Counted from the stretch's first letter, positions 1 through 64,000 are shown. The stretch: 64,000 nucleotides of DNA from Polyangiaceae bacterium (GCA_050287085.1 JBNKBE010000016.1:32001-96000), one strand, 5' to 3'. The notes: a model not told the origin generated them from the letters alone. Program-made: numbers and translations.

Positions 1-225
1 GCGTTCTTCCGGGGTGCGGTTGATGTGGACCGCCAGGTGTCGACAGGCCTGTGCGTAGCCGCAACCCCTCCTCTCAGTGCGGTGAGAGAAGTGTTCGCCG
101 AGCATCTCCAGCAGCTTCTGGTTCAGCGATAGTCCGTCGTCGGCGAACGCACGGACCAGCTCATGGACCTCTTCTTCATGGGCGGGTGTTTCCGGTATGG
201 CCATCTGGAAGGCGGGAGCGGACAT
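1..225 (-). CDS. Hypothetical protein, 5' part only (runs off the left window edge)
   Basis: Manual translation: ATG at 225 opens MSAPAFQMAIPETPAHEEEVHELVRAF...RGCGYAQACRHLAVHINRTPEER with no stop before base 1; divergent from the SCO gene. Not in the ORF track because it has no stop inside the window. Confidence 0.5.
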   Translation of the reverse strand, partial: MSAPAFQMAIPETPAHEEEVHELVRAFADDGLSLNQKLLEMLGEHFSHRTERRGCGYAQACRHLAVHINRTPEER

Positions 226-408
226 GGTCTTGGTTGGTCTGAGGACGATGAAGCCGGGGAAAGAAGTGATTCTTCCACAAACGACAGGCGCTGACCAAAG
301 GTTGCATGTTCACTTTCTCCTTCTCGCTGTCGTGTGCCGAGGTGTGTTCCTTGCGCATCGTGTGTTCTTTCCGGCTTTGCTCAATGGGGCGCCGTCTGAG
401 TCGTTGTT

Positions 409-1386
409 GTGAGCATGACCATTTGTCGCCGGGCATTCACCCGGGCCGGATTGCTGTTGGCGCTGGTCGGCTGCGAGGAGAGGCCCGAGCGCGTCAGCCG
501 TTTGGATGCGCTGCGTGAAACATATGTGCCCATAGCAGACCGCCTCGTGAAGGACGTCGACCTGGTTGACCACGACGGGCGGCGCTTCACGGATGCGAAC
601 CTCGAAGGGCGCTACAGCCTTGTATTCGTCGGGTATACGTCGTGTCCCGATGTATGTCCGCGGACGCTCGGCGTTGTGGCCCAGGCGCTGAAACAAGACG
701 CATTGCCGCCGGAACTCCAGGTGCTTTTCGTGTCGGTGGATCCCGAGCGCGATCAGCAGGGGCGGCTCGCTGCCTACGTGGGCCACTACGACAAAGGTCT
801 CGTGGGCTTGACCGGGGCGGAGGCCAACATTGGAGCATTCGTGGAAGCCTTGGGCGCGGCGTACGAGCGGCGCGATGACGGGTCAGGCTTCGTTACATTC
901 GACCACTCCACGTCGCTCTTCGTGATCGGGCCAGACCTTCGGGTGATAGCCGCCATCGTGCACCCCTCCGGCGCTGAGATGGTTGCCCAGGGGGTACTGC
1001 GCGCCACCCAAGGGTCACAAATCGGGCTCAGCGTGGAAGGGGCGTGGCTGCTTAGGGGGCCTCCGGTGGCCTCGGTTCTGGCGGGCTTTCTCACCGTGCA
1101 CAACCCGGGCGCGGCGGAGGTGACCATTCATGGGGCGGAGAGCCGCTGGTTTGACCGGGTGGCTTTTCACGAGACGGAGACGGATGCGCAAGGGCGAGCC
1201 CACATGCGCGCCCTTTCTAACTTGGTTGTGCCCGCGCACGGTGAGGCGTTGCTGCGACCTGGGGGCAAGCACCTCATGTTGATCGGACCACGCCCGGAGG
1301 TCTTCGAGCTGGAGCGGGTGCCCATTGCCCTGCTGCTAGGCGACGGAAGTAGGGTTAATGTGGCTCTCGACGTGCGAGACCATTGA
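409..1386 (+). CDS. SCO1/SenC family protein fused to a PCu(A)C copper chaperone domain (lipoprotein)
   Basis: Lipobox-like LVGC. SCO motifs GYTSCPDVCP, VSVDPERD and DHS. C-terminal PCuAC motifs (FHET..., HM, LRPGGKHLML). Confidence 0.9.
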   Translation: MSMTICRRAFTRAGLLLALVGCEERPERVSRLDALRETYVPIADRLVKDVDLVDHDGRRFTDANLEGRYSLVFVGYTSCPDVCPRTLGVVAQALKQDALPPELQVLFVSVDPERDQQGRLAAYVGHYDKGLVGLTGAEANIGAFVEALGAAYERRDDGSGFVTFDHSTSLFVIGPDLRVIAAIVHPSGAEMVAQGVLRATQGSQIGLSVEGAWLLRGPPVASVLAGFLTVHNPGAAEVTIHGAESRWFDRVAFHETETDAQGRAHMRALSNLVVPAHGEALLRPGGKHLMLIGPRPEVFELERVPIALLLGDGSRVNVALDVRDH

Positions 1387-2012
1387 GCGTGGACCATCGG
1401 GGCACGACCGCCCGTCGGGCAAGGACCCGTTGGCAGCAAGTCATCCATCGCGTCCTGCTGGCGTTGTGGCTTGTCGCAGCGCTCGTCGCGGTGGCGATGT
1501 TGATGGCCAACCATCTCGTTGCTATGCCCGTTCCAGAGGACGAGCGGCGGCTACGCGACGCCACGCGCGAGTTGCTCGGAGACGATTCTGGGCTTCGCGT
1601 TCTGCACGTCATTGCTCAGGACTGTTCCTGCACGCGCGGCCTTCTGGATGCCCTGATCGCACGGCGAGCGAGTCCGGAGCAGCGTGAGCTCGTGCTCTTC
1701 ATTGGACGTGACGTGGTCCTGGCAAGCTCGCTCGAAAGCGCGGGCTACGTCTACCGTGAAGCAACCCGGGAGCAGCTCTCTGAGCAACTGGGCATTGAAG
1801 CGGCTCCGCTGCTGGTGATTCTTGCGGATGACGACCTGGCCTACGTTGGGGGGTACTACCGGGAAGCGGCAACCGTCCGTGCGCGAGATGCTGAGTTGTT
1901 GGAGCGCGTTCGCCGGGGTGAACGACCCGATCCGCTGCCGCTCTATGGCTGTGCGGTGAGCGACTACCTCCGGGAAGCGATCGACCCCTTGGGCATTAGC
2001 AAGCTTCGCTAG
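1383..2012 (+). CDS. Membrane-anchored thioredoxin-like protein with CxC motif (DUF6436-like)
   Basis: N-terminal TM helix, HVIAQDCSCT, AAPLLVI...LAYVGGY and C-terminal LYGCAV; overlaps the SCO stop codon. Confidence 0.6.
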   Translation: MSVDHRGTTARRARTRWQQVIHRVLLALWLVAALVAVAMLMANHLVAMPVPEDERRLRDATRELLGDDSGLRVLHVIAQDCSCTRGLLDALIARRASPEQRELVLFIGRDVVLASSLESAGYVYREATREQLSEQLGIEAAPLLVILADDDLAYVGGYYREAATVRARDAELLERVRRGERPDPLPLYGCAVSDYLREAIDPLGISKLR

Positions 2013-2087
2013 AGTCGCGGCACTTCGCGTCTTTGTTTCAGTCGTCGAGCGACGAACCGTACAGGGGGAGGTGCAGACGGAGCAAAG

Positions 2088-4073
2088 ATGAGCAAGATTC
2101 TAGCCACCCTGATTCTTCCGCGGGAGATAACCGACTTCGAGCGCGCCTACGTGCAGCGCGTAAACAGAGTAGGGCTGCTCTTCTTTGCCCTACACCTGCC
2201 CGTGTTCGTCATCATAGCCTACCTCAACGATACTGGGCCGATGTCAGCCGTTGTTCTGACGAGCTTGGTACTCGCCGGGCCTGCTTTGGCTTTTCGGACT
2301 CAGGACAATCCGCGGACGGTAGGGCTCATCTATGGCGTTACGGCCATGTTGATGGGCGGACTGTTAGTCCATTTCGGGCAGGGTCCTGTGCAGATCGAGA
2401 TGCACTTCTACTTCTTTGCCCTCCTCGCTATGCTTGCGGTGTACGGCAATCCCATGGTCATTGTGACTGCGGCGGTCACGGTGGCGCTGCATCACCTCAT
2501 CGTGTGGATGGTGCTTCCGAGCAGCGTGTTCAACTACGACGCGCCGCTTTGGGTGGTGCTCGTGCATGCCGCATTCGTCGTGCTTGAGTCGATAGCCACG
2601 TGCACCATAGCGCGTAGCTTCTTTGACAATGTCATCGGGCTTGAGAAGGTGGTTCAGGCACGTACCGAGGCGTTGGACGCACGCAATCGAGCCATGCGAC
2701 TCGTACTGGACAACGTCAGCCAAGGATTCCTGACGATCAATGCCGAGGGGGTCATCGCCAACGAATACGCTCGGGTTATTGAGACCTGGTTTGGCGTCGT
2801 CCCTGAGGGGGCACGACTGGGCGACTACTTGGAGCCTCACGACTCTGGCTTGGCCGATTCCTTTCGGCTCGGCTGGGACGAAGTTGTGGCCGACATCATG
2901 CCGCTCGAGCTTACGATTGCTCAGCTACCGCGAGCGGCGTCGATTGAGGGACGCGAATTTCGCTTTGACTACACACCACTGATCAAGGACGACAGACTCG
3001 AGGGCGCCTTGGTGGTGGTCAGTGATCAGAGCGCAGCTTTGGCTCAACTTCGGCTCGAGGCCGAGCAGAGAGAGGTGTTCCGCATCTTCGAGCGCGTGTT
3101 GCGCGACAAGGCTGGCTTCCTGGAGTACTTCGAAGAAGCCAACGAGCTTGTTGAGCTCATCGTCAGTGATCGCGTGACCGAGACCGAGGAACTCAAGCGC
3201 GTGCTGCATACCCTCAAGGGCAACTCGATGATCTTTGGGATCGATACCGTAGCGGAGCTTTGCCACGACATGGAGACCGCTATTGCGGAAGAACAGCGGC
3301 GTCCGACGCGGGACGCGCGAACCTTGTTGGAGCAGCGGTGGGAGGCTCTGCGTGCCAATCTGGACGCGCTGATCGGAACCGATCGCGGCAAGCTCGAAAT
3401 CGAGGACTCGGACTACGCGAGCACGCTTCACGCGGTGCTTTCTCACAAGCCCTACGAGGACATCGCGGAGCTGGTCGGGGCCTGGCGTTTGGAGCCGACG
3501 GAGCGTAGACTGCAACGTATCGCTGACCAAGCCAAGGGCCTGGCACGACGCATGAACAAGGAGATCGAGGTCTCCATTTCAGCGGGGGAAGGCCTGCGAC
3601 TCGAGCCGCAGCGCTGGGCGCCGTTTTGGAGCGCCTTTATCCATGTGTTGCGCAACGCCGTGGACCACGGAATCGAGTCCGAGGAAGAGCGCAACAATGC
3701 GGGGAAGACCCCTATAGGCAAGTTGACGGTTTCGACCGCAACAACGGCAAACGAGTTTGTCATCACTGTCGTCGACGACGGACGCGGGATCGATTGGGAG
3801 GCTGTGAGGACCAAGGCTAGGGCGGCGGGCTTGAGCGTCTCAACGCAGCGGGAACTCACTGACGCCTTGTTCCAGGATGGCGTGTCTACGCGCGACGTCG
3901 TGAGCGCATTCTCGGGTCGCGGCGTTGGCATGGGCGCGGTAAGGGTTGCGACGGAAATGCGAAGCGGCCGCATCGACGTGAAGTCGGTTGCCGGCCAAGG
4001 GACGTCTATTGGCTTTCGCTTTCCCCTCGCTGAGATGGCAGCTGACCCTGCCGACCAGTTTCGCGCAGCTTGA
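2088..4073 (+). CDS. Membrane sensor + PAS-like + Hpt + CheA-type HATPase histidine kinase (no CheW domain)
   Basis: About 6 TM helices with EMHF...ALHH...LVHA. Hpt LHTLKG, CheA N-box HVLRNAVDHG, DDGRGID and SGRGVGM. Protein ends just after the ATPase domain. Confidence 0.85.
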   Translation: MSKILATLILPREITDFERAYVQRVNRVGLLFFALHLPVFVIIAYLNDTGPMSAVVLTSLVLAGPALAFRTQDNPRTVGLIYGVTAMLMGGLLVHFGQGPVQIEMHFYFFALLAMLAVYGNPMVIVTAAVTVALHHLIVWMVLPSSVFNYDAPLWVVLVHAAFVVLESIATCTIARSFFDNVIGLEKVVQARTEALDARNRAMRLVLDNVSQGFLTINAEGVIANEYARVIETWFGVVPEGARLGDYLEPHDSGLADSFRLGWDEVVADIMPLELTIAQLPRAASIEGREFRFDYTPLIKDDRLEGALVVVSDQSAALAQLRLEAEQREVFRIFERVLRDKAGFLEYFEEANELVELIVSDRVTETEELKRVLHTLKGNSMIFGIDTVAELCHDMETAIAEEQRRPTRDARTLLEQRWEALRANLDALIGTDRGKLEIEDSDYASTLHAVLSHKPYEDIAELVGAWRLEPTERRLQRIADQAKGLARRMNKEIEVSISAGEGLRLEPQRWAPFWSAFIHVLRNAVDHGIESEEERNNAGKTPIGKLTVSTATTANEFVITVVDDGRGIDWEAVRTKARAAGLSVSTQRELTDALFQDGVSTRDVVSAFSGRGVGMGAVRVATEMRSGRIDVKSVAGQGTSIGFRFPLAEMAADPADQFRAA

Positions 4074-4187
4074 GGCCGTTGCAACTGGCAACCAGGTGTG
4101 TGCCCTGGGTCGTATCGCCCTGCAGATGCAGTCGTCGTCGGAGTCGTTCCGGTCGGAGGTCGCCGCAGATGAGCAGCGTGGGTAGGG

Positions 4188-4243
4188 CGAGGACTTGGCA
4201 AAGCCCAGCGGGGGAGTTCCGGACCGGCTATCCATCAAGGTTG
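4188..4243 (+). repeat. 56-bp dispersed intergenic repeat, copy 1
   Basis: CGAGGACTTGGCAAAGCCC...CTATCCATCAAGGTTG; 51/56 identical (manual comparison) to the reverse complement of 12885-12940. Confidence 0.85.
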
Positions 4244-4409
4244 CGGACAACGCCACGTCTTGGCTGAACGCAACGGTCGGGCTTTCAGCGGTAGCAGAGA
4301 GCTCGACCGTTGCGTCTTGCCTCAAGGTGCGTTCGCAAAGGGTGCAATTATCGCGCTCCAGGTGTTGGACCTTCTACAGGCGACCCGTTGTCGACCGTAT
4401 CTGAAGTTG

Positions 4410-6530
4410 ATGTGGGGTGTGTCAGCAGCGGCAGCGTTCAAGCGCAATTTTCTCGATCGCGGCGTCGAGCTAGCGGACTCTGGGCGCAAGCAGCGACAGA
4501 TCCGAACCGCCAACGCCGCGGGTATGCTCCTCGCAGCCCTGTCTTTGCCACACGTTGTGCTGTTTGCGCTGACTGGTGGCGTCGAGCCGGCGATCATTCT
4601 GGGGGTGGCTTCCGGCTCATACCTCAGCCCGCTGGTCTTCAATTCACGGGGCTGGTTCTGGCTTGGGCGCGCCATTCCGCAGTTGGTGGCAAGTGTGGTT
4701 GCGACCGTTCTTGCCGGGGCGCTGGGCGGGACGACCAGCGCGGATGTGATCATGTTTGCGCTGTCGGGGTGGGCCTTCGCGCTTTTTGACGCCCGCCGCG
4801 AGCCTTTCAGTTTGTTGTTGCTCAGTCTGACTCCGATCGTGGGCTTTGTGATCGTTGGCAGCGGCGTCGATCTCGGGGTGCCTCGCTTCCCCATGGAGCC
4901 TCTGACTCACCGTGTGGTGGCTGTCACGGGTGGTCTTATTGCCTTCCTGCTCTTCGTTCTAGCCTTGTTGATTGTCACGCGACGCGAACAGCTGGCGGAA
5001 GACGAGCTGCTAGCCACTGTGGCTCAGCTGCGCGCTGAGGTGACCGGTCGACAAGCGGCTGAGTTGGCGGCCTTGTCTGCGCGCGACGAAGCGCTTGCTG
5101 CCGAGAGGGCAAAGACGGAGTTTCTCGCTGTCGTGAGCCATGAGCTTCGCACGCCGATGAATGGCATCATCGGAGGGACGGAGCTCATCGCCGATACTCA
5201 GCTGGACTCCGAACAAAGAGACCTCGTGGACGTCGTGCGCTCGTCTTCCGGCTTCCTGCAGATGCTTATCGAGGACATCCTGGCCTTCTCGAGCCTCGAG
5301 TCCAAGCACATCCAGCTGGCGCGTGCCCCCGTTGATGTTCGCGCCCTCATCGGGGAGAGTATGGACGGTTTGCGGGAGCGAGCGGCGGAGCAGGGGCTTT
5401 GGCTCAACGTGGACATCGAGCCAAGCGTACCGCATGTCATTGCAGCGGACGCCATCCGGCTCCGTCAGGTCGTCCAGAACTTGGTAGGCAACGCGATCAA
5501 GTTCACGCCGCGCGGCCGCGTCGAGGTTCGTGTTCGGCATGCGCCGGGAGAAGACGAGCAGAAGATTCGCTTGATCATGGACGTTGTCGACACCGGCATT
5601 GGGGTTCCGGTCGAGCTCAGAAGGACGATCTTCCAGCGCTTCAGGCAGGCGGATTCGTCCCACACGCGCCGTTTTGGAGGTCTCGGCCTAGGCCTTGCTA
5701 TCACCAGCGGCCTAGTTGAGCTCATGGGTGGCGAGCTGACCGTCTCGGAAGGCGTCGAGGCCGGCGCTTGTTTCACGTTCCAGGCCCCCTTTGAGGTACT
5801 CGTGCGCGCCGTGCCGCAGCCCCGGAAGCCCATAGCCGCCGCTGTGGTCCTGACGGGCATAGCCCAAGAAGCCCTGGTGCATGCATTGCAGGGAGAGGGC
5901 GTTCGGATAGTTCCGAATCTCGTCGCTGCCGACATGATATTCGCGCCTTCTTTGGACGATATTCCAGAGCCGTTCCGCGGGCGTACCATCCTGACCTCTT
6001 CGGAAGCCAGCTGCAGAGATCCTCGCGTGCTTGCCTTGCCCATACGTTGGAGCCAGCTGCGCCGGCTGACGCAGGAATTCTGCCAACCTACGGCACCGCC
6101 TGCCGCGCAAGCGGCCGCGCAGGTCGTTTCGGTGCCCCCCGAGGTCCTGATCGTCGAAGACAACCCTGTAAACCAGCGTGTGCTTGTTCATCTCTTGCGC
6201 AAGCTTGGGGTCAGGGCCTCGGTCGCAGAAAACGGACGCGACGGTTTGGAGCGGGCAAAAAGTGGCAAGTACGCCCTGATCCTTATGGATGTGCAGATGC
6301 CCGAAATGGATGGACTAGAGGCGACGCGTCGCATTCGGGAGTTGGCGGACATTCCGCGTCCCACGATCGTGGGCGTCAGTGCCAACGCGTATCCAGAGGA
6401 TCTGGAACAAGCCAGAGAAGCGGGCATGGACGGCTACCTTGCCAAACCCATCAAGCTTGGGAAGCTAGAGCCCGTGATCGCTGCTGCGTCCACTTGTGAA
6501 GCGGTGGCGGCAGATGCGCTGCGCAAGTGA
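4410..6530 (+). CDS. Hybrid sensor histidine kinase/response regulator with multi-TM input
   Basis: SHELRTPM H-box, NLVGNAIKF, DTGIG, GGLGLGL; C-terminal REC (VEDN...LMDVQMP...KP). Start uncertain (frame open from 4260). Confidence 0.9.
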   Translation: MWGVSAAAAFKRNFLDRGVELADSGRKQRQIRTANAAGMLLAALSLPHVVLFALTGGVEPAIILGVASGSYLSPLVFNSRGWFWLGRAIPQLVASVVATVLAGALGGTTSADVIMFALSGWAFALFDARREPFSLLLLSLTPIVGFVIVGSGVDLGVPRFPMEPLTHRVVAVTGGLIAFLLFVLALLIVTRREQLAEDELLATVAQLRAEVTGRQAAELAALSARDEALAAERAKTEFLAVVSHELRTPMNGIIGGTELIADTQLDSEQRDLVDVVRSSSGFLQMLIEDILAFSSLESKHIQLARAPVDVRALIGESMDGLRERAAEQGLWLNVDIEPSVPHVIAADAIRLRQVVQNLVGNAIKFTPRGRVEVRVRHAPGEDEQKIRLIMDVVDTGIGVPVELRRTIFQRFRQADSSHTRRFGGLGLGLAITSGLVELMGGELTVSEGVEAGACFTFQAPFEVLVRAVPQPRKPIAAAVVLTGIAQEALVHALQGEGVRIVPNLVAADMIFAPSLDDIPEPFRGRTILTSSEASCRDPRVLALPIRWSQLRRLTQEFCQPTAPPAAQAAAQVVSVPPEVLIVEDNPVNQRVLVHLLRKLGVRASVAENGRDGLERAKSGKYALILMDVQMPEMDGLEATRRIRELADIPRPTIVGVSANAYPEDLEQAREAGMDGYLAKPIKLGKLEPVIAAASTCEAVAADALRK

Positions 6531-6731
6531 TGGCTGGTTGCGAGTCAAAGTGCCGCACTGCGTTTGGAGTATCCCAAGCCGCCATGGTTGTGTGTCTATG
6601 TAGTTGCGTGTGGGGTGCTTGAAGTTTGTCGGGGTGTCTCGGGGGCCTGGCAGGTCGCTTTGCTCTGCTTGAGCGCCGCGAGGCGCGCCTTTGGCGTTGA
6701 ATGAGGCAGCGTGCATGGCTAGTAAGAGCCC

Positions 6732-7040
6732 ATGCTAGTGCACTCGGTATACTTCTGGTTCAAATCCGACGCGGATCCCGCGGTGGTGGCTCGCTTTGAG
6801 CAGGGCTTGGCGCGACTTGCGACCATTCCGGACATCGAGACCGCTCGCTACGGTAGGCCAGCGGCAACGCCCAAGCGGGACGCTATCGACGATAGCTATG
6901 CCTGGGCCCTGGTCGAGACGTTTGCGGACTTGGCGGCGCACGATCGCTATCAAGAGCATCAGATTCATCAGGAGTTCTTGCAAGAATTCGCGTCGAGCTG
7001 GGAGAAGGTCCAGGTGTACGACGTGCGAGTCAGTTCCTAA
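6732..7040 (+). CDS. Dabb family stress-responsive alpha/beta barrel protein
   Basis: HSVYFWFK...F.DLAAHDRYQEH..H...VQVYD signature. Confidence 0.85.
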   Translation: MLVHSVYFWFKSDADPAVVARFEQGLARLATIPDIETARYGRPAATPKRDAIDDSYAWALVETFADLAAHDRYQEHQIHQEFLQEFASSWEKVQVYDVRVSS

Positions 7041-7053
7041 GGAGATGTTGGCA

Positions 7054-7881
7054 ATGTGGGTACATCGATGGGTTGGCTCTTGTCCTCAGATGGCGCTTAT
7101 CGGCGCCATCTCGACTCTGTCGCTAGCGTGCGGCAATCAAGACGCTCAGGGTGGCGCTGACGCGGGACAGGACGCGGGACGAATCCAGCAGACGCAAGAT
7201 GCCGGGAAGACGAGCCGCCCTAAGCCAGATGTCGCCGCGCTCGACGGCTCAGACGCGTCGGGGGAGGATGCTGCCCAGAAGGAGACCTCAGAGACCACGC
7301 CTCGGGATGCCGGATCTGACGGAGACTTGAAGCCGACAGACGGGGGCACTGATGCGGACGGAGGCCCAGGCGCCGATGCCGCCAGTGAACCCGCTGAGAC
7401 CGATGCGGGAAGTGGTTCGTCCACGCTTCCCGATATTAGCCTCGGGGGAATTTTGCTCATCGTGAGCGAGAGCACGAGTATGACCTTCCCCGAGGGCGTT
7501 TACCCGCAGCTCAACTACGTAGTGAGTTCTCCTAATACGGGGCGCAGCGTGACCTATCAACCGGCGCCCCTGGAGGCGGCCAGCGGCAGCTCTACCCTGA
7601 CCGCGGCCGTGGGTGACACTCCGAATGACGTCACGGGCGAAGAAAGCTGCGCGGTGCGCCACTTGGAGTTGCGTTATCCCGGCGCTACCGGTCTGTATCA
7701 GCCGGCCAACGCGGATCGCCAGCTGGAATGCACGCTTCAATGGGAGAAGAGAGCGGACGGCCTCTTTGTCGGTTCGTTCAGCGGCAAGTTCTACCGTGTC
7801 GACCTCAAGACCAGTCTGCGCGACGAAGACGAGTGGGTAGACGTGGAGGCGGACTTCGTTTTCGATCCCAAGAAACGTTAG
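7054..7881 (+). CDS. Hypothetical lipoprotein with low-complexity DAG-rich linker
   Basis: AAGGAG RBS before ATG 7054; lipobox SLAC; DAG repeats followed by a globular domain. Confidence 0.65.
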   Translation: MWVHRWVGSCPQMALIGAISTLSLACGNQDAQGGADAGQDAGRIQQTQDAGKTSRPKPDVAALDGSDASGEDAAQKETSETTPRDAGSDGDLKPTDGGTDADGGPGADAASEPAETDAGSGSSTLPDISLGGILLIVSESTSMTFPEGVYPQLNYVVSSPNTGRSVTYQPAPLEAASGSSTLTAAVGDTPNDVTGEESCAVRHLELRYPGATGLYQPANADRQLECTLQWEKRADGLFVGSFSGKFYRVDLKTSLRDEDEWVDVEADFVFDPKKR

Positions 7882-7924
7882 GCCAGCGGCCGCCAGGCGG
7901 CCCGGCTAATACGCGGCCCGGCTC

Positions 7925-8803
7925 CTAGGCGGCCCTGCGTCGCTCGGACGGGGCCGGCGCGAGCGCCAAGCCGACTCCTCCCAGGATTAGCAGGGTGGCA
8001 ATCATGAGGCGAGGCGCCAGGGCTTCCCCCATGAATGCGACGCCGTAGGCGGCTGCCAGAACAGGCACGCTCAGCTGCACGATCGAGGCTTGGGTCGTCG
8101 TCAGCCCCTGAAGGGCGCCATACCAAATGGCGTAGCCGCAGCCAGACGCGAGGGCACCCGAAGCTATGGCGAGTGCCGCTCCGTTTGTGCTCAAGCTTGC
8201 GTCCGCTCCTTGTACGGCGGATACGGCAAGCATCATCGGGGCACAGGTAATGAAGTTATTGGCTGTGCTGGTCAACGGGTCGTCCACGCTCTGGCCATCG
8301 CCGCTCCGTCGCCCGCGCAAGGAATAGAGACCCCACGCTATGCCGGCGGTGGCCATCAGCAGTGAACCGACCCAGGAGGGGGCTGTTACCCCCGGCAAGA
8401 GCAGGTACAAGAGCCCGCCTGCCGCGAGCAGGGTGCCGGCCCACTGCGCTGGTCTTGGGCGCTCGCCGCTTCGCAAGGCGGCTGTGAGCATTGTCAGCTG
8501 CACGCATGCAAATAGCACCAACGCGCCCGTGCCGGTCGTGAGCTCGACGTAGGCGAAGGAAAACGGCGCGACGTACATCCCCAGCGCGAGGGCCGCACCC
8601 AGGTTGGCGCGGAATCGAAAAGAGCGCGAGCGCACTCGCGCCAGGAGCGCCAGTACAGCGGCACCGCTTACAACCCGAAGACTCGAGAAAGTCGCCGGAT
8701 CGAGCTCGCCCTTGCCCAAAGCCAGGCGACACAAGACGGAGTTTGCGGCAAAGGCAACCATGGCCAGCGCGGTCGTGAATAGAACTTTGGGCGCTGCAGC
8801 CAT
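7925..8803 (-). CDS. DMT/EamA family transporter
   Basis: AFAANS.LCRLAL motif, about 10 TM helices, QLSVPVLAA. Confidence 0.9.
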   Translation of the reverse strand: MAAAPKVLFTTALAMVAFAANSVLCRLALGKGELDPATFSSLRVVSGAAVLALLARVRSRSFRFRANLGAALALGMYVAPFSFAYVELTTGTGALVLFACVQLTMLTAALRSGERPRPAQWAGTLLAAGGLLYLLLPGVTAPSWVGSLLMATAGIAWGLYSLRGRRSGDGQSVDDPLTSTANNFITCAPMMLAVSAVQGADASLSTNGAALAIASGALASGCGYAIWYGALQGLTTTQASIVQLSVPVLAAAYGVAFMGEALAPRLMIATLLILGGVGLALAPAPSERRRAA

Positions 8804-8917
8804 CACCGGGGCGTAGAGCAATTCGTGTGTACCCTCAACCCGACTTCGGAAGGGGTCCGCACGATTTCGCTGTGCCTCGCGGCGTGAATCGCGAGCGTTC
8901 TTGAGCGCGGCGGGCGT

Positions 8918-10660
8918 CTACAGGGCGTCGATTGTAGCTTCCTGATGGGCTACTACGATGGGGGTTCGGTCAGCGGCCTCATACAGGCTTTGAAAGCGTT
9001 GAACCTCTGGTGTTTCGTACTCGAATAGTTCAGCTGCATAACGTGGTGAAAGCGATTGGTACAGCAGCTTGACAGAGATCTGAAGGGGCGGCTCAGCGCC
9101 GGACACGTCGATCCTGTATCCGACGCTATCGCTTCCCGCCTCGAAGTCATCGTCGCCGTCAACCCCCACCGGTCTCATCCAGGCAATGTCGGGGTGAGAT
9201 AGGGAAAAGCCTTTCGGGAGCAGGCGATTGTCCTTGCCGTAGTGGCTGCCTCGCAGAAGGCTGTAGGTGGGCGCATCTTCGTCGTTGAGCATTACCGATT
9301 CGAGTACATAAACCTCTGGGCTCTTGTCGATCTCGTCCCGGTGCACTTGGAACGGGCCGCCGACGAGTTCGCTGGGCAGAGGGCGCCCCTTGGCGTCGAT
9401 CAGCGTTCCGGACTCATCGAAGGCGCCGGAGTGTAGCAGCGTATTGCCCCGTGCATCTTCAATCCGAGCTTCGAGCCAGGCGCGCCGCGCGGGATGACCC
9501 GTGGGGAATTTGTGACCGGCTAGATTGATGACCTCAACGTCCAAGCGGAGTTCGGTTGTCGTGAGTTCAAGTGTTAAGTTGAGGTCGGCGGTATTGTGTT
9601 GGAGCTGCTCTGTTGCCAGTTGAATCGTTGCATCGAAAGCGGCCCGTGGCGCAGAAACGTCGAGTGCTGCAGCGTTGTCGCGCAAGATGGCAGGTATCAG
9701 CGTGTTGCCCCCAACGAAGATGTGCTGGGCGTACGGTTCTCGCTCGCTCAATCTGGGGAAGTCCATCCCCCCTGGATTGCGTGCCAGGGCGGACTTGATT
9801 GTGATGCCGTCTGCGCTCTCGTGTGGCATGTGACAACTCTGGCAGCTCCGCCCTTGGGCGTTCTTCGTCTCGTCGTTGAACGCGGAGTTCTTCCATTCCA
9901 GATAGGGGGCCTGTTCTGGCAGTACTCCAACCTCCAAGCCATCGACGGAAAGCGCGTGGGTCTGCAAAGTGTGGCACGTAGCACAGAGCGCGGACGCTTG
10001 AACGTGCTTGGCGTCTTCCGGTGTGAAGCCGGAAAATCGTTGCATGGGCATGGCAAACGGGTTCGGATGAGGGCCATAGATTCGGGCCTGGTCGTTGAGT
10101 TGGAATCCGCCGGAGAAGGAGCGTTCCTCGCCCAGATTGTCGCTTTCGATCTGATGGCAGACAGCACACGACACACCGTCGCGAGCTAGCCAACCCGCTT
10201 GGCTAGATTCATCGATTCGCGTCAGATCTGCACCGCTTTCCGACATTGGGGAATGGCAGCGCATACATTTCGCCTCGATGGCTGAGCGAGCGGATGGAAA
10301 CTGCGCCACCTCTGCTGACACCGCGGCGCGCCATAGCGGATCGCGCGCGGCATTGGCCATCATGCTCGAGCGCCACAGATCGAAGAATCCCACTGAACGG
10401 CCTCGATCGTCTCGCATGGCGTCCGCGCCGGCGCTGTTGCTGTGGCACTCAGCGCACACCTCAGAGCTAGCCAACTTGACCTGCGAGGTCGAACGACCAT
10501 TGCCGTCAAGCACTGAAACCGAGCTGGGTGTGGTTCCTGCGGCGTCCCCACCCGGTTTGCGACCCATACAGCCTGGAGCGGCCAGCGCGCCAGCGAGTAC
10601 CGTGGCGGCGACATATTGCGAGTGATATAGGGCCATCTGCATGAGTGAAGCATGGGTCAT
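8918..10660 (-). CDS. Pentaheme c-type cytochrome, probable lipoprotein
   Basis: Five CxxCH motifs (CAECH, CMRCH, CAVCH, CATCH, CQSCH), SMMANAARDP and GHKFPTG motifs, lipobox APGC. Start uncertain. Confidence 0.85.
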   Translation of the reverse strand: MTHASLMQMALYHSQYVAATVLAGALAAPGCMGRKPGGDAAGTTPSSVSVLDGNGRSTSQVKLASSEVCAECHSNSAGADAMRDDRGRSVGFFDLWRSSMMANAARDPLWRAAVSAEVAQFPSARSAIEAKCMRCHSPMSESGADLTRIDESSQAGWLARDGVSCAVCHQIESDNLGEERSFSGGFQLNDQARIYGPHPNPFAMPMQRFSGFTPEDAKHVQASALCATCHTLQTHALSVDGLEVGVLPEQAPYLEWKNSAFNDETKNAQGRSCQSCHMPHESADGITIKSALARNPGGMDFPRLSEREPYAQHIFVGGNTLIPAILRDNAAALDVSAPRAAFDATIQLATEQLQHNTADLNLTLELTTTELRLDVEVINLAGHKFPTGHPARRAWLEARIEDARGNTLLHSGAFDESGTLIDAKGRPLPSELVGGPFQVHRDEIDKSPEVYVLESVMLNDEDAPTYSLLRGSHYGKDNRLLPKGFSLSHPDIAWMRPVGVDGDDDFEAGSDSVGYRIDVSGAEPPLQISVKLLYQSLSPRYAAELFEYETPEVQRFQSLYEAADRTPIVVAHQEATIDAL

Positions 10661-10786
10661 GCCAGAGGCCTTTCGGTGTCATTGCCTGCCCCCGGGACCC
10701 CGTATCTTTCCCGGTCGCAACGACTTGCAACAGCTCCGTGCAACGCTTGGGGGGCTGGGACTTGTTGTTGCGTCGAGGTACTGCTC

Positions 10787-11641
10787 ATGACGACCCGTGG
10801 GGCGAAAGGCTTGTGTACTGACCCGACGGCGCGGTTTGTGGCCAGTGCGGTCGTTCTGATGGTGACCGTGCTCGCCCGCGTAGCTTCGGCAGAGCAGGAG
10901 AGCGACGGCGTGATGGCGGAGCGGAGCCGGCTCTTGCCAAACTATCGCCTCGGAGCGTGGCTGGGCCCGGATCACCTTCAGCTTCGGGAGGATCTGCTTC
11001 GCCCGTGGGTGTGGTCGGGCGGCGGCGTTCAGTTGGGGTTCAACCTTGTTCGGAGTAGCGCGGAGGCTCGTCAGTCCCTCGACCTTCTCTTGGGTGCGGA
11101 CGTCGTGAGCAATCGCTACGACCATCTGGGAGCGGCGATTGCCTATGGCGCGTCGGTGGCTTCACTACATCGAGTATTGAGTCGGGGCTCCCTTGGTCTT
11201 TGGCTGGGGGGAACCTACCGCTTCGAGACGCTGGTGGCTTATTACGCCCAATGGGATGACTCGTTCATGTATTGGCTTACCAGCCATTCCATCGCCCCGA
11301 CCTGGGGACTTTCCGCGGCGCCGCTGCGGGGTTGGGAACTCTTGGCGACTGTCGAGATCCCTCTCGTCGGTGTGCTCTCTCGGCCACCCACCGCGCGCGA
11401 CAACAAGGCGGACCCCTTGACGTACCCGCAGCATTGGCCAGCGTATACGCATCGTGAGCTGAGATGGTCCCACCCTGGCAATTGGTTTGCTCCCACGGCC
11501 GCCCTCACGTTGTCTCGCGAAAGCCGAGGCCCATGGACGTGGTCCTTGCGAGCTTCTGCTAGCTACCGCTTCTCGCCCATTCCGCGAGGGGTATGGGCTC
11601 TCCGCAATACTCTGAGCGTGGAGTTGAGTCGTGAACTCTAG
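10787..11641 (+). CDS. Hypothetical exported, probable outer-membrane beta-rich protein
   Basis: Signal peptide-like N-terminus and amphipathic beta-strand pattern; overlaps the downstream hydrolase start. Confidence 0.55.
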   Translation: MTTRGAKGLCTDPTARFVASAVVLMVTVLARVASAEQESDGVMAERSRLLPNYRLGAWLGPDHLQLREDLLRPWVWSGGGVQLGFNLVRSSAEARQSLDLLLGADVVSNRYDHLGAAIAYGASVASLHRVLSRGSLGLWLGGTYRFETLVAYYAQWDDSFMYWLTSHSIAPTWGLSAAPLRGWELLATVEIPLVGVLSRPPTARDNKADPLTYPQHWPAYTHRELRWSHPGNWFAPTAALTLSRESRGPWTWSLRASASYRFSPIPRGVWALRNTLSVELSREL

Positions 11642-12752
11642 TCGCTTTGCATCGCGTCGTCGGTGGCTACGCGCGACGGCGGCGGCGTGTGGCGCTACGG
11701 TCGTGGGGTGTCTGCGTGAAGGCCGGCTCAAGCGCCCTATTGAATACACGCCCAAGCAGCGACCGGACTGGCCCGTCGCCGCGGCTGAGGCGGTTGGTCT
11801 GACTGCGACGGATCTGCGACGCGCCTACGAGTTTGTATTTGATCCGGAGCAGGTTCTCAACATTCGCAGCTTGTTGGTTGCCAGACGTGGTCGCCTCGTT
11901 GCGGAGGGATACGTAGCGGACGCCCATGACATCGACCGTCTGGGGGCGTTGATGTCGGCCACCAAGAGCTTTACGTCGGTGCTCGCCGCCATCGCGATTG
12001 AAGAAAAGCTCTTGCCGTCGCTCGACGTGCGGGTGGGCGACGTCTTCTCGGAGCTCCGCGCATCCCGTCGCTACGCCGACCTCACGCTGCGTGACGCCCT
12101 GACGATGCGCGCGGGGATTGACTACGCGAACGAAGACTTCTCGCTAGACATGGAGTGGGGTGACCATGCCGATTCGGTTGCCTTCTTGTTGTCCAAGCCC
12201 AAAGCGGCGCCTCCCGGTCGTGTGTTTCACTACACCGATGCAAGTCTTCATCTTGCCGGCGCGATCGTGGCGCAGCACGTCGGGATGCCACTCGAGCGCT
12301 TCGCGAGTCGTGTTCTATTCACACCGCTGGGCATTGAGCGCTATCGCTGGCTCAAGCATTCAGATGGGCGCAACTACGGTGCATACGGGCTGTTCCTGAC
12401 GCCGCGCGCGTTTCTGCGCTTCGGTCAGGCCATGTTGGACGCGCTAGCTGAACAAGAGGCGGATATCCCAAGTCGCCCCCGAATCGTCGGTCGAGACCGA
12501 CTACTACCAGCTGTTTCATTTCAAGTAGAGCCTGATTTCGGTGATGGCTTCGGCTACGGCCTTGCTTGGTGGATCACGCCGGAGCGAGACGGCTTCTGTG
12601 CATGGGGTCACGGCGGACAGATGTGTCTATGTCTGCCGGATGAACAGCTCGTCATTGTCGTCACTGCAGAGCCCAATTCCGACGAAGGTTCAGTCTCCGT
12701 CAGTGGTCATGAGCTGTTGCATATCAAACGTCTGCTGCTAGGTCGCGACTGA
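11631..12752 (+). CDS. Serine hydrolase, beta-lactamase/AmpC-like family, Tat/lipoprotein signal
   Basis: SRRRWL twin-arginine-like motif, SATK (SxxK), FHY, WGHGGQ. Confidence 0.85.
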   Translation: MNSSRFASRRRWLRATAAACGATVVGCLREGRLKRPIEYTPKQRPDWPVAAAEAVGLTATDLRRAYEFVFDPEQVLNIRSLLVARRGRLVAEGYVADAHDIDRLGALMSATKSFTSVLAAIAIEEKLLPSLDVRVGDVFSELRASRRYADLTLRDALTMRAGIDYANEDFSLDMEWGDHADSVAFLLSKPKAAPPGRVFHYTDASLHLAGAIVAQHVGMPLERFASRVLFTPLGIERYRWLKHSDGRNYGAYGLFLTPRAFLRFGQAMLDALAEQEADIPSRPRIVGRDRLLPAVSFQVEPDFGDGFGYGLAWWITPERDGFCAWGHGGQMCLCLPDEQLVIVVTAEPNSDEGSVSVSGHELLHIKRLLLGRD

Positions 12753-12884
12753 CTCTCGGTCTTGGGTGCTCTTCGACGCCTAGTCCGAGCCCGTGGGGGG
12801 CGCATTCGGCGGCGCTGGGCCTGTTCATGAAGCGCCGGAGTCCGTCGTGCTTGCCGGGTCAGGCGCGCGCCCGACTATGCCGGC

Positions 12885-12940
12885 CAACCTTGATGGATAG
12901 TCGCTCCGGAACTACCCCACCGGGCTTTGCCAAGTCCTCG
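12885..12940 (-). repeat. 56-bp dispersed intergenic repeat, copy 2
   Basis: Reverse-complement match to 4188-4243 with 5 mismatches. Confidence 0.85.
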
Positions 12941-13107
12941 GCGACAAGGTGCTTTCGCGTTGGAACCGGCCCCCCAAAATCGAACCCCCTCCCACCGGCC
13001 GAACCCCAAACCGCGGGGAGTGAGCAAGCTCGCTCTCCGCACCTCCGATCAAAGCTTCCTGCCATGTGAAGGTATCGACCTGTGCACCAGAGGTGCTATG
13101 GAATTGC

Positions 13108-13689
13108 ATGGCTTTGGTGTTCGCGTACGGAAGTCTTGTCAATGCGAAGAGCCGCGCGCGAACGTTGCACCCGAGCGCAGCGGTGCCGGCGTGCGTGCGT
13201 GGGGTAAGGCGCAGCTGGTGCGTGCGAGCATCGGACATCGGCGCGACCAGCCTTGGGCTCACGTTGGAACCGAACAGCTGGTGCAATGGGGTGTTGCTCT
13301 CAGTAGCCACCGCGGAGCTCTCAGCATTGGACGAGCGAGAGCGACAGTACCAGCGCGTTGCTCTTGATGTAGGCTGCATCGACGCCGAAAGACCGCTGTG
13401 TGGCAGCGAGCGCGTGTTGACCTATGTTGCGAACGAAGTGATCGCGCCGGACGATGAGCATCCAATTCTGCAATCTTATCTTGATGTCGCACTCAGCGGA
13501 TTTCTCGATATTGGGGTGCGAGCCGCCGCCGAGTTCGTCGCTCAGACGGAAGGCTGGCGGGGGGCGTGGCTAGACGATCGCGTGGCGCCTCGCTATCCGA
13601 TTCAGGAATCTTCGCATCCGAGCGTTGTTCTCGACGCCTTGCTGCAGCGCTGTTTGGGAGGCGGGCTCTCGTGCAGAGCTCGAACATAG
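13108..13689 (+). CDS. Gamma-glutamylcyclotransferase-like protein
   Basis: VFAYGSLVN, CNGVL, LDERERQY, ILQSYLDV motifs. Confidence 0.8.
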   Translation: MALVFAYGSLVNAKSRARTLHPSAAVPACVRGVRRSWCVRASDIGATSLGLTLEPNSWCNGVLLSVATAELSALDERERQYQRVALDVGCIDAERPLCGSERVLTYVANEVIAPDDEHPILQSYLDVALSGFLDIGVRAAAEFVAQTEGWRGAWLDDRVAPRYPIQESSHPSVVLDALLQRCLGGGLSCRART

Positions 13690-13693
13690 GCCT

Positions 13694-14638
13694 GTGGAGA
13701 CAGTTCCGGTTACGGTCATTACGGGTTTTCTCGGGGCGGGAAAGTCGACGCTGGTTCAGGCCTGGCTCCAAGAACTCCCGGCGGGTGAGGTGGCGGTGAT
13801 CGTCAACGAACGTGGTGAAGTGGGTATCGACGGCGAGCTGCTTGCGACTCATGTGGCGCGCCTCCGTGAGATCACCGGTGCCTGCGTATGTTGCGCCGGT
13901 CAGGCTGAGCTTGTCCGCGCTCTCGATGACTTCAGTCGGACGGAGCCTCAGCCCCGTCGGATTATCGTGGAAACCTCGGGCGCCGCCTCGCCCGCAGGCG
14001 TCCTGGGGGGGCTTGCGGCGCTCAGAAAGCACAAACGGCTGTCGCTTGATGGCGTTGTTACGGTTGTTGACGCGACCCGCGTCGAGACGGCACTCGCCTT
14101 CGACGTAGGTATCGAGCAGCTGGGATTCGCGGACGTGGTAGTCATGTCTCATGCCGAGCAGGTGGCAAGTCACGAGGCTTTCGCCACGCTGCAGGGCAGG
14201 TTGAAGCGCCATGCTCCGGCAGCGGTATTTACGGAGATCCGCTACGGTCGAGGCGTGCGGCGTTTGGAGGAGCTTCTAGCAGCTCGACTGGAGACGCTAC
14301 ATCTGGTGCCCAGTCGTCCGCAGCACGGGGCGATCGAGGCGGTGACTCTGGTCGCAGAAGGGGCGCTTGATGAAGAGCGGTTCATCACCTGGGTCGAGGG
14401 CACGCTCGGGGACGTCGAGGCGCGGCTCCTGCGTGTCAAGGGGATCATCGCGATCGCGGGGCTCGAGGCGCGTCTTGTGATCCAAGGGGTTGGAGGGGCG
14501 ATTGATGTTCAGGTGGGGGCTCCCTGGTTGGGGACAGCCCCCAGCAGCAAGATGGTAGTGCTTGGTCTCGGTCTCGATGCGGCCGAGCTTGAGAAGGGGT
14601 TTTTGGCGTGTTGTATCGCCCCAACGCTCGAAGCGTGA
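13694..14638 (+). CDS. CobW/COG0523 family metal-chaperone GTPase
   Basis: VTVITGFLGAGKST, NERGE, CVCC, VETSG and C-terminal LLRVKG. Confidence 0.9.
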   Translation: METVPVTVITGFLGAGKSTLVQAWLQELPAGEVAVIVNERGEVGIDGELLATHVARLREITGACVCCAGQAELVRALDDFSRTEPQPRRIIVETSGAASPAGVLGGLAALRKHKRLSLDGVVTVVDATRVETALAFDVGIEQLGFADVVVMSHAEQVASHEAFATLQGRLKRHAPAAVFTEIRYGRGVRRLEELLAARLETLHLVPSRPQHGAIEAVTLVAEGALDEERFITWVEGTLGDVEARLLRVKGIIAIAGLEARLVIQGVGGAIDVQVGAPWLGTAPSSKMVVLGLGLDAAELEKGFLACCIAPTLEA

Positions 14639-14897
14639 ATGAGGCGGACTGGCTCCGACAGTTTTCAGCCGAGCTGAGTCATCTCCCGTTGGGGCAGGTG
14701 TGCGAGTCGCGGGGGGCGGGTGGTGAAACGCCGCAAACCGAAGCCCGTTCCGCCTTGGTGCGAGTACGGCCGGCGAGTCGTTGACGGCGGGCGGAATTCC
14801 AGGAAAAGCAGATTGCCAACCAGTGGGCTGGAAGCCCTGCAGGCGTTGCGGAAGACTGTCCGACGGTCAGCCTCGGATGTAGGGTAGTGTAGCTCAT

Positions 14898-16691
14898 ATG
14901 CGTCGCCAATTCGGAGCTTCGTCTTTCGCGTCCCTAGCGATGGGGATCGCGAGTGCTTTGACGACGGTTTTTGGTTGCACCACCTACGACGAGAACTTGC
15001 TGGCTTCCACGTCGCGGCGTCGAGACAGCTCGGAAGCTGCGTCCCGTGATGCGAGCGTTGGAGACGCTGAGGGGCCCCAACGGGATGCCGGCGCGGCTCC
15101 GGGTGATGACGTTGGCGATCCGGACAAGGTATCTGATTCCGGCGCTTCGGGAAGCGGCGCGGGTGGGAGCGCGGGATCGTCCGGTGACGGAGGGGGCGCT
15201 TCGGGAAGCGACGCTGGCGAAAGCGCGGGCTCGTCCGGCGAAGGCGGTGAAGGGGGCGCGTCGGGAAGCGACGCTGGCGGAAGCGCGGGCTCGTCCGGCA
15301 CTGATCCTGAGGAGCCTCCGACGGGGGTACTTCTCAACGGAGTTCAGTGGGCTGATGCGATGGGCAATCCCATTCATGCGCACGGCGGCAGTGTGCTGAG
15401 GGAGGGCGACTTCTACTATTGGTTTGGGGAGAAGCGCACAGACAACAACAGGTTTCTGGCAATATCTGCATACCGTTCCAGCGACCTGATGCACTGGGAA
15501 TTCGTCAATGACGTCCTAGTGCCCACGGCGGACCCAGAGCTGGCGTCTGCCAATGTGGAGAGGCCGCGTGTTGTCTACAACGAAGCGACACAGCGCTACG
15601 TCATGTGGATGCATTGGGAGAACGGCGATGACTACACCGAGGCCCGCGCCGCGGTCGCTAGCTCTTCCGAAATCGCCGGGAACTACGTCTACCATGGCAG
15701 CTTGCGTCCGCTAGCAGACACGGGCGTCACGGAGTTGGGTAAGCCCGGTTATATGTCGCGGGACTGCGCGCTATTCATTGACGACGATGGCACCGGTTAC
15801 TTCATGTCGGCCGCCAACGACAATCGCGATCTCAATCTATATCAGTTGAGCTCCGACTATCTTGAAATTGAAGAGCTGACTGCGCAGTTGTCCAAAGGTG
15901 TCTTGCGCGAAGCGCCCGTCCTGTTCAAGCGCAAGGGGCGCTATTTCTTGCTGATGTCAGGCACAACCGGCTGGTCCCCGAATCAGTCGGAGTACGCGTC
16001 GAGTGAGGAGTTAACCCAGGGTTGGTCGTCGTTTGCGCCGGTCGCGGACGCCCACACCTACTACTCTCAGCCTACCTTTGTGTTGGCGGTGGGAGAGCGC
16101 AGCGGAAGTGATCTGCTCTATCTTGGCGATCGCTGGGCTGGGGCATGGCAAAAGCCCGTGAACGAGTCAACCTACGTCTGGCAGCCGATCGCTTTCCCCG
16201 ACGATACGACCATGACTTTGACGCAGTCGAGCAGCCTTCGTATCGATGTGTCGGCAGGCACGGCGACAGGTACGACAGCTCCGGTCGTCTTTGTTCACGA
16301 GGCCAGTGGCCTTGCGCTGTCGGTTGAGGGGTCCGTCGATGCGGATGGTGCTAAGCTGAAGCTGTCAGAGGCGGGGTCCGCCACTAAGTTCAACTTGAGC
16401 TACGATGGCGCCGGGTACTTCTATCTGGTGGCCGATGGCGGCACCCGCGTGGTCGACGTGCCCGACGAGTCACTGGCGGCCAACATTCCGCTCCAGCTTT
16501 GGAGGAACAAGCAGGGTGATCACCAACGTTGGCGACCTGTAGACCTGGGGGACGGTCGCTACCAGATCCAGGGCAAGCGGGCCGACTTCCGTATTGGTGT
16601 GGGAGGCGTTCCGGCCGTGGGCGCCGATATTCAGCAACAGGAACCGCTCGCCGGGGACGAACAAGTCTGGCGGATACTACCCGTGCCCTGA
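14898..16691 (+). CDS. Lipoprotein: Gly/Ser-rich linker + GH43 glycoside hydrolase (beta-galactanase-like) + ricin-B (CBM13-like) domain
   Basis: IHAHGG, VERP, SRD..LF.DDDG, REAP, GWSPN, SQPT; C-terminal VDVPD.S...QLW...HQRW ricin repeats. Confidence 0.85.
   Translation: MRRQFGASSFASLAMGIASALTTVFGCTTYDENLLASTSRRRDSSEAASRDASVGDAEGPQRDAGAAPGDDVGDPDKVSDSGASGSGAGGSAGSSGDGGGASGSDAGESAGSSGEGGEGGASGSDAGGSAGSSGTDPEEPPTGVLLNGVQWADAMGNPIHAHGGSVLREGDFYYWFGEKRTDNNRFLAISAYRSSDLMHWEFVNDVLVPTADPELASANVERPRVVYNEATQRYVMWMHWENGDDYTEARAAVASSSEIAGNYVYHGSLRPLADTGVTELGKPGYMSRDCALFIDDDGTGYFMSAANDNRDLNLYQLSSDYLEIEELTAQLSKGVLREAPVLFKRKGRYFLLMSGTTGWSPNQSEYASSEELTQGWSSFAPVADAHTYYSQPTFVLAVGERSGSDLLYLGDRWAGAWQKPVNESTYVWQPIAFPDDTTMTLTQSSSLRIDVSAGTATGTTAPVVFVHEASGLALSVEGSVDADGAKLKLSEAGSATKFNLSYDGAGYFYLVADGGTRVVDVPDESLAANIPLQLWRNKQGDHQRWRPVDLGDGRYQIQGKRADFRIGVGGVPAVGADIQQQEPLAGDEQVWRILPVP
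15143..15299 (+). repeat. Three imperfect coding repeats (ASGSxAGxSAGSSG) in the GH43 linker
   Basis: Repeated TCGGGAAGCG..GC.GG...AGCGCGGG.TCGTCCGG units. Confidence 0.7.
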
Positions 16692-16731
16692 GGGCCCACC
16701 AGCGGGTGCATAGGGCACGGCAGGGACGCGC

Positions 16732-17138
16732 TCAGCGGCTCGCGGTCAACACTTTCGGCGAGAAAGCGATCATGCCGCACAACTGCTTCAGTTGAGGAGC
16801 ATGGTCCAGCACGTCGTCGTACGACCACGCTGCTTCGTTGAGCCACTCGCCCGCGACCTCAACGTCCCAGTAGCTTGCGTCTCCCTTGAGGGGGCAATGC
16901 GTTCGTTTTGCTGTGGGGCGCAGCTGGCTATCGAAGAGCTTGCGTTCGAAGTACACCGATTCTGGATAGGTTGTCTTGTAGGTCTCGCGCAGAACCAGTG
17001 CCTCCGCGCTGGCGCCTTCCACTTTCGCCAGGGCTGCAGGGATTGGGCGCACTTCGCGTACTAGACTCATGAAGTGCGCCGGCTCATTGGGCCGGCGGAT
17101 GAGAGTGGGCGACGGGTCTGTGAGGGGGGATCCTGTCA
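16732..17138 (-). CDS. DUF427 family protein
   Basis: LVLRE...YF...THCPLKGDASYW...AAWSY motif. Start uncertain. Confidence 0.8.
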
Positions 17139-17327
17139 TGGGGCTCCGGTTGGACTTGTTCGGCGAGGTGGTACGACTTTCGGACGGCTTGTCATGCTGG
17201 CAAGCTATCGGGATGTAGTCCACTCGCCCTCCGAGACAAGCCCCAGAGCGGGCGATTTGGCAGTGGACCGCCGCGTTCGCGCTGGGGCCGCGACGGCGGT
17301 GGGGTGCGCGGGGTGAGCCTGCTGCCT

Positions 17328-18215
17328 CTAGGGCTGCGATTGGCCTTGAGCTGGCGCCGCACCACTCGCTGGTGTTCCGACCCCATGGGGATTGGTCGGT
17401 GTTGCGGTCCCAGGTGAGACGGCGTTTGCTGCTGCCGTTGTTTGGCTCCGACCCTGTTCGGCCTTGGCCGCGATGGCCTTGATGGCCTCGAGGGTCGCTC
17501 CGTCCTTGGCTGCGGCTCCACTAGAGGCGGGCTCGGACGTCTTGCCAAGGATCTTGGCGTTCTCAAGCAACACCGCGTAGTGATAGCCGAGACCCAGATC
17601 GACATCGCGCCGAAGAGCGGCCTCCACGGTGACGACGTCGCCCAATTCGGCATCCGCGTTGGTTGTGACCGTGACGTCGTTGGTGCCTTGCTGGGCACTT
17701 CCGCTGCCATCACGCATGTGCAGGTAGGTCAATCCTTTGATGCCCCCGGTCTTGCGCACCACCGTGCCCGCAATGCGCACCGGTTTGCCCTCAAGCGATT
17801 CGACCTGTTGGTATAATTCTTCGATGGTGCGTCCTAACGCGCCCGCAGGCTTCGCTACCTTCTGTACTGGAATGTCGGGCTCTGCGTGCAGCGTGACATG
17901 AGGGTTCTCGTGCGGGTTTCCGGTTTCGCTCTCGGCGTCTACGCTCCCCGCGCGGGCCTGGCGATGGATCTCGTCGTTGGGCGCCTGGACTCCGTCCAAC
18001 GTCGTGCCCACCGGGCCCGCGACGACAGCTGGCGCTGGAGACGGCGCCGCGGCGGTACTCGCGCTTGCGGGTGGCTTACCGTTTCCGTCCAACCAGAATG
18101 CGCCTATCCCCGCGAGAGCAAGGACCCCTATGAGCACGTGCGGCAACTTGACGTAGCCGGGGGGCACCGCCGGGGTATTCTGATCTCCCTTTTCGTCTAG
18201 AATCTTGGTCGCCAT
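17328..18215 (-). CDS. Membrane-anchored OB-fold protein (NrfJ-related C-terminal domain-like)
   Basis: TM helix, NPH motifs, TIEEL...GKPV.IAGTVV...H.RDGSG...D.TVTT...GD.V...GY.Y; last gene of the cytochrome operon. Confidence 0.6.
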   Translation of the reverse strand: MATKILDEKGDQNTPAVPPGYVKLPHVLIGVLALAGIGAFWLDGNGKPPASASTAAAPSPAPAVVAGPVGTTLDGVQAPNDEIHRQARAGSVDAESETGNPHENPHVTLHAEPDIPVQKVAKPAGALGRTIEELYQQVESLEGKPVRIAGTVVRKTGGIKGLTYLHMRDGSGSAQQGTNDVTVTTNADAELGDVVTVEAALRRDVDLGLGYHYAVLLENAKILGKTSEPASSGAAAKDGATLEAIKAIAAKAEQGRSQTTAAANAVSPGTATPTNPHGVGTPASGAAPAQGQSQP

Positions 18216-20002
18216 ATCATTGCTCCTTGCACAACAATTACATTCACGTCGCGGCTGGTAATGTAGTCACCACTCGCCATCGCGGATATGTCATCGCCGA
18301 TGTACGCCGTGACGTCGGTGCCGATATCGTGCTCCAGGAAGCTGGAGTCATCGGCTCGGTAGCGCCCAAGCGCTGGTCGGTAACGGCCAGTCACATCGAG
18401 GGTCCCGGACAGTAGCGGTGCACCGACCGCAAGGACACCCGCGGTAGTCGTGAAGAAGGACCCGGAAGCATACATGCCGTTGACGCCCACGCGCAGGGGA
18501 CCTGCCACGTTTTGCAACTGCGCGCCGGCAAAGGCGGACAGGTTTTGTGAGTCGGCAAGCGCCGAGGTAACTGCGCTAGCTCCCAAGAATGCAGACCAAT
18601 CCTCGTCGCGATAGTTGGCCTGTAGACCGCCGCTGTAGCGGGTTTCAACGGCCTGGCAGGGTTCGTTGCCCGTACTGCCGCCAATGGGCGTCATCTGGCA
18701 GAACCACCCCGGTGGCAGATAAGACGCGATGAAGCGAGAGCGTTCAGGGCGTTGCAGGGCGAGTTGGCCGCCTACCTCAACCCGTCCCAGTCGGTAGCTA
18801 CCGTAGGCGGCCGCCTGAGTGAGTTCCGCAGAATCGGCACCCCACGGATTATCGGCGTCATAGAAGGAAGCCTCGAAGTTGGCACCAGCGAGCAGATTTC
18901 CCCCGAAGATGTCAAACGAGCCTGCGACCCTACGCTCGTCGAGCTCGCCACCGAAGGTGCTGCCGTAGGCAACGAGAGAGGCGCTTGGCGCGAGCTCGGC
19001 ATCCAAATCATTCCAGGTCAGCTCCGCGCCGAAGCGCGAGGCGCGACCTACGACGCCCCCCCCTAGCGGATCGGGCAGAACCCCACCGAACGCTGCTGCG
19101 TCGATGTCTGGGGCAACTCGTGCTTGGACGCGGGCGCCGTCGAGTGCTCCGAGCAGTCGGGCCGCTGCACGCAGGCGACCCGCCGCAGCCAACCAATCGT
19201 TGTCCGTTCCGTAGGTGGCCTGAAGTTGTCGAATCCGCAGGGGTTGGCGTGCGGCGTCACCGCGCCGCAATGCGAGCTCGCCGTTGGAAAACCAGCCGCG
19301 AGCCGCCAGATCTGCGTCGATAGCCAGGGGTTGAGCCTTGAGGGGTTCTAGGTGAACACGGGCTCTAAGCTGAGCGTTGCTGATGGCGGCTCTGCCGTCT
19401 CGTTGCGGCAGCACGCTGGCGGCGGTCAGAGCGAGCATCGCGTAGCTCCGGCGATGGTCGCTCATCTTGCCCAGGGGTATTGGGCTTGGGTTCTGGCTGT
19501 CGGCTGGAACTGTCGCCTCTGGCCAGCGATTCGAGAAGGACTCAAGCGGCTCGGGTGTGGGGAGCTTCTTGGCCTCTGTCGAGTCGGCCTCCGGAGTTAG
19601 TGTTGCGACGCCAACGGCGCCCGGTTTGACCACTTGCTCACCGAGGTCGACGGCGATGAAAGTGCCTGCGACACTGACCACATCAAAGGACTGCCGTCCC
19701 AGGGTGACTTTGTCGCCGAGGGAGGCCCGTTGTTTAGTGCCGACCAATTCTAGGTAGGCTCGTCCCCCGGAAACGTCGACGACCTTGGCTCGAACTCGCT
19801 GCGATCGAAGGGGCTTTGAGGACCTCTTGGCTTTGGGCGCTGACCCGGCGGGCACCGCTTGGGTCTTGGCGCCGGACCGGGAGCGCTTGGAGGGGGCAGC
19901 CACGGCGTACGTGGCCTCCAAGGCAAACATCATTGTGAAGGCCACCGTCAGCATTCGGCGATCCTGGCTGCGCCGCAGTGGAGAGATGCCAAAGGGGCTC
20001 AT
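18197..20002 (-). CDS. Probable outer-membrane beta-barrel (porin-like) protein
   Basis: Signal peptide, about 400 aa of alternating beta-strands, C-terminal aromatic ...WRPRF; coupled to a multiheme cytochrome gene. Confidence 0.65.
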   Translation of the reverse strand: MSPFGISPLRRSQDRRMLTVAFTMMFALEATYAVAAPSKRSRSGAKTQAVPAGSAPKAKRSSKPLRSQRVRAKVVDVSGGRAYLELVGTKQRASLGDKVTLGRQSFDVVSVAGTFIAVDLGEQVVKPGAVGVATLTPEADSTEAKKLPTPEPLESFSNRWPEATVPADSQNPSPIPLGKMSDHRRSYAMLALTAASVLPQRDGRAAISNAQLRARVHLEPLKAQPLAIDADLAARGWFSNGELALRRGDAARQPLRIRQLQATYGTDNDWLAAAGRLRAAARLLGALDGARVQARVAPDIDAAAFGGVLPDPLGGGVVGRASRFGAELTWNDLDAELAPSASLVAYGSTFGGELDERRVAGSFDIFGGNLLAGANFEASFYDADNPWGADSAELTQAAAYGSYRLGRVEVGGQLALQRPERSRFIASYLPPGWFCQMTPIGGSTGNEPCQAVETRYSGGLQANYRDEDWSAFLGASAVTSALADSQNLSAFAGAQLQNVAGPLRVGVNGMYASGSFFTTTAGVLAVGAPLLSGTLDVTGRYRPALGRYRADDSSFLEHDIGTDVTAYIGDDISAMASGDYITSRDVNVIVVQGAMIWRPRF

Positions 20003-21123
20003 CGAGCTATTCCTCCAGGGTGACAGCCGAGGCAGCGCTGGCCTTGCACGGCGCTGCCTACTACTTGATTCGGATGCGCCTTAGCGAGGGCTGCTGCATT
20101 GTGTTGATGACAGCCGGCACAGGTGATGGCCTGAGGACGTGTTGTGGAAAGGTGGCAGTCACCGCATTGCGCCGAGCGGTGTGGACCCGTGGACAGCGTA
20201 AACACCATGTCGTGGCGCAACTCCACACGCAACGCCGATTGGGTGCTGTCGACGGAGTTGAAGCGCGAGCTTGTCACGAAGGCCGGTACCCACCCGCTTG
20301 CTCGATGGCATTGACCACAATCCCGCGGAAAAGGCGGTTGGTCCGGATCACCTGCAACACCGGTGTGCAGCGGGTGAATGTTGGGGCTCCGATATTGATC
20401 CGCATGGCAGGCAAAACAGTCAGCCGGGACGGGCTGAAATTCGTTGGTGGCGGTCGAGGTCCGCTGGTGACACTCGGTGCAGTCCAACAACGCATGCACG
20501 CCGGTCAAGGGCAAACGGCTGGTTCGGTGACGCGCGATGGCACGCGTGTCAAACCAACTTCGCGAAGAATGACAGTCGCCGCAGCGCTGCCCCAGGCGCC
20601 GACCGTGTACGTCCTCGTGACAGCCCGAACAGTCGCGTGTGATGGTGCGTTCGGCGGTATGGCAGTCGCCACAGGCCGCCTTCGAGTGTTGGCCCGTCAA
20701 GGGAAAGCCCGTGCGCGAGTGATCGAACCCACCCCCCGCACCAGCGCTGCCCGCTAGTTGCTTCCAAGTGTCCTGTTCGTGACACGCGGAACAGTCGAGG
20801 CTCGCAGTGACGCCCTTGTGGCGGGGCACGCGGCTGGGCTTGGGCTTCGCCGGAGGCCTCGGTCTTGTGTTGGACTTGGCCGCAGCGCTTGAGTTGCTTG
20901 CGGCGCTTGAGTTGCTTGCGGCGCCGGGTTGGGCCGGCGCGCTGCCAGTTGCAGAACCACCCGCTCTGACGGCGCTACTAGCGACTGGGGCCGTGGCTGC
21001 AGCGGAGCTCCTGCCACTCGCTTTGCTGGTTCCAGCGGGGCTCGGCGAAGGATACAACAAGGCAGCAGAAACCCCTGCCGCAACGCATACGCTCAGTAGC
21101 AGCGTTCCTAGGTTACCTCGCAT
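19999..21123 (-). CDS. Decaheme c-type cytochrome
   Basis: Ten CxxCH motifs counted; FPLTGxH modules; signal peptide; RBS before ATG 21123. Confidence 0.9.
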   Translation of the reverse strand: MRGNLGTLLLSVCVAAGVSAALLYPSPSPAGTSKASGRSSAAATAPVASSAVRAGGSATGSAPAQPGAASNSSAASNSSAAAKSNTRPRPPAKPKPSRVPRHKGVTASLDCSACHEQDTWKQLAGSAGAGGGFDHSRTGFPLTGQHSKAACGDCHTAERTITRDCSGCHEDVHGRRLGQRCGDCHSSRSWFDTRAIARHRTSRLPLTGVHALLDCTECHQRTSTATNEFQPVPADCFACHADQYRSPNIHPLHTGVAGDPDQPPFPRDCGQCHRASGWVPAFVTSSRFNSVDSTQSALRVELRHDMVFTLSTGPHRSAQCGDCHLSTTRPQAITCAGCHQHNAAALAKAHPNQVVGSAVQGQRCLGCHPGGIAR

Positions 21124-22963
21124 TGGAAGAGCTCCCTTCCTCTGCTGGTGCGTGCGGATCGGCGTGGCAGTCCCGACAGGTGTTGTATGGCAAGCGGTAG
21201 CGAACGGCGCTCGTTCCCTGCGCAAGCTTCGTCGACTGATGGCAACTTTCGCACTTCAGGGTCGCGTGTTTGCCTTGCAGCTCGTAGCCCGTCATCTCGG
21301 TATGATTGAATTCAGGGAGTTTGAACTTCCAAGGCGTGTGGCAATCGCCGCAGTCGCGTTTGGGCTCCGTCAATCGGAATTGCCCTTGATGAATGTCCTG
21401 ATGGCACCCTTCGCATTCCCGAGGGGCGTCTTTGTAGCTGGCGCCGCGGCCCGCCTTGCGATCTTCGGGCGTCGGCGAATGACATTGGTCGCAACGTGCG
21501 CTTGCGTGGGCCCCAATCAGCGGCCAGGTATCATGCGCGATATTGGGCAGATCCCACGCCAGCGGGCTGTGGCAATGGGCACAGCCACCCTGCTGCATCT
21601 CTTTTCGAAACTGGTCGCCGTGTGGATTGTCGTGGCACTTTTCACACTTCTGGTTCTCGAGCTTCCAGTTCAAGCGCTGCTTCTGCTTGAAGTTGTCGTG
21701 ACAGGTGCCACAAGGCACCGCTTGATGATTGCCGATCAGTGGAAAGGCTGTGGTCGCATGAAGCTGAACCCCAAACTGACTCGGCCGAAAGCCCGCATCG
21801 GTGTGGCATGCGCCGCATTCACCCCCGTTTCGCGCGGAGAATTCACCTTGGTGTTTGTCGTCGTGGCAATCTATACATCGCTCGAACTTCAGCTCGCGGA
21901 AGCGCTTCTGGGGGATTAGCTCCGGGGAGTGACATTCCGTACACGCTACGTCAACGTGTTTGCCGGTCAGGGCGAATGGGGTCTTGTCGTGGGCGTCCAA
22001 GCCCACTTGCCGCGGCAGCCCTAGCCACTTGATGCCCTTGTGGCATTGGGCGCAGTTGTTGCCAAAGTTGGCCTCGTGAATGGGTGCGTGGCAGCCCACG
22101 CAACGTGTGCCACGGGAAGGCTTCTTCAACAGTCCGCGGTCGTGGCATTGCTTGCAAGAGGCCTTGCTATGGCCACCGAAGAGGCTGAGACCGGGGTGCG
22201 CCGACCGCTTCATGTCGATCGACTTCCAACTGTCGTTGTTGTGGCAGCCGGTGCACACGTCGCCGAAGCGCCCCGCATGAGGGTCCTCGTGGCAGTTGCC
22301 ACACCGCTGGAAGGGCAATTGGTACTTAGCGGGGACGCCGTGACACTTGGCGCAATCGACCTTCTGATGGGCTCCAAGCAACTTGAAGCGCGCCAAGTCA
22401 TGATTGAAGTCGTGCAGCGCGACGACGTCGAAACGCCCCTGATTGTGGCAGTCGAGGCACTCATTGCCGAAGCGCCCTTTGTGGGGATCCTGATGGCAAC
22501 TGGCGCAACTTGAAGAGAGGCCCAGATAGGTCTTCGCGCCGCGACGATTGACTCGATTGTGGCAGGAGTTGCAATCCAGACCCGCGTGTGCGTCTTGGAG
22601 CTTCCAGCCCGACAGGGCGTGGTCAAAGGAACGAGGGTTCCAGCGGATGAGCCGCGAGCCGCGCCCGCGGTGGTCGACGTGGCAGTTGGCGCAGCTTTGC
22701 CCCTTGTAGTTGCGGCCGTGCAGACCTGTGCCGCGGGCTAGTGTGGCACCGACGTCGTCATGGCAGGCGGTGCACTTGCCATTCTCGATTTGGCGACCGG
22801 CCGTATGACAGTCACTACAATGGGCGTCCCCATCCAAGTGAGCATGACCGCCGGCCAAGTCACCCGGTGACAGGAACTGCGCATATGCCGGCGCCGAGCC
22901 TAGGACCAGGACGGCTACGACCAGCGATAACGTCCGTCGCAGGACTATTCGGACCAAATCCAT
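21113..22963 (-). CDS. Large multiheme c-type cytochrome (23 CxxCH)
   Basis: Signal peptide, SPGDL..GH start, and 23 CxxCH motifs counted in repeating F.L.G.H / CH.D.H modules. Confidence 0.9.
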   Translation of the reverse strand: MDLVRIVLRRTLSLVVAVLVLGSAPAYAQFLSPGDLAGGHAHLDGDAHCSDCHTAGRQIENGKCTACHDDVGATLARGTGLHGRNYKGQSCANCHVDHRGRGSRLIRWNPRSFDHALSGWKLQDAHAGLDCNSCHNRVNRRGAKTYLGLSSSCASCHQDPHKGRFGNECLDCHNQGRFDVVALHDFNHDLARFKLLGAHQKVDCAKCHGVPAKYQLPFQRCGNCHEDPHAGRFGDVCTGCHNNDSWKSIDMKRSAHPGLSLFGGHSKASCKQCHDRGLLKKPSRGTRCVGCHAPIHEANFGNNCAQCHKGIKWLGLPRQVGLDAHDKTPFALTGKHVDVACTECHSPELIPQKRFRELKFERCIDCHDDKHQGEFSARNGGECGACHTDAGFRPSQFGVQLHATTAFPLIGNHQAVPCGTCHDNFKQKQRLNWKLENQKCEKCHDNPHGDQFRKEMQQGGCAHCHSPLAWDLPNIAHDTWPLIGAHASARCDQCHSPTPEDRKAGRGASYKDAPRECEGCHQDIHQGQFRLTEPKRDCGDCHTPWKFKLPEFNHTEMTGYELQGKHATLKCESCHQSTKLAQGTSAVRYRLPYNTCRDCHADPHAPAEEGSSSNAR

Positions 22964-23862
22964 CGGAAGCCGTAGTACCAGGCGATGGCGATGTGGACGA
23001 TGACGGTGAACGTCATCAGAAGAGCCGCGAAGCGATGAAACCCGCGCCATGCCCGCAAGAGGGAATCGGCGGCGTGGGCACGAAGTTCGTTGTAGGCGAT
23101 GGTAGCACACTGCTGCACCGTCGGTTCGAGCAGGTTGAAGCGGTCCGAGGCAGAGAAACGAAATGGTTCAGCCGCCGCTATCACACTGCGTCGCCGCTCG
23201 ACAGCTTCTCGCCGCCACCGTGGTAGCATGCGTAGCGTTTTGGGCAGCGTGTGGCGCCCCTGAATCGGCGACGGTTGGAGCGAGGTGAGCTCGCTCTTGA
23301 GAGCCTTTCCTAGGCCCGGTACTTGAGCGTCGAGCTCCTGAAGCCCTTGGGCCAACAAGGTCAGGTTGGGGTGAGGTACCAGCGACTTCAAGAAGCGACC
23401 GATGATGCCCGTCACCATGAGAACAACCACACACCAGAAGCTGGTGGAGGCGATGCTGGAGCGCAGCTGAAACGCTGAATGAAAGAGGATGAGAGCGCCG
23501 CCAAGGATACCCGTTACGGCGTGAATCTCGAGCCACAGCTTCATCTTTCCGACGCGCCAGCGGGCAAAGCGGCGGCGCATCAGGTAGGTCAGATTCGTCA
23601 GAAAAAGCGCGGTTCCGACGATGCCATAGCCGTGACCCACCATGCCGCCGGGGCTGAGCACTCGGAACTGACTGTGATCGACGCGAGAATCGATGCCCAA
23701 TTCGTAGAAGTCTGCTCCGTAGGCCCAGATGAGTGCGGATGCAATAGCCGGTACGCCGAGCATTAGCGACGGCCATATCGCGCGAGAAAACAGTGATCCT
23801 TCGCGCGAATTGGAGGGGGCGGCGCCTGCGCCGTAAGATGGAGCGTCGAACGCTTGGCTCAT
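22945..23862 (-). CDS. Polytopic membrane protein with conserved TM histidines (cytochrome b/ferric reductase-like)
   Basis: GHGYGIVG, WLEIH, LFHS, WRGFH and VHI in TM helices. Confidence 0.7.
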   Translation of the reverse strand: MSQAFDAPSYGAGAAPSNSREGSLFSRAIWPSLMLGVPAIASALIWAYGADFYELGIDSRVDHSQFRVLSPGGMVGHGYGIVGTALFLTNLTYLMRRRFARWRVGKMKLWLEIHAVTGILGGALILFHSAFQLRSSIASTSFWCVVVLMVTGIIGRFLKSLVPHPNLTLLAQGLQELDAQVPGLGKALKSELTSLQPSPIQGRHTLPKTLRMLPRWRREAVERRRSVIAAAEPFRFSASDRFNLLEPTVQQCATIAYNELRAHAADSLLRAWRGFHRFAALLMTFTVIVHIAIAWYYGFRWIWSE

Positions 23863-23889
23863 AGTGACGATAGGTCCTGGCGAATCAGC

Positions 23890-25221
23890 TTAACGTTCGC
23901 CGTACTTGGTTACCATATCCACTCCGAAGCTCTTCAGAAGCTGAGACGGAGGGGTGCCACCAATCTGCACGATAATGGCGTCGTTAGGTATCTGCTTTGG
24001 GCCGTTCTCTGTCAACAGTGTAACCCGCGAGTCCGTTAGTTCTGAGATGGTGGTTGTCATATGGGCGGTGACCTGACCACTTGCGATCATCGCATCGATA
24101 CGGGTGCGGTTCTCTGCCCTGCAGCGCGCAAATTGTCCGCGCCGATAGCTGATACCAACGGAGGCACACTGGCCGAAGTCAGCTAGAGCGATAGCCGATT
24201 CAACAGCGCTGTTGCCGCCGCCCACGACCAATACGTTCTTCCCTGCATAGGGATCGGGCTCCAACAGGCGATAGGCGACCTTCTTATTGTCCTCTCCGGG
24301 GACGCCAAGTTTGCGCGGAGAGCCGCGAACGCCCAGGGCAAGTACCACGTTGGCCGCGCGGTATTCACCGCCCGTGCTGACAACACGCCACGTGTTTTCG
24401 TCATGCGGCAGAATTTGCTCGACGAGTTCTCCAGAGCGCAGCGGAGGACTGGTCTTTGAGCGAATGTCTTCCCACACGTCGACCAGTTGCTCTTTGGACA
24501 TCGTCTTGCGTTTGACGCGACCGTAGAGTGGAAGGTTCAGGTCGCCCGTCATGACCACCTTGGCTCGGGGGTAGTGCAGGACTGTGCCGCCAAAGGATTC
24601 GCGGTCGAGCAACACGACGTTCAGGCCAGCTTCCATCAGGCGCAACGTTGCGCTGATTCCGGCTGGGCCCGCTCCGATCACCACCGCATCGAGTGCCCCT
24701 CCAACGCCTCGACGCGGTGGCTTGTCTTCATCGGGGGAGCCAGAGACGATGTGATCTGCGGCCTGACGGCCCTGATTGATCGCGTTTGCGATCAGTCCCA
24801 TCCCACCCAGTTCCCCAGCGATGTAGATGCCGGGGCGATTGGTCTGGAAGTGGGGATCGACTCGGGGTAGCTCAACACCCCGTTTGCGAGTGCCGTACAC
24901 GAGCGTGATGGCGTCGATGGGGCAGGCGGCCTCGCAGACGCCGTGACCGATGCAGCCGAGTGGGTTGATGAGCTTCGCTCGGCCTTGCACCAATCCAATG
25001 ACGTTCTTCTCAGGACAGCCCTTCACACACGCCCCCGACCCGATGCAGACGTAGGGGTCAATTTGAGGCGCGAGACTGGCGGCCACTAAGTCATCCATGC
25101 CGCTGAGATCTTGAACTATCTTGGCGGACTTAGATTCCTTGTGGCCGTCCAGACGCTCCCACAGGATGTAGAAGAGAAGGGAGAGCAAGACGAGGGCTCC
25201 GAAGAGTACTGCGGTCGTCAA
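23890..25221 (-). CDS. Membrane-anchored ferredoxin-domain + thioredoxin-reductase-like FAD/NAD(P) oxidoreductase
   Basis: N-terminal TM, CIGSGACVKGCP and CIGHGVCEAACP, GIYIAGELGG, VIGAGPAG, VVGGGNSA. Confidence 0.85.
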   Translation of the reverse strand: MTTAVLFGALVLLSLLFYILWERLDGHKESKSAKIVQDLSGMDDLVAASLAPQIDPYVCIGSGACVKGCPEKNVIGLVQGRAKLINPLGCIGHGVCEAACPIDAITLVYGTRKRGVELPRVDPHFQTNRPGIYIAGELGGMGLIANAINQGRQAADHIVSGSPDEDKPPRRGVGGALDAVVIGAGPAGISATLRLMEAGLNVVLLDRESFGGTVLHYPRAKVVMTGDLNLPLYGRVKRKTMSKEQLVDVWEDIRSKTSPPLRSGELVEQILPHDENTWRVVSTGGEYRAANVVLALGVRGSPRKLGVPGEDNKKVAYRLLEPDPYAGKNVLVVGGGNSAVESAIALADFGQCASVGISYRRGQFARCRAENRTRIDAMIASGQVTAHMTTTISELTDSRVTLLTENGPKQIPNDAIIVQIGGTPPSQLLKSFGVDMVTKYGER

Positions 25222-25239
25222 TGAGAGCTGTCCTGTTCC

Positions 25240-27111
25240 TTAGTCGTCTTCTGCGCGGCCGTCGCGGTGGCAGTTCAAGCAGAAGTTCACCGGTGCGTCG
25301 CCGCGGGGGTAGTTGCCCACATCGTTGTGTTCTCGGTCCATGCGGGCCCTGCTGTGAACGCCGGTGTGGCAGTTGACGCAGTCGGTATTGCCAGCTCCAT
25401 TCGGCCCAAGTTCGGGCTTGTGGCAGTCGTTGCAGGCAAAGCCGCTGTGGCGACCGCTACTGATGCGGAACTGGGCGTCGGGGTGTAGGCCACCACTGGC
25501 AGGCTTCCAGCCGCTGGTAGAGTGGCAGTCGGCGCAGGTGGTGGGGAAGTCGGAGTGCCCGGGGTAAGGGCTGCGATCGTAGTCGTCACGGTGGCAACCG
25601 ACGCATTCCTCGGGAGCATTGTCGTAGACCGGTGGATCGCCGGTGTGGCAGCTGGCGCAGCTGGTCGACGCGTGAGCGCCGGTCAGAGGCCACGGATGCT
25701 GGAAGCTCGGTCCGATGGAGGCGGGGCGCCATCCGTCGTTGCTGTGGCATTCCGAGCAATTGGTGGAGAATCCACTATGGTCGAGCGCAGCACCGGCGCG
25801 GTCATCATCGTGGCAATCGATACACTCGGTGGGAGTCCCTTCGTAGACGGGGGGCTCGCCGGTGTGGCAGTCGCCGCAGCTGGTCATGGCGTGAACGCCA
25901 TTGAGCGGCCACGAGTGAACGAAGTTGGGGCCTATGCTGGCAGGCTTCCATCCGTCATTGCTATGACACTCGGCGCAGTTCGTCGAGAAGTTGCTATGAT
26001 CGGGGGATGCTACGTTGTTGCGGTCATCGCCGTGGCAATCGATACACTCGGTGGGAGTCCCTTCGTAGACGGGGGGCTCGCCGGTGTGGCAGTCGCTGCA
26101 GCTGGTCATGGCGTGAACGCCATTGAGCGGCCAGGAATGCTTGAAGCTGGGGCCTATGCTGGCAGGCTTCCATCCGTTGTTGCTATGACACTCGGCGCAA
26201 TTCGTCGAGAAGTCGCTATGATCGGGCGAGGCAACGTTGTTGCGGTCATCGCTGTGGCAATCGATGCACTCGGTGGGAGTTCCCTCGTAGACAGGGGGCT
26301 CGCCGGTATGGCAGTCGCTGCAGCTGGTCATGGCGTGAACGCCATTGAGCGGCCACGAGTGCTTGAAGCTGGGGCCTATGTTCGCGGGCTTCCAGCCTTG
26401 GTCGCTGTGGCACTCGGAGCAGTTGGTCGAGAAGTCGCTGTGGTCCGGCGATATTACGTTGTCTCGGTCGTCGCTGTGACAGTCGATGCACTCAGTAGGC
26501 GTACCGTCGTAGACGGGTGGGTCGCCCACGTGGCAGCTCGAGCAGGGCGCAGCAGCATGTTCTCCCTCCAGGGGCCACGGATGTACAAAGCGCGCCGCGC
26601 TGCCGACGAGGGTGGCCGGCGACCAGGCGTCAGTTGTATGGCACGTCTGACACTCTTCTGGGAACGCACTGTGGTTCGGTTGAGTCACCTGATCGCGATC
26701 GTCGCGGTGACAGCCGATACACTCCTCAGGCGTGTTTGCGAAGACGACGGGCTCGCCGGTATGGCAACTGCTACATTGGGCGGCACCGTGAGCGCCGGTC
26801 AGCGGCCATTCGTGAGAGAACCCGGGGGCAGGCGACCAGAACTTCTCGCTATGGCAGTCCTCGCACGTCTCGGGCATGACTCCGACGTGCAAGGGGTTTG
26901 TCGCTTCGGCAAACTCATCGAGGTGGCAGCTCGCGCAGTCGCCAGAGACAACCGGGTGATGGTCCTCGACCTCCTGGCAAGCCGTGTTCGCTAGCGCGCC
27001 CAATGCAAGCATGAACCCGGCCATGCCGGCACGAGTTCCGCGCTTCTGCCTTGTGTGTCCGACCGGGGTTGTTTGGTCGGTCCCTTCCCTACACTGGTCG
27101 CCGTTAGCCAT
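25240..27111 (-). CDS. Multiheme c-type cytochrome lipoprotein (23 CxxCH) built from tandem triheme repeats
   Basis: Lipobox NTAC; 23 CxxCH counted; six ~74-aa H.WPL.G.H...CxxCH...CxxCH...CxxCH repeats. Confidence 0.9.
   Translation of the reverse strand: MANGDQCREGTDQTTPVGHTRQKRGTRAGMAGFMLALGALANTACQEVEDHHPVVSGDCASCHLDEFAEATNPLHVGVMPETCEDCHSEKFWSPAPGFSHEWPLTGAHGAAQCSSCHTGEPVVFANTPEECIGCHRDDRDQVTQPNHSAFPEECQTCHTTDAWSPATLVGSAARFVHPWPLEGEHAAAPCSSCHVGDPPVYDGTPTECIDCHSDDRDNVISPDHSDFSTNCSECHSDQGWKPANIGPSFKHSWPLNGVHAMTSCSDCHTGEPPVYEGTPTECIDCHSDDRNNVASPDHSDFSTNCAECHSNNGWKPASIGPSFKHSWPLNGVHAMTSCSDCHTGEPPVYEGTPTECIDCHGDDRNNVASPDHSNFSTNCAECHSNDGWKPASIGPNFVHSWPLNGVHAMTSCGDCHTGEPPVYEGTPTECIDCHDDDRAGAALDHSGFSTNCSECHSNDGWRPASIGPSFQHPWPLTGAHASTSCASCHTGDPPVYDNAPEECVGCHRDDYDRSPYPGHSDFPTTCADCHSTSGWKPASGGLHPDAQFRISSGRHSGFACNDCHKPELGPNGAGNTDCVNCHTGVHSRARMDREHNDVGNYPRGDAPVNFCLNCHRDGRAEDD
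25500..26814 (-). repeat. Tandem ~222-bp coding repeats (six triheme modules)
   Basis: GCCATTGAGCGGCCA recurs at about 25897, 26119 and 26341 (period 222); the central copies are nearly identical. Confidence 0.9.
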
Positions 27112-27538
27112 AAAGTTCCCACATGCTGGTTGAGGTCCTCAGAGCGGGTGGTGGCCGCCGTGGGCGTGGACTGTGAGAAGCTCGAGGGAATTCGCTGTAT
27201 GCGGATGGACAACGTGGAAAAGTGAAAGAGGAATGAAATCTGAGCGACGATTCTGAGCAGTCGTTTCGTCCGTTGGCGTGCCCGTCACCCACCCATTCGG
27301 CCCAGCAAGACAGCGGCCCAATAGCCGGGTGTGCCCGATCGAGTCTCACGGCTCAGGGGGGTCGAGGCCGGGGCGGGGCTGTTCTCCAGACCGGCGTTCT
27401 TCGTTGGAGGATGGACTCCGCCCGCAGCGTGACGCTCGGTTTGTTTTCCTATGCTGGGGGGACCCTGGGGACTCGAGCGTAGCCAGGGCAATACTGCGCG
27501 GGTAATCTCGCCCGCGTCACTCGCACAAAAGGTGGAAG

Positions 27539-28630
27539 ATGAAAAAGCTCTGCTCGGTTGGGTCGCTCCTGGCGGTGGTAGCCGCTGTCTCTCTGCTCTC
27601 GCTTCATGGGGCTGAGGCGGCCCCGAAGGGAGCGGCGCCGAAGCGCCCAGAGAACGGCAGTTCGATTGCGAAGTCACAACCCGTCGTAGCGACCCCCGCG
27701 CCACTGCGCGTTCCGCTGAAGCCGCTTCGGAACATTCCGCGCAACTGGACCACAGTTCACGCCTACGAGCGTGGGGTGCGCGACGCGATGGATATTGCAG
27801 CGACTGGTGCATTCAACGGTGTGCCGGCGCTGGGCGGCTTCCGCGTTCACTTTGAGAATGGCGACCACAAGTTGCGACGCGTCGGCGTCGCTCCCAAAGG
27901 AGCTCTCGCGCAGTTTTCCTTCAGCGATCAGAACGGGGACGATCCCTACGCGGCAACTGCGACTTGGGCTCTGCTCGGCGCTGGGACATCCGGCGTTGTA
28001 CACGCAAGCGGCAGCGGACGCTTCGAGATACCGCTCGGGTCGGTGAAGGCGGGGCACACGCTGGTGCTGTCGGGGTTCGAGTTTCAGCGAAAAGGAGGGA
28101 CTGACGCCAACGTACGGACCATAGGTATTTGGCTGGACTCTCAGAAAGCGACGGCGCGAGTCTCGCTGATCGATGATCAGGGGGCTGACTTCCGCGGCTT
28201 TGAGCGTACGCTTGGGATGGCGTTCCTCAGTTCTTTGGTGCCGCTCGGGGACTTGGCGGCGCAGACCAGTACGATGAGCGGCGCGATGCATCGCTTGCAG
28301 GACGGCGCGCTGCGTCCCTACGCCGTGTCAGTGTATTATGCGTGGATCCCGAACGAATTGGTGGAAGGAACAGACAGCTTCACCGGCACAAGTCGTATGC
28401 CTTCATCGGGGCGCCAGTTCCCAGGAAACGGTGTGATTCAGGGCTTCGAATTCTACTTCGGAAACAGCGATCATCACTTGCTGGACTTTGGGGTCCTCGG
28501 CAAGCTGATGAATCCACCCCCGCCCGCGATGCAGACGCCGTCCGGAGAAGCGGTGGCCTTCCAGGATAACAACCGCGATGATCCTCTGACCTGGGCCGTG
28601 CGCATGGTTCGGCTCACGCCGCGACCGTAG
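27539..28630 (+). CDS. Secreted hypothetical protein with threefold internal motif repeat
   Basis: Signal peptide (AEA), and a GF.x.F...D(H)...G(V/I)...D...D motif occurring three times. Confidence 0.65.
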   Translation: MKKLCSVGSLLAVVAAVSLLSLHGAEAAPKGAAPKRPENGSSIAKSQPVVATPAPLRVPLKPLRNIPRNWTTVHAYERGVRDAMDIAATGAFNGVPALGGFRVHFENGDHKLRRVGVAPKGALAQFSFSDQNGDDPYAATATWALLGAGTSGVVHASGSGRFEIPLGSVKAGHTLVLSGFEFQRKGGTDANVRTIGIWLDSQKATARVSLIDDQGADFRGFERTLGMAFLSSLVPLGDLAAQTSTMSGAMHRLQDGALRPYAVSVYYAWIPNELVEGTDSFTGTSRMPSSGRQFPGNGVIQGFEFYFGNSDHHLLDFGVLGKLMNPPPPAMQTPSGEAVAFQDNNRDDPLTWAVRMVRLTPRP

Positions 28631-28969
28631 GCGTTGGCAGCGGTGCGGCATGAATCGCACGTATCCGCTATCTGGTGCGCGCTATCACGTTGTGACGAGG
28701 GTGACTGGCCTGAAACAGTCCGTTCTGGAGCACACCAGTTGCGGCCTCATTGGGATTGGTGAGCTAGGGTGTTATCGAAGCCCGCTCTAGGGAAGGCGGG
28801 CGGCAGATCGGTCTCTTGGGCTTGTGCGTGCGTGGTGCCGGACGTACGCTGGATGCGCCCTTTGCCCTTTTGCAGGGCGAGCGGGCGCGCTGCTTCTGTG
28901 GCAGTGTGGTAACTCGGCAGCGCTTCGCGTTGTCACCGCAGTCACGCTGTGGATACAAGGAGAGCTTTG

Positions 28970-30190
28970 ATGATATCGGGTCGTACAGTGACGGTTGGCA
29001 GTGCGGTTGGCCTTTTTCTGAGTGCTTGCGGCGTGGAGCCGGTGGACGGCAGTCCGGCGGGCGGCGCGTCGGGGATGGCGGGCGCCGGCGGGGGCGCTGG
29101 CGCCCCCGCGGAAGTGGCGGGCGGCGGCGCAGGGGGCACGGCCCCGGGCGCAGCAGGCGCGGTCGGAGTGGCCGGCATGACCACGGGCGGCATGACGGGC
29201 GCATCCGGTAACAGCGCTGGGGGCGCGAGCGCGGGCACCGACGGCGGCGGCATGGGGGGTGGTGTGGACGTTGCGGGTGCCGGAGGTGCTGAAGGCGGCG
29301 CTGCGACTGGCGGCGCTGCGACCGGAGGCGCTGAGACTGGCGGCGCTGAGACTGGCGGCGCGGGCTCGGAGCCCAGCGTGCCGGGGGCAATTCCGCTCGG
29401 AAACGATCCGGTGAAGAGCGCCGGCTGCGGCAGCATGCCGACGCTTACCGCGGGTAAACATACCATCATGAGCACGGGTCAACAGCGCAGCTACATCATC
29501 GATATTCCCAACGGCTACGATATGGACGAGCCACACCGGCTGTTCTATACCTCCCACTGGATCGGGAGTACCTCGGAGGCTGTCCGCGACCAGAACTACT
29601 ACTTCCTGAAGCCGCTAGCCCAGCGCGACGGTGTCCCGGCCATCTTTGTTGCGCCTCAGTCGGATGGTGACCGGTGGCAGGAGAAGGATCACGCACTCTT
29701 CGATGACCTTCTCGCGCTGGTCAAAGAAGATCTGTGTATTGATACGACGCGGGTGTTCGCGACTGGCTTTAGTTTTGGGGGGATGATCACCTACTCGCTG
29801 TCGGTCAACCATCAAAAAGACATTCGCGCCGCCGTGGGCATTGCCCCTGCCAACTACAATATCTATGTCCCGCCGCGCACCGGAGAGCCCATCGCCTGGA
29901 TGCAAACCACGGGCATGAACGACGGGACATGTCCTTGGGTGCAGCAGAACAGCGTCACCAACGGTGCCAAGTTCATTGCGATTGAACATGCCACCGACAA
30001 CGGCTGCGAGGTGCCGAACGACCTTCCGACCTGGCAAAACGGCGGGCACCTTTGTTACGATTTCGAGGGTTGTCCGAGTGAGTACCCCACCAAAGCGTGC
30101 ACCTTTAACGGCGATCACACCAACATCAGCAACGAGAACGGGCAGAACTGGATCCCGAATGAGTCTTGGGACTTCTTCATGCAGTTCTAG
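28970..30190 (+). CDS. Lipoprotein alpha/beta-hydrolase esterase (CE1/feruloyl esterase/PHB depolymerase-like) with Gly-rich linker
   Basis: Lipobox LSAC, SAGCG, RSYIIDIP, LCIDTTRVFATGFSFGG nucleophile elbow, F.GDH, WDFFMQF. Confidence 0.85.
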   Translation: MISGRTVTVGSAVGLFLSACGVEPVDGSPAGGASGMAGAGGGAGAPAEVAGGGAGGTAPGAAGAVGVAGMTTGGMTGASGNSAGGASAGTDGGGMGGGVDVAGAGGAEGGAATGGAATGGAETGGAETGGAGSEPSVPGAIPLGNDPVKSAGCGSMPTLTAGKHTIMSTGQQRSYIIDIPNGYDMDEPHRLFYTSHWIGSTSEAVRDQNYYFLKPLAQRDGVPAIFVAPQSDGDRWQEKDHALFDDLLALVKEDLCIDTTRVFATGFSFGGMITYSLSVNHQKDIRAAVGIAPANYNIYVPPRTGEPIAWMQTTGMNDGTCPWVQQNSVTNGAKFIAIEHATDNGCEVPNDLPTWQNGGHLCYDFEGCPSEYPTKACTFNGDHTNISNENGQNWIPNESWDFFMQF

Positions 30191-30304
30191 GCCTGCAGTC
30201 TAGGGGCATGCACGTGGGTTTGGCCCGACTGCGGAAGGACAAAGGCGCCTAGCGTGGGTCTGAGCTTGCTCGGCGCTGTCACCAAGGATGCTCCGAAGCG
30301 TCCC

Positions 30305-30331
30305 TTCTCCGAAAGTGACGACTTCGGAGAA
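30305..30331. terminator. 9-bp stem hairpin between convergent genes (possible terminator)
   Basis: TTCTCCGAA-N9-TTCGGAGAA; no U-tract. Confidence 0.4.
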
Positions 30332-30362
30332 CGACGACCTGGGCGAGATGGCCACTAGCGGC

Positions 30363-31004
30363 TTATTGCTGCGGTTTGCGCGTGACGAGGAAGAGGTCGT
30401 GACTCTTGGTCGGATAGAAGCCGGCTTCCTCCACGCTTAGCCGGACCCGCTCGATGGCGCTTCGAAGTGCCGCTTCGGTGATGAAACTGACAAAAGGCGC
30501 CCGACCGAGAACTCTCATCAGCGGAATGATTCCGCGAAACAGGAAGTTGCTATCGCCAAGGCAAGGGGTCTTGGTTATCAAGACCCCGCCCGGCTTGAGC
30601 CGAGAGCAACAGAAGGTGATGGCCGCTTCGATATCTGGCAGCAGATGAAGGAGATTGAACGCCATCACAACGTCGTAGGACCGCGTATCGGCGGGGGCAT
30701 CCCCCAACTCGCAGACGCTGAAGCTGACGTTCTCAACGCCTTGCGCTCGCGCTTTGGCTTGGCCCAAGCGGATCATCTCACCGGAGATATCGGTGGCCCG
30801 CACACTCGCCACGTAGGGCGCTAGGTGAAGGGCGGTGGTGCCGGTACCACAACCCAACTCCAGGACGTGATCCTCTGGCTTCAGGTAGTCGCGCACCCGT
30901 GCCAACGTTTGCTGATAGGCGCTGTCGTCTGGAACCGGCCTTTGAGCGTATTGTGCTGCTATTCGATCCCAGAACTGGGCGTTTGGGGGGAAGGATCGGC
31001 TCAT
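30363..31004 (-). CDS. Class I SAM-dependent methyltransferase
   Basis: FWDRIA..Y, VLELGCGTG, YDVVMAFNLLH, LKPGG; likely start ATG 31004. Confidence 0.9.
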   Translation of the reverse strand: MSRSFPPNAQFWDRIAAQYAQRPVPDDSAYQQTLARVRDYLKPEDHVLELGCGTGTTALHLAPYVASVRATDISGEMIRLGQAKARAQGVENVSFSVCELGDAPADTRSYDVVMAFNLLHLLPDIEAAITFCCSRLKPGGVLITKTPCLGDSNFLFRGIIPLMRVLGRAPFVSFITEAALRSAIERVRLSVEEAGFYPTKSHDLFLVTRKPQQ

Positions 31005-31023
31005 GGCGGGCTCCGACGCGCGC

Positions 31024-31431
31024 TCAGTGTTCGCTGGGGCTGGCAGGCAACTCGTATTCGAACGCGTAACGGTGCACGCCGCTGACGAGCTCGATGGACA
31101 TGTCACCTTGTAGGCCACGAAGCTCACCCGTGCCGGAATTGGGGACGACAGTGACGGACGACGAGCTCTTGCCATCGTGCATGGTTGCGGAGTGTTGCAG
31201 CACGAAGGTTCCGCTGCGCTCACCAAGGGTGCCTTGCACGCGTTCCAGGGCGACGTAGCCCGCCGAACCCTCCACCTGCGTGCGCGCGCCGAGCATTTCG
31301 ACCTGGCTCGAGCCTCGCAGCCCCCCACTGAACTGCTTGTCAAAATGCCCGCGCGCGAGCGATATGCCGTGCGCGTTGTCGTAGGGAGGCTCGAACTTGG
31401 CTGATACCTCGAAGGTGCCCACGGCTTTCAT
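31024..31431 (-). CDS. DUF3224 family protein
   Basis: KQFSG.L.GSS...ML...SAGYVALE...GTFVLQH...VVPNSGTGEL.GL.G. Confidence 0.85.
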   Translation of the reverse strand: MKAVGTFEVSAKFEPPYDNAHGISLARGHFDKQFSGGLRGSSQVEMLGARTQVEGSAGYVALERVQGTLGERSGTFVLQHSATMHDGKSSSSVTVVPNSGTGELRGLQGDMSIELVSGVHRYAFEYELPASPSEH

Positions 31432-31643
31432 GCCGATACCGTAGCCCCATTTGCCTTTCGGTCTTGAAGAAAAGCGACATGCGACGCCCGCTACCGATGT
31501 GACGATGCCGAAGAGAGTTGCCCGAGCTGCCTCCTAGTGGCAATGGCCATGGTGGCGGGGGCTGTGGTCGTGGGCGCTGCGGCGCAGCCACCCGAGCGAG
31601 CGCTGGCAACCTCGACGCCTGAATGGCTTGTCTGCTTGAGCAC

Positions 31644-32318
31644 TCACTCGGCTTTGGCTGCTGCACATACCGCAATGTTGAACATGGGGGAACCTATGGC
31701 ACCCCACATGCGAAGCCAGAGCGGAAGATACATTTCCGTTCCGCGCGCGGCTGTGATGTCGCCCAGGTCGAGCACATGGGACCAGCCGAACCACTGCTTG
31801 AGTACGTTGGTCTCTACCGTGCGCTTTGCCTCATCGTCGTTGCCACAAAGGAATAGCGTGTGATCTCCTGGCACTGTCTTCGGGTTGATCATGACGGGAG
31901 CGCTCACAGTGTTGAGCGTCTTGACCACTTTTGTCCGGGGGAAAGTGGCTTGGATTTGTTCACCCAATGACGTGTGGTTGCAGGTGCTGAGCACCGGTGG
32001 CATGCCCCCGCTGAAGTCGAGGGGGTTGGAGACGTCGATCAGGATTTTACCTGCGAGTTGGCTTTCTCCGGCCAGGGTGAGGGCTTCCAGCGATGCGACA
32101 CCTGCCGTGCAGTTGAAGACGAGCTCAGCCGCGTCGGCAGCGGCGGAGAAGGTGGACAGATGGGCGTTGCCGGCACTGCTGCCGAGCGTCTCGAGCCATG
32201 CTGCACCCTTGGTATTGTGGGCGCTACGCGAACCCAGCCAGACCTCGTGCCCCAGGTGGCTGAGCCTTGTGCCCAAGGTCGTTCCGACATTACCCGTACC
32301 TAAGATTGCGATTTTCAT
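31644..32318 (-). CDS. NADPH-dependent F420 reductase-like (F420_oxidored family) oxidoreductase
   Basis: MKIAILGTGNVG, IDVSNPL, SLGEQIQ, VVKTLNT. Confidence 0.85.
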   Translation of the reverse strand: MKIAILGTGNVGTTLGTRLSHLGHEVWLGSRSAHNTKGAAWLETLGSSAGNAHLSTFSAAADAAELVFNCTAGVASLEALTLAGESQLAGKILIDVSNPLDFSGGMPPVLSTCNHTSLGEQIQATFPRTKVVKTLNTVSAPVMINPKTVPGDHTLFLCGNDDEAKRTVETNVLKQWFGWSHVLDLGDITAARGTEMYLPLWLRMWGAIGSPMFNIAVCAAAKAE

Positions 32319-32418
32319 GATGATGGCTTTCTGCTGTCAGGAGTTCGCACAGCAACTTCGTTGATGACCGGAGACGCCAGTGTATCGCCGTCTGGGTTGG
32401 GGTGAAGAGCCTCGTGGG

Positions 32419-32452
32419 TTGATTAATTGTTAACTTTTTGTCATTAGTTTGT
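32419..32452. promoter_or_regulatory. AT-rich divergent promoter/LysR-binding region
   Basis: TTGATTAATTGTTAACTTTTTGTCATTAGTTTGT immediately upstream of lysR in a GC-rich background, between divergent genes. Confidence 0.45.
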
Positions 32453-32453
32453 C

Positions 32454-33368
32454 ATGGCCGATCCGTTCTCCGGGGTAGAGGCATTTGTGGCTATCGCGCG
32501 TTGTCGGAGCTTTCGCGCTGCCGCGCGAGAACTTGGGGTGAGCAGTCCTGCCGTCAGCAAGGCCCTTCGCCGACTCGAGGAAGACGTAGGGGTTCGCTTG
32601 CTGGACCGCACCACTCGCCGCGTCGAGTTGACAGCGGAAGGGCGCCTCTTCGTGGAGCATTGCCAGGAAGCCCTGACGCAGGTGCAGGTTGGACGTCAGC
32701 GTCTGGAGCAGGCCCGTTCCGTTGTCGCGGGCGAGCTCGTGGTCGCCCTGTCATCTATTCTCGGGCCCACCGTCGTTAGGCACCTGCCGGAGTTTGGTCG
32801 CCGCTATCCGGGGCTGAAGGTTCGGATGACGTTTGCCGATCGGATGAGTCAGCTGGTTGAGGAGCACATCGACGTGGCGCTACGGATCGGTTCGCATGAC
32901 GCTACGACGGCGATCAGCCGCAAGGTACTGAGCACCCGTTGGGTTACCGTCGCGGCTCCGGCCTACGTAGCGGAACGAGGGCAGCCGGAGTGTGCGGACG
33001 ATCTGGCGGGACACGATTGCGCGGCCTACCGTTCGCCGCGAGGTGTGGTGGTCCCTTGGGAGTTTTGCGAGCCCGGATCGCTACGGACTATGCGAGTGCG
33101 CGTCGAGCCGCGCCTCGTCGTTGACCAAGGACAGCTGTTGTTGGACGCCGCCATGGCGGGCGCGGGTCTAGTGCACGTCCTCGACTTCATGGTGCAGGCC
33201 GAGCTCCAGCGGGGAACACTGGTGCGGGTCCTTCCGTCTCTTGAGTGTAAGGGGCCGGCCGTACACGCCCTCTGCAAGCCGGGGCACCAACAGGTTCCTA
33301 AGGTGCGGGCTCTATTGGACTTCATCCGCGACAAGTTGGCCAGCGCCCATTCGCTACCGGGGAGATAG
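32454..33368 (+). CDS. LysR family transcriptional regulator (CrgA-like)
   Basis: SFRAAARELGVSSPAVSK.LRRLE..VGVRLLDRTTR HTH; IDVALRIG; PKVRALLDF. Confidence 0.92.
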   Translation: MADPFSGVEAFVAIARCRSFRAAARELGVSSPAVSKALRRLEEDVGVRLLDRTTRRVELTAEGRLFVEHCQEALTQVQVGRQRLEQARSVVAGELVVALSSILGPTVVRHLPEFGRRYPGLKVRMTFADRMSQLVEEHIDVALRIGSHDATTAISRKVLSTRWVTVAAPAYVAERGQPECADDLAGHDCAAYRSPRGVVVPWEFCEPGSLRTMRVRVEPRLVVDQGQLLLDAAMAGAGLVHVLDFMVQAELQRGTLVRVLPSLECKGPAVHALCKPGHQQVPKVRALLDFIRDKLASAHSLPGR

Positions 33369-33501
33369 CCGCCTCGGGTTTCAGGGCGCCCCATCGCTGT
33401 GATGCAGAACTCGCCGGCCGCCTTCGGTGGCGGAGCTGAAGCCGTGCTGGCCACCTATACGCGCAAATAGTTCCCGGCGAGGTTCAAGTTCGCGCGTGCC
33501 T

Positions 33502-33963
33502 CTAGCCTACAGTGCTTTCAGGCTTCTCGGAGGACGCGCGCAGACCACGGAGATTGTGAGCTATGGCATTGGCAAATTGACCACGGAGTGGCCAGGCGAA
33601 AAGGCTTCCAAGCAGTCCCCCCTTCAGGGTGAACGTCATTGTTTGCTGAACCCGTGTCCCTTGATTGGCGCCGTCGGATAACACAAAGTCAACGACCAGC
33701 CCGCTGAAGATGGGGGGCAGGCCCTCATAGACCTCAAGGGTGTAGCCGCGGCCTTCGGACCACCGCGTGGCTCGCTCTTTGGCATAGCCCCGGGGGGCGA
33801 TGTCGCAGTGCCGGGCCGCGCCCACGCCCGTTCGTTGTTCGGATTCCCAGTGGGAGGCGCGTACGTTTGGGGAATAGTCCGCCACCGCTCCCAGATCGGC
33901 GAGCAGCGTCCAAACACGTTGTCGAGGTGCACGAATGTCTATGGCTTGTGTGATGCTAGGCAT
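33502..33963 (-). CDS. SRPBCC/polyketide cyclase family protein
   Basis: I.I.AP...VW..LADLG....YSP; GVGAARHC; start ATG 33963. Confidence 0.8.
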   Translation of the reverse strand: MPSITQAIDIRAPRQRVWTLLADLGAVADYSPNVRASHWESEQRTGVGAARHCDIAPRGYAKERATRWSEGRGYTLEVYEGLPPIFSGLVVDFVLSDGANQGTRVQQTMTFTLKGGLLGSLFAWPLRGQFANAIAHNLRGLRASSEKPESTVG

Positions 33964-34018
33964 GGTCCTAGCGTTACCTGCAGCCGCTTTCCAGTGAAAC
34001 GCCCCTTGCTGATACCCG

Positions 34019-34960
34019 TCATGCGTCCGGCGCATGGTGTTCGGCAGCCATGATCTTTGCCACCCGTCGCAGCTGAGCCCGGATCCACACTGCTCTGGGA
34101 TCTCGATGCGTTCGCTCGTGCCACACCATGGCGAAGCGCGTGGGAGGTAGTTCGAAGGGGACGCGTCGCACCTCGAGCCCGCCAAGGCGCGAGAAGTAGT
34201 GAGCGAGCGACGAAGATGTGGTCAGTAGAAGATCGCTTCTCGAGGTGAGCAGTGGGGTGATCGATGCCTGCTGATACGGAACGCGCAGCACTTTGCGGCG
34301 TGATAACCCATGGCGCGCGAGAGCTTCATCGATAGCATTGCTCCCGTGTCCGTGCAGGGTGACCTCGAGATGTTCGAACCCGGCGTAGGATTCAGTATTC
34401 CACGGAAGCTTCGCACGCGGATGACCGGTTCTCAGCAGGCAAGACCAGTCGAGGTCAAGAAGGTCACGGGAGTAGATACCGGCCTCATCACCGACAGGAG
34501 CGCCCACGCTGAGTTCGATGTCGCCCGAAGCTAGCTGCGACCTCCAATCAATAGACCACTGTACCACGCGCAGGTCGAGGCCCGGAGCTGACTTGCGCAG
34601 CAGCTCGAGCAGCGGTGGTACGAGCTGCAGTACCACGACGTCTGGCGCGCACAGTCGGAGTTCACCCCGCGCGCTGGCGGGCTCGAATGCCGTTGGCACG
34701 ATCAGTGAACCGATTTGGTCGAGGAGTCGCTCTACGTCAGGGAGCAGGGAGAGCGCGCGCGGGGTGAGTTGCATCACCGTACCCGCCCGCACCAGAAGCT
34801 CATCGTCGAGGAGTTCACGAAGTCGGCCGAGGGCGCGGCTCATCGCAGATTGGCTTAGGGCAACTCGTCGTGCTGCCCGAGTCACATGTGCTTCGACCAG
34901 CAGTGCGTGTAGTGGCACCAGCAAGTTCAGGTCCACACTCGACAAGTCGCGCTTCGGCAT
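34019..34960 (-). CDS. LysR family transcriptional regulator (NodD/ToxR-like)
   Basis: VDLNLL..LHALL.E.HVTRAA....LSQSAMSRALGRLR; WHERTHRDP...W.R. Confidence 0.92.
   Translation of the reverse strand: MPKRDLSSVDLNLLVPLHALLVEAHVTRAARRVALSQSAMSRALGRLRELLDDELLVRAGTVMQLTPRALSLLPDVERLLDQIGSLIVPTAFEPASARGELRLCAPDVVVLQLVPPLLELLRKSAPGLDLRVVQWSIDWRSQLASGDIELSVGAPVGDEAGIYSRDLLDLDWSCLLRTGHPRAKLPWNTESYAGFEHLEVTLHGHGSNAIDEALARHGLSRRKVLRVPYQQASITPLLTSRSDLLLTTSSSLAHYFSRLGGLEVRRVPFELPPTRFAMVWHERTHRDPRAVWIRAQLRRVAKIMAAEHHAPDA
34021..34035. promoter_or_regulatory. Putative LysR box (ATGC-N7-GCAT, T-N11-A) about 60-70 bp upstream of the SRPBCC gene
   Basis: ATGCGTCCGGCGCAT dyad overlapping the lysR 3' end. Confidence 0.45.
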
Positions 34961-35028
34961 GGCGCCTTTGATATCACGTTCTTTGACTGTCTGTTACCGA
35001 CCGCGTGGGCCCAGAGCGCGGGCGCGTG

Positions 35029-35100
35029 CAGGGCTGGGTGATGGACAGGGCTGTGTAATGAACAGGGCTGTGCACCGGACAGGGCTGGGTGATGAACAGG
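35029..35100. repeat. Intergenic tandem repeat, 4 x 17 bp plus a partial unit
   Basis: CAGGGCTGGGTGATGGA / CAGGGCTGTGTAATGAA / CAGGGCTGTGCACCGGA / CAGGGCTGGGTGATGAA / CAGG. Confidence 0.85.
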
Positions 35101-35147
35101 TGACGCGCCGTGTTGCGCGAACCTGAACATGGGGAAGGGTCGAGACG

Positions 35148-37529
35148 TCAGTACTTGAGCGTGACGGCGAGACCCGCCTCTGCAGGCCGTGAGCGTGTGC
35201 TTTGGGACGGTCGGTAGCGCTGGTCGGTGAGGTTCTTGCCGTAGAGCTCTGAGATCAGTCGCAGACGTCCAGCCAGGTTCCACGTGTAGCCGAGCAGCGT
35301 ATTGAAGAGCGCGTAGCTCTGACGGTATTCCGCAGGAGTATCGGGCAACAAGGCTTGGTCCAACACAAGGTGAACCCCCGCCGCGAGATACATCCCGGCC
35401 AGATATCCAGTGAGAAAGTCGTAGCGACTCCACAGATTGAAGAGATGAGGGGCGCTCATCTGCAGCGGAGCGCCGTGATAGCGGAAGGCCTCTTTGTAGC
35501 CCGGAGCCGAACGGTCGCCGGCAAGAACTTGGGTGTCGTGACCGCTGAATTCGACGATGCGTGCGTTGTTGTAGCTATAGGAAAGCAGCGATTGCCAGTG
35601 ATCGAAGGGGGTTAGCACGGCGTCGAACTCGACGCCGGATGTGCGTTGCTCTCCGCTCTGCACACGGGTGAAGACCTGAGCTCCTGTGGTCGGATCGAGG
35701 TGGGCAATATCGTTTACGATATTGGAATTTCTCACGTCAAAGAGTGTGGCCGTGCCAGTGATTCGGCCTTGAAGGAGGTCGACCTTTGCTCCGATGTCTA
35801 CGCCGCTTCCGCGGGTTGGCTGTGCGGGGCCGGTCAGGACGTTGTTAACCTGCAGCGGCTCCGGCACCGGAACAAACGACTCCGCGTAGGTGGCAAATAA
35901 CGCTACGTTGGGGAGGCCGTCATACAAGAGACCGTATTGCGGCGTGAAGCGGTGGGCGTGAAGCTGGGGTGCGGCCGCTCTGGTCAGGCGATCCAAGACT
36001 TGGCTTTCCGTTCTCGTGCCGCGCACGCCAGCCAACAACAGCAGTTCCGAGTCGAAGAGGCCGAGAGTGGTTCCGGCAAAAGCCGCTCGGTCCCGCGAAC
36101 GGGTGGTGCGGGAACGCCGAAAGTCCGTAAACTCCGGCGCCGCCACCGTGGCGTCGCGGTCCCAGGTGGTTGGGTCCCGAAGGTCCCAGTTCGGGAGCGG
36201 AGAGGCAACTGGGCCGAATGCCGGATCGTTCGGGACCTGACCCGCGGAAGCGTCGAAGCGGCGCACGACATATTGCGCTCCGAGGAGCAAGCGAAGCTGG
36301 GCGAAGCCCAGGTCGTAGTGACCGGTGGCATTGAGGTCGAAGGTGTCGTCCCAAGTGGTGTACAACTGTTTGCGAATGCGCCTGCCTTGGATGAAGGGGA
36401 GTTCGCTCGAGACACCGAAGTTGCCACTGAACAACATGTCCACGGAGTACTTGCTCTGCGCGTAGCCGGCGCGGACATCCCAATGAGGCCCGGCCTTGAC
36501 GTCCAAGGTAGCCGTCAGGCTTGATGTGTCGCTGGAGCGGTAGTCGCTATTGGACATACTGTTCCAGGTATCCGGTAAGCCGGAAGCGGGCACGCCATTG
36601 CGATTGGGGTCGCTTGCTGTCGGTACGATGCCCTGTTGGGGCCCGTAGCCTGGCACTTGCATGACCTGAGGGGACTCCCTCTTGCGGTAAGTCTCCTGCT
36701 TAACAGTGAGCGTTACCGCTCGACTGGGCCTCCACAGGATGGCAGGGGCGAAGTCCACTGAGTGCGCGTCGTAGGGACGCCAGTAGTGAATGTCTTGGTC
36801 CACGGAGGAAACGAAGCGGACCATCAACGACCGCGCGATCGGTCCGGTAACGTCTCCCTCGAACCGGTAGGCTCCGTAGGAGCCGTATCGAAACATGGCG
36901 CTCGATGCGAATTGTGGCTGCGGCGTCTTGGTAATGACGTTGACGATGCCTCCGGGGGCGACCTGGCCGTATAGGAAGGAGGCAGGGCCTTTGACGATTT
37001 CGAGGCGAGAGATGTTGGTGAACTCGAAGATGGACGGGCCGTGGAAGCCGTCGCGCAGGATTTGAACGCTGCCGGGGGTAGAACCGACAGCAAAACCGCG
37101 AATCGCTAGATTGGCGTTGCCCTCGTTGAAGTCGTTGCTGTGGTAGGTGACGCTGGGGGAATAGCGAGCGATATCGTAAACGGTTACCGGCTTAACATCT
37201 TCGATGAAGGGTTGGGTGAACGCCTGAATCGGAAACGGTAGCTCTCGGATCGGGGTATCCAGTCGTGAACCCGTTACGGAGCTGAAGGCCTGGTAGCCGA
37301 CGTCACGCGAGGTCGAGACATCGAAGGGCGAAATCCGGACCTCCATCAGCTCTTCCAGACTCAGTTCCGACACCTGAGAGGTCACGTCGGTGTCAGCGAA
37401 TTCCGGAGTTGCCGCCTGCGCGATGGATAGGGCACCCATCAGCACGCAAAGGGAGACCCCGAGAGCAGTTCGTGACCCAGGCGCGTTGAGCGCGCACGGG
37501 GCCGCTATCAAGTCACGGCCGCGATACAT
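35148..37529 (-). CDS. TonB-dependent receptor
   Basis: ELSLEELM, plug motif IRGF...RLEIVKGPASFLYGQ..PGGIVNVITK, barrel strands, NLTD..Y, terminal aromatic residue. Confidence 0.92.
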   Translation of the reverse strand: MYRGRDLIAAPCALNAPGSRTALGVSLCVLMGALSIAQAATPEFADTDVTSQVSELSLEELMEVRISPFDVSTSRDVGYQAFSSVTGSRLDTPIRELPFPIQAFTQPFIEDVKPVTVYDIARYSPSVTYHSNDFNEGNANLAIRGFAVGSTPGSVQILRDGFHGPSIFEFTNISRLEIVKGPASFLYGQVAPGGIVNVITKTPQPQFASSAMFRYGSYGAYRFEGDVTGPIARSLMVRFVSSVDQDIHYWRPYDAHSVDFAPAILWRPSRAVTLTVKQETYRKRESPQVMQVPGYGPQQGIVPTASDPNRNGVPASGLPDTWNSMSNSDYRSSDTSSLTATLDVKAGPHWDVRAGYAQSKYSVDMLFSGNFGVSSELPFIQGRRIRKQLYTTWDDTFDLNATGHYDLGFAQLRLLLGAQYVVRRFDASAGQVPNDPAFGPVASPLPNWDLRDPTTWDRDATVAAPEFTDFRRSRTTRSRDRAAFAGTTLGLFDSELLLLAGVRGTRTESQVLDRLTRAAAPQLHAHRFTPQYGLLYDGLPNVALFATYAESFVPVPEPLQVNNVLTGPAQPTRGSGVDIGAKVDLLQGRITGTATLFDVRNSNIVNDIAHLDPTTGAQVFTRVQSGEQRTSGVEFDAVLTPFDHWQSLLSYSYNNARIVEFSGHDTQVLAGDRSAPGYKEAFRYHGAPLQMSAPHLFNLWSRYDFLTGYLAGMYLAAGVHLVLDQALLPDTPAEYRQSYALFNTLLGYTWNLAGRLRLISELYGKNLTDQRYRPSQSTRSRPAEAGLAVTLKY

Positions 37530-37885
37530 CTGTTACCCCCAAACGGCGCCATATTGCCAGTCGAACGGAGCTGAGGGCAAGGTGGTGAGCCCGCAGCTCT
37601 TGCGCGGGGTCCGTTGGCCGAACCGGGCCCGGGGCCATCGAGAAAGGACATCCTTTGTAAGCCCTCCGCTGGTGCTTCGACTCGTCGCGTCAAAAAGGTC
37701 CAAGCGTCGTGCAAAAACGGCGTGGAAATTCCGCGGTGGGCCACTTTCTTGGCTCGGCGGGAGGATTTTCGGGAGCGGGCGGTGGGGGCCGCGGGTAGCG
37801 TGTGTGATACTCGCGGTCTGGCTGTGTTAGTGGCTACGGACCTCGCTGCGCGGGCGGCACTCCGGCGCCCGATCTCCAATCCATC

Positions 37886-39226
37886 ATGAACAAGACTTTT
37901 CCCCGCTCGACGCGGCGCCGCACGCGCCCAATTTCCTTTGGTTTTCTTGCGCTGGCTCTAGTCGGGACCGGCTGCAACACTCCGGACGAGCCCGTTTCCA
38001 CGGCTCCAGGGTCGGGGGGCAATGGGGCTGGGCTGGCCGCTTCGGGGGGGGCAGGACCGGGGCCCGGAACCGGCGAGCCTCAGCTGGGCGTCGCGGGCGG
38101 CAGCTCCGGCGCGGCGGCGTCAGGGGGGATGAGCGGGGGAGAGGGCAATCCGCCGTCGGGCGGCAATGCCCCTTCAAATGCTGGAGCCAACGCGGGCGGG
38201 GGGCCCGATCAACCCGCCACCGAGCTTTGTGTAGATGTGGAACCGCCACCCAATGCGGAGTGGCCGGATGCAACGTGCGCCAATTGGGCAACCGAAACGG
38301 AAGAGTGTGATGCTCCTTGGTTCTCGGAGTACTGCGACGCCAGTTGTGGGCGTTGCGTGCCGGAGGGGGGCGCCATGGGTGACGATACTCCGCCGGTCCC
38401 GGAGCCCGAGCCCTGCGAGGATGTCTTACCGCCCCCGAATCCCGAGTGGCCAGGCGCGACGTGCACCGAGTGGGCCACGGAGACCGAGGAATGCAGTGCG
38501 GCCTGGTTTTCGGAATATTGCGACATCAGCTGCGGGCGCTGCGTGCCGGAGGGCGGGTTGCCTGAGGTGGCGGGCCCCCCGGACTGCTCGGGCGAAGGCT
38601 TGCCGAATGTCACGGGCGGCGAAGGTTTTGCCACGCGCTACTGGGATTGCTGTCAAACACACTGCTCCCAGTTTGGGGGCCAGCGCTGCGGTCAAGATGG
38701 GGTCAGCAGCACGGGCGACTCGAACAGCGCCTGCAACGGCGGCGGCTCCTTTGCGTGTTACAACGAAGCGCCCCACGCTGTCTCCGAATGCCTATCCTAC
38801 GGTCACATCGCGAAGGCGAGTCCTAACTGTGGTGGCTGCTACCGCATCCAATTCACTGGCCAAGGAGAACACAATCCTAACGATCCAGGCTCAAAGCTGA
38901 TCGCCGGAAAGCAGATGATCGTGAAGGTGAGCAATACGGGGGGAGACGTCGGGGGCAACCAATTTGATCTGATGATCCCTGGCGGTGGCGTCGGAATGTT
39001 CAACGCTTGCAGCCGCCAGTGGGGGTCGAATGACTTGGGGGCGCAATACGGCGGCTTCCTGACGGAGTGTTCCGGCAGTCATGACGCGAAGAAGGAATGC
39101 GTGCGAGCGCAGTGTATGAAGATCCCAGAAGGGGACGGCCGGGACGGATGTCTCTGGTTTGTGGATTGGTTCCAGGTTGCGGACAATCCGAAATTCACGT
39201 CCCAACCCACGGATTGCCCCTTCTAG
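37886..39226 (+). CDS. Lipoprotein GH45 endoglucanase with two Cys-rich N-terminal modules
   Basis: TRYWDCC and FDLMIPGGGVG GH45 catalytic motifs; two C.DV.PP...TC..WA.....C...W...YC..SCGRC modules; lipobox GTGC. Confidence 0.85.
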   Translation: MNKTFPRSTRRRTRPISFGFLALALVGTGCNTPDEPVSTAPGSGGNGAGLAASGGAGPGPGTGEPQLGVAGGSSGAAASGGMSGGEGNPPSGGNAPSNAGANAGGGPDQPATELCVDVEPPPNAEWPDATCANWATETEECDAPWFSEYCDASCGRCVPEGGAMGDDTPPVPEPEPCEDVLPPPNPEWPGATCTEWATETEECSAAWFSEYCDISCGRCVPEGGLPEVAGPPDCSGEGLPNVTGGEGFATRYWDCCQTHCSQFGGQRCGQDGVSSTGDSNSACNGGGSFACYNEAPHAVSECLSYGHIAKASPNCGGCYRIQFTGQGEHNPNDPGSKLIAGKQMIVKVSNTGGDVGGNQFDLMIPGGGVGMFNACSRQWGSNDLGAQYGGFLTECSGSHDAKKECVRAQCMKIPEGDGRDGCLWFVDWFQVADNPKFTSQPTDCPF

Positions 39227-39594
39227 CGACTCCGAGGCGATCGCAGGGCGCGTGCCGGTGCCCCACGCGTCGGCTTCAGGCGGAGCCAGCGCGAGGGGCG
39301 CGCGCCAGAACGCTTCTCGGCTCCGCCCAAGCTTGTCAATGGTGTGCTGATGTGGGGCGCCTGACGTGTTGGGTCGAGCCGGAGCTCGAACGAGGCTTGG
39401 CGATCGGCGCTGCACGGACGGGCGAAGGGGACGTGCTGCTGTGTCGGTTTGCGAAGTGATCACCTCACAAGCGGCACAACGCCGCGGACCTGCGCCAAGA
39501 GAAGTGAGAGAGGGGTGCGCTGCCATCGATCGCGCTGGCACTCTGAACGCCTTGTTCGCTTGGTGTTGGACGGCGTGGATGTCACAGTGACGGC

Positions 39595-40587
39595 ATGGTC
39601 AGATGTTTCTCCGGCTCGTGGTCAGTGGTGGTCGTATCCAGCGTAGCGTTGGCGGCGCTTGCCTGCGCTTCCGCGACGGAGCCTCGCCGTGAAGTTCCGG
39701 GGCCGACGCCGCCCACTGGGTCCGTGGCCACCGACGGTGGGACCAGCGTCGCCGTTCCGACAACCGACGAGTCCGGAGACGAGTTTGGAGACGAGCCTGT
39801 GGACGTGGCTCGTCCGCCTTCAGTGGAGGTCTCGGATGCCTCCGCTGGTGTCAGCACCGTAGAGATCTTCGAGACGCTACCCGAGGGCTTCTTGCCTGCC
39901 GACGAGACGGACCCCGAGACCAGCAAAGGGGGGCTCAAGTTGCTGGGACCCCTGGCGGAAGTGTCAGCGCCGGAGGGCGAGTGTGGCAATATTCTGCGGA
40001 TCATCGTGCGGGACTTTCAAGGCACCCATGACGACTTCGAGAACGCATCGGACTGGAACCGCTACGAGGTGCAAACCCCCATTGGCGCGACTCGCAAGCC
40101 GGTGAAGGTGAGCGACACCGGTCCCACTCATTTTGAAGAGTGGTACCAGAACGTGGAAGGGACAAACCTTCCATTTGCAGTGGATCTTTGGTTGGAGCCG
40201 GTGAACGGAGTCTACGTATTCGACTCCACAGCGTTCTTTCCGCTGCACGATGTGGGGTACAACGACACCTATCTGTTTACGACGGAGTTGCACACGAACT
40301 TCGTATACCGGGAAGGGGACGTATTCACGTTCCGGGGAGACGACGATGTCTTCGTGTTCATCAACGGCCACGAGGCGGTCAATCTGAGCGGCGTTCACAT
40401 CGCTGAGGAGGCGACCGTAAGTCTTGATGAGGTGGCAGAAGACTTCGGGCTAGAACTTGGCAACGGGTATACCTTTGACTTATTTCAGGCGGAGCGGCAG
40501 CCGTCTGGTTCGAACTTTCGCTTGGAGACGACCCTGGACTTCACGGGCTGCGCCGAAATCTTACCGACGGATGTCATCATTCAGTAG
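39595..40587 (+). CDS. Fibro-slime (PA14-like) domain lipoprotein
   Basis: VRDF..TH.DFE, FFPL, FTTELH..F.Y, FTFRGDDDVFVFING, FQAER...SNFRLET. Confidence 0.88.
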   Translation: MVRCFSGSWSVVVVSSVALAALACASATEPRREVPGPTPPTGSVATDGGTSVAVPTTDESGDEFGDEPVDVARPPSVEVSDASAGVSTVEIFETLPEGFLPADETDPETSKGGLKLLGPLAEVSAPEGECGNILRIIVRDFQGTHDDFENASDWNRYEVQTPIGATRKPVKVSDTGPTHFEEWYQNVEGTNLPFAVDLWLEPVNGVYVFDSTAFFPLHDVGYNDTYLFTTELHTNFVYREGDVFTFRGDDDVFVFINGHEAVNLSGVHIAEEATVSLDEVAEDFGLELGNGYTFDLFQAERQPSGSNFRLETTLDFTGCAEILPTDVIIQ

Positions 40588-40717
40588 GCGCGCCGCGGCT
40601 CCCCTCTTCTTTCAAGAGTAGGCTGACGGCTGCCGAGCTTCGCGTGGGGTGAAGCGAAAGCCGGGTCGCGGGTGAAATTGTTGCGGGGTTCCCCGCAAGG
40701 CCTTGCTGAGAGATGTC

Positions 40718-40748
40718 GGACAGACATATCCCTCAGATATGTCTGTCC
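40718..40748. promoter_or_regulatory. 13-bp perfect inverted repeat overlapping a probable start codon
   Basis: GGACAGACATATC-CCTCA-GATATGTCTGTCC; ATG at 40739 lies in the right arm. Confidence 0.55.
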
Positions 40749-41998
40749 TGCCCTTCGTGGTGCTTCTCTTTCTGCTAACTGTGCCCGCCCTGGCTCAGGA
40801 GGTGGCGACAGCAACACCCGCGCAGCAGACCCAGACATCGAGCTCCTCGTCGCAGTGGCGGCACCGGCGATACCGCGCGCTGCTGTCACCGGTTCGAGAG
40901 GTCGAGATGGTGGCTCTCAACGGGCTGACGCTGAACAAAGGCCTCCAGGATCTCTACGTTCAGGGTATTGGTCCCGAGCTCGGCGCCGCCAGTTCCGTGG
41001 TGGGAACGCTCTGGTCGGCGACTTTCACCTATCTCACAACTCTTTGGCCTCATGAGCTCGGTCATTGGTCTCGGGCGCCACAGGTGGGGGGGAGGTTCGT
41101 GTTTCACGACTACATGCCTTTCTTCCCGACAACGACCGTCGAGTTGTCAGATGCGGCGAGCGACGAGCAACGCGCACTCATCTCGGTGGGGGGCTTCGAG
41201 GTCAACGCGCTCATGGCCCGTCGCTTCGAGCTCGAATTTCACCAGCGTGGCTGGGCCTATTCGGACGAGTTGGTGCACGGTCTGCTCCAGGAAATGTTCT
41301 TTCCGATCTATGCGTTTCTGGTGATCCCGCGGGATCCGACGTTGGCCTCAACATGGACGCGCACCGCAGGAGATCCAGTTCATTTCGTGCTTCCGACTTG
41401 GCAACAAGCCACCGGTCGTCAGCCGCTTCGGGGGGATGGCTCGGTCGACCCCGGGTTAGTGCGTTATTATCGCGAAGCTACGCTCACGGCGCTTGTTCTG
41501 CCCTGGCTCGATCCGACGACGTGGCAAGCGCTGCTCGCCTTTTTCGACGCTCACGAGCGTGGTCATTACGCAACCCGCCGGAGCTGGGTCCTACTGGGGG
41601 ACCGCCAGTTCGGATGGACCTATGGCACGCGCTTTGTGCCGACGGTGCTTGGCTATGAGTTGCACTTGGACAACTACCTCTTCCTGGGGCAGCGGCTGGT
41701 GGTGCTCTCACCTCACGCTGGACGGCTCTCCAAGAACGTGGGCGTCGCTCTCCGTTTGCCGGAGCTGTTGCGAACGTCGGCGCAGCGCGTCGGCGTGGAT
41801 CTCGACGTCTGGTCGCAGGAGCGGTACGGTTTTGGTGCGGCTCTAACCGCCGAAGTCGAGCATGACTTTTCGAACGGCGTGAGCCTATTTGCCCGCGTCG
41901 GGGCCAAGGACGAGGGCTATCTGGTGGGACGGCGCTTGGCGACGGGCGTCATGGCCTTGGCAGGCATCGGTGGGCGCTTGGCCACGCATCAGCAGTGA
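40739..41998 (+). CDS. Exported hypothetical protein with HExxH motif and beta-rich C-terminus
   Basis: Signal peptide (ALA-QE), WPHELGH, downstream GGFE, C-terminal amphipathic strands. Confidence 0.65.
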   Translation: MSVLPFVVLLFLLTVPALAQEVATATPAQQTQTSSSSSQWRHRRYRALLSPVREVEMVALNGLTLNKGLQDLYVQGIGPELGAASSVVGTLWSATFTYLTTLWPHELGHWSRAPQVGGRFVFHDYMPFFPTTTVELSDAASDEQRALISVGGFEVNALMARRFELEFHQRGWAYSDELVHGLLQEMFFPIYAFLVIPRDPTLASTWTRTAGDPVHFVLPTWQQATGRQPLRGDGSVDPGLVRYYREATLTALVLPWLDPTTWQALLAFFDAHERGHYATRRSWVLLGDRQFGWTYGTRFVPTVLGYELHLDNYLFLGQRLVVLSPHAGRLSKNVGVALRLPELLRTSAQRVGVDLDVWSQERYGFGAALTAEVEHDFSNGVSLFARVGAKDEGYLVGRRLATGVMALAGIGGRLATHQQ

Positions 41999-42270
41999 TG
42001 CGTAGCACTTCCCCTGCCAAGTAAGGAGTCGACCGCAGAATGCGTCCCGCTCGCTCGGGGCGGGCCCTGCGTTGGCGGGCGCTTGTATGTTGCCGCACGG
42101 ATCGCGTTCGGACTCGCATTCCGGGCTGAGTACGGTCTGGCGTTTTTGAGGTCGGTTCTTAGCAAAGAGTCCGCACCGGCCGTTGTTTGCCGAGAGACGA
42201 TGTCGGGCGTTTGGGAACTTGCGGTGGCGTGCCCTCGGGTACGTCCAGGGCGCGGCGTGGAGGTGCTTCG

Positions 42271-44643
42271 GTGAGCGAGTGGATTCGCATACGCGGCGCT
42301 GTTCAAGGGGTAGGCTTTCGACCTACCGTGGCGCGCATTGCGGGGAGCCAGGGACTTGCGGGCTTTGTGCGCAATGACGCTGACGGCGTCTTGATTGGGC
42401 TCGCGTCAGATGAACTCGGTTGTTCCAATTTCCTCTCCACCCTACTGACCGAGCTTCCGAGGCTCGCTCGTATTGAGAGTATCGAGCGAGAGCCCGCGCC
42501 GGTCGAGCCCCTCGCATTCCAGATACTCGGCAGTGAAGAGGGCGTCCCGAACACCGAGGTAGTGGCTGATGCCACGGTGTGCTCCGAGTGTGTCAGCGAG
42601 GTTCTCGATCCTGCGCAACGACGATACCGCTATCCACTCACGACCTGCACCAACTGTGGTCCGCGCTTCAGCATTGCGACGGCCATTCCCTTCGATCGGG
42701 CCAATACGACGCTTGCGGGATATCCTCTCTGCGAGCGCTGTCTCGAGGAGTATGGCGATGAAGGCGATCGCCGATTTCACGCTCAGGCCCTGGCCTGCCC
42801 CAGTTGTGGTCCACAGGTCCACTTTGAGCCGAGCAGCCAGCAGGGCGGCGAGCAGATCAGCCAGCAGGGCGGCGAGCAGGGCGGCGTGCGGGTAAACGAC
42901 GAAGATCCGATCGCCGCTGCCGCAGGGCGGATATTGGCGGGGGACATCGTGGCAATCAAAGGGGTGGGCGGCTACCAACTCTGTTGCGACGCAACCAACC
43001 CAAGCGCCGTCGCCACATTGCGGCAGCGCAAGCGTCGGCCTCACAAAGCATTTGCCATCATGGTGCCGGACCTTGCCGCAGCCGAAGCGCTGGGCCTATT
43101 GAATGAGGCCGAGCGGGCCGCGTTGAGTGGCTCCGCAGGGCCGATTGTCTTGCTGACTCGTCGAGCCGCGCGCGAGAATGACGTTTCGATTGCCGAGGCG
43201 GTGGCGCCCGATCAGCCACGCTTAGGCGTGATGCTACCAACCAGCCCGCTGCACGGCTTGCTCTTGGCTGGCGTTGGGAGGCCCATCGTATGCACGAGTG
43301 GCAATCTAACGAGTGAACCTCAATGTATTGACGACGACGACGCCCGGCAGCGACTAGCACGAGTCGCAGATTGGTTTGTCACTCACGATAGGGCGATCCA
43401 CAGCCGTGTTGACGATTCGGTTGCCGTACACCTAGCTGGCAAGATTCGGCTGCTTCGGCGTGCTCGCGGGTACGCCCCCAGTCCCCTAGCGCTGCCACCG
43501 GGGCTGGAAGACGCTCCCGCGCTGGTGGCTTTCGGCGCCGACCTCAAGGCCACGTTTGCGCTTGCCGCTGCTGGGTGGGCGACGCTGTCCCCACATCTCG
43601 GAGATATCGAAGAGCTGCGCACGTACGATGCATATCGACGTGCGCTTTCTCTGGCATCGGCGCTGCGGCGGCATCGTCCGGAGCTGGTGGTTTGCGATGC
43701 GCACGTGGGTTATCAGAGTCGCGCTTTGGCTCAGCAATTCGCCCAAGCGGCGGACTTGAGACTCGTTGAGGTCATGCACCACCACGCTCATATCTGCGCC
43801 TGCTTGGTGGACAATCGTTGGCCTCTGGACGCCGGACCCGTGCTGGGCCTCGCGCTGGACGGCCTCGGCGCTGGACCGCGCGGCGAACTTTGGGGTGGGG
43901 AACTACTTCACTGCGACTATCGGCGATTCGAACGTCTTGGATCGCTTGGGTCCGCGCCACTATTGGGAGGAGACGCCGCATCTCGCATGCCGTGGCGCTC
44001 GCTCTATGCACACCTTCGGTCTGCCGTGACGTGGGAAGAGCTTGAAACACAACATGCAAACCTCGAGGTTGTTGGCTGCCTGCGCTCGAAGCGCACTCCA
44101 CTGATGGAGCAGGTGTTGGACGATCCGGCGCTATCCCCCAGAGCGAGCTCTTCAGGTCGCTTCTTCGACGCCGTCGCGGCAGCTCTCGGTCTAGCCCGCG
44201 AAGCTGCTGAATACGAGGGGCAAGCCGCGATGCTATTGGAGGCTCTGGTTCCACCAACGCTCGAGGTTGAGTGCCTATCCGATTCGTACCCATTGCCCTG
44301 CCGGACCGATGCTGATGGCGTATGGAAGCTCGGAACTGGGGCTATCTGGCGACCGCTACTTCGAGACCTGGGAGCGGGGCTTCCGAGAGCTACGATCGCC
44401 GCGCGCGTCTTCGGAGGGGTGATTGGAGGGCTGGTTCAGCTCCTACGCTACGGACGAGAAAGAACGGGTCTAGCTACAGTCGTCCTGAGCGGTGGGTGCT
44501 TTCAGAACCGGGTGCTGCTCGAGGGGCTCACCCGCGCATTGCGAAGCGACGGGTTCGAACTGTTGTTGCACGAGCGCGTGCCGCCACACGACGGATGCAT
44601 TTCGCTTGGACAGGCCGCGATCGCCGCGGCCAGAGAGAGGTAG
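42271..44643 (+). CDS. hypF: Hydrogenase maturation carbamoyltransferase HypF
   Basis: RGAVQGVGFRP acylphosphatase domain, zinc fingers CTNCGPR and FHAQALACPSCGP, KGVGGY, HHHAH, GGCFQN; GGAGG RBS before GTG 42271. Confidence 0.96.
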   Translation: MSEWIRIRGAVQGVGFRPTVARIAGSQGLAGFVRNDADGVLIGLASDELGCSNFLSTLLTELPRLARIESIEREPAPVEPLAFQILGSEEGVPNTEVVADATVCSECVSEVLDPAQRRYRYPLTTCTNCGPRFSIATAIPFDRANTTLAGYPLCERCLEEYGDEGDRRFHAQALACPSCGPQVHFEPSSQQGGEQISQQGGEQGGVRVNDEDPIAAAAGRILAGDIVAIKGVGGYQLCCDATNPSAVATLRQRKRRPHKAFAIMVPDLAAAEALGLLNEAERAALSGSAGPIVLLTRRAARENDVSIAEAVAPDQPRLGVMLPTSPLHGLLLAGVGRPIVCTSGNLTSEPQCIDDDDARQRLARVADWFVTHDRAIHSRVDDSVAVHLAGKIRLLRRARGYAPSPLALPPGLEDAPALVAFGADLKATFALAAAGWATLSPHLGDIEELRTYDAYRRALSLASALRRHRPELVVCDAHVGYQSRALAQQFAQAADLRLVEVMHHHAHICACLVDNRWPLDAGPVLGLALDGLGAGPRGELWGGELLHCDYRRFERLGSLGSAPLLGGDAASRMPWRSLYAHLRSAVTWEELETQHANLEVVGCLRSKRTPLMEQVLDDPALSPRASSSGRFFDAVAAALGLAREAAEYEGQAAMLLEALVPPTLEVECLSDSYPLPCRTDADGVWKLGTGAIWRPLLRDLGAGLPRATIAARVFGGVIGGLVQLLRYGRERTGLATVVLSGGCFQNRVLLEGLTRALRSDGFELLLHERVPPHDGCISLGQAAIAAARER

Positions 44644-44648
44644 ATGAA

Positions 44649-44945
44649 ATGTGCTTAGGCGTTCCGGGACAGATCGTTGCAATTGAGGATGCTGAACGGC
44701 GCATCGGTGTGGTCGATGTCGCTGGAACTCGCCGCACGGCGAACCTGGCGTGCGTCATCGACGAAGGACCGATCGAGGCGTGTATAGGTCAGTGGGTGCT
44801 TTTGCACGTAGGCTTCGCGATGAGTCGCATTGATGCGGAAGAAGCGCGGCGTACCATGGCGCTTCTTGTCGAGCTGGGCGAAGCCGAACAAGAGATAGCT
44901 GAAGGGCGCACCTCCGCTCAGCAGAAGGAGGTGCGCCGTGTCTGA
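44649..44945 (+). CDS. hypC: Hydrogenase chaperone HypC
   Basis: MCLGVPGQIV...WVLLHVGFAMSRID.EEA. Confidence 0.95.
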   Translation: MCLGVPGQIVAIEDAERRIGVVDVAGTRRTANLACVIDEGPIEACIGQWVLLHVGFAMSRIDAEEARRTMALLVELGEAEQEIAEGRTSAQQKEVRRV

Positions 44946-45624
44946 TGCTTTGGCGCAGCTGTATCCGGGCATGGTCGACAACGCTCACGCGCGTGGCGCT
45001 AGTTCCGACGAACTCAGTGCCAGTGTACTCGTCAAGGCTCGCGAAAGCGCTCGCGTACGCGACGCCTTCTTCGAAGCCCATGCGACGTCTTTGGTCGCCA
45101 TGGCAGACGCCCTTTCGAAGGTGTTTCGAGCCGGAAATCGCTTGCTGACCATCGGAAACGGAGGGTCCGCTTGCGACGCGGCGCACCTGGCCGTGGAGTT
45201 CAATCATCCGGTGACGGTAGGGCGTCCGTCGCTTTCCGCGATTCACCTGGGCGCGGATGCCCCGACCCTGACGGCCGTGGGTAATGATGTGAACTTTGAC
45301 GCCGTATATCGTCGCATGGTCGCCACTCACGGCCGCGCCGGCGACGCGCTCTTTGCCTTTTCTACGAGCGGCAACAGTGGCAATCTGTTGGCCGGAGTCG
45401 AAGAGGCACATCGGCGCGGTTTGGTCACGTTTGCCCTGCTAGGCAATGATGGTGGAGCGTTGGCGCGCTCCGCATGCCTAGCCCATCATCTTGTTGTACC
45501 CAGCTCGAGCGTGCACCGCGTGCAGGAGACGCACTTACTCGCCTACCACATCTTGTGGGACTTGGTTCATACCCTTCTACACGCAACGCCCACAGACCCA
45601 CTGGCAAGCGGGGTGGCCTCATGA
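44938..45624 (+). CDS. SIS-domain protein, GmhA/phosphoheptose isomerase-like, within the hyp operon
   Basis: GNGGSACDAAH, TAVGND, STSGNS.N, HRVQETH. Confidence 0.85.
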   Translation: MSDALAQLYPGMVDNAHARGASSDELSASVLVKARESARVRDAFFEAHATSLVAMADALSKVFRAGNRLLTIGNGGSACDAAHLAVEFNHPVTVGRPSLSAIHLGADAPTLTAVGNDVNFDAVYRRMVATHGRAGDALFAFSTSGNSGNLLAGVEEAHRRGLVTFALLGNDGGALARSACLAHHLVVPSSSVHRVQETHLLAYHILWDLVHTLLHATPTDPLASGVAS

Positions 45625-46760
45625 AGTATGTTGAAGAGTTCCGAGATCCAAGCCAGGCGGCACCCATCGTGGCTCGTATCGAGTCGCTCATGCAGCGCAT
45701 ACGGCGCGAAGTAGGGCTGAAGAGTGTCAAAATCATGGAGGTATGCGGGGGACATACGCATTCCATCTTCAAGTTCGGATTGGAAAGCATGCTTCCGTCC
45801 GAGGTTGAGCTGGTACATGGTCCGGGGTGCCCAGTTTGCGTCCTGCCAGTGGGGCGGATAGACGACGCCATTGCGATCGCCGAGCAAGCGGATGTCATCT
45901 TCGCCACGTTCGGCGACGCAGTGCGAGTACCGGGTTCGAAAGGCAGCCTGCTTGCGGCCAAGGCTCGGGGCGCAGACGTGCGAACGGTTTATTCACCAGC
46001 GGATGCTTTGCGATTAGCCCGAAAGAACCCAGAACGTCAGGTGGTCTTTTTTGGCCTCGGATTCGAGACGACCGCGCCTTCGACGGCCTTGACGGTGATC
46101 GAGGCGGAGGCAGACGGTATCAGGAACTTCTCCGTCTTCTCCAACCACATCACCATTGTACCTACGTTGAAGGCCATTTTGGACTCGCCGGACCTCCGTT
46201 TGGATGGCTTCATCGGTCCAGGGCACGTCGCAATGGTAATCGGTACCAAGCCCTTCCAGTTCGTGTCGGAGCGGCACAAGAAGCCGCTTGTCATCTCGGG
46301 GTTCGAACCCTTGGACGTATTGCAGTCCCTCGTCATGTTGCTCGAGCAAATAGCCGGGCGGCAAGCGCGCGTGGAGAATCAGTACACGCGGCTGGTTCGG
46401 CAGAATGGGAATACGGCGGCGCTCCACGCTCTCACCGAGGTCTTTACGCTGCGGCCGTTCTTTGAGTGGCGGGGGCTCGGATCGGTCGATCATAGCGGTT
46501 TGACGTTTCGCGAGCGCTATCGTGCGTTTGATGCCGAACATCGTTTTACGGTGCCGGGTGTCTCCATTGCCGACCCCAAGGCGTGTCAGTGCGGCGAAGT
46601 CCTGAAGGGGGCGATCAAGCCCTGGGACTGCAAGGTATTTGGCACCGCCTGCACCCCGGAGACGCCGATTGGCTCATGCATGGTGTCGAGCGAAGGCGCC
46701 TGTGCGGCGCACTACAACTATGGGCGTCTGCACGCGATCCGCTTGAAGGTGACCACATGA
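45621..46760 (+). CDS. hypD: Hydrogenase maturation protein HypD
   Basis: MEVCGGHTH, GPGCPVCV, GFETT, PGHV, CMVSSEGACAA. Confidence 0.97.
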   Translation: MKYVEEFRDPSQAAPIVARIESLMQRIRREVGLKSVKIMEVCGGHTHSIFKFGLESMLPSEVELVHGPGCPVCVLPVGRIDDAIAIAEQADVIFATFGDAVRVPGSKGSLLAAKARGADVRTVYSPADALRLARKNPERQVVFFGLGFETTAPSTALTVIEAEADGIRNFSVFSNHITIVPTLKAILDSPDLRLDGFIGPGHVAMVIGTKPFQFVSERHKKPLVISGFEPLDVLQSLVMLLEQIAGRQARVENQYTRLVRQNGNTAALHALTEVFTLRPFFEWRGLGSVDHSGLTFRERYRAFDAEHRFTVPGVSIADPKACQCGEVLKGAIKPWDCKVFGTACTPETPIGSCMVSSEGACAAHYNYGRLHAIRLKVTT

Positions 46761-47842
46761 GCGCCGCTAACATCGACGACACGCTATTTGCTCGCTTGGA
46801 GAAGTTTCGACGCCGCTCGGGCAAGGTGCGCCAATCGCGCATAGAACTCGCGCACGGCGGAGGAGGCAAAGCCATGCGCGACCTGCTCGATCACGTCGTG
46901 GTCGCAGAGCTGGGAGGTGCCGTTCAAGACCACGAAGACCAGGCGCGCATGGAGTTGGGCGCGTTGACCCCGGGCGACAAGCTGGCGATGACGACCGACG
47001 GCTATGTCGTAAGCCCCTTGCAGTTCCCCGGCGCGGATATCGGACGGCTGGCGGTGTGTGGAACCGTAAACGATCTCGCGGTCGGAGGTGCACGTCCGAT
47101 GTATCTCTCCTGTGGCCTCATCATCGAGGAGGGCTTGGACGTTCAGGTGTTGCGCACCGTGCTGCGTAGCATGGCGGCTGCAGCGGTCGAGGCGGGCGTG
47201 AGCATCGTGACCGGTGATACGAAAGTCGTGCCGCGAGGGGCGGCAGATCGGCTTTTCATTAGCACCACTGGGGTTGGACTCATCAGTTCGACATGTGACG
47301 TGGGAGCTCATCGTATCAAAGCGGATGATGTGGTGCTCATCAATGGATTCTTAGGGGACCACGCCGCTGCTATCATGGCGGCTCGAGGTGAGTTGCGCAT
47401 CGAGACGGACATCGCCAGTGACTGTGCCCCACTCAATACGTTGATCGCGCAAGTATTGGACAGCGTAGAGGTTCACGCGATGCGAGATGTGACCCGCGGC
47501 GGGCTCGCAGCGGTTCTCAATGAGCTCGCGCTGGCATCAGAAGTGGGCATGGTCGTAAACGAGCGACAGCTACCGGTTCGAGCGGAGGTGGCCGGCCTGT
47601 GCGAATTGCTGGGGCTTGACCCCGTGCATCTCGCCAACGAGGGAAAGGTGGCTGTGGTTCTGCCTGAGTCACAGGCAACACGTGCTCTTGAGGTCATGCG
47701 CGGCCATCCCTTGGGGCGCGACGCGGCGCTGATCGCGCGCTGCCGAGCTGCGCCGCCCGGCCTGGTAACGGTTGACACCGGATTCGGAGGCGAGCGTGTC
47801 TTGGACATGCTGGTGGGGGAGCCACTACCGAGGATCTGTTGA
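46757..47842 (+). CDS. hypE: Hydrogenase maturation protein HypE
   Basis: AHGGGG, GTVNDLA, GDTKVV, DVTRGG, C-terminal PRIC. Confidence 0.97.
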   Translation: MSAANIDDTLFARLEKFRRRSGKVRQSRIELAHGGGGKAMRDLLDHVVVAELGGAVQDHEDQARMELGALTPGDKLAMTTDGYVVSPLQFPGADIGRLAVCGTVNDLAVGGARPMYLSCGLIIEEGLDVQVLRTVLRSMAAAAVEAGVSIVTGDTKVVPRGAADRLFISTTGVGLISSTCDVGAHRIKADDVVLINGFLGDHAAAIMAARGELRIETDIASDCAPLNTLIAQVLDSVEVHAMRDVTRGGLAAVLNELALASEVGMVVNERQLPVRAEVAGLCELLGLDPVHLANEGKVAVVLPESQATRALEVMRGHPLGRDAALIARCRAAPPGLVTVDTGFGGERVLDMLVGEPLPRIC

Positions 47843-48171
47843 TGCATGAGTTGAGCGTTACCAAGAGCATCGTGTCGGCCTGCGCTGAGCGCGCGGGAAC
47901 CCGCAAAGTGCAAGCGGTGCATCTGCGGATTGGTCGCTTCTCCGGAGTAGAGCCCCACGCAGTGCGCTTCTGTTTTGAGCTCTGCGTAGCGGGAACAACT
48001 CTCGAAGGTGCTGAACTTGTGATCGAGGAGGTAGCCGGCAAGGGCCGATGCAAGGGGTGCGGGGAGCAGCTCGCTCTCGAGCTCCCCATCGCTCTTTGTC
48101 CCTGCGAGCGGAGAGAGAGCGTGGAACTGGTAGCCGGTGAAGAGCTGCTGATCGAGGCAATGGAGATATGA
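47842..48171 (+). CDS. hypA: Nickel metallochaperone HypA
   Basis: MHE N-terminus; CKGC...CPC zinc site; GEEL. Confidence 0.93.
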   Translation: MHELSVTKSIVSACAERAGTRKVQAVHLRIGRFSGVEPHAVRFCFELCVAGTTLEGAELVIEEVAGKGRCKGCGEQLALELPIALCPCERRESVELVAGEELLIEAMEI

Positions 48172-48174
48172 CTC

Positions 48175-49104
48175 ATGTGTACGACTTGCGGATGTAATGG
48201 AATGGGGGCGACGGTATCGGGGCCTGATGGGGAACACACGCACGTGGCAGCTGATGGTACCGTAGTCACGCATCGTCATGATGGTGGAGGCCATACCCAT
48301 GTGCATGCGGGGCCAGCTAACTCCCGCGGCTTCGACACTCCGGCCGTTGATGGCCATGGGCACACTCACGGGCATTCGAACGCGGCCGACAACGTAGTGA
48401 AGCTCGAGCAACGCATTCTGCTGAAAAACGACCACATCGCACAACACAATCGCGAGTTCTTTGCCGACTCACATATCGCCGCCGTCAACCTCATGAGTTC
48501 ACCTGGGGCAGGAAAGACGACACTGCTCGAGTATACGCTGAAGAGACTGTCTGGTTCGGCAACCGTCTTGGAGGGAGATCAGGAAACGAGCCATGATGCT
48601 CAGCGAATACGAGCGACGGGCGCACGCGCCGTTCAGATAAATACGGGTACTGGTTGTCACCTCGACGCGGATATGGTGCGTCAAGGCATCGCTCAACTCG
48701 AGCCCGAGCCGTCGTCCATCTTGTTCATAGAAAACGTGGGCAATTTGGTTTGTCCGGCACTCTTTGATCTTGGGGAAACGGCGCGGGTCGTTCTGTTCAG
48801 TGTCACTGAAGGTGAGGACAAGCCTCTGAAGTACCCACATATGTTTCGACAAGCCGATCTCGTTCTACTGACCAAGACGGACCTGCTCCCGCACTTGAGG
48901 TTTGACGTAGGGGCTGCTTTGGACGCCGTCGAAAGAATCCGTCCCGGCGTCTCGATGCTGCGTGTCTCGACTCAGAGCGGAGAGGGAACCGATGCCTGGA
49001 TGAGCTGGCTGGAGCATTGTTTGAGTCACCTCAAAGATGGCACGTCCCTTGTGGCGAAGCGGGAGCCAGGGCTGGGGCGCCAAGCATTGTCCGAGAGGTC
49101 GTAG
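48175..49104 (+). CDS. hypB: Nickel-insertion GTPase HypB
   Basis: MCTTCGC, His-rich stretch, SSPGAGKTTLL, GCHLDA, ENVGNLVCP, KPLKYP. Confidence 0.97.
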   Translation: MCTTCGCNGMGATVSGPDGEHTHVAADGTVVTHRHDGGGHTHVHAGPANSRGFDTPAVDGHGHTHGHSNAADNVVKLEQRILLKNDHIAQHNREFFADSHIAAVNLMSSPGAGKTTLLEYTLKRLSGSATVLEGDQETSHDAQRIRATGARAVQINTGTGCHLDADMVRQGIAQLEPEPSSILFIENVGNLVCPALFDLGETARVVLFSVTEGEDKPLKYPHMFRQADLVLLTKTDLLPHLRFDVGAALDAVERIRPGVSMLRVSTQSGEGTDAWMSWLEHCLSHLKDGTSLVAKREPGLGRQALSERS

Positions 49105-49164
49105 CGGGCCCCGCGGGTCGCTGCGGACCCACTTCGCCTTCGAGTTGACCCCGCGGCGACTTCG

Positions 49165-49226
49165 CAGACGAATTTTGTGCACGGCTCGTTCTGGAGGAAT
49201 CCAGACGTCGACCGTTCACGGCTCGT
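49165..49226 (+). promoter_or_regulatory. Bipartite direct repeat CAGACG-N9-CACGGCTCGT x2 (37-bp period) upstream of the hydrogenase small subunit
   Basis: Copies at 49165-49189 and 49202-49226. Confidence 0.5.
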
Positions 49227-49250
49227 ACACAACAAATTTTCGGGGGTACG

Positions 49251-50237
49251 ATGACGGCAACACTACTCTGGCTTCAAACAGGCGCCTGCAGCGGAGATAC
49301 GATGTCGATTCTCAATGCAGAGTCGCCCAATCTGCTTGAAGCGTTGCAAAACTACGGGATCGAGCTGCTTTGGCACCCTTCGTTGTCAACGGAGACGCCC
49401 AAGCAATTGCTTGAAATCATTAATCAGATCTGTGCAGGGAAACGGGAGCTGACCGTGCTGGCGGTTGAGGGTTCGATCGCCTTCGGGCCAGACGGGACGG
49501 GCATGTATGATCCCTTCCACGGACGCGCCAAGAAGGATATCGTGGCCGAGCTCGCAGAACAGGCCCAGTTCGTGGTTGCGATGGGCACGTGTGCGTCTTT
49601 TGGCGGTGTAGTAGCCGCTGAGCCGAACCCCACGGACGCAACGGGGCTGCAGTTCCTCCGCGCGAAGAAGGAGGGGGCTCTGTTGGCTCCGGACTGGGTA
49701 TCGCGAGGCGGGCTACCCGTGGTGAATGTAGCAGGGTGTCCGGCACATCCGAGAACGATGGTCGAAACGCTGATGACCTTGCTCTTGGCGGGTACGATCG
49801 AACTCGATCCACTCAACCGTCCAGCAACCTACTTCGATCGCGTTGTGCATCAGGGCTGCACTCGCAATGAGTATCACGAGTACAACGTTGAAGAGTCGGG
49901 TTTCGGCGGTCAAGGGTGCTTGTACTTCAACATGGGTTGCCAAGGGCCGTACACGCAGGGGCGCTGCAACACCGATCTGTGGAACGAGGTAAACAGCAAG
50001 CCGCGTGCGGGCGTGCCTTGTTATGGGTGTACGGCACCTACATTCCCGAAGGCGCAAGATCTTCTTAAGACGGAGAAGATTGGGGCCGTACCGGTCACCA
50101 TGCCGCGAGGCGTGAGTCGTCCGCAGTATATGGCCTACAAGGGGTTGGCGAAAGCGGCCGGACCCGAGCGACTGGTCAAGCTTCGACGCAAAGCCCCAGC
50201 CGCAGAGGCGAGTTCAAAAACCAGCGCCGCTGAATGA
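49251..50237 (+). CDS. [NiFe]-hydrogenase small subunit, group 2-type, cytoplasmic (no Tat signal)
   Basis: LLWLQTGACSGDTMS, LLWHPSLS, VEGS, GTCASFGG, GCP.HP, HQGC.RNE, GC...MGC.GP, PCYGC. Confidence 0.93.
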   Translation: MTATLLWLQTGACSGDTMSILNAESPNLLEALQNYGIELLWHPSLSTETPKQLLEIINQICAGKRELTVLAVEGSIAFGPDGTGMYDPFHGRAKKDIVAELAEQAQFVVAMGTCASFGGVVAAEPNPTDATGLQFLRAKKEGALLAPDWVSRGGLPVVNVAGCPAHPRTMVETLMTLLLAGTIELDPLNRPATYFDRVVHQGCTRNEYHEYNVEESGFGGQGCLYFNMGCQGPYTQGRCNTDLWNEVNSKPRAGVPCYGCTAPTFPKAQDLLKTEKIGAVPVTMPRGVSRPQYMAYKGLAKAAGPERLVKLRRKAPAAEASSKTSAAE

Positions 50238-50247
50238 GGAGTGAGCC

Positions 50248-51783
50248 ATGTCACGAGAGATAATCCAGCTGGACATGAATCGAGTCGAGGGAGATCTCGA
50301 GATCAAGCTGCAGCTAGACGACAACGTTATCGCCGACGCGTGGTGTATCGGCACCATGTACCGGGGATTCGAACAGATCTTGGTGGGGCGAGCTGCGCGA
50401 GACGGTCTGGTCATCACGCCGCGCATCTGCGGCATCTGCGGCACCGCGCACCATGCTTGTGCCGCGACGGCACTCGAAACTGCGTTTGGTCTTGCGATAG
50501 CACCGAACGGCACACGCGTGAGAAACGCGTGCCTGTTGTCCGAGGAAAGCCAGAGCGACATGCGCCACAGCTTTCTGATGTTCACGGTCGACTTCTGTCA
50601 TGCCCGCTACGCGGGGCACCCCATGTATCAGACGCTGGTGGACGCGTTCGAGCCGTTCAAAGGGAGGATCTATCGTGAGACGATCGAACACTCCAAGGAG
50701 ATATTGAAGATCGTCGCGCTGTTCGGGGGACAGTGGCCTCACTCCACGTATATGGTTCCTGGCGGCGTAAGCTGCGTTCCTGACAATTCGCGCGTGCTCA
50801 ACGCCCTGGCGATCGCGGATCGCTACGCAAATTGGTATGAGCGAAGCATCTTGGGATGTTCCATCGAGCGGTGGTCCCAGGTGGGTTCGCTTGCGGATAT
50901 CGAGACCTGGCTCGATGAATCCGAGGCGCATGCCAATAGCGCGATGGGTCTATTCATTCGCTTTGGTCGGGAGATCGGTCTTCACAAGGCCGGTATCGGA
51001 CAGGGCAATCTGCTCAGCTACGGCTCGTGTTATGACCCTGATGCCTGGCAGCCTCCTTTCGACAACCACGCGACCTGGCGGAGTGCGGGCTTCTTCGACG
51101 CGGAGACCAAGACGCTAGAGAAGCTGGATCATCAGCTTATCGCAGAACACGTGCGCCACTCCTTCTACGTGGACTATGAGGGGGGTAAACATCCGTGGCA
51201 GGGCGTTACCATGCCGGACTACCTGCCTGATACAGAGAAGTACTCGTGGGCAAAGGCGCCGAGATACAAGGACAAAGTGGTTGAGGCAGGTCCACTCGCG
51301 GATCAGATCTGTGCCGGAGATCCGCTGGTTCGTGCACTATTCGACGCAGAGGGCTCGAACAGCTGGCTACGGCAGTTCACACGAATACATCGGCCAAGCC
51401 AGTCGCTGCCCAAACTGCGTTCCACGTTGTTGGAGCTTCTGGAACGTCAGGCGGACCCATACGTAATCAATCATATCATACCCACCGACAGAGCCCGAGG
51501 CTTGGGTGCGGTTCAGGCCGCCCGGGGCGCCCTGGCGCACTGGGTGGAGTTTGAAGACGCCAAGATCACGCGCTATCAGGTCATTACGCCGACAGCCTGG
51601 AATGCCTCACCCCGCGATACCGCTGGGCGACGAGGGCATTGGGAGGAGTCAATGATCGGCACGGAGGTCCAAGACATCAATGACCCGATAGAGATCGGGC
51701 ATATCATCCGTTCACACGACGCCTGCTTGGTGTGCACGGTGCATATGCTGGACACAGGTGATAAGTTCAGATTTGGAGTGTGA
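50248..51783 (+). CDS. [NiFe]-hydrogenase large subunit, group 2-type (2c-like), with C-terminal extension
   Basis: NRVEGDLE, L1 PRICGICGTAH, GGQWPHS.YMVPGG, L2 RSHDACLVCTVH followed by 12 residues. Confidence 0.93.
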   Translation: MSREIIQLDMNRVEGDLEIKLQLDDNVIADAWCIGTMYRGFEQILVGRAARDGLVITPRICGICGTAHHACAATALETAFGLAIAPNGTRVRNACLLSEESQSDMRHSFLMFTVDFCHARYAGHPMYQTLVDAFEPFKGRIYRETIEHSKEILKIVALFGGQWPHSTYMVPGGVSCVPDNSRVLNALAIADRYANWYERSILGCSIERWSQVGSLADIETWLDESEAHANSAMGLFIRFGREIGLHKAGIGQGNLLSYGSCYDPDAWQPPFDNHATWRSAGFFDAETKTLEKLDHQLIAEHVRHSFYVDYEGGKHPWQGVTMPDYLPDTEKYSWAKAPRYKDKVVEAGPLADQICAGDPLVRALFDAEGSNSWLRQFTRIHRPSQSLPKLRSTLLELLERQADPYVINHIIPTDRARGLGAVQAARGALAHWVEFEDAKITRYQVITPTAWNASPRDTAGRRGHWEESMIGTEVQDINDPIEIGHIIRSHDACLVCTVHMLDTGDKFRFGV

Positions 51784-52274
51784 TGAGTACTTCGGCGGTA
51801 CCGCTATTTGGTACCCATACGCGGGTCGTATGCTTCGGCAACAGGCTGCACGGCGACGACGCTTTTGGGTGTCATGTACATGATGCGTTGGCGGCGCACG
51901 GGATCCCCGGGGAGGCGAGTCTGCACGATGCTGGCACGTCCGGACTCGGCGCCGTCTTGTTCTTCGAGGGCTGCCGGCGGGCAATTGTGGTGGACGCTAT
52001 TGGTCCGAGCAAGACCCCAGGGAGGTTGCGTGCGCTCAGCGTCAGAGAGGCTCTCGACGTCGACCGGCCCCTCTCTACCCACGCACAAGGCTTGGGCTAT
52101 CTGTTCTCGGCCCTCTCCATAGCGCTGCCAAGCATGCCGGCAATCACCATTGTCGGCGTGGACATCGACGCCGTCGATACCTTTTGCGAGACACTCAGTC
52201 GACCCGTGGCGTGCATGGTGGAGCCAGCGCGGGACATGGTACTTGATTTTCTTTGCGAGCAAGAAGCGGGATAG
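51783..52274 (+). CDS. Hydrogenase maturation endopeptidase (HycI/HupD family)
   Basis: GNRLHGDDAFG, DAGTSG, IVVDA, STH; TGATG overlap with the large-subunit stop. Confidence 0.9.
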   Translation: MSTSAVPLFGTHTRVVCFGNRLHGDDAFGCHVHDALAAHGIPGEASLHDAGTSGLGAVLFFEGCRRAIVVDAIGPSKTPGRLRALSVREALDVDRPLSTHAQGLGYLFSALSIALPSMPAITIVGVDIDAVDTFCETLSRPVACMVEPARDMVLDFLCEQEAG

Positions 52275-52276
52275 AA

Positions 52277-54241
52277 ATGGACGCTGCAACTTCGAATGAG
52301 GCAAGCCTTGACCGCGTAAGGGCTTTGGAGATGGAAGTCGAGGCTTTGAGCTCCGCGGCTCGTGAACAAGAGCGCATGGTGCTCGAGGGTTACGAGAAGA
52401 TGGACGAGATGCTGCGACTCGTCGAAGAGCAGCGGGACCGCCTGGAGGCATCGAACGGGGATCTGGCCCGCGCCCAGGCCTACTTGGACAACGTGGTGGA
52501 CACCATCGACGAGGCCTTGTTGGTGCTAAATCCTGCCGGCAAGGTCACGTTGGTAAACTCGAAGCTGCTAAGTCTCACGGGCTTTGAGGTTGGCGACGTG
52601 CTTGGGGGCGACCCGCTGGAGTTCTTCTGCGCGAAGGAGCTTTCGGACCTGGCAGGGGGGGAAGCGGTGGATAGCGGCGCAGCCCTGGCACGCGTGCTCA
52701 CCAAGAAGCGTGGCGAGCACTTGGACGGTCACTTGATTACTCGCTCTGGAGACCGCCTCGCTCACCTATTTCGCTGGTCGAATCTCTACACGAAAGCCGG
52801 AAAACGAGAAGGTGTGGTCATCGTTGGCGCGGATGTGCGTCGACTGCGAGCGACCCTCAACGCCATAGAGCGCGCCAATGCCGAGATGCGTCTGATCTTC
52901 GCCACGGTAGATCAGGGTCTGATGTCGATCGACAGCAATGGGACAATAGCGGCCGAACGCTCTGATCGGGTAGAGGAGTGGTTCGGCGACGTGGTCGAGG
53001 GGTCGAGAGTTTGGGAGTATTTGGGAGCGAAGGATCCCACCTTCGCCGGTATGCTTCGACTCGGGTGGGAGACGGTCTGCGAAGGATTCATGCCACTAGA
53101 GGTGTGCGTGGAGCAATTACCAAAGCGCATGCGACGTGGCGAGACTACGTATGACGTTGGCTATAACGTCATTGTGGACGGCGAGACGGTTACCGGCGCG
53201 TTGATAGTCGTCACAGACGTTAGCATTCAGCTGAGAGAGGCTGAAGAGCGCGCGCTGCGCGAAGAGCTGGCGGATACCGTTGAGCGCATCACTCGCGATC
53301 GTCAGGGTTTTCTGGAGTTCTTCGAAGAGACTCGAAGGATCATGGCCACACTGCTACGTCCCACAAAGGGGCAAGAGCTAGACAAGGTGACGACTTGTCG
53401 CGCGCTGCATACGCTGAAGGGCACGTGCGCCCTCTTCGGAATTCAAAGCGTGGCACGGGCGAGCCACGCCGTTGAGGAGAAGATACAGAGCTTTGGCGGT
53501 CCGCTCGGTCCTGAGGAGAGGGATGCGCTGGGTGCAGTCTGGGAGGTATTCGAGGAGCGTGTGCGGAGACTGTCCGGCGACGCAAACGCCCTCCAGGTAA
53601 ACCGTGACGAGCACGCGCAGCTCTTGGCCTTGCTTGAAGCGGGCGACGAGCCTGCGGCGGCGCTCCGACTGGCGCGGCGTCTTGCGTTGGAACCGACCAC
53701 AAGCCGTCTGCAGCGGATGGCCAAGCAGGCACAGGCGCTCGCACTTCGGCTCGAGAAAGGGGAAATCGACGTGGTGGTTTCTTGTGGAGAGGAGCGCTTT
53801 GACGCGGCACATTGGTCCGCGTTCTGGGCGTCGCTGGCCCATGTCGTGCGCAACGCGGTGGATCACGGTTTGGAAGCGCCGGACGTTCGCAAGGGGGCCG
53901 GCAAGTCCGAGCGTGGACAACTCACCCTGCGCACCGAGCGTCGAGCCAATGAGGTTGTGATTGAGGTGGCGGACGATGGCGCAGGGATCGATTGGGAAAA
54001 GCTTCGAGCTATAGGTCGGCAGCGCGGGCTGCCTCACAGCAGCGAGCAAGAGTTGTTGGACCTGTTGTTTGTAGGTGGCGTATCGACTCGCGACGAGGCG
54101 ACAGAGACGTCCGGTCGCGGCGTCGGCATGGACGCAGTCAAAGCGGAGTGCGATGCGTTGGGTGGCCGCATCGAGGTGCAATCACGCGCGGGGGAAGGAA
54201 CGCATTGGCGCTTCGTTTTCAACGCCCATCACGTTCTCTGA
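52277..54241 (+). CDS. Cytoplasmic kinase: coiled-coil+PAS input, PAS-like domain, Hpt and CheA-type HATPase (no CheW domain)
   Basis: KMDE...LE.SN..L..AQ.Y...V..T....L.V....G.V..VN..L..LTGF; LHTLKG; HVVRNAVDHG; DDGAGID; SGRGVGMD.VK; starts 2 bp after the protease stop. Confidence 0.88.
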   Translation: MDAATSNEASLDRVRALEMEVEALSSAAREQERMVLEGYEKMDEMLRLVEEQRDRLEASNGDLARAQAYLDNVVDTIDEALLVLNPAGKVTLVNSKLLSLTGFEVGDVLGGDPLEFFCAKELSDLAGGEAVDSGAALARVLTKKRGEHLDGHLITRSGDRLAHLFRWSNLYTKAGKREGVVIVGADVRRLRATLNAIERANAEMRLIFATVDQGLMSIDSNGTIAAERSDRVEEWFGDVVEGSRVWEYLGAKDPTFAGMLRLGWETVCEGFMPLEVCVEQLPKRMRRGETTYDVGYNVIVDGETVTGALIVVTDVSIQLREAEERALREELADTVERITRDRQGFLEFFEETRRIMATLLRPTKGQELDKVTTCRALHTLKGTCALFGIQSVARASHAVEEKIQSFGGPLGPEERDALGAVWEVFEERVRRLSGDANALQVNRDEHAQLLALLEAGDEPAAALRLARRLALEPTTSRLQRMAKQAQALALRLEKGEIDVVVSCGEERFDAAHWSAFWASLAHVVRNAVDHGLEAPDVRKGAGKSERGQLTLRTERRANEVVIEVADDGAGIDWEKLRAIGRQRGLPHSSEQELLDLLFVGGVSTRDEATETSGRGVGMDAVKAECDALGGRIEVQSRAGEGTHWRFVFNAHHVL

Positions 54242-54380
54242 GATGAGCGCTGCGATGAGCCGGTGTCGTCACTTCGTGACGAGGGGAAGGGCGCGACCGA
54301 CGCGAGCGGGAAGGCCGTCGCTGGATTAGGGAATGCTCCTAGCCTGACGCTTGCCGTCCCCGTGAGCTTGGAGCCGAGCG

Positions 54381-55682
54381 CTAGAAGCGTGTGGAGTCCA
54401 AGCGGACCATGGCGCTGTGGTAGCTGCCCTTTTTTGAGGCGCTCCCGGCAGCTTTGGCCACAACGGCCTTGGGCGCGCGCTGGCCGCGGTTGCTCTTGTG
54501 GACGTAGCGAGGGGCTTGTCCTGGGCCCGAGACGTCGACCCAATACATGCGGCTTCCGCGCGCGTCCATGTGGACGTGTGTTGCGTTGGGGTAGTAGCCG
54601 ACGCCTGTACTCGGCAGCGTGAGCAGGAAGTCGACCAGAGCGGTGTTGGGTACACCGGGAATACTGAAGTCGAGGGCACGCCCCAGGCGGTGCTTGGAGT
54701 GACGCGCAAAGGAGCGCTCGCGATAACCGCTTACAACTCGGATCGGCCGACCTCCAAACTCATCGCTAACAGTCACTATCAACTTGTATAGCCGCGGATC
54801 GAGTGTGATCTGTACTTTGCTTCCCGTTTCCCAGGAGGCGAGCAGTGACTCGATGTGTTTCCGTGCGTCGGGCAACACTCCGCCCTGGGCGTCGAGGACT
54901 TGACCGCTCCATTGACCGCCGAGGGTCTTCAGGGTGACCCTGCCGCGCTCGAAGTTTCGCTGGGCGTATTGGCTCCACGCATTGGGCCGAGTGAGGTGCG
55001 TGTTGGCATTGGTTATCGGGATCTTCAATCGCTGTCCGACCCGGATCAACGCGGAGCGACCCAGTTGGTTCAGCTCTTGGAGTGTCTTGGTCGGGACAGT
55101 GTAGCGCGCCGCTATCAGGGATAGTGCCTCGCCGGGGCGAACCTTGTGCAGGTAGTGTTCGGCTTCGGCAGTGGGGCTCGGCTTCACAGTTGTGCGGCGC
55201 GGCTTCTGCTGCTTGGGCGAGCTCGCGGGAGGGGTTGTCGCGTCGCTTGTTCCTGGGGCGCGCGTGCCGCCCGCTACGATCAACCTCTGGCCCACCTTGA
55301 GCAGGCTGCGTTCGTTGAGGTTGTTGTGGCGACATAGCTCGCGTACGGACACCCCCCGGCGCTCAGCGATGACTCCGAGGACGTCTCCGGGGGCCACCGT
55401 ATATAGACTGGGAAGCAGCAAGACCTGACCTGGCCGGATGGCGTCCGTGGCCAGGCCGTTGACCTTGCGGAGAAGGTCGAGCGAGACGTCCTCCCGCTGG
55501 GCGATCAGGCTCAGCACGTCGTTTGGGCGCACCGTATAGGTGGCTCGCTCCGGCTCGCGAGACGAGCTCGCGGTTACCATAGCCTGGCGTGCCCCAGCCT
55601 TTTTTGCCCAGATATTGTGTGTCCAGGCTGTTGCTAGGCACAATACCAACCACCACGTTCGGAAGCGTCTCGCGCGCACCAT
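54381..55682 (-). CDS. Triple-LysM protein with C-terminal peptidase M15/DUF882 (YcbK-like) domain
   Basis: Three Y.V.PG/ND.L..IA LysM repeats; LDPRL, VVSGYR, SKH..GRALDF, GVGYYP, HVHMDAR. Confidence 0.88.
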   Translation of the reverse strand: MVRARRFRTWWLVLCLATAWTHNIWAKKAGARQAMVTASSSREPERATYTVRPNDVLSLIAQREDVSLDLLRKVNGLATDAIRPGQVLLLPSLYTVAPGDVLGVIAERRGVSVRELCRHNNLNERSLLKVGQRLIVAGGTRAPGTSDATTPPASSPKQQKPRRTTVKPSPTAEAEHYLHKVRPGEALSLIAARYTVPTKTLQELNQLGRSALIRVGQRLKIPITNANTHLTRPNAWSQYAQRNFERGRVTLKTLGGQWSGQVLDAQGGVLPDARKHIESLLASWETGSKVQITLDPRLYKLIVTVSDEFGGRPIRVVSGYRERSFARHSKHRLGRALDFSIPGVPNTALVDFLLTLPSTGVGYYPNATHVHMDARGSRMYWVDVSGPGQAPRYVHKSNRGQRAPKAVVAKAAGSASKKGSYHSAMVRLDSTRF

Positions 55683-56635
55683 GGGGCTGCCCTAGACCGA
55701 GGCGGCCACACGGGGCAAAAAACCTACATGCGCCGACATTGGTTTGGGAGAGGGTGACTTAGGTGTCATGCTGAAGTCTCGGCAGAATTTGCGTCCGGCG
55801 ACGACGTGCGGGTGAAGGATCCGGGCTGAGGAGCGATTAACCCCCGTGGAGGCTCTTGGGGTGAACCCGTCGTGGGGCGCTCGCCGGGCGAGCGATTCGT
55901 TGACCTCCTGGACGCTGCGGGCGCCCGTCGTCGTGGCGTTGGTCGCGTAGCTCTTGTGCGAGCATCGCGTCCATTGGGAAGCTGGAGCACAGAGCATCCG
56001 TGCACGAGCAAAGTCTCCCGCGGGCAGGCAAGACGTTAGAGCTGAACACGGCTGGCACAAGCAAGCGATGTGTTCATCTTTTGAGGCATGCTGCGATGGC
56101 CTGTGTCTGCGTCGCTTTCGGCGCTTCAGCTTACTGCCTCGAAGCAGGGGTGAGGCTGCCTCGATGCTGCTGCGTATGCGAATGGCCGATCGGCTCATTC
56201 TGCGATCGCTGGGTCACAAGAGCCTATTGGGATAGGCTCTTCGCCGCTGAGGGACCTGCTTGTTCGAAGAATGCTTACGTCGATACAAGGATCTGACGCG
56301 CTACACCATTAAGACTCTAGGAAGGACATCATCGCGTGTGTCCAAGAGTTTCAATTAATGGATTCGAGGTGCCGGGTAGCGGCTCCGTTTCCAGCGCGCA
56401 CTAGGGTCGGCCTCGCTTGGTGGCGGGGCAGATTCTTCAGTGGTCAACGTTCAGGTTTTCGATGTCGTCGTGCGGCCGTTGAGGACGTGGGAGCGGCGAT
56501 TCACACAGCGGTGTGACGACCTGTTGCACCGAAGAGCCGGCGTAGGGACAAGCGGGCGGCTCGGAGTCGGGGCGAGCCTCGACAGGGCTGACCTAGCGGC
56601 GCCGAAGAGTCTTCAAAATGCAGGAATAGGAATCG

Positions 56636-58033
56636 ATGCTAAAAGAACTCAAGGTCTCTCGTCGTTTCGCGCTGCGCGGTGCCCTTTCGGGCATTGGCGT
56701 AGCGATGTGGTTGCCCGTGCTCGACGTCATGTGCAATGGCAAGGGCGACGCCTTTGCGCAAGGAGAGGCACTACCTACGACATTTGGCATCTGGTTTTGG
56801 GGTAACGGGGTGCATGCCCAATACTGGACCCCTGATGTCACGGGTCGCGGGGATGCGTGGCAACTCAAACGCAACATGGAGCCCTTTCAGAACGTCAAGG
56901 AGCACATCACCTTGGTGACAGGTCTCCAAATGCTCGACGGAGGATTCAAGGGGCATGGTTGGGGCAACGTCTATGTGCTGGCCGGTGGTGATGGGCAGGA
57001 GGCGACGGTCATCTCGGACATCGACCGCCATCAGAACGTGGCTTTCGAGGCCAATTCCGCGACCCAATACTTGCCGACGATCGACCAACTGATCGCCGAC
57101 CAGATCGGGGGGGATTCCCTCTTCAAGTCCCTTCAGACCGGCGTAATGGAGTACCGGGGTATGGATATGGGGACGACCAGCAAGTACCTCTCTCACCGGG
57201 GGCGAAACGAATACTTGCCTCAAGAGAAAGACCCCAGGCGCTTCTTCGACAAGCTGTTTGGAGCAGGGCAGAGCCCGTCCGAGGGTACGTCGTCGGCCAG
57301 CGCATTGTTTTCTAAAGAGCTGCGCCGCAGCACCCTAGACGCCGTGTTGCAAGACGCAAAGAGGTTGCAGCAGCGGCTCGGCGTCACCGACCGGGCTCGC
57401 CTGGAGAGCCATATGGATCGCGTCCGCGAACTCGAGGCGCAAATCGAGGGCATTGTCATTCCCAGCGACGGTGGGATAGGTGCGTGTTCACTGCCTGCGG
57501 AGCCCTCGGCGCCGGCGGATAACACCGCGCGCAGCAAGGCGCTGAATCGGCTCTTGGCTACCGCCTTGGCTTGCAACCTCACCCGTGTGTTCACTCATCA
57601 GTGGTCAGGTGGGCGCGATGACAACACCTACCCCGAGATCGACATCAACGCCGACCATCACGGGCTAACGCACCGAGGAGGCCCAGAAAATGAGCTCGCT
57701 GCGGACATTGAGCGCTACATCATGGAGCAATACGCGGACTTCGTCCAGGTGTTGAGCGAAACGCAGGTGGGGGCCAAGACACTGCTCGACCAGACGCTGG
57801 TCTACGGCATCTCAGACTTGGGAGAGGACCCATACAATCACAATATGACCAACTACCATGTTGTTCTCAGTGGTCATAACGGAGGAAAAGTCCCCGGCAA
57901 TCAGCACCTTCGCTTTCCTCGGCGCAAGCTAAGCGAGTTGATGCTCACCTTGCTTCAGACGATGGGCGTCGAGACGCAAGAGTTCGGCACCTGGGATCGG
58001 ACGACCCAGACCATCCCCGAAATCTTCGGCTAG
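56636..58033 (+). CDS. DUF1552 family protein
   Basis: SRRFALRG...LP.LD.M, F.GNGV, TIDQLIA, S.LDAV..D..RL...LG..DRARLE.H...VRELE, ALACNLTRV. Confidence 0.85.
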   Translation: MLKELKVSRRFALRGALSGIGVAMWLPVLDVMCNGKGDAFAQGEALPTTFGIWFWGNGVHAQYWTPDVTGRGDAWQLKRNMEPFQNVKEHITLVTGLQMLDGGFKGHGWGNVYVLAGGDGQEATVISDIDRHQNVAFEANSATQYLPTIDQLIADQIGGDSLFKSLQTGVMEYRGMDMGTTSKYLSHRGRNEYLPQEKDPRRFFDKLFGAGQSPSEGTSSASALFSKELRRSTLDAVLQDAKRLQQRLGVTDRARLESHMDRVRELEAQIEGIVIPSDGGIGACSLPAEPSAPADNTARSKALNRLLATALACNLTRVFTHQWSGGRDDNTYPEIDINADHHGLTHRGGPENELAADIERYIMEQYADFVQVLSETQVGAKTLLDQTLVYGISDLGEDPYNHNMTNYHVVLSGHNGGKVPGNQHLRFPRRKLSELMLTLLQTMGVETQEFGTWDRTTQTIPEIFG

Positions 58034-58297
58034 CGGTGCAGCTGAAGCACAACCCACGCATGGAAGCCTAGGGCAGGCGAGGAGGTCCAGGCCCGAACCC
58101 GTCGGCAGTGCCTATGCAAGTTGGCTCGCCGTGGCTACAAGGTGGGGGTGTCTTCGAACTGAGAGTCGGGAACCCCCATGGGGACAGCCCGTTGCTGGCT
58201 CCCGGGGTTGCGGGTCGAGGCTGGCTCGGATGGGTGCTTCACGTATTCTTCACCCGAGTTTGGCTGCGCTGCCACGGACGGCCGGCATGGTGCCCAG

Positions 58298-59089
58298 ATG
58301 CTACACGCCTTTCGGCTCTTGCGTTCACAGCTTTCGGCGACGTCGGTCAAGCGCGATGGGCGCCAGTGGCAGAGGCTACTCGCTGCATTGGCTTCAGCGG
58401 AAACACGCAGCAGTGCCGAACACGCTATGCTACTGCGCGAGATCTGCCAGCTGCTGTGCGCGTCTCACGGCGTATTGCCCGAGATCTCCGGCGTCCTGCC
58501 AAGCGGACCTGTGGTCCTTGTGGCCAACCATCTCGGCTACGTCGATCCGTTGGTGATCTGCGGGCTGGTTCCCTGCTCGCCCATCGCTAAGCGCTCGCTT
58601 GCCACTTGGCCCATCGTGGGAGGCACTTGCAAACGCCTCAACGTCCAGTTTCTCGATCGCACGAGTCGCTACGATGGCGCACGGGTTCTGCGGGCCGCGC
58701 GGCGCCTCTTGGGGCAGGGTGTAAGCGTTCTGAATTTCCCGGAAGGGACCACCACCCGGGGCGAGATGTTGCCGTTCAAACGCGGGGTATTCGGTCTTGC
58801 CAAGCGCCTTGGGATCGCCGTTGTGCCCCTGGCGCTCAAGTTTGAAGACGAGGGGTTGTGCTGGGTTGATCAGGAGAACTTCTTGTCGCACTACTTGCGC
58901 TTCTGCACGCGGCGCCCGCATCGTTTGACGCTTCACGTCGGTCCTGAGCTGCGGGCGCGTCGGAACGAGAGTGCTGTGCATTTTGCCCAGCGAGCCCAAT
59001 GCTGGATAGCCCAGCGGCTCGCGTGTCCCGCGACGCCGACGCCCTGGCGCGAAGCATCAGGTCATCCGCGGGCCCTCAGCGCAACATGA
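58298..59089 (+). CDS. Lysophospholipid/1-acyl-sn-glycerol-3-phosphate acyltransferase (PlsC family)
   Basis: NHLGYVD (HX4D), FLDR, FPEGT, PFKRG. Start uncertain (frame open from 58178). Confidence 0.85.
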   Translation: MLHAFRLLRSQLSATSVKRDGRQWQRLLAALASAETRSSAEHAMLLREICQLLCASHGVLPEISGVLPSGPVVLVANHLGYVDPLVICGLVPCSPIAKRSLATWPIVGGTCKRLNVQFLDRTSRYDGARVLRAARRLLGQGVSVLNFPEGTTTRGEMLPFKRGVFGLAKRLGIAVVPLALKFEDEGLCWVDQENFLSHYLRFCTRRPHRLTLHVGPELRARRNESAVHFAQRAQCWIAQRLACPATPTPWREASGHPRALSAT

Positions 59090-59176
59090 AGGGCCAAGTC
59101 TTCGCGGACTCAGTCCTCTGGCTGTAGCGCTTCGCGGACTCCGAAGGAACTGGACTTATGGTCCGCGAAGCATCAG

Positions 59177-60106
59177 ATGTCCGCCATGGATCGTGCTCGC
59201 GGCGGCTCTTCTCTGGTTCTGGCCGCAGCCTTCGGCCTTTCGCTGAAAGGGATATGGGCTCGCCTGGCCTATGCCGATGGGTTGGATGTTTTGGGGGTGA
59301 TGTTCTATCGGGCGGCGCTTGCGCTGCCGCTTCTGCTGGGGGCCGGCTGGTGGGCAGTGGCGCGCGCGGCGCCGGGGGGCGCCACTGCACCGGCTCCAAC
59401 GCTGCGCGAGCACATCCCCGCTGCGCTCCTTGGGGCGTTGTTTCCGCTTGGAATGTACTGTGACTTCAGGGCCATTGATGAGCTAGGCGCGGGCTTGTCG
59501 CGCGTTCTCCTATTTGGCTTTCCGCTCGCAGTGATGGTGTTGGAAAGCGCGGCGGCCCGAAGATTTCCGTCACGTATCCGTCTGCTGGGGTTCTGCGTGG
59601 CGTGGCTTGGACTGGTGGTGGTGGCTTGGCCCCAACTGTCTTGGGGGGCTTCGCAAGAGATCACCGCTCTCGGTTGGGGTTTGGCCTCGTTGTTCTTGTA
59701 TGCATTGTATGTGTGGCGTTCAGCGCCGGAGGCGAGACGCCTGGGCTCGCTGCGCTTGACCGTGACGTCCAACCTGGCGACGACATTGACGGTTGTCGTG
59801 GCGGCCTTGATGGTGAATTCGGGGCGTGCGCCGGACGTAACCCTCGGCGCTGCCGCTTGGATTGGCGCCATGGTGCTGGTCTCGACAATTGTTCCCTACC
59901 TCTTGCTCAACGAGGGGGTGCGCCGCCTGGGCGCTATCCGGGCGAGCCTACTGTCCATGGTCGGTCCACCTTTCACGTTGCTCGCGGCATGGGCGTTTCT
60001 GGGGGAAGGGCTGTCGTGGGGACAAGGGTTTGGCGTTGTTCTTACGCTCTCGGGTGTGAGTCTGGCGCAAGGGGTATGGTCGCCCGCGAGGCTTGTGGAG
60101 GGCTGA
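59177..60106 (+). CDS. DMT/EamA family transporter
   Basis: About 10 TM helices, two EamA halves, GVRRLGA.RASLLS...P, FLGE.L. Confidence 0.85.
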   Translation: MSAMDRARGGSSLVLAAAFGLSLKGIWARLAYADGLDVLGVMFYRAALALPLLLGAGWWAVARAAPGGATAPAPTLREHIPAALLGALFPLGMYCDFRAIDELGAGLSRVLLFGFPLAVMVLESAAARRFPSRIRLLGFCVAWLGLVVVAWPQLSWGASQEITALGWGLASLFLYALYVWRSAPEARRLGSLRLTVTSNLATTLTVVVAALMVNSGRAPDVTLGAAAWIGAMVLVSTIVPYLLLNEGVRRLGAIRASLLSMVGPPFTLLAAWAFLGEGLSWGQGFGVVLTLSGVSLAQGVWSPARLVEG

Positions 60107-60325
60107 GGGCGCCCCGGGCCTCGCAGGGCGCGATCGAGTGGCGGCCAAGCGATAGGTCGACGTTCCAGTCAACATGGAGGTTGCTCGACACACTGCAGGT
60201 CACCGTCGCACAAGAGCGCGCTTCGGCACGGAGGGCGTCATTGTCATGTCATTGCTGCTACCACGCAGGGGTACGGGTTTGCTCGATGTGATGGGCAGCT
60301 TGTTCGACACGCCAGGAGATTGTTT

Positions 60326-61510
60326 ATGATACGCGCTACTTCCGCTCTTCCCGCCATGGTTCTGTTGTTGCTTGCCGGGGCAGCTTGTTCCTCCACCAGC
60401 TCGCAAGAAGGCAGCAACGGAGGCACCTCGACTCAGGCGGGAGCAGGGGCCGGTGGCGGGGCGGTCTCGGGCGCGCCAGGCACGTCGGAACAAGGCGGGA
60501 CTGCCGGTGCAGAAGAACAAGGGGGAACTACTGGCCTCGGCGAAGCGGGGGCAGAGGGCGGCCCCGCAGCGGGTACGGGAGGTACCTCGGGCGCGGCTGG
60601 CGCAGGCGATACCATGACCTCGGGTGGGGCGGGCGCTCAGGGAGAGGGGGGCGCAGCGGGTGCAACCGAGACGGCAGGGGCCGCAGGGGCTGACTCCGGG
60701 GGAGCTGGCGCTGGCGGTTCCGAGGGTATGGAGGTGATGGGCAGCGACGGCTGCGGCGAAGCCAAGACGCTGCAGAATGGAGTGATCAACATTAACTCCG
60801 GGGGCGCGCGCAAGTACTTCCTGGCCGTGCCTGACGACTACGACAACACCCATCCCTACCGCTTGGTGTTCGCCTTTGCAGAGTCGGGGGCTTCCGCGCA
60901 ATCAGTCGTGGATCGGAACTACTTCACGCTCAAGACTCTGGACAGCGAGCGCACGACCATATTCGTGGCGCCGGACGCGGCCAACGGGGCTGGCTCCTGG
61001 AGCAGGTCGGACCTGGATCTGACGGATGCGATCCTTGCGGAGCTCGAAAGCGATCTGTGTATCGACAAGACTCGCATCTTTGCGACGGGCTTCAGCTTTG
61101 GTGGAGCCATGTCCCTGGCGATTGCATGCCAGCGAGCGGACGTATTCCGCGGTGTTGCCTTCTTCTCCGGTGCCGATCTCACGGGCTCTTGCAACGACCC
61201 GCTGACTACGCCCATCGCCTATTACGCTTCGCAGGCCAGCCAGGACAGCAGCGGTCCGCCGATGCCGAGCAGCGGCAGGATCAAGCAGGCGGATTTCGCA
61301 GCGGTCAACGGTTGTAGCCCAGAACCCGACGCCACCACCTTCCCAGCGCCAGGGCAGCCCCATACCTGCACGGAGTACAAGGACTGCTCAGCGGGTCATC
61401 CCACCAAGTATTGCGTGTTTGATGGTCCTCACGGATGGGAGCCGCGGGATCCGGGCGAACAGATGAGCTGGAACGCGCCCGAGGCGTGGAAGTTCATTAC
61501 GCAGTTCTAG
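60326..61510 (+). CDS. Lipoprotein alpha/beta-hydrolase esterase (CE1/feruloyl esterase-like) with Gly-rich linker; paralog of 28970-30190
   Basis: Lipobox GAAC, SDGCG, LCIDKTRIFATGFSFGG, FDGPH, WKFITQF. Confidence 0.85.
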   Translation: MIRATSALPAMVLLLLAGAACSSTSSQEGSNGGTSTQAGAGAGGGAVSGAPGTSEQGGTAGAEEQGGTTGLGEAGAEGGPAAGTGGTSGAAGAGDTMTSGGAGAQGEGGAAGATETAGAAGADSGGAGAGGSEGMEVMGSDGCGEAKTLQNGVININSGGARKYFLAVPDDYDNTHPYRLVFAFAESGASAQSVVDRNYFTLKTLDSERTTIFVAPDAANGAGSWSRSDLDLTDAILAELESDLCIDKTRIFATGFSFGGAMSLAIACQRADVFRGVAFFSGADLTGSCNDPLTTPIAYYASQASQDSSGPPMPSSGRIKQADFAAVNGCSPEPDATTFPAPGQPHTCTEYKDCSAGHPTKYCVFDGPHGWEPRDPGEQMSWNAPEAWKFITQF

Positions 61511-61567
61511 TTCGCCCCGGCTCCAGCTAGCCCCAGCGGGGGTGACGGTTTGCGCTGCGCGTTGCTC

Positions 61568-62572
61568 TCAGGCTTCGAGGGTAAAGCGCGCTCGAAACGT
61601 CTCCCCCGAGCGCTCGGACCAGATCCGTCCTCGATGGCGTGCCACAACCTTTCGCATGATCAGGAAGGGCAAGCGTTCTCCCCGTTCGAGGTCGTTCATC
61701 CCGGCGGGGGAGAATACGTCGCGAGGGCGACGAGTACTCGGCAGCGCGTAGGAGAGCGAAAACGTGGGCGTCGTTTCTGGGGTGTCGCGTTCCACCGAGA
61801 AATTGATGCGGCCGAGGGCATGGGTGACGGCGTCTTCCAGAAGGTGCCGGAGCAAGATCTTGAGCAGCGTGGGGGCAGCCAAGACCTGTGGCTCTTCTCC
61901 CACCCAATCGAAGCGCTCCAGGGCCGTGTCTTGGCCGATCTCCTCGAGCAGGTTCCGCGCTATGCTTGTGACTGAGCAGGGGGAGCGCTTGGGGTCGAGC
62001 CCGCCGAGGTCCGAGAGGTGACGGAAGTCGTTGACCATCCGCGTCAAGATGCGCACTTGTTCGCCTAGCGCGTCGCAGAGGCCAAGCGCTTCTGGCGGTA
62101 GGTTCTGGCCGTAGTCTAGTGCCAGTTCTTCGAGTAGGACCTGCATGCGTCGCAGCGGCTCGCGCATGTCGTGAGCTGTGATGTGGGCAAACTGAAACAA
62201 GTTCTGGCTCGTCTGCCGTGTGAGCGCTTCCCCGGTTTTTGTCTTGGTAATGTTGCGCGAAAAGATGATGACGCCGTCGTCGATTGCTTGAAGTGATAGC
62301 TCGTGAAATGCTCTTGTTCCGTCGGGAAACGTAAACTCGTTGAGCACCTGCTCCGGTCGGCGCGAGTTCCGACAGCTATGAATCTGGCGGTAAATCTCGG
62401 TGTCTTCAATACCCGGAAACTTCTCGCTCATGGCAAAGCCGACGACCTGCTCGGAGGTCATGCCGATCTCACTTAGCAACGCCGGGTTAAGGTAAACGTA
62501 GCGCATGTCGTCGTCGATGATCTGCACACCGTCCGAGAGCTGTTCAAAGATGGCGTAGCGCTCAGTGTTCAA
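61568..62572 (-). CDS. PAS + HisKA protein with degenerate HATPase domain (probable pseudokinase)
   Basis: N-terminal PAS, H-box AHDMREPLR; N, G1 and G2 boxes not recognisable. Confidence 0.75.
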   Translation of the reverse strand: MNTERYAIFEQLSDGVQIIDDDMRYVYLNPALLSEIGMTSEQVVGFAMSEKFPGIEDTEIYRQIHSCRNSRRPEQVLNEFTFPDGTRAFHELSLQAIDDGVIIFSRNITKTKTGEALTRQTSQNLFQFAHITAHDMREPLRRMQVLLEELALDYGQNLPPEALGLCDALGEQVRILTRMVNDFRHLSDLGGLDPKRSPCSVTSIARNLLEEIGQDTALERFDWVGEEPQVLAAPTLLKILLRHLLEDAVTHALGRINFSVERDTPETTPTFSLSYALPSTRRPRDVFSPAGMNDLERGERLPFLIMRKVVARHRGRIWSERSGETFRARFTLEA

Positions 62573-62967
62573 ACCAGTGACTCCAAGAAAGAAAGGGCGG
62601 CGCGTCGACCATCGAACTTCTGGGTGAATTCAGCTCCCAGTGCTTTGGCTTGAAGCATGTCCTGCTGGCTGTCCGAGTGGGTCAGTATGGTGATGACGGG
62701 CAGTGTTGCTAGTTCATCGTACTGACGCACCCGTGCAAGCACCTCGAAGCCTGTCATTCCGGGCATGTTGACATCCAAGAAGACGATTGCCGGCATGGCT
62801 TCAGTGCCTTCAACAACGGTCTCGATGTAGGCGAGAAAGTCTTCCCCTGAATAGAACGCACGAAAGTCGTTAGTGAGAGTCGATAGCTCAAGACTGCGCT
62901 TCATCAGTCGAACGTCGATTTCGTCGTCATCAACCATGACGATCGCGTTCTGGTTTGCGAGCTTCAT
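62569..62967 (-). CDS. Single-domain response regulator (Rcp1-like)
   Basis: MVDDD, FLDVNMPGMTGFEVL, LPVITILT.S. Confidence 0.88.
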   Translation of the reverse strand: MKLANQNAIVMVDDDEIDVRLMKRSLELSTLTNDFRAFYSGEDFLAYIETVVEGTEAMPAIVFLDVNMPGMTGFEVLARVRQYDELATLPVITILTHSDSQQDMLQAKALGAEFTQKFDGRRAALSFLESLV

Positions 62968-63239
62968 CCCCTAAGCGATGGCCTTTGAGTCGGCTTGAGT
63001 CAATCCGAAAAGGTGCGGCGTTCACCTCGTCTCATATCCCGCACAAGTGGCGCTCCGACCAGGTAGGCGGTGTGCGGTGCTGTCATGACAGAATCCGACT
63101 GCAGCGCCCGGGTAATCACCACGCGGCGGGCGGCTTCCCAGCGCCGCAGGCCTCCGCTCGGCGGCCATCATAGCCCGATCCAAGCGGCGCCGGGACGGTG
63201 AGGCGGCAGGATTGCGGACTCTCACCCTTGGGCTGGTAA

Positions 63240-64000
63240 CTACCATCCGTCTGGCGTGTACCACTTCTCCTGCTCACCCAGCGGGTCCTGGATCTGCCAG
63301 CATGAAATGGACCCGTCGGTACGGATGCCGCACACGCTCCAGTCTCCGGCATCCACCTCCGTGAACGTGCCGAGTGGTGTGTAGGTCAGGCCATCACTGA
63401 AGGTGACGCACTGCAGTTGACCATCCCCAGATAGGGCGCAGAGCCCCAGGTCGTTCACTGCGAGTTTGGTGTAGCGCCCCATCAAGGGACTCGAGCGAAG
63501 AGCGGTGTCACTCCCCAGATCGGAGCACCAGGGCACTCCGTCCATGTCGAGTCCGCAAGTCTGATAGGGGCTGGTGCTGATGGCAGTGTATTGGCCTTTC
63601 AGGTAGATGGAGTCGGAGGAAGAGCCCAGACAGAACGCGCTGCCGTCTTGGAGCAGCACACAGCGACGCCCCCCCGCGTGGGCAACCTGGGCTGCTGTTT
63701 GCTCGGTGAGCTTTCCAGCGGCCGAGCAGCGGGCTTCGCCATTTCGGGTGACCCAGCACGTATCGTTGCTGGCTGCTTCGAATTGGACGACGTCTTCGAC
63801 ACTGTTTCCGTCGAGCACCAGGGTTCCGTCATCGAGAAGAAACACGGCTCTGCCGCCGGCAGACTCGGCGCTGCGAACGGTGCCAGGAGGCTTCGTCGCG
63901 ATGATGCTCTCTTGGACCTTCAGCTCTCGACGGCCCCACCAACAGGTGAAGGTGCCATCCGCTTTGGTAGCGCAGGGCATGCCGTCTCCAGTGGCTACCC
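63240..64000 (-). CDS. RCC1/BLIP-II repeat protein, 3' part (start beyond the window)
   Basis: Repeated ...C(A/G)(L/I)..DG...CW units; frame stays open to the window end. Confidence 0.75.
   Translation of the reverse strand, partial: VATGDGMPCATKADGTFTCWWGRRELKVQESIIATKPPGTVRSAESAGGRAVFLLDDGTLVLDGNSVEDVVQFEAASNDTCWVTRNGEARCSAAGKLTEQTAAQVAHAGGRRCVLLQDGSAFCLGSSSDSIYLKGQYTAISTSPYQTCGLDMDGVPWCSDLGSDTALRSSPLMGRYTKLAVNDLGLCALSGDGQLQCVTFSDGLTYTPLGTFTEVDAGDWSVCGIRTDGSISCWQIQDPLGEQEKWYTPDGW

What the first reader, a model, noticed from the sequence alone, without database searches (positions are those of the whole stretch)
42271..54241. Candidate H2-sensing system: cytoplasmic group 2 [NiFe]-hydrogenase coupled to a CheA-like kinase
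Seen: hyp genes, then small subunit, large subunit, protease and kinase on one strand, the last four separated by 10 bp or less or overlapping. The hydrogenase has no Tat peptide, and no cytochrome b or diaphorase partner is encoded. The last gene has a PAS input and a CheA-type Hpt-HATPase output. Established: group 2b regulatory hydrogenases (HupUV/HoxBC) signal via class I HisKA kinases (HupT/HoxJ) to an NtrC-type regulator, and group 2c enzymes are described as diguanylate-cyclase-linked. Inference: here H2 sensing feeds a chemotaxis-class kinase, possibly controlling motility or behaviour (H2-taxis-like) in a myxobacterium. No HoxA/HupR-type regulator or second, energy-conserving hydrogenase is in the window, so the whole maturation cluster may serve a sensor.
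Basis: partly seen in the sequence, partly recalled or inferred. Interest (0 to 1): 0.9.

Follow-up and report, generated by a model that had tools for sequence, protein, structure and literature searches.

The report
Hydrogen-sensing hydrogenase with CheA-like kinase
A myxobacterium keeps a nickel-iron hydrogenase that probably works as a hydrogen sensor rather than a fuel enzyme, wired to a chemotaxis-type kinase, which offers a testable route by which hydrogen gas could change bacterial behaviour.

Summary
Observation confirmed. The enzyme is a group 2c [NiFe]-hydrogenase (not 2a or 2b), the only hydrogenase found in this Polyangiaceae genome (97% complete). The last gene is not CheA but a CheW-less relative (class III type): helix-PAS-PAS-Hpt-ATPase with intact catalytic residues. 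Its N-terminal helix is a signature of 2c partners: 52 of 52 full-length 2c loci carry a partner with such a helix, fused to diguanylate cyclases, classical kinases, hybrid kinases or CheA-type cores; 0 of 7 loci with a truncated small subunit do. One locus includes CheX and CheY; a matching CheX-CheY pair exists elsewhere in this genome and co-occurs with these kinases across the genus (16 of 17), whereas flagellin does not (12 of 17). Best reading: an H2/redox sensor feeding a receptor-free kinase-CheY-CheX circuit. Binding, H2 response and motility output are untested. This scan earlier noted 2c loci with a conserved helix, and CheW-less kinases, on other DNA, but not this combination. New variant of a predicted, untested class.

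The parts
42271..44643 (+). hypF carbamoyltransferase
   Evidence: TIGR00143 710 bits over cut-off; GTG start behind a ribosome site
44649..44945 (+). hypC chaperone
   Evidence: PF01455, TIGR00074
44938..45624 (+). GmhA-like SIS-domain protein inside the hyp cluster
   Evidence: PF13580; gmhA models below cut-off; same position in L001
45621..46760 (+). hypD
   Evidence: TIGR00075 over cut-off
46757..47842 (+). hypE
   Evidence: TIGR02124 over cut-off
47842..48171 (+). hypA
   Evidence: PF01155
48175..49104 (+). hypB
   Evidence: TIGR00073 over cut-off
49251..50237 (+). Group 2c hydrogenase small subunit: no Tat leader; proximal cluster 3 Cys + Asp, medial site lacking the extra Cys of HoxB, distal His + 3 Cys; C-terminal tail alignable with the HoxB tail
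   Evidence: cluster types inferred from ligands
50248..51783 (+). Group 2c hydrogenase large subunit: Cys61/64/493/496 and Glu14 intact; Ile63 and Met111 at the HoxC Ile62/Phe110 channel positions; 12-residue C-terminal extension
51783..52274 (+). Hydrogenase maturation endopeptidase
   Evidence: PF01750, TIGR00072 over cut-off
52277..52504 (+). Kinase N-terminal helix (residues 6-76), the 2c-partner signature and proposed docking site
52505..53218 (+). Kinase PAS1 (about 80-186; shared with 2c partners, HoxJ/HupT-like) and PAS2 (about 213-314; part of the class III core)
53219..54241 (+). Class III (CheW-less CheA-type) output: Hpt with His378, helical linker, CheA-P4-like ATPase with N, G1 and G2 boxes

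Best explanation
A cytoplasmic H2 (or H2/redox) sensing unit. The Hyp proteins and the protease mature a group 2c [NiFe]-hydrogenase (shown: genes and residues intact). The dimer binds the N-terminal helix of the co-translated kinase, probably through the small-subunit C-terminal region, as HoxBC binds HoxJ (inferred). H2 oxidation changes the redox state of the enzyme, which is passed down the coiled coil and PAS domains to switch autophosphorylation of Hpt His378 by the CheA-type ATPase (inferred; sign unknown). The phosphoryl group goes in trans to a single-domain CheY-like receiver reset by a CheX-type phosphatase, most likely the pair at G000:C1:227352-228339, which the other class III kinases of the cell probably share (inferred). 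No receptor, CheW, CheB or CheR is needed, so the signal reports the level of H2 rather than an adapted gradient. The output is post-translational, most plausibly surface motility or another behaviour; its target is not identified.
For: 2c placement: clade support 0.997-0.998 with diguanylate-cyclase-linked Ideonella and Neptuniibacter enzymes, apart from 2a and 2b references; HydDB lists those two genera under 2c. Partner signature: helix profiles hit 29 (type A) and 33 (type B) ORFs at E<1e-9, all beside 2c enzymes, among 43,246 ORFs, next hits E>=0.012; 52 of 52 full-length loci with >=1.2 kb downstream have such a partner (35 were training rows, 17 were not), 0 of 7 truncated-small-subunit loci; in 13 of 33 type-B partners a HisKA H-box follows within 61 residues, so the helix, not PAS, is the constant part. 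Conserved pairing with CheW-less cores: window, L001, L017 seen directly; 13 of 17 such kinases share a longest-contig length with a 2c large subunit, 0 of 14 control cores without the module; module and large-subunit identities correlate (rho 0.62, 19 pairs). HoxJ-like input: profile match 96.6%, E 6e-10; in a plasmid-wide search the 8 records covering >=80% of the module are Bradyrhizobium kinases, the one checked lying beside hoxA in a hup cluster. The HoxB C-terminal domain binds HoxJ (PMC8229454, passages). Receiver: L017 has CheX, CheY, kinase, hydrogenase in a row; its best matches here are the C1 pair; this CheY type has a CheX-like neighbour in 19 of 23 loci, lies within 2 kb of a class III core in 6 of 22 loci outside G000, and co-occurs with the cores in 16 of 17 genomes of the genus. 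No other hydrogenase to regulate was found.
Against: No experiment on any 2c enzyme was found; HydDB calls its role undetermined. The small-subunit tail is also present in 2a uptake enzymes, so it is not sensor-specific; the 7 truncated loci are one clade, one event. On the helix alone the link to HoxJ is weak (probability 12%) and types A and B match only at 53%; one haloarchaeal PAS protein scored better than the Bradyrhizobium kinases. Contig-length matches are indirect. Kin share genes, so the genus tallies overstate. The C1 CheY lies tail-to-tail with a CheB-receiver gene and a CheA-like gene, an alternative donor, and 11 CheY-like ORFs were listed in the genome. One paired kinase (P0122) lacks the Hpt histidine. 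Only Ile63, not Phe, of the O2-excluding pair is kept.
Confidence: 0.68

Rival explanations
1. The complex reports cellular redox or O2 state rather than H2 as such: the hydrogenase acts as a redox electrode whose state depends on available electron acceptors, and H2 is one input among several.
For: Many partners carry a Rieske [2Fe-2S] domain before the helix; a paralogous class III kinase here follows a hemerythrin gene; H2 sensing by the 2b enzyme needs continuous H2 oxidation and its signalling is O2-sensitive (PMC10073562, passages).
Against: The window kinase has no Rieske domain; a complete Ni-Fe maturation set is kept for this one enzyme, which is costly if H2 binding were dispensable (inference).
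Confidence: 0.13
2. An energy-conserving, soluble uptake hydrogenase like the group 2a enzymes, with the kinase as a passenger or regulator of its own operon.
For: Closest solved structure is the 2a enzyme Huc; 2c is sister to 2a, shares the protease, C-terminal extension and a similar small-subunit tail; it is the only hydrogenase found in the genome; multihaem cytochrome genes lie 15-25 kb upstream; a partner-less 2c clade exists.
Against: The accessory genes of the 2a loci (TPR, NifU-like and hypothetical proteins) are absent here; every full-length 2c locus has a signalling partner in the same place; the kinase has no DNA-binding regulator nearby and its type travels with CheY/CheX.
Confidence: 0.09
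3. True flagellar H2-taxis: the kinase feeds the CheY that controls the flagellar switch.
For: The genome has five flagellin matches, CheW and CheX genes; the ATPase is CheA-P4-like; the C1 CheX-CheY pair lies about 31 kb from a flagellin gene.
Against: Class III cores and the matching CheY occur in four genomes of the genus without a flagellin match (93-96% complete), and one flagellated genome lacks both; no adaptation enzymes or receptor coupling are built in, which gradient sensing normally needs (established knowledge of chemotaxis).
Confidence: 0.15
4. The kinase senses its own ligand through its PAS domains and does not touch the hydrogenase; the genes are merely co-regulated.
For: Two PAS folds could bind ligands; kinase cores are freely recombined with many inputs.
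Against: The helix signature occurs only in genes beside 2c enzymes and survives where PAS is absent; it is missing from all other class III kinases of this genome.
Confidence: 0.06

Closest known systems
HydDB [NiFe] group 2c, 'diguanylate cyclase-linked (putative)' (PMC5037454)
   Same: Same clade; same gene order small subunit-large subunit-protease-transducer as the Ideonella plasmid locus; transducers share the N-terminal helix-PAS module.
   Different: Output is a CheW-less CheA-type kinase, not GGDEF-EAL; no myxobacterium is among the 20 HydDB 2c rows; own full hyp set upstream.
Group 2b regulatory hydrogenase HoxBC-HoxJ-HoxA (Cupriavidus necator) and HupUV-HupT-HupR
   Same: Cytoplasmic dimer without leader; alignable small-subunit tail; kinase input module alignable with HoxJ/HupT; Ile at the channel position.
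   Different: 32-34% identity, separate clade; large subunit has a cleaved extension and a protease; Met instead of Phe110; kinase is Hpt-type, not HisKA; no NtrC-type regulator in the locus and no uptake hydrogenase to induce.
Class III histidine kinases of bacteria (Wuichet and Zhulin 2010; Adebali et al. 2017; definition recalled, papers not held; one secondary passage read in PMC6501615)
   Same: Sensor fused to Hpt and CheA-like ATPase, no CheW domain; many paralogues per genome with swapped inputs.
   Different: Input is a separate metalloenzyme docking on a helix; no hydrogenase-linked member was found in the searches made. Unrelated to the fungal 'class III' HAMP kinases.
CheA
   Same: ATPase 33-35% identical and 2.2-3.1 A from T. 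maritima P4; Hpt phosphorylation site.
   Different: Hpt lies inside the chain after two PAS folds; no P2 or P5/CheW domain, so no receptor array.
HydDB [FeFe] group C2 'chemotactic (putative)' and C1 'histidine kinase-linked'
   Same: Predicted H2 input to chemotaxis-type or kinase signalling.
   Different: [FeFe] enzymes of anaerobes, fused to receptors or kinases; here a [NiFe] dimer acts in trans.

Membership tests
[NiFe] group 2c | Large subunit groups with 2c sequences in a phylogeny | tested here: met
   Clade 0.997/0.998 with L011 (Ideonella) and L005 (Neptuniibacter), apart from three 2b and five 2a-type rows. HydDB rows themselves and 2d/2e references were not in the tree; the HydDB classifier was not run.
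[NiFe] group 2c | Predicted metal centres 2 x [4Fe4S] + 1 x [3Fe4S] | tested here: met
   Ligand pattern fits: 3 Cys + Asp proximal, medial lacks the HoxB Cys, distal His + 3 Cys (HydDB column). Inferred from sequence only.
[NiFe] group 2c | Accessory subunit is a diguanylate cyclase/phosphodiesterase | tested here: not met
   Partner is an Hpt-HATPase kinase. Many other members of the clade also fail this label (HisKA, hybrid kinases), so it describes a subset.
[NiFe] group 2c | H2-sensing activity | not testable with these tools
   Role undetermined in HydDB.
[NiFe] group 2b | Large subunit lacks a C-terminal extension and protease | tested here: not met
   12 residues follow the final His; protease gene follows; HoxC lacks the extension (PMC8229454).
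[NiFe] group 2b | Ile62/Phe110 channel pair | tested here: not met
   Ile63 and Met111 (residues from PMC11023054).
[NiFe] group 2b | HisKA kinase and NtrC-type regulator in the locus | tested here: not met
   No HisKA domain, no regulator within the cluster.
[NiFe] group 2a | Groups with 2a; accessory genes of 2a loci | tested here: not met
   39-42% identity, separate clade; accessory genes of L013 and L015 absent.
CheA | C-terminal CheW-like P5 domain and N-terminal Hpt | tested here: not met
   Chain ends at the ATPase; Hpt is internal.
Bacterial class III histidine kinase | N-terminal sensor + Hpt + CheA-like HATPase, no CheW (definition recalled) | tested here: met
Bacterial class III histidine kinase | Genome carries type IV pilus motility genes (secondary passage) | tested here: met
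   Three PilT-family matches over cut-off; weak evidence, since myxobacteria generally have them.
Bacterial class III histidine kinase | Match to the published family profile or member list | not testable with these tools
   Adebali 2017 and Wuichet and Zhulin 2010 were not held.

The most novel reading that the evidence does not exclude
Myxobacteria and related predators use a receptor-free signalling hub in which several CheW-less CheA-type kinases, each with its own gas or nutrient input (here a [NiFe]-hydrogenase for H2, elsewhere in the same genome a hemerythrin), converge on one CheY-CheX pair to steer motility, so that the cell moves or stops in response to H2 that it does not itself consume, for example as a cue for fermenting prey or anoxic zones. 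A 45-residue helix is the universal plug by which 2c hydrogenases attach to any output enzyme.
Probability: 0.3. Interest if true: 0.85.

Novelty: new variant of a known kind. Interest (0 to 1): 0.62.

Why it matters
Group 2c hydrogenases were predicted as H2 sensors in 2016 and I found no test of them; CheW-less CheA-type kinases have no established input or receiver that I could read of. This locus joins the two and names every part needed for a bench assay: enzyme, maturases, docking helix, phospho-His, candidate CheY and CheX. If right, it shows H2 used as information by a cell with no other hydrogenase, extends H2 signalling from transcription to post-translational behaviour control, and supplies a portable helix for building H2 biosensors with a chosen output.

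Tried and rejected
Group 2a or 2b assignment: rejected by trees and features. Canonical CheA: rejected, no CheW domain. Chance adjacency: rejected by family-wide pairing. PAS1 as the essential docking part: disfavoured, since 13 of 33 type-B partners lack room for it. Flagella as the defining output: not supported by the genus tally. The input module was not found in 400 further genomes of the phylum with a single-protein query (only 7 candidates scored per genome); a large-subunit profile found 4 of those 400 with other 2c-type enzymes; three of the four loci show a type-B partner start, one ends before it. No Rfam match in 40000-56000; promoter and terminator scans were at chance level. No RNA holder was listed. 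The ESM Atlas returned only generic PAS clusters. No model of the hydrogenase-kinase complex was obtained, so binding is untested. Regions L099 and L102 were fetched but not analysed. Literature searches found no report of a [NiFe]-hydrogenase linked to a CheA-type or class III kinase; the library lacks most subscription papers, including Greening 2016, Adebali 2017 and Wuichet and Zhulin 2010, whose figures and supplements could bear on novelty; two HydDB supplements were too large to read.
Full report
Observation. The window is G000:C16:32001-96000 of a 6.2-Mb, 96.8% complete genome. Between 42271 and 54241 lie hypF, hypC, a GmhA-like gene, hypD, hypE, hypA, hypB, then after 146 bp a small subunit, large subunit, protease and kinase separated by 10 bp, a 1-bp overlap and 2 bp. 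GC content matches the rest of the window. The small subunit has no leader; no cytochrome b or diaphorase gene is in the cluster. The identical gene order occurs in L001, a Polyangiaceae record (large subunit 82%, kinase 60%), which is the same locus as that of G004, a genome of the same genus. Of 60 relatives searched only G004 has this enzyme type; three others have 2a-like enzymes at 40-42%. The system is therefore real and patchy.

The hydrogenase. All four Ni-Fe cysteines, Glu14 and the final His are intact. With references taken from annotated plasmids (HoxC of pHG1, two further 2b enzymes, 2a-type enzymes of Runella and Sulfobacillus, a group 1 outgroup), the large subunit falls in a clade of support 0.997 (97 rows) and 0.998 (168 rows) that holds the diguanylate-cyclase-linked enzymes of Ideonella dechloratans and Neptuniibacter. 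HydDB lists both genera under group 2c and describes that group as putative, role undetermined (PMC5037454: passages; supplement rows). 2d and 2e references were not included. Unlike 2b it keeps a cleavable extension and protease and has Ile63/Met111 at the HoxC Ile62/Phe110 positions (PMC11023054 passages; PMC8229454 passages). The small-subunit ligands fit HydDB's predicted two [4Fe4S] and one [3Fe4S] clusters, and its C-terminal tail aligns with the HoxB tail, but also with that of 2a enzymes. In G000 it is the only PF00374 match, with no PF02906 or PF00346 match; G004 also has a group 3b-like enzyme with its own hypD.

The kinase. The model (pLDDT 85, 22 rows) gives a helix 6-76, PAS 80-186, PAS 213-314, a helical bundle with His378, linker helices and an ATPase that overlays CheA P4 at 33-35% identity. 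His378 and the N, G1 and G2 boxes are conserved. There is no CheW domain. The last 450 residues match a family with NIT, HAMP, GAF, CHASE8 or membrane inputs; G000 has six such compact kinases counting this one, one more in this window (2088-4073), one behind a hemerythrin gene and one behind a FIST gene; 14 of 17 other genomes of the genus have them. This architecture is what I recall as the bacterial class III histidine kinases; the defining papers were not held, and I read only a secondary passage saying that they occur with a type IV pilus marker (PMC6501615).

The coupling module. The first 205 residues hit, among 3,819 ORFs of the loci, only transducers of 2c or 2b hydrogenase loci, and in the genome only itself and one hit at E 9e-4. 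These partners end in GGDEF-EAL, HisKA, hybrid kinase or Hpt-HATPase outputs; a profile search added SpoIIE phosphatases and adenylate cyclases, several with an N-terminal Rieske domain (39 of the 150 listed hits were scanned, chosen mainly for near-full cover of the module). A second 2c subclade uses a related helix. Helix-only profiles are highly specific (29 and 33 hits at E<1e-9 among 43,246 ORFs; next E>=0.012). 52 of 52 full-length 2c loci with at least 1.2 kb downstream have a helix partner (35 training rows, 17 not; some loci are near-duplicates), against 0 of 7 loci of one clade whose small subunit has lost the distal domain and tail. In 13 of 33 type-B partners the HisKA site follows within 61 residues, so the helix is the constant element. 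Helix plus PAS1 aligns with HoxJ (96.6%); a plasmid-wide search returned eight Bradyrhizobium kinases as the only near-full matches, the one checked lying beside hoxA; on the helix alone the HoxJ link is weak. HoxJ binds the HoxB C-terminal domain (PMC6978683 and PMC10073562 passages). Docking here is thus inferred by homology and co-occurrence, not shown.

How general is the CheA-type pairing? Seen directly in the window, L001 and L017. Of 17 further module-bearing Hpt-HATPase proteins, 13 share a longest-contig length with one of the 120 best large-subunit clusters (any listed member allowed), against 0 of 14 cores without the module. They form two hydrogenase clades: a compact type (0.989, 13 rows, 8 with this kinase) and a Rieske-bearing 1,130-1,210-residue type (0.986, 22 rows, 8 with this kinase). 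The Rieske-type ATPases are a separate clade (95), while the window's core nests with NIT- and membrane-input kinases (100) (deeper nodes poorly supported): the plug and the core have been recombined more than once. One module-bearing kinase is labelled Bdellovibrionota, one SpoIIE partner Leptonema. The module was not found in 400 further genomes of the phylum.

The receiver. No receiver lies in the window's cluster. L017 reads CheX-like, CheY-like, kinase, small subunit, large subunit, protease. Its best matches in G000 are an adjacent CheX-CheY pair at C1:227352-228339. This CheY type has a CheX-like neighbour in 19 of 23 loci and lies within 2 kb of a class III core in 6 of 22 loci outside G000; presence of cores and of this CheY agrees in 16 of 17 genomes of the genus, presence of cores and flagellin in 12 of 17, with four core-bearing genomes showing no flagellin (kin are not independent). 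G000 has flagellins, PilT, CheW and CheX genes. So a kinase-CheY-CheX circuit is likely, but nothing ties it specifically to flagella, and the C1 CheY also neighbours a CheA-like gene.

Verdict. Most likely (0.68) an H2/redox-sensing 2c hydrogenase docked on a class III-type kinase that signals in trans to a shared CheY-CheX pair; motility control is plausible (about 0.3 for the full behavioural reading), flagellar taxis less so. Rivals: redox rather than H2 sensing, a 2a-like uptake role, or no contact. Ten literature searches found no report of this pairing, but key subscription papers could not be read; a Methylobacter survey (PMC12810054, passages) repeats only that 2c is cytosolic and not known to conserve energy, and a Myxococcota preprint (passages) notes flagellar genes in uncultured members. 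Earlier notes of this scan describe 2c loci with kinases, c-di-GMP outputs and a conserved helix, CheW-less kinases with CheX and CheY, and an [FeFe] analogue; I reached the helix and the pairing before reading those on 2c, and none holds this combination or sequence. New variant of a known, untested kind; interest 0.62.

Noticed in passing
L002-L004, L018-L022, L024, L026, L027, L036, L096: A large clade of 2c-type hydrogenases (65 rows; records labelled Actinomycetes, Solirubrobacteraceae, Nitrospinota, Pyrinomonadaceae, Blastocatellia, Binatia) has a truncated small subunit without the distal domain and tail and no signalling partner nearby; its role is unexplained.
   Followed up: partly
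G000:C9:131458-133548 (L100): A hemerythrin gene directly precedes a class III-type kinase: a possible O2-sensing counterpart of the hydrogenase unit.
   Followed up: partly
G000:C42:5901-8698 (L101): FIST-domain gene followed by a class III-type kinase with a long N-terminal coiled coil.
   Followed up: partly
window 2088-4073: A second class III-type kinase (membrane input, Hpt, HATPase) followed by a hybrid HisKA-REC kinase at 4260-6530.
   Followed up: partly
G000 whole genome: No PF00346 match, so no complex I NuoD subunit was found in a 96.8% complete myxobacterial genome.
   Followed up: no
G000:C21 and C1; genus g1: Flagellin genes in 12 of 18 genomes of this Polyangiaceae genus.
   Followed up: partly
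L040, L043, L053, L056, L082: The maturation protease appears in one reading frame with the downstream helix-bearing hybrid kinase, a possible protease-transducer fusion.
   Followed up: no
P0122: A hydrogenase-linked class III-type kinase that has lost the Hpt histidine.
   Followed up: no
window 17328-27111 (- strand): Cluster of multihaem c-type cytochromes with an FAD/4Fe-4S oxidoreductase; no link to the hydrogenase was tested.
   Followed up: no
window 44938-45624: GmhA-like SIS gene between hypC and hypD, kept in L001; role in maturation unknown to me.
   Followed up: no
G000:C3:49925-55903 and several genomes of the genus: A roughly 2,000-residue protein ending in a class III-type core recurs across the genus.
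   Followed up: no
window 61568-62967 (- strand): A receiver gene followed by a PAS-HisKA protein with no HATPase hit.
   Followed up: no
P0252, P0255, P0256, P0260, P0266, P0253, P0281: The same helix-PAS module is fused to SpoIIE phosphatases and adenylate/guanylate cyclases, suggesting further unlisted outputs of 2c hydrogenases; 2 of 5 SpoIIE proteins match a large-subunit contig length.
   Followed up: partly
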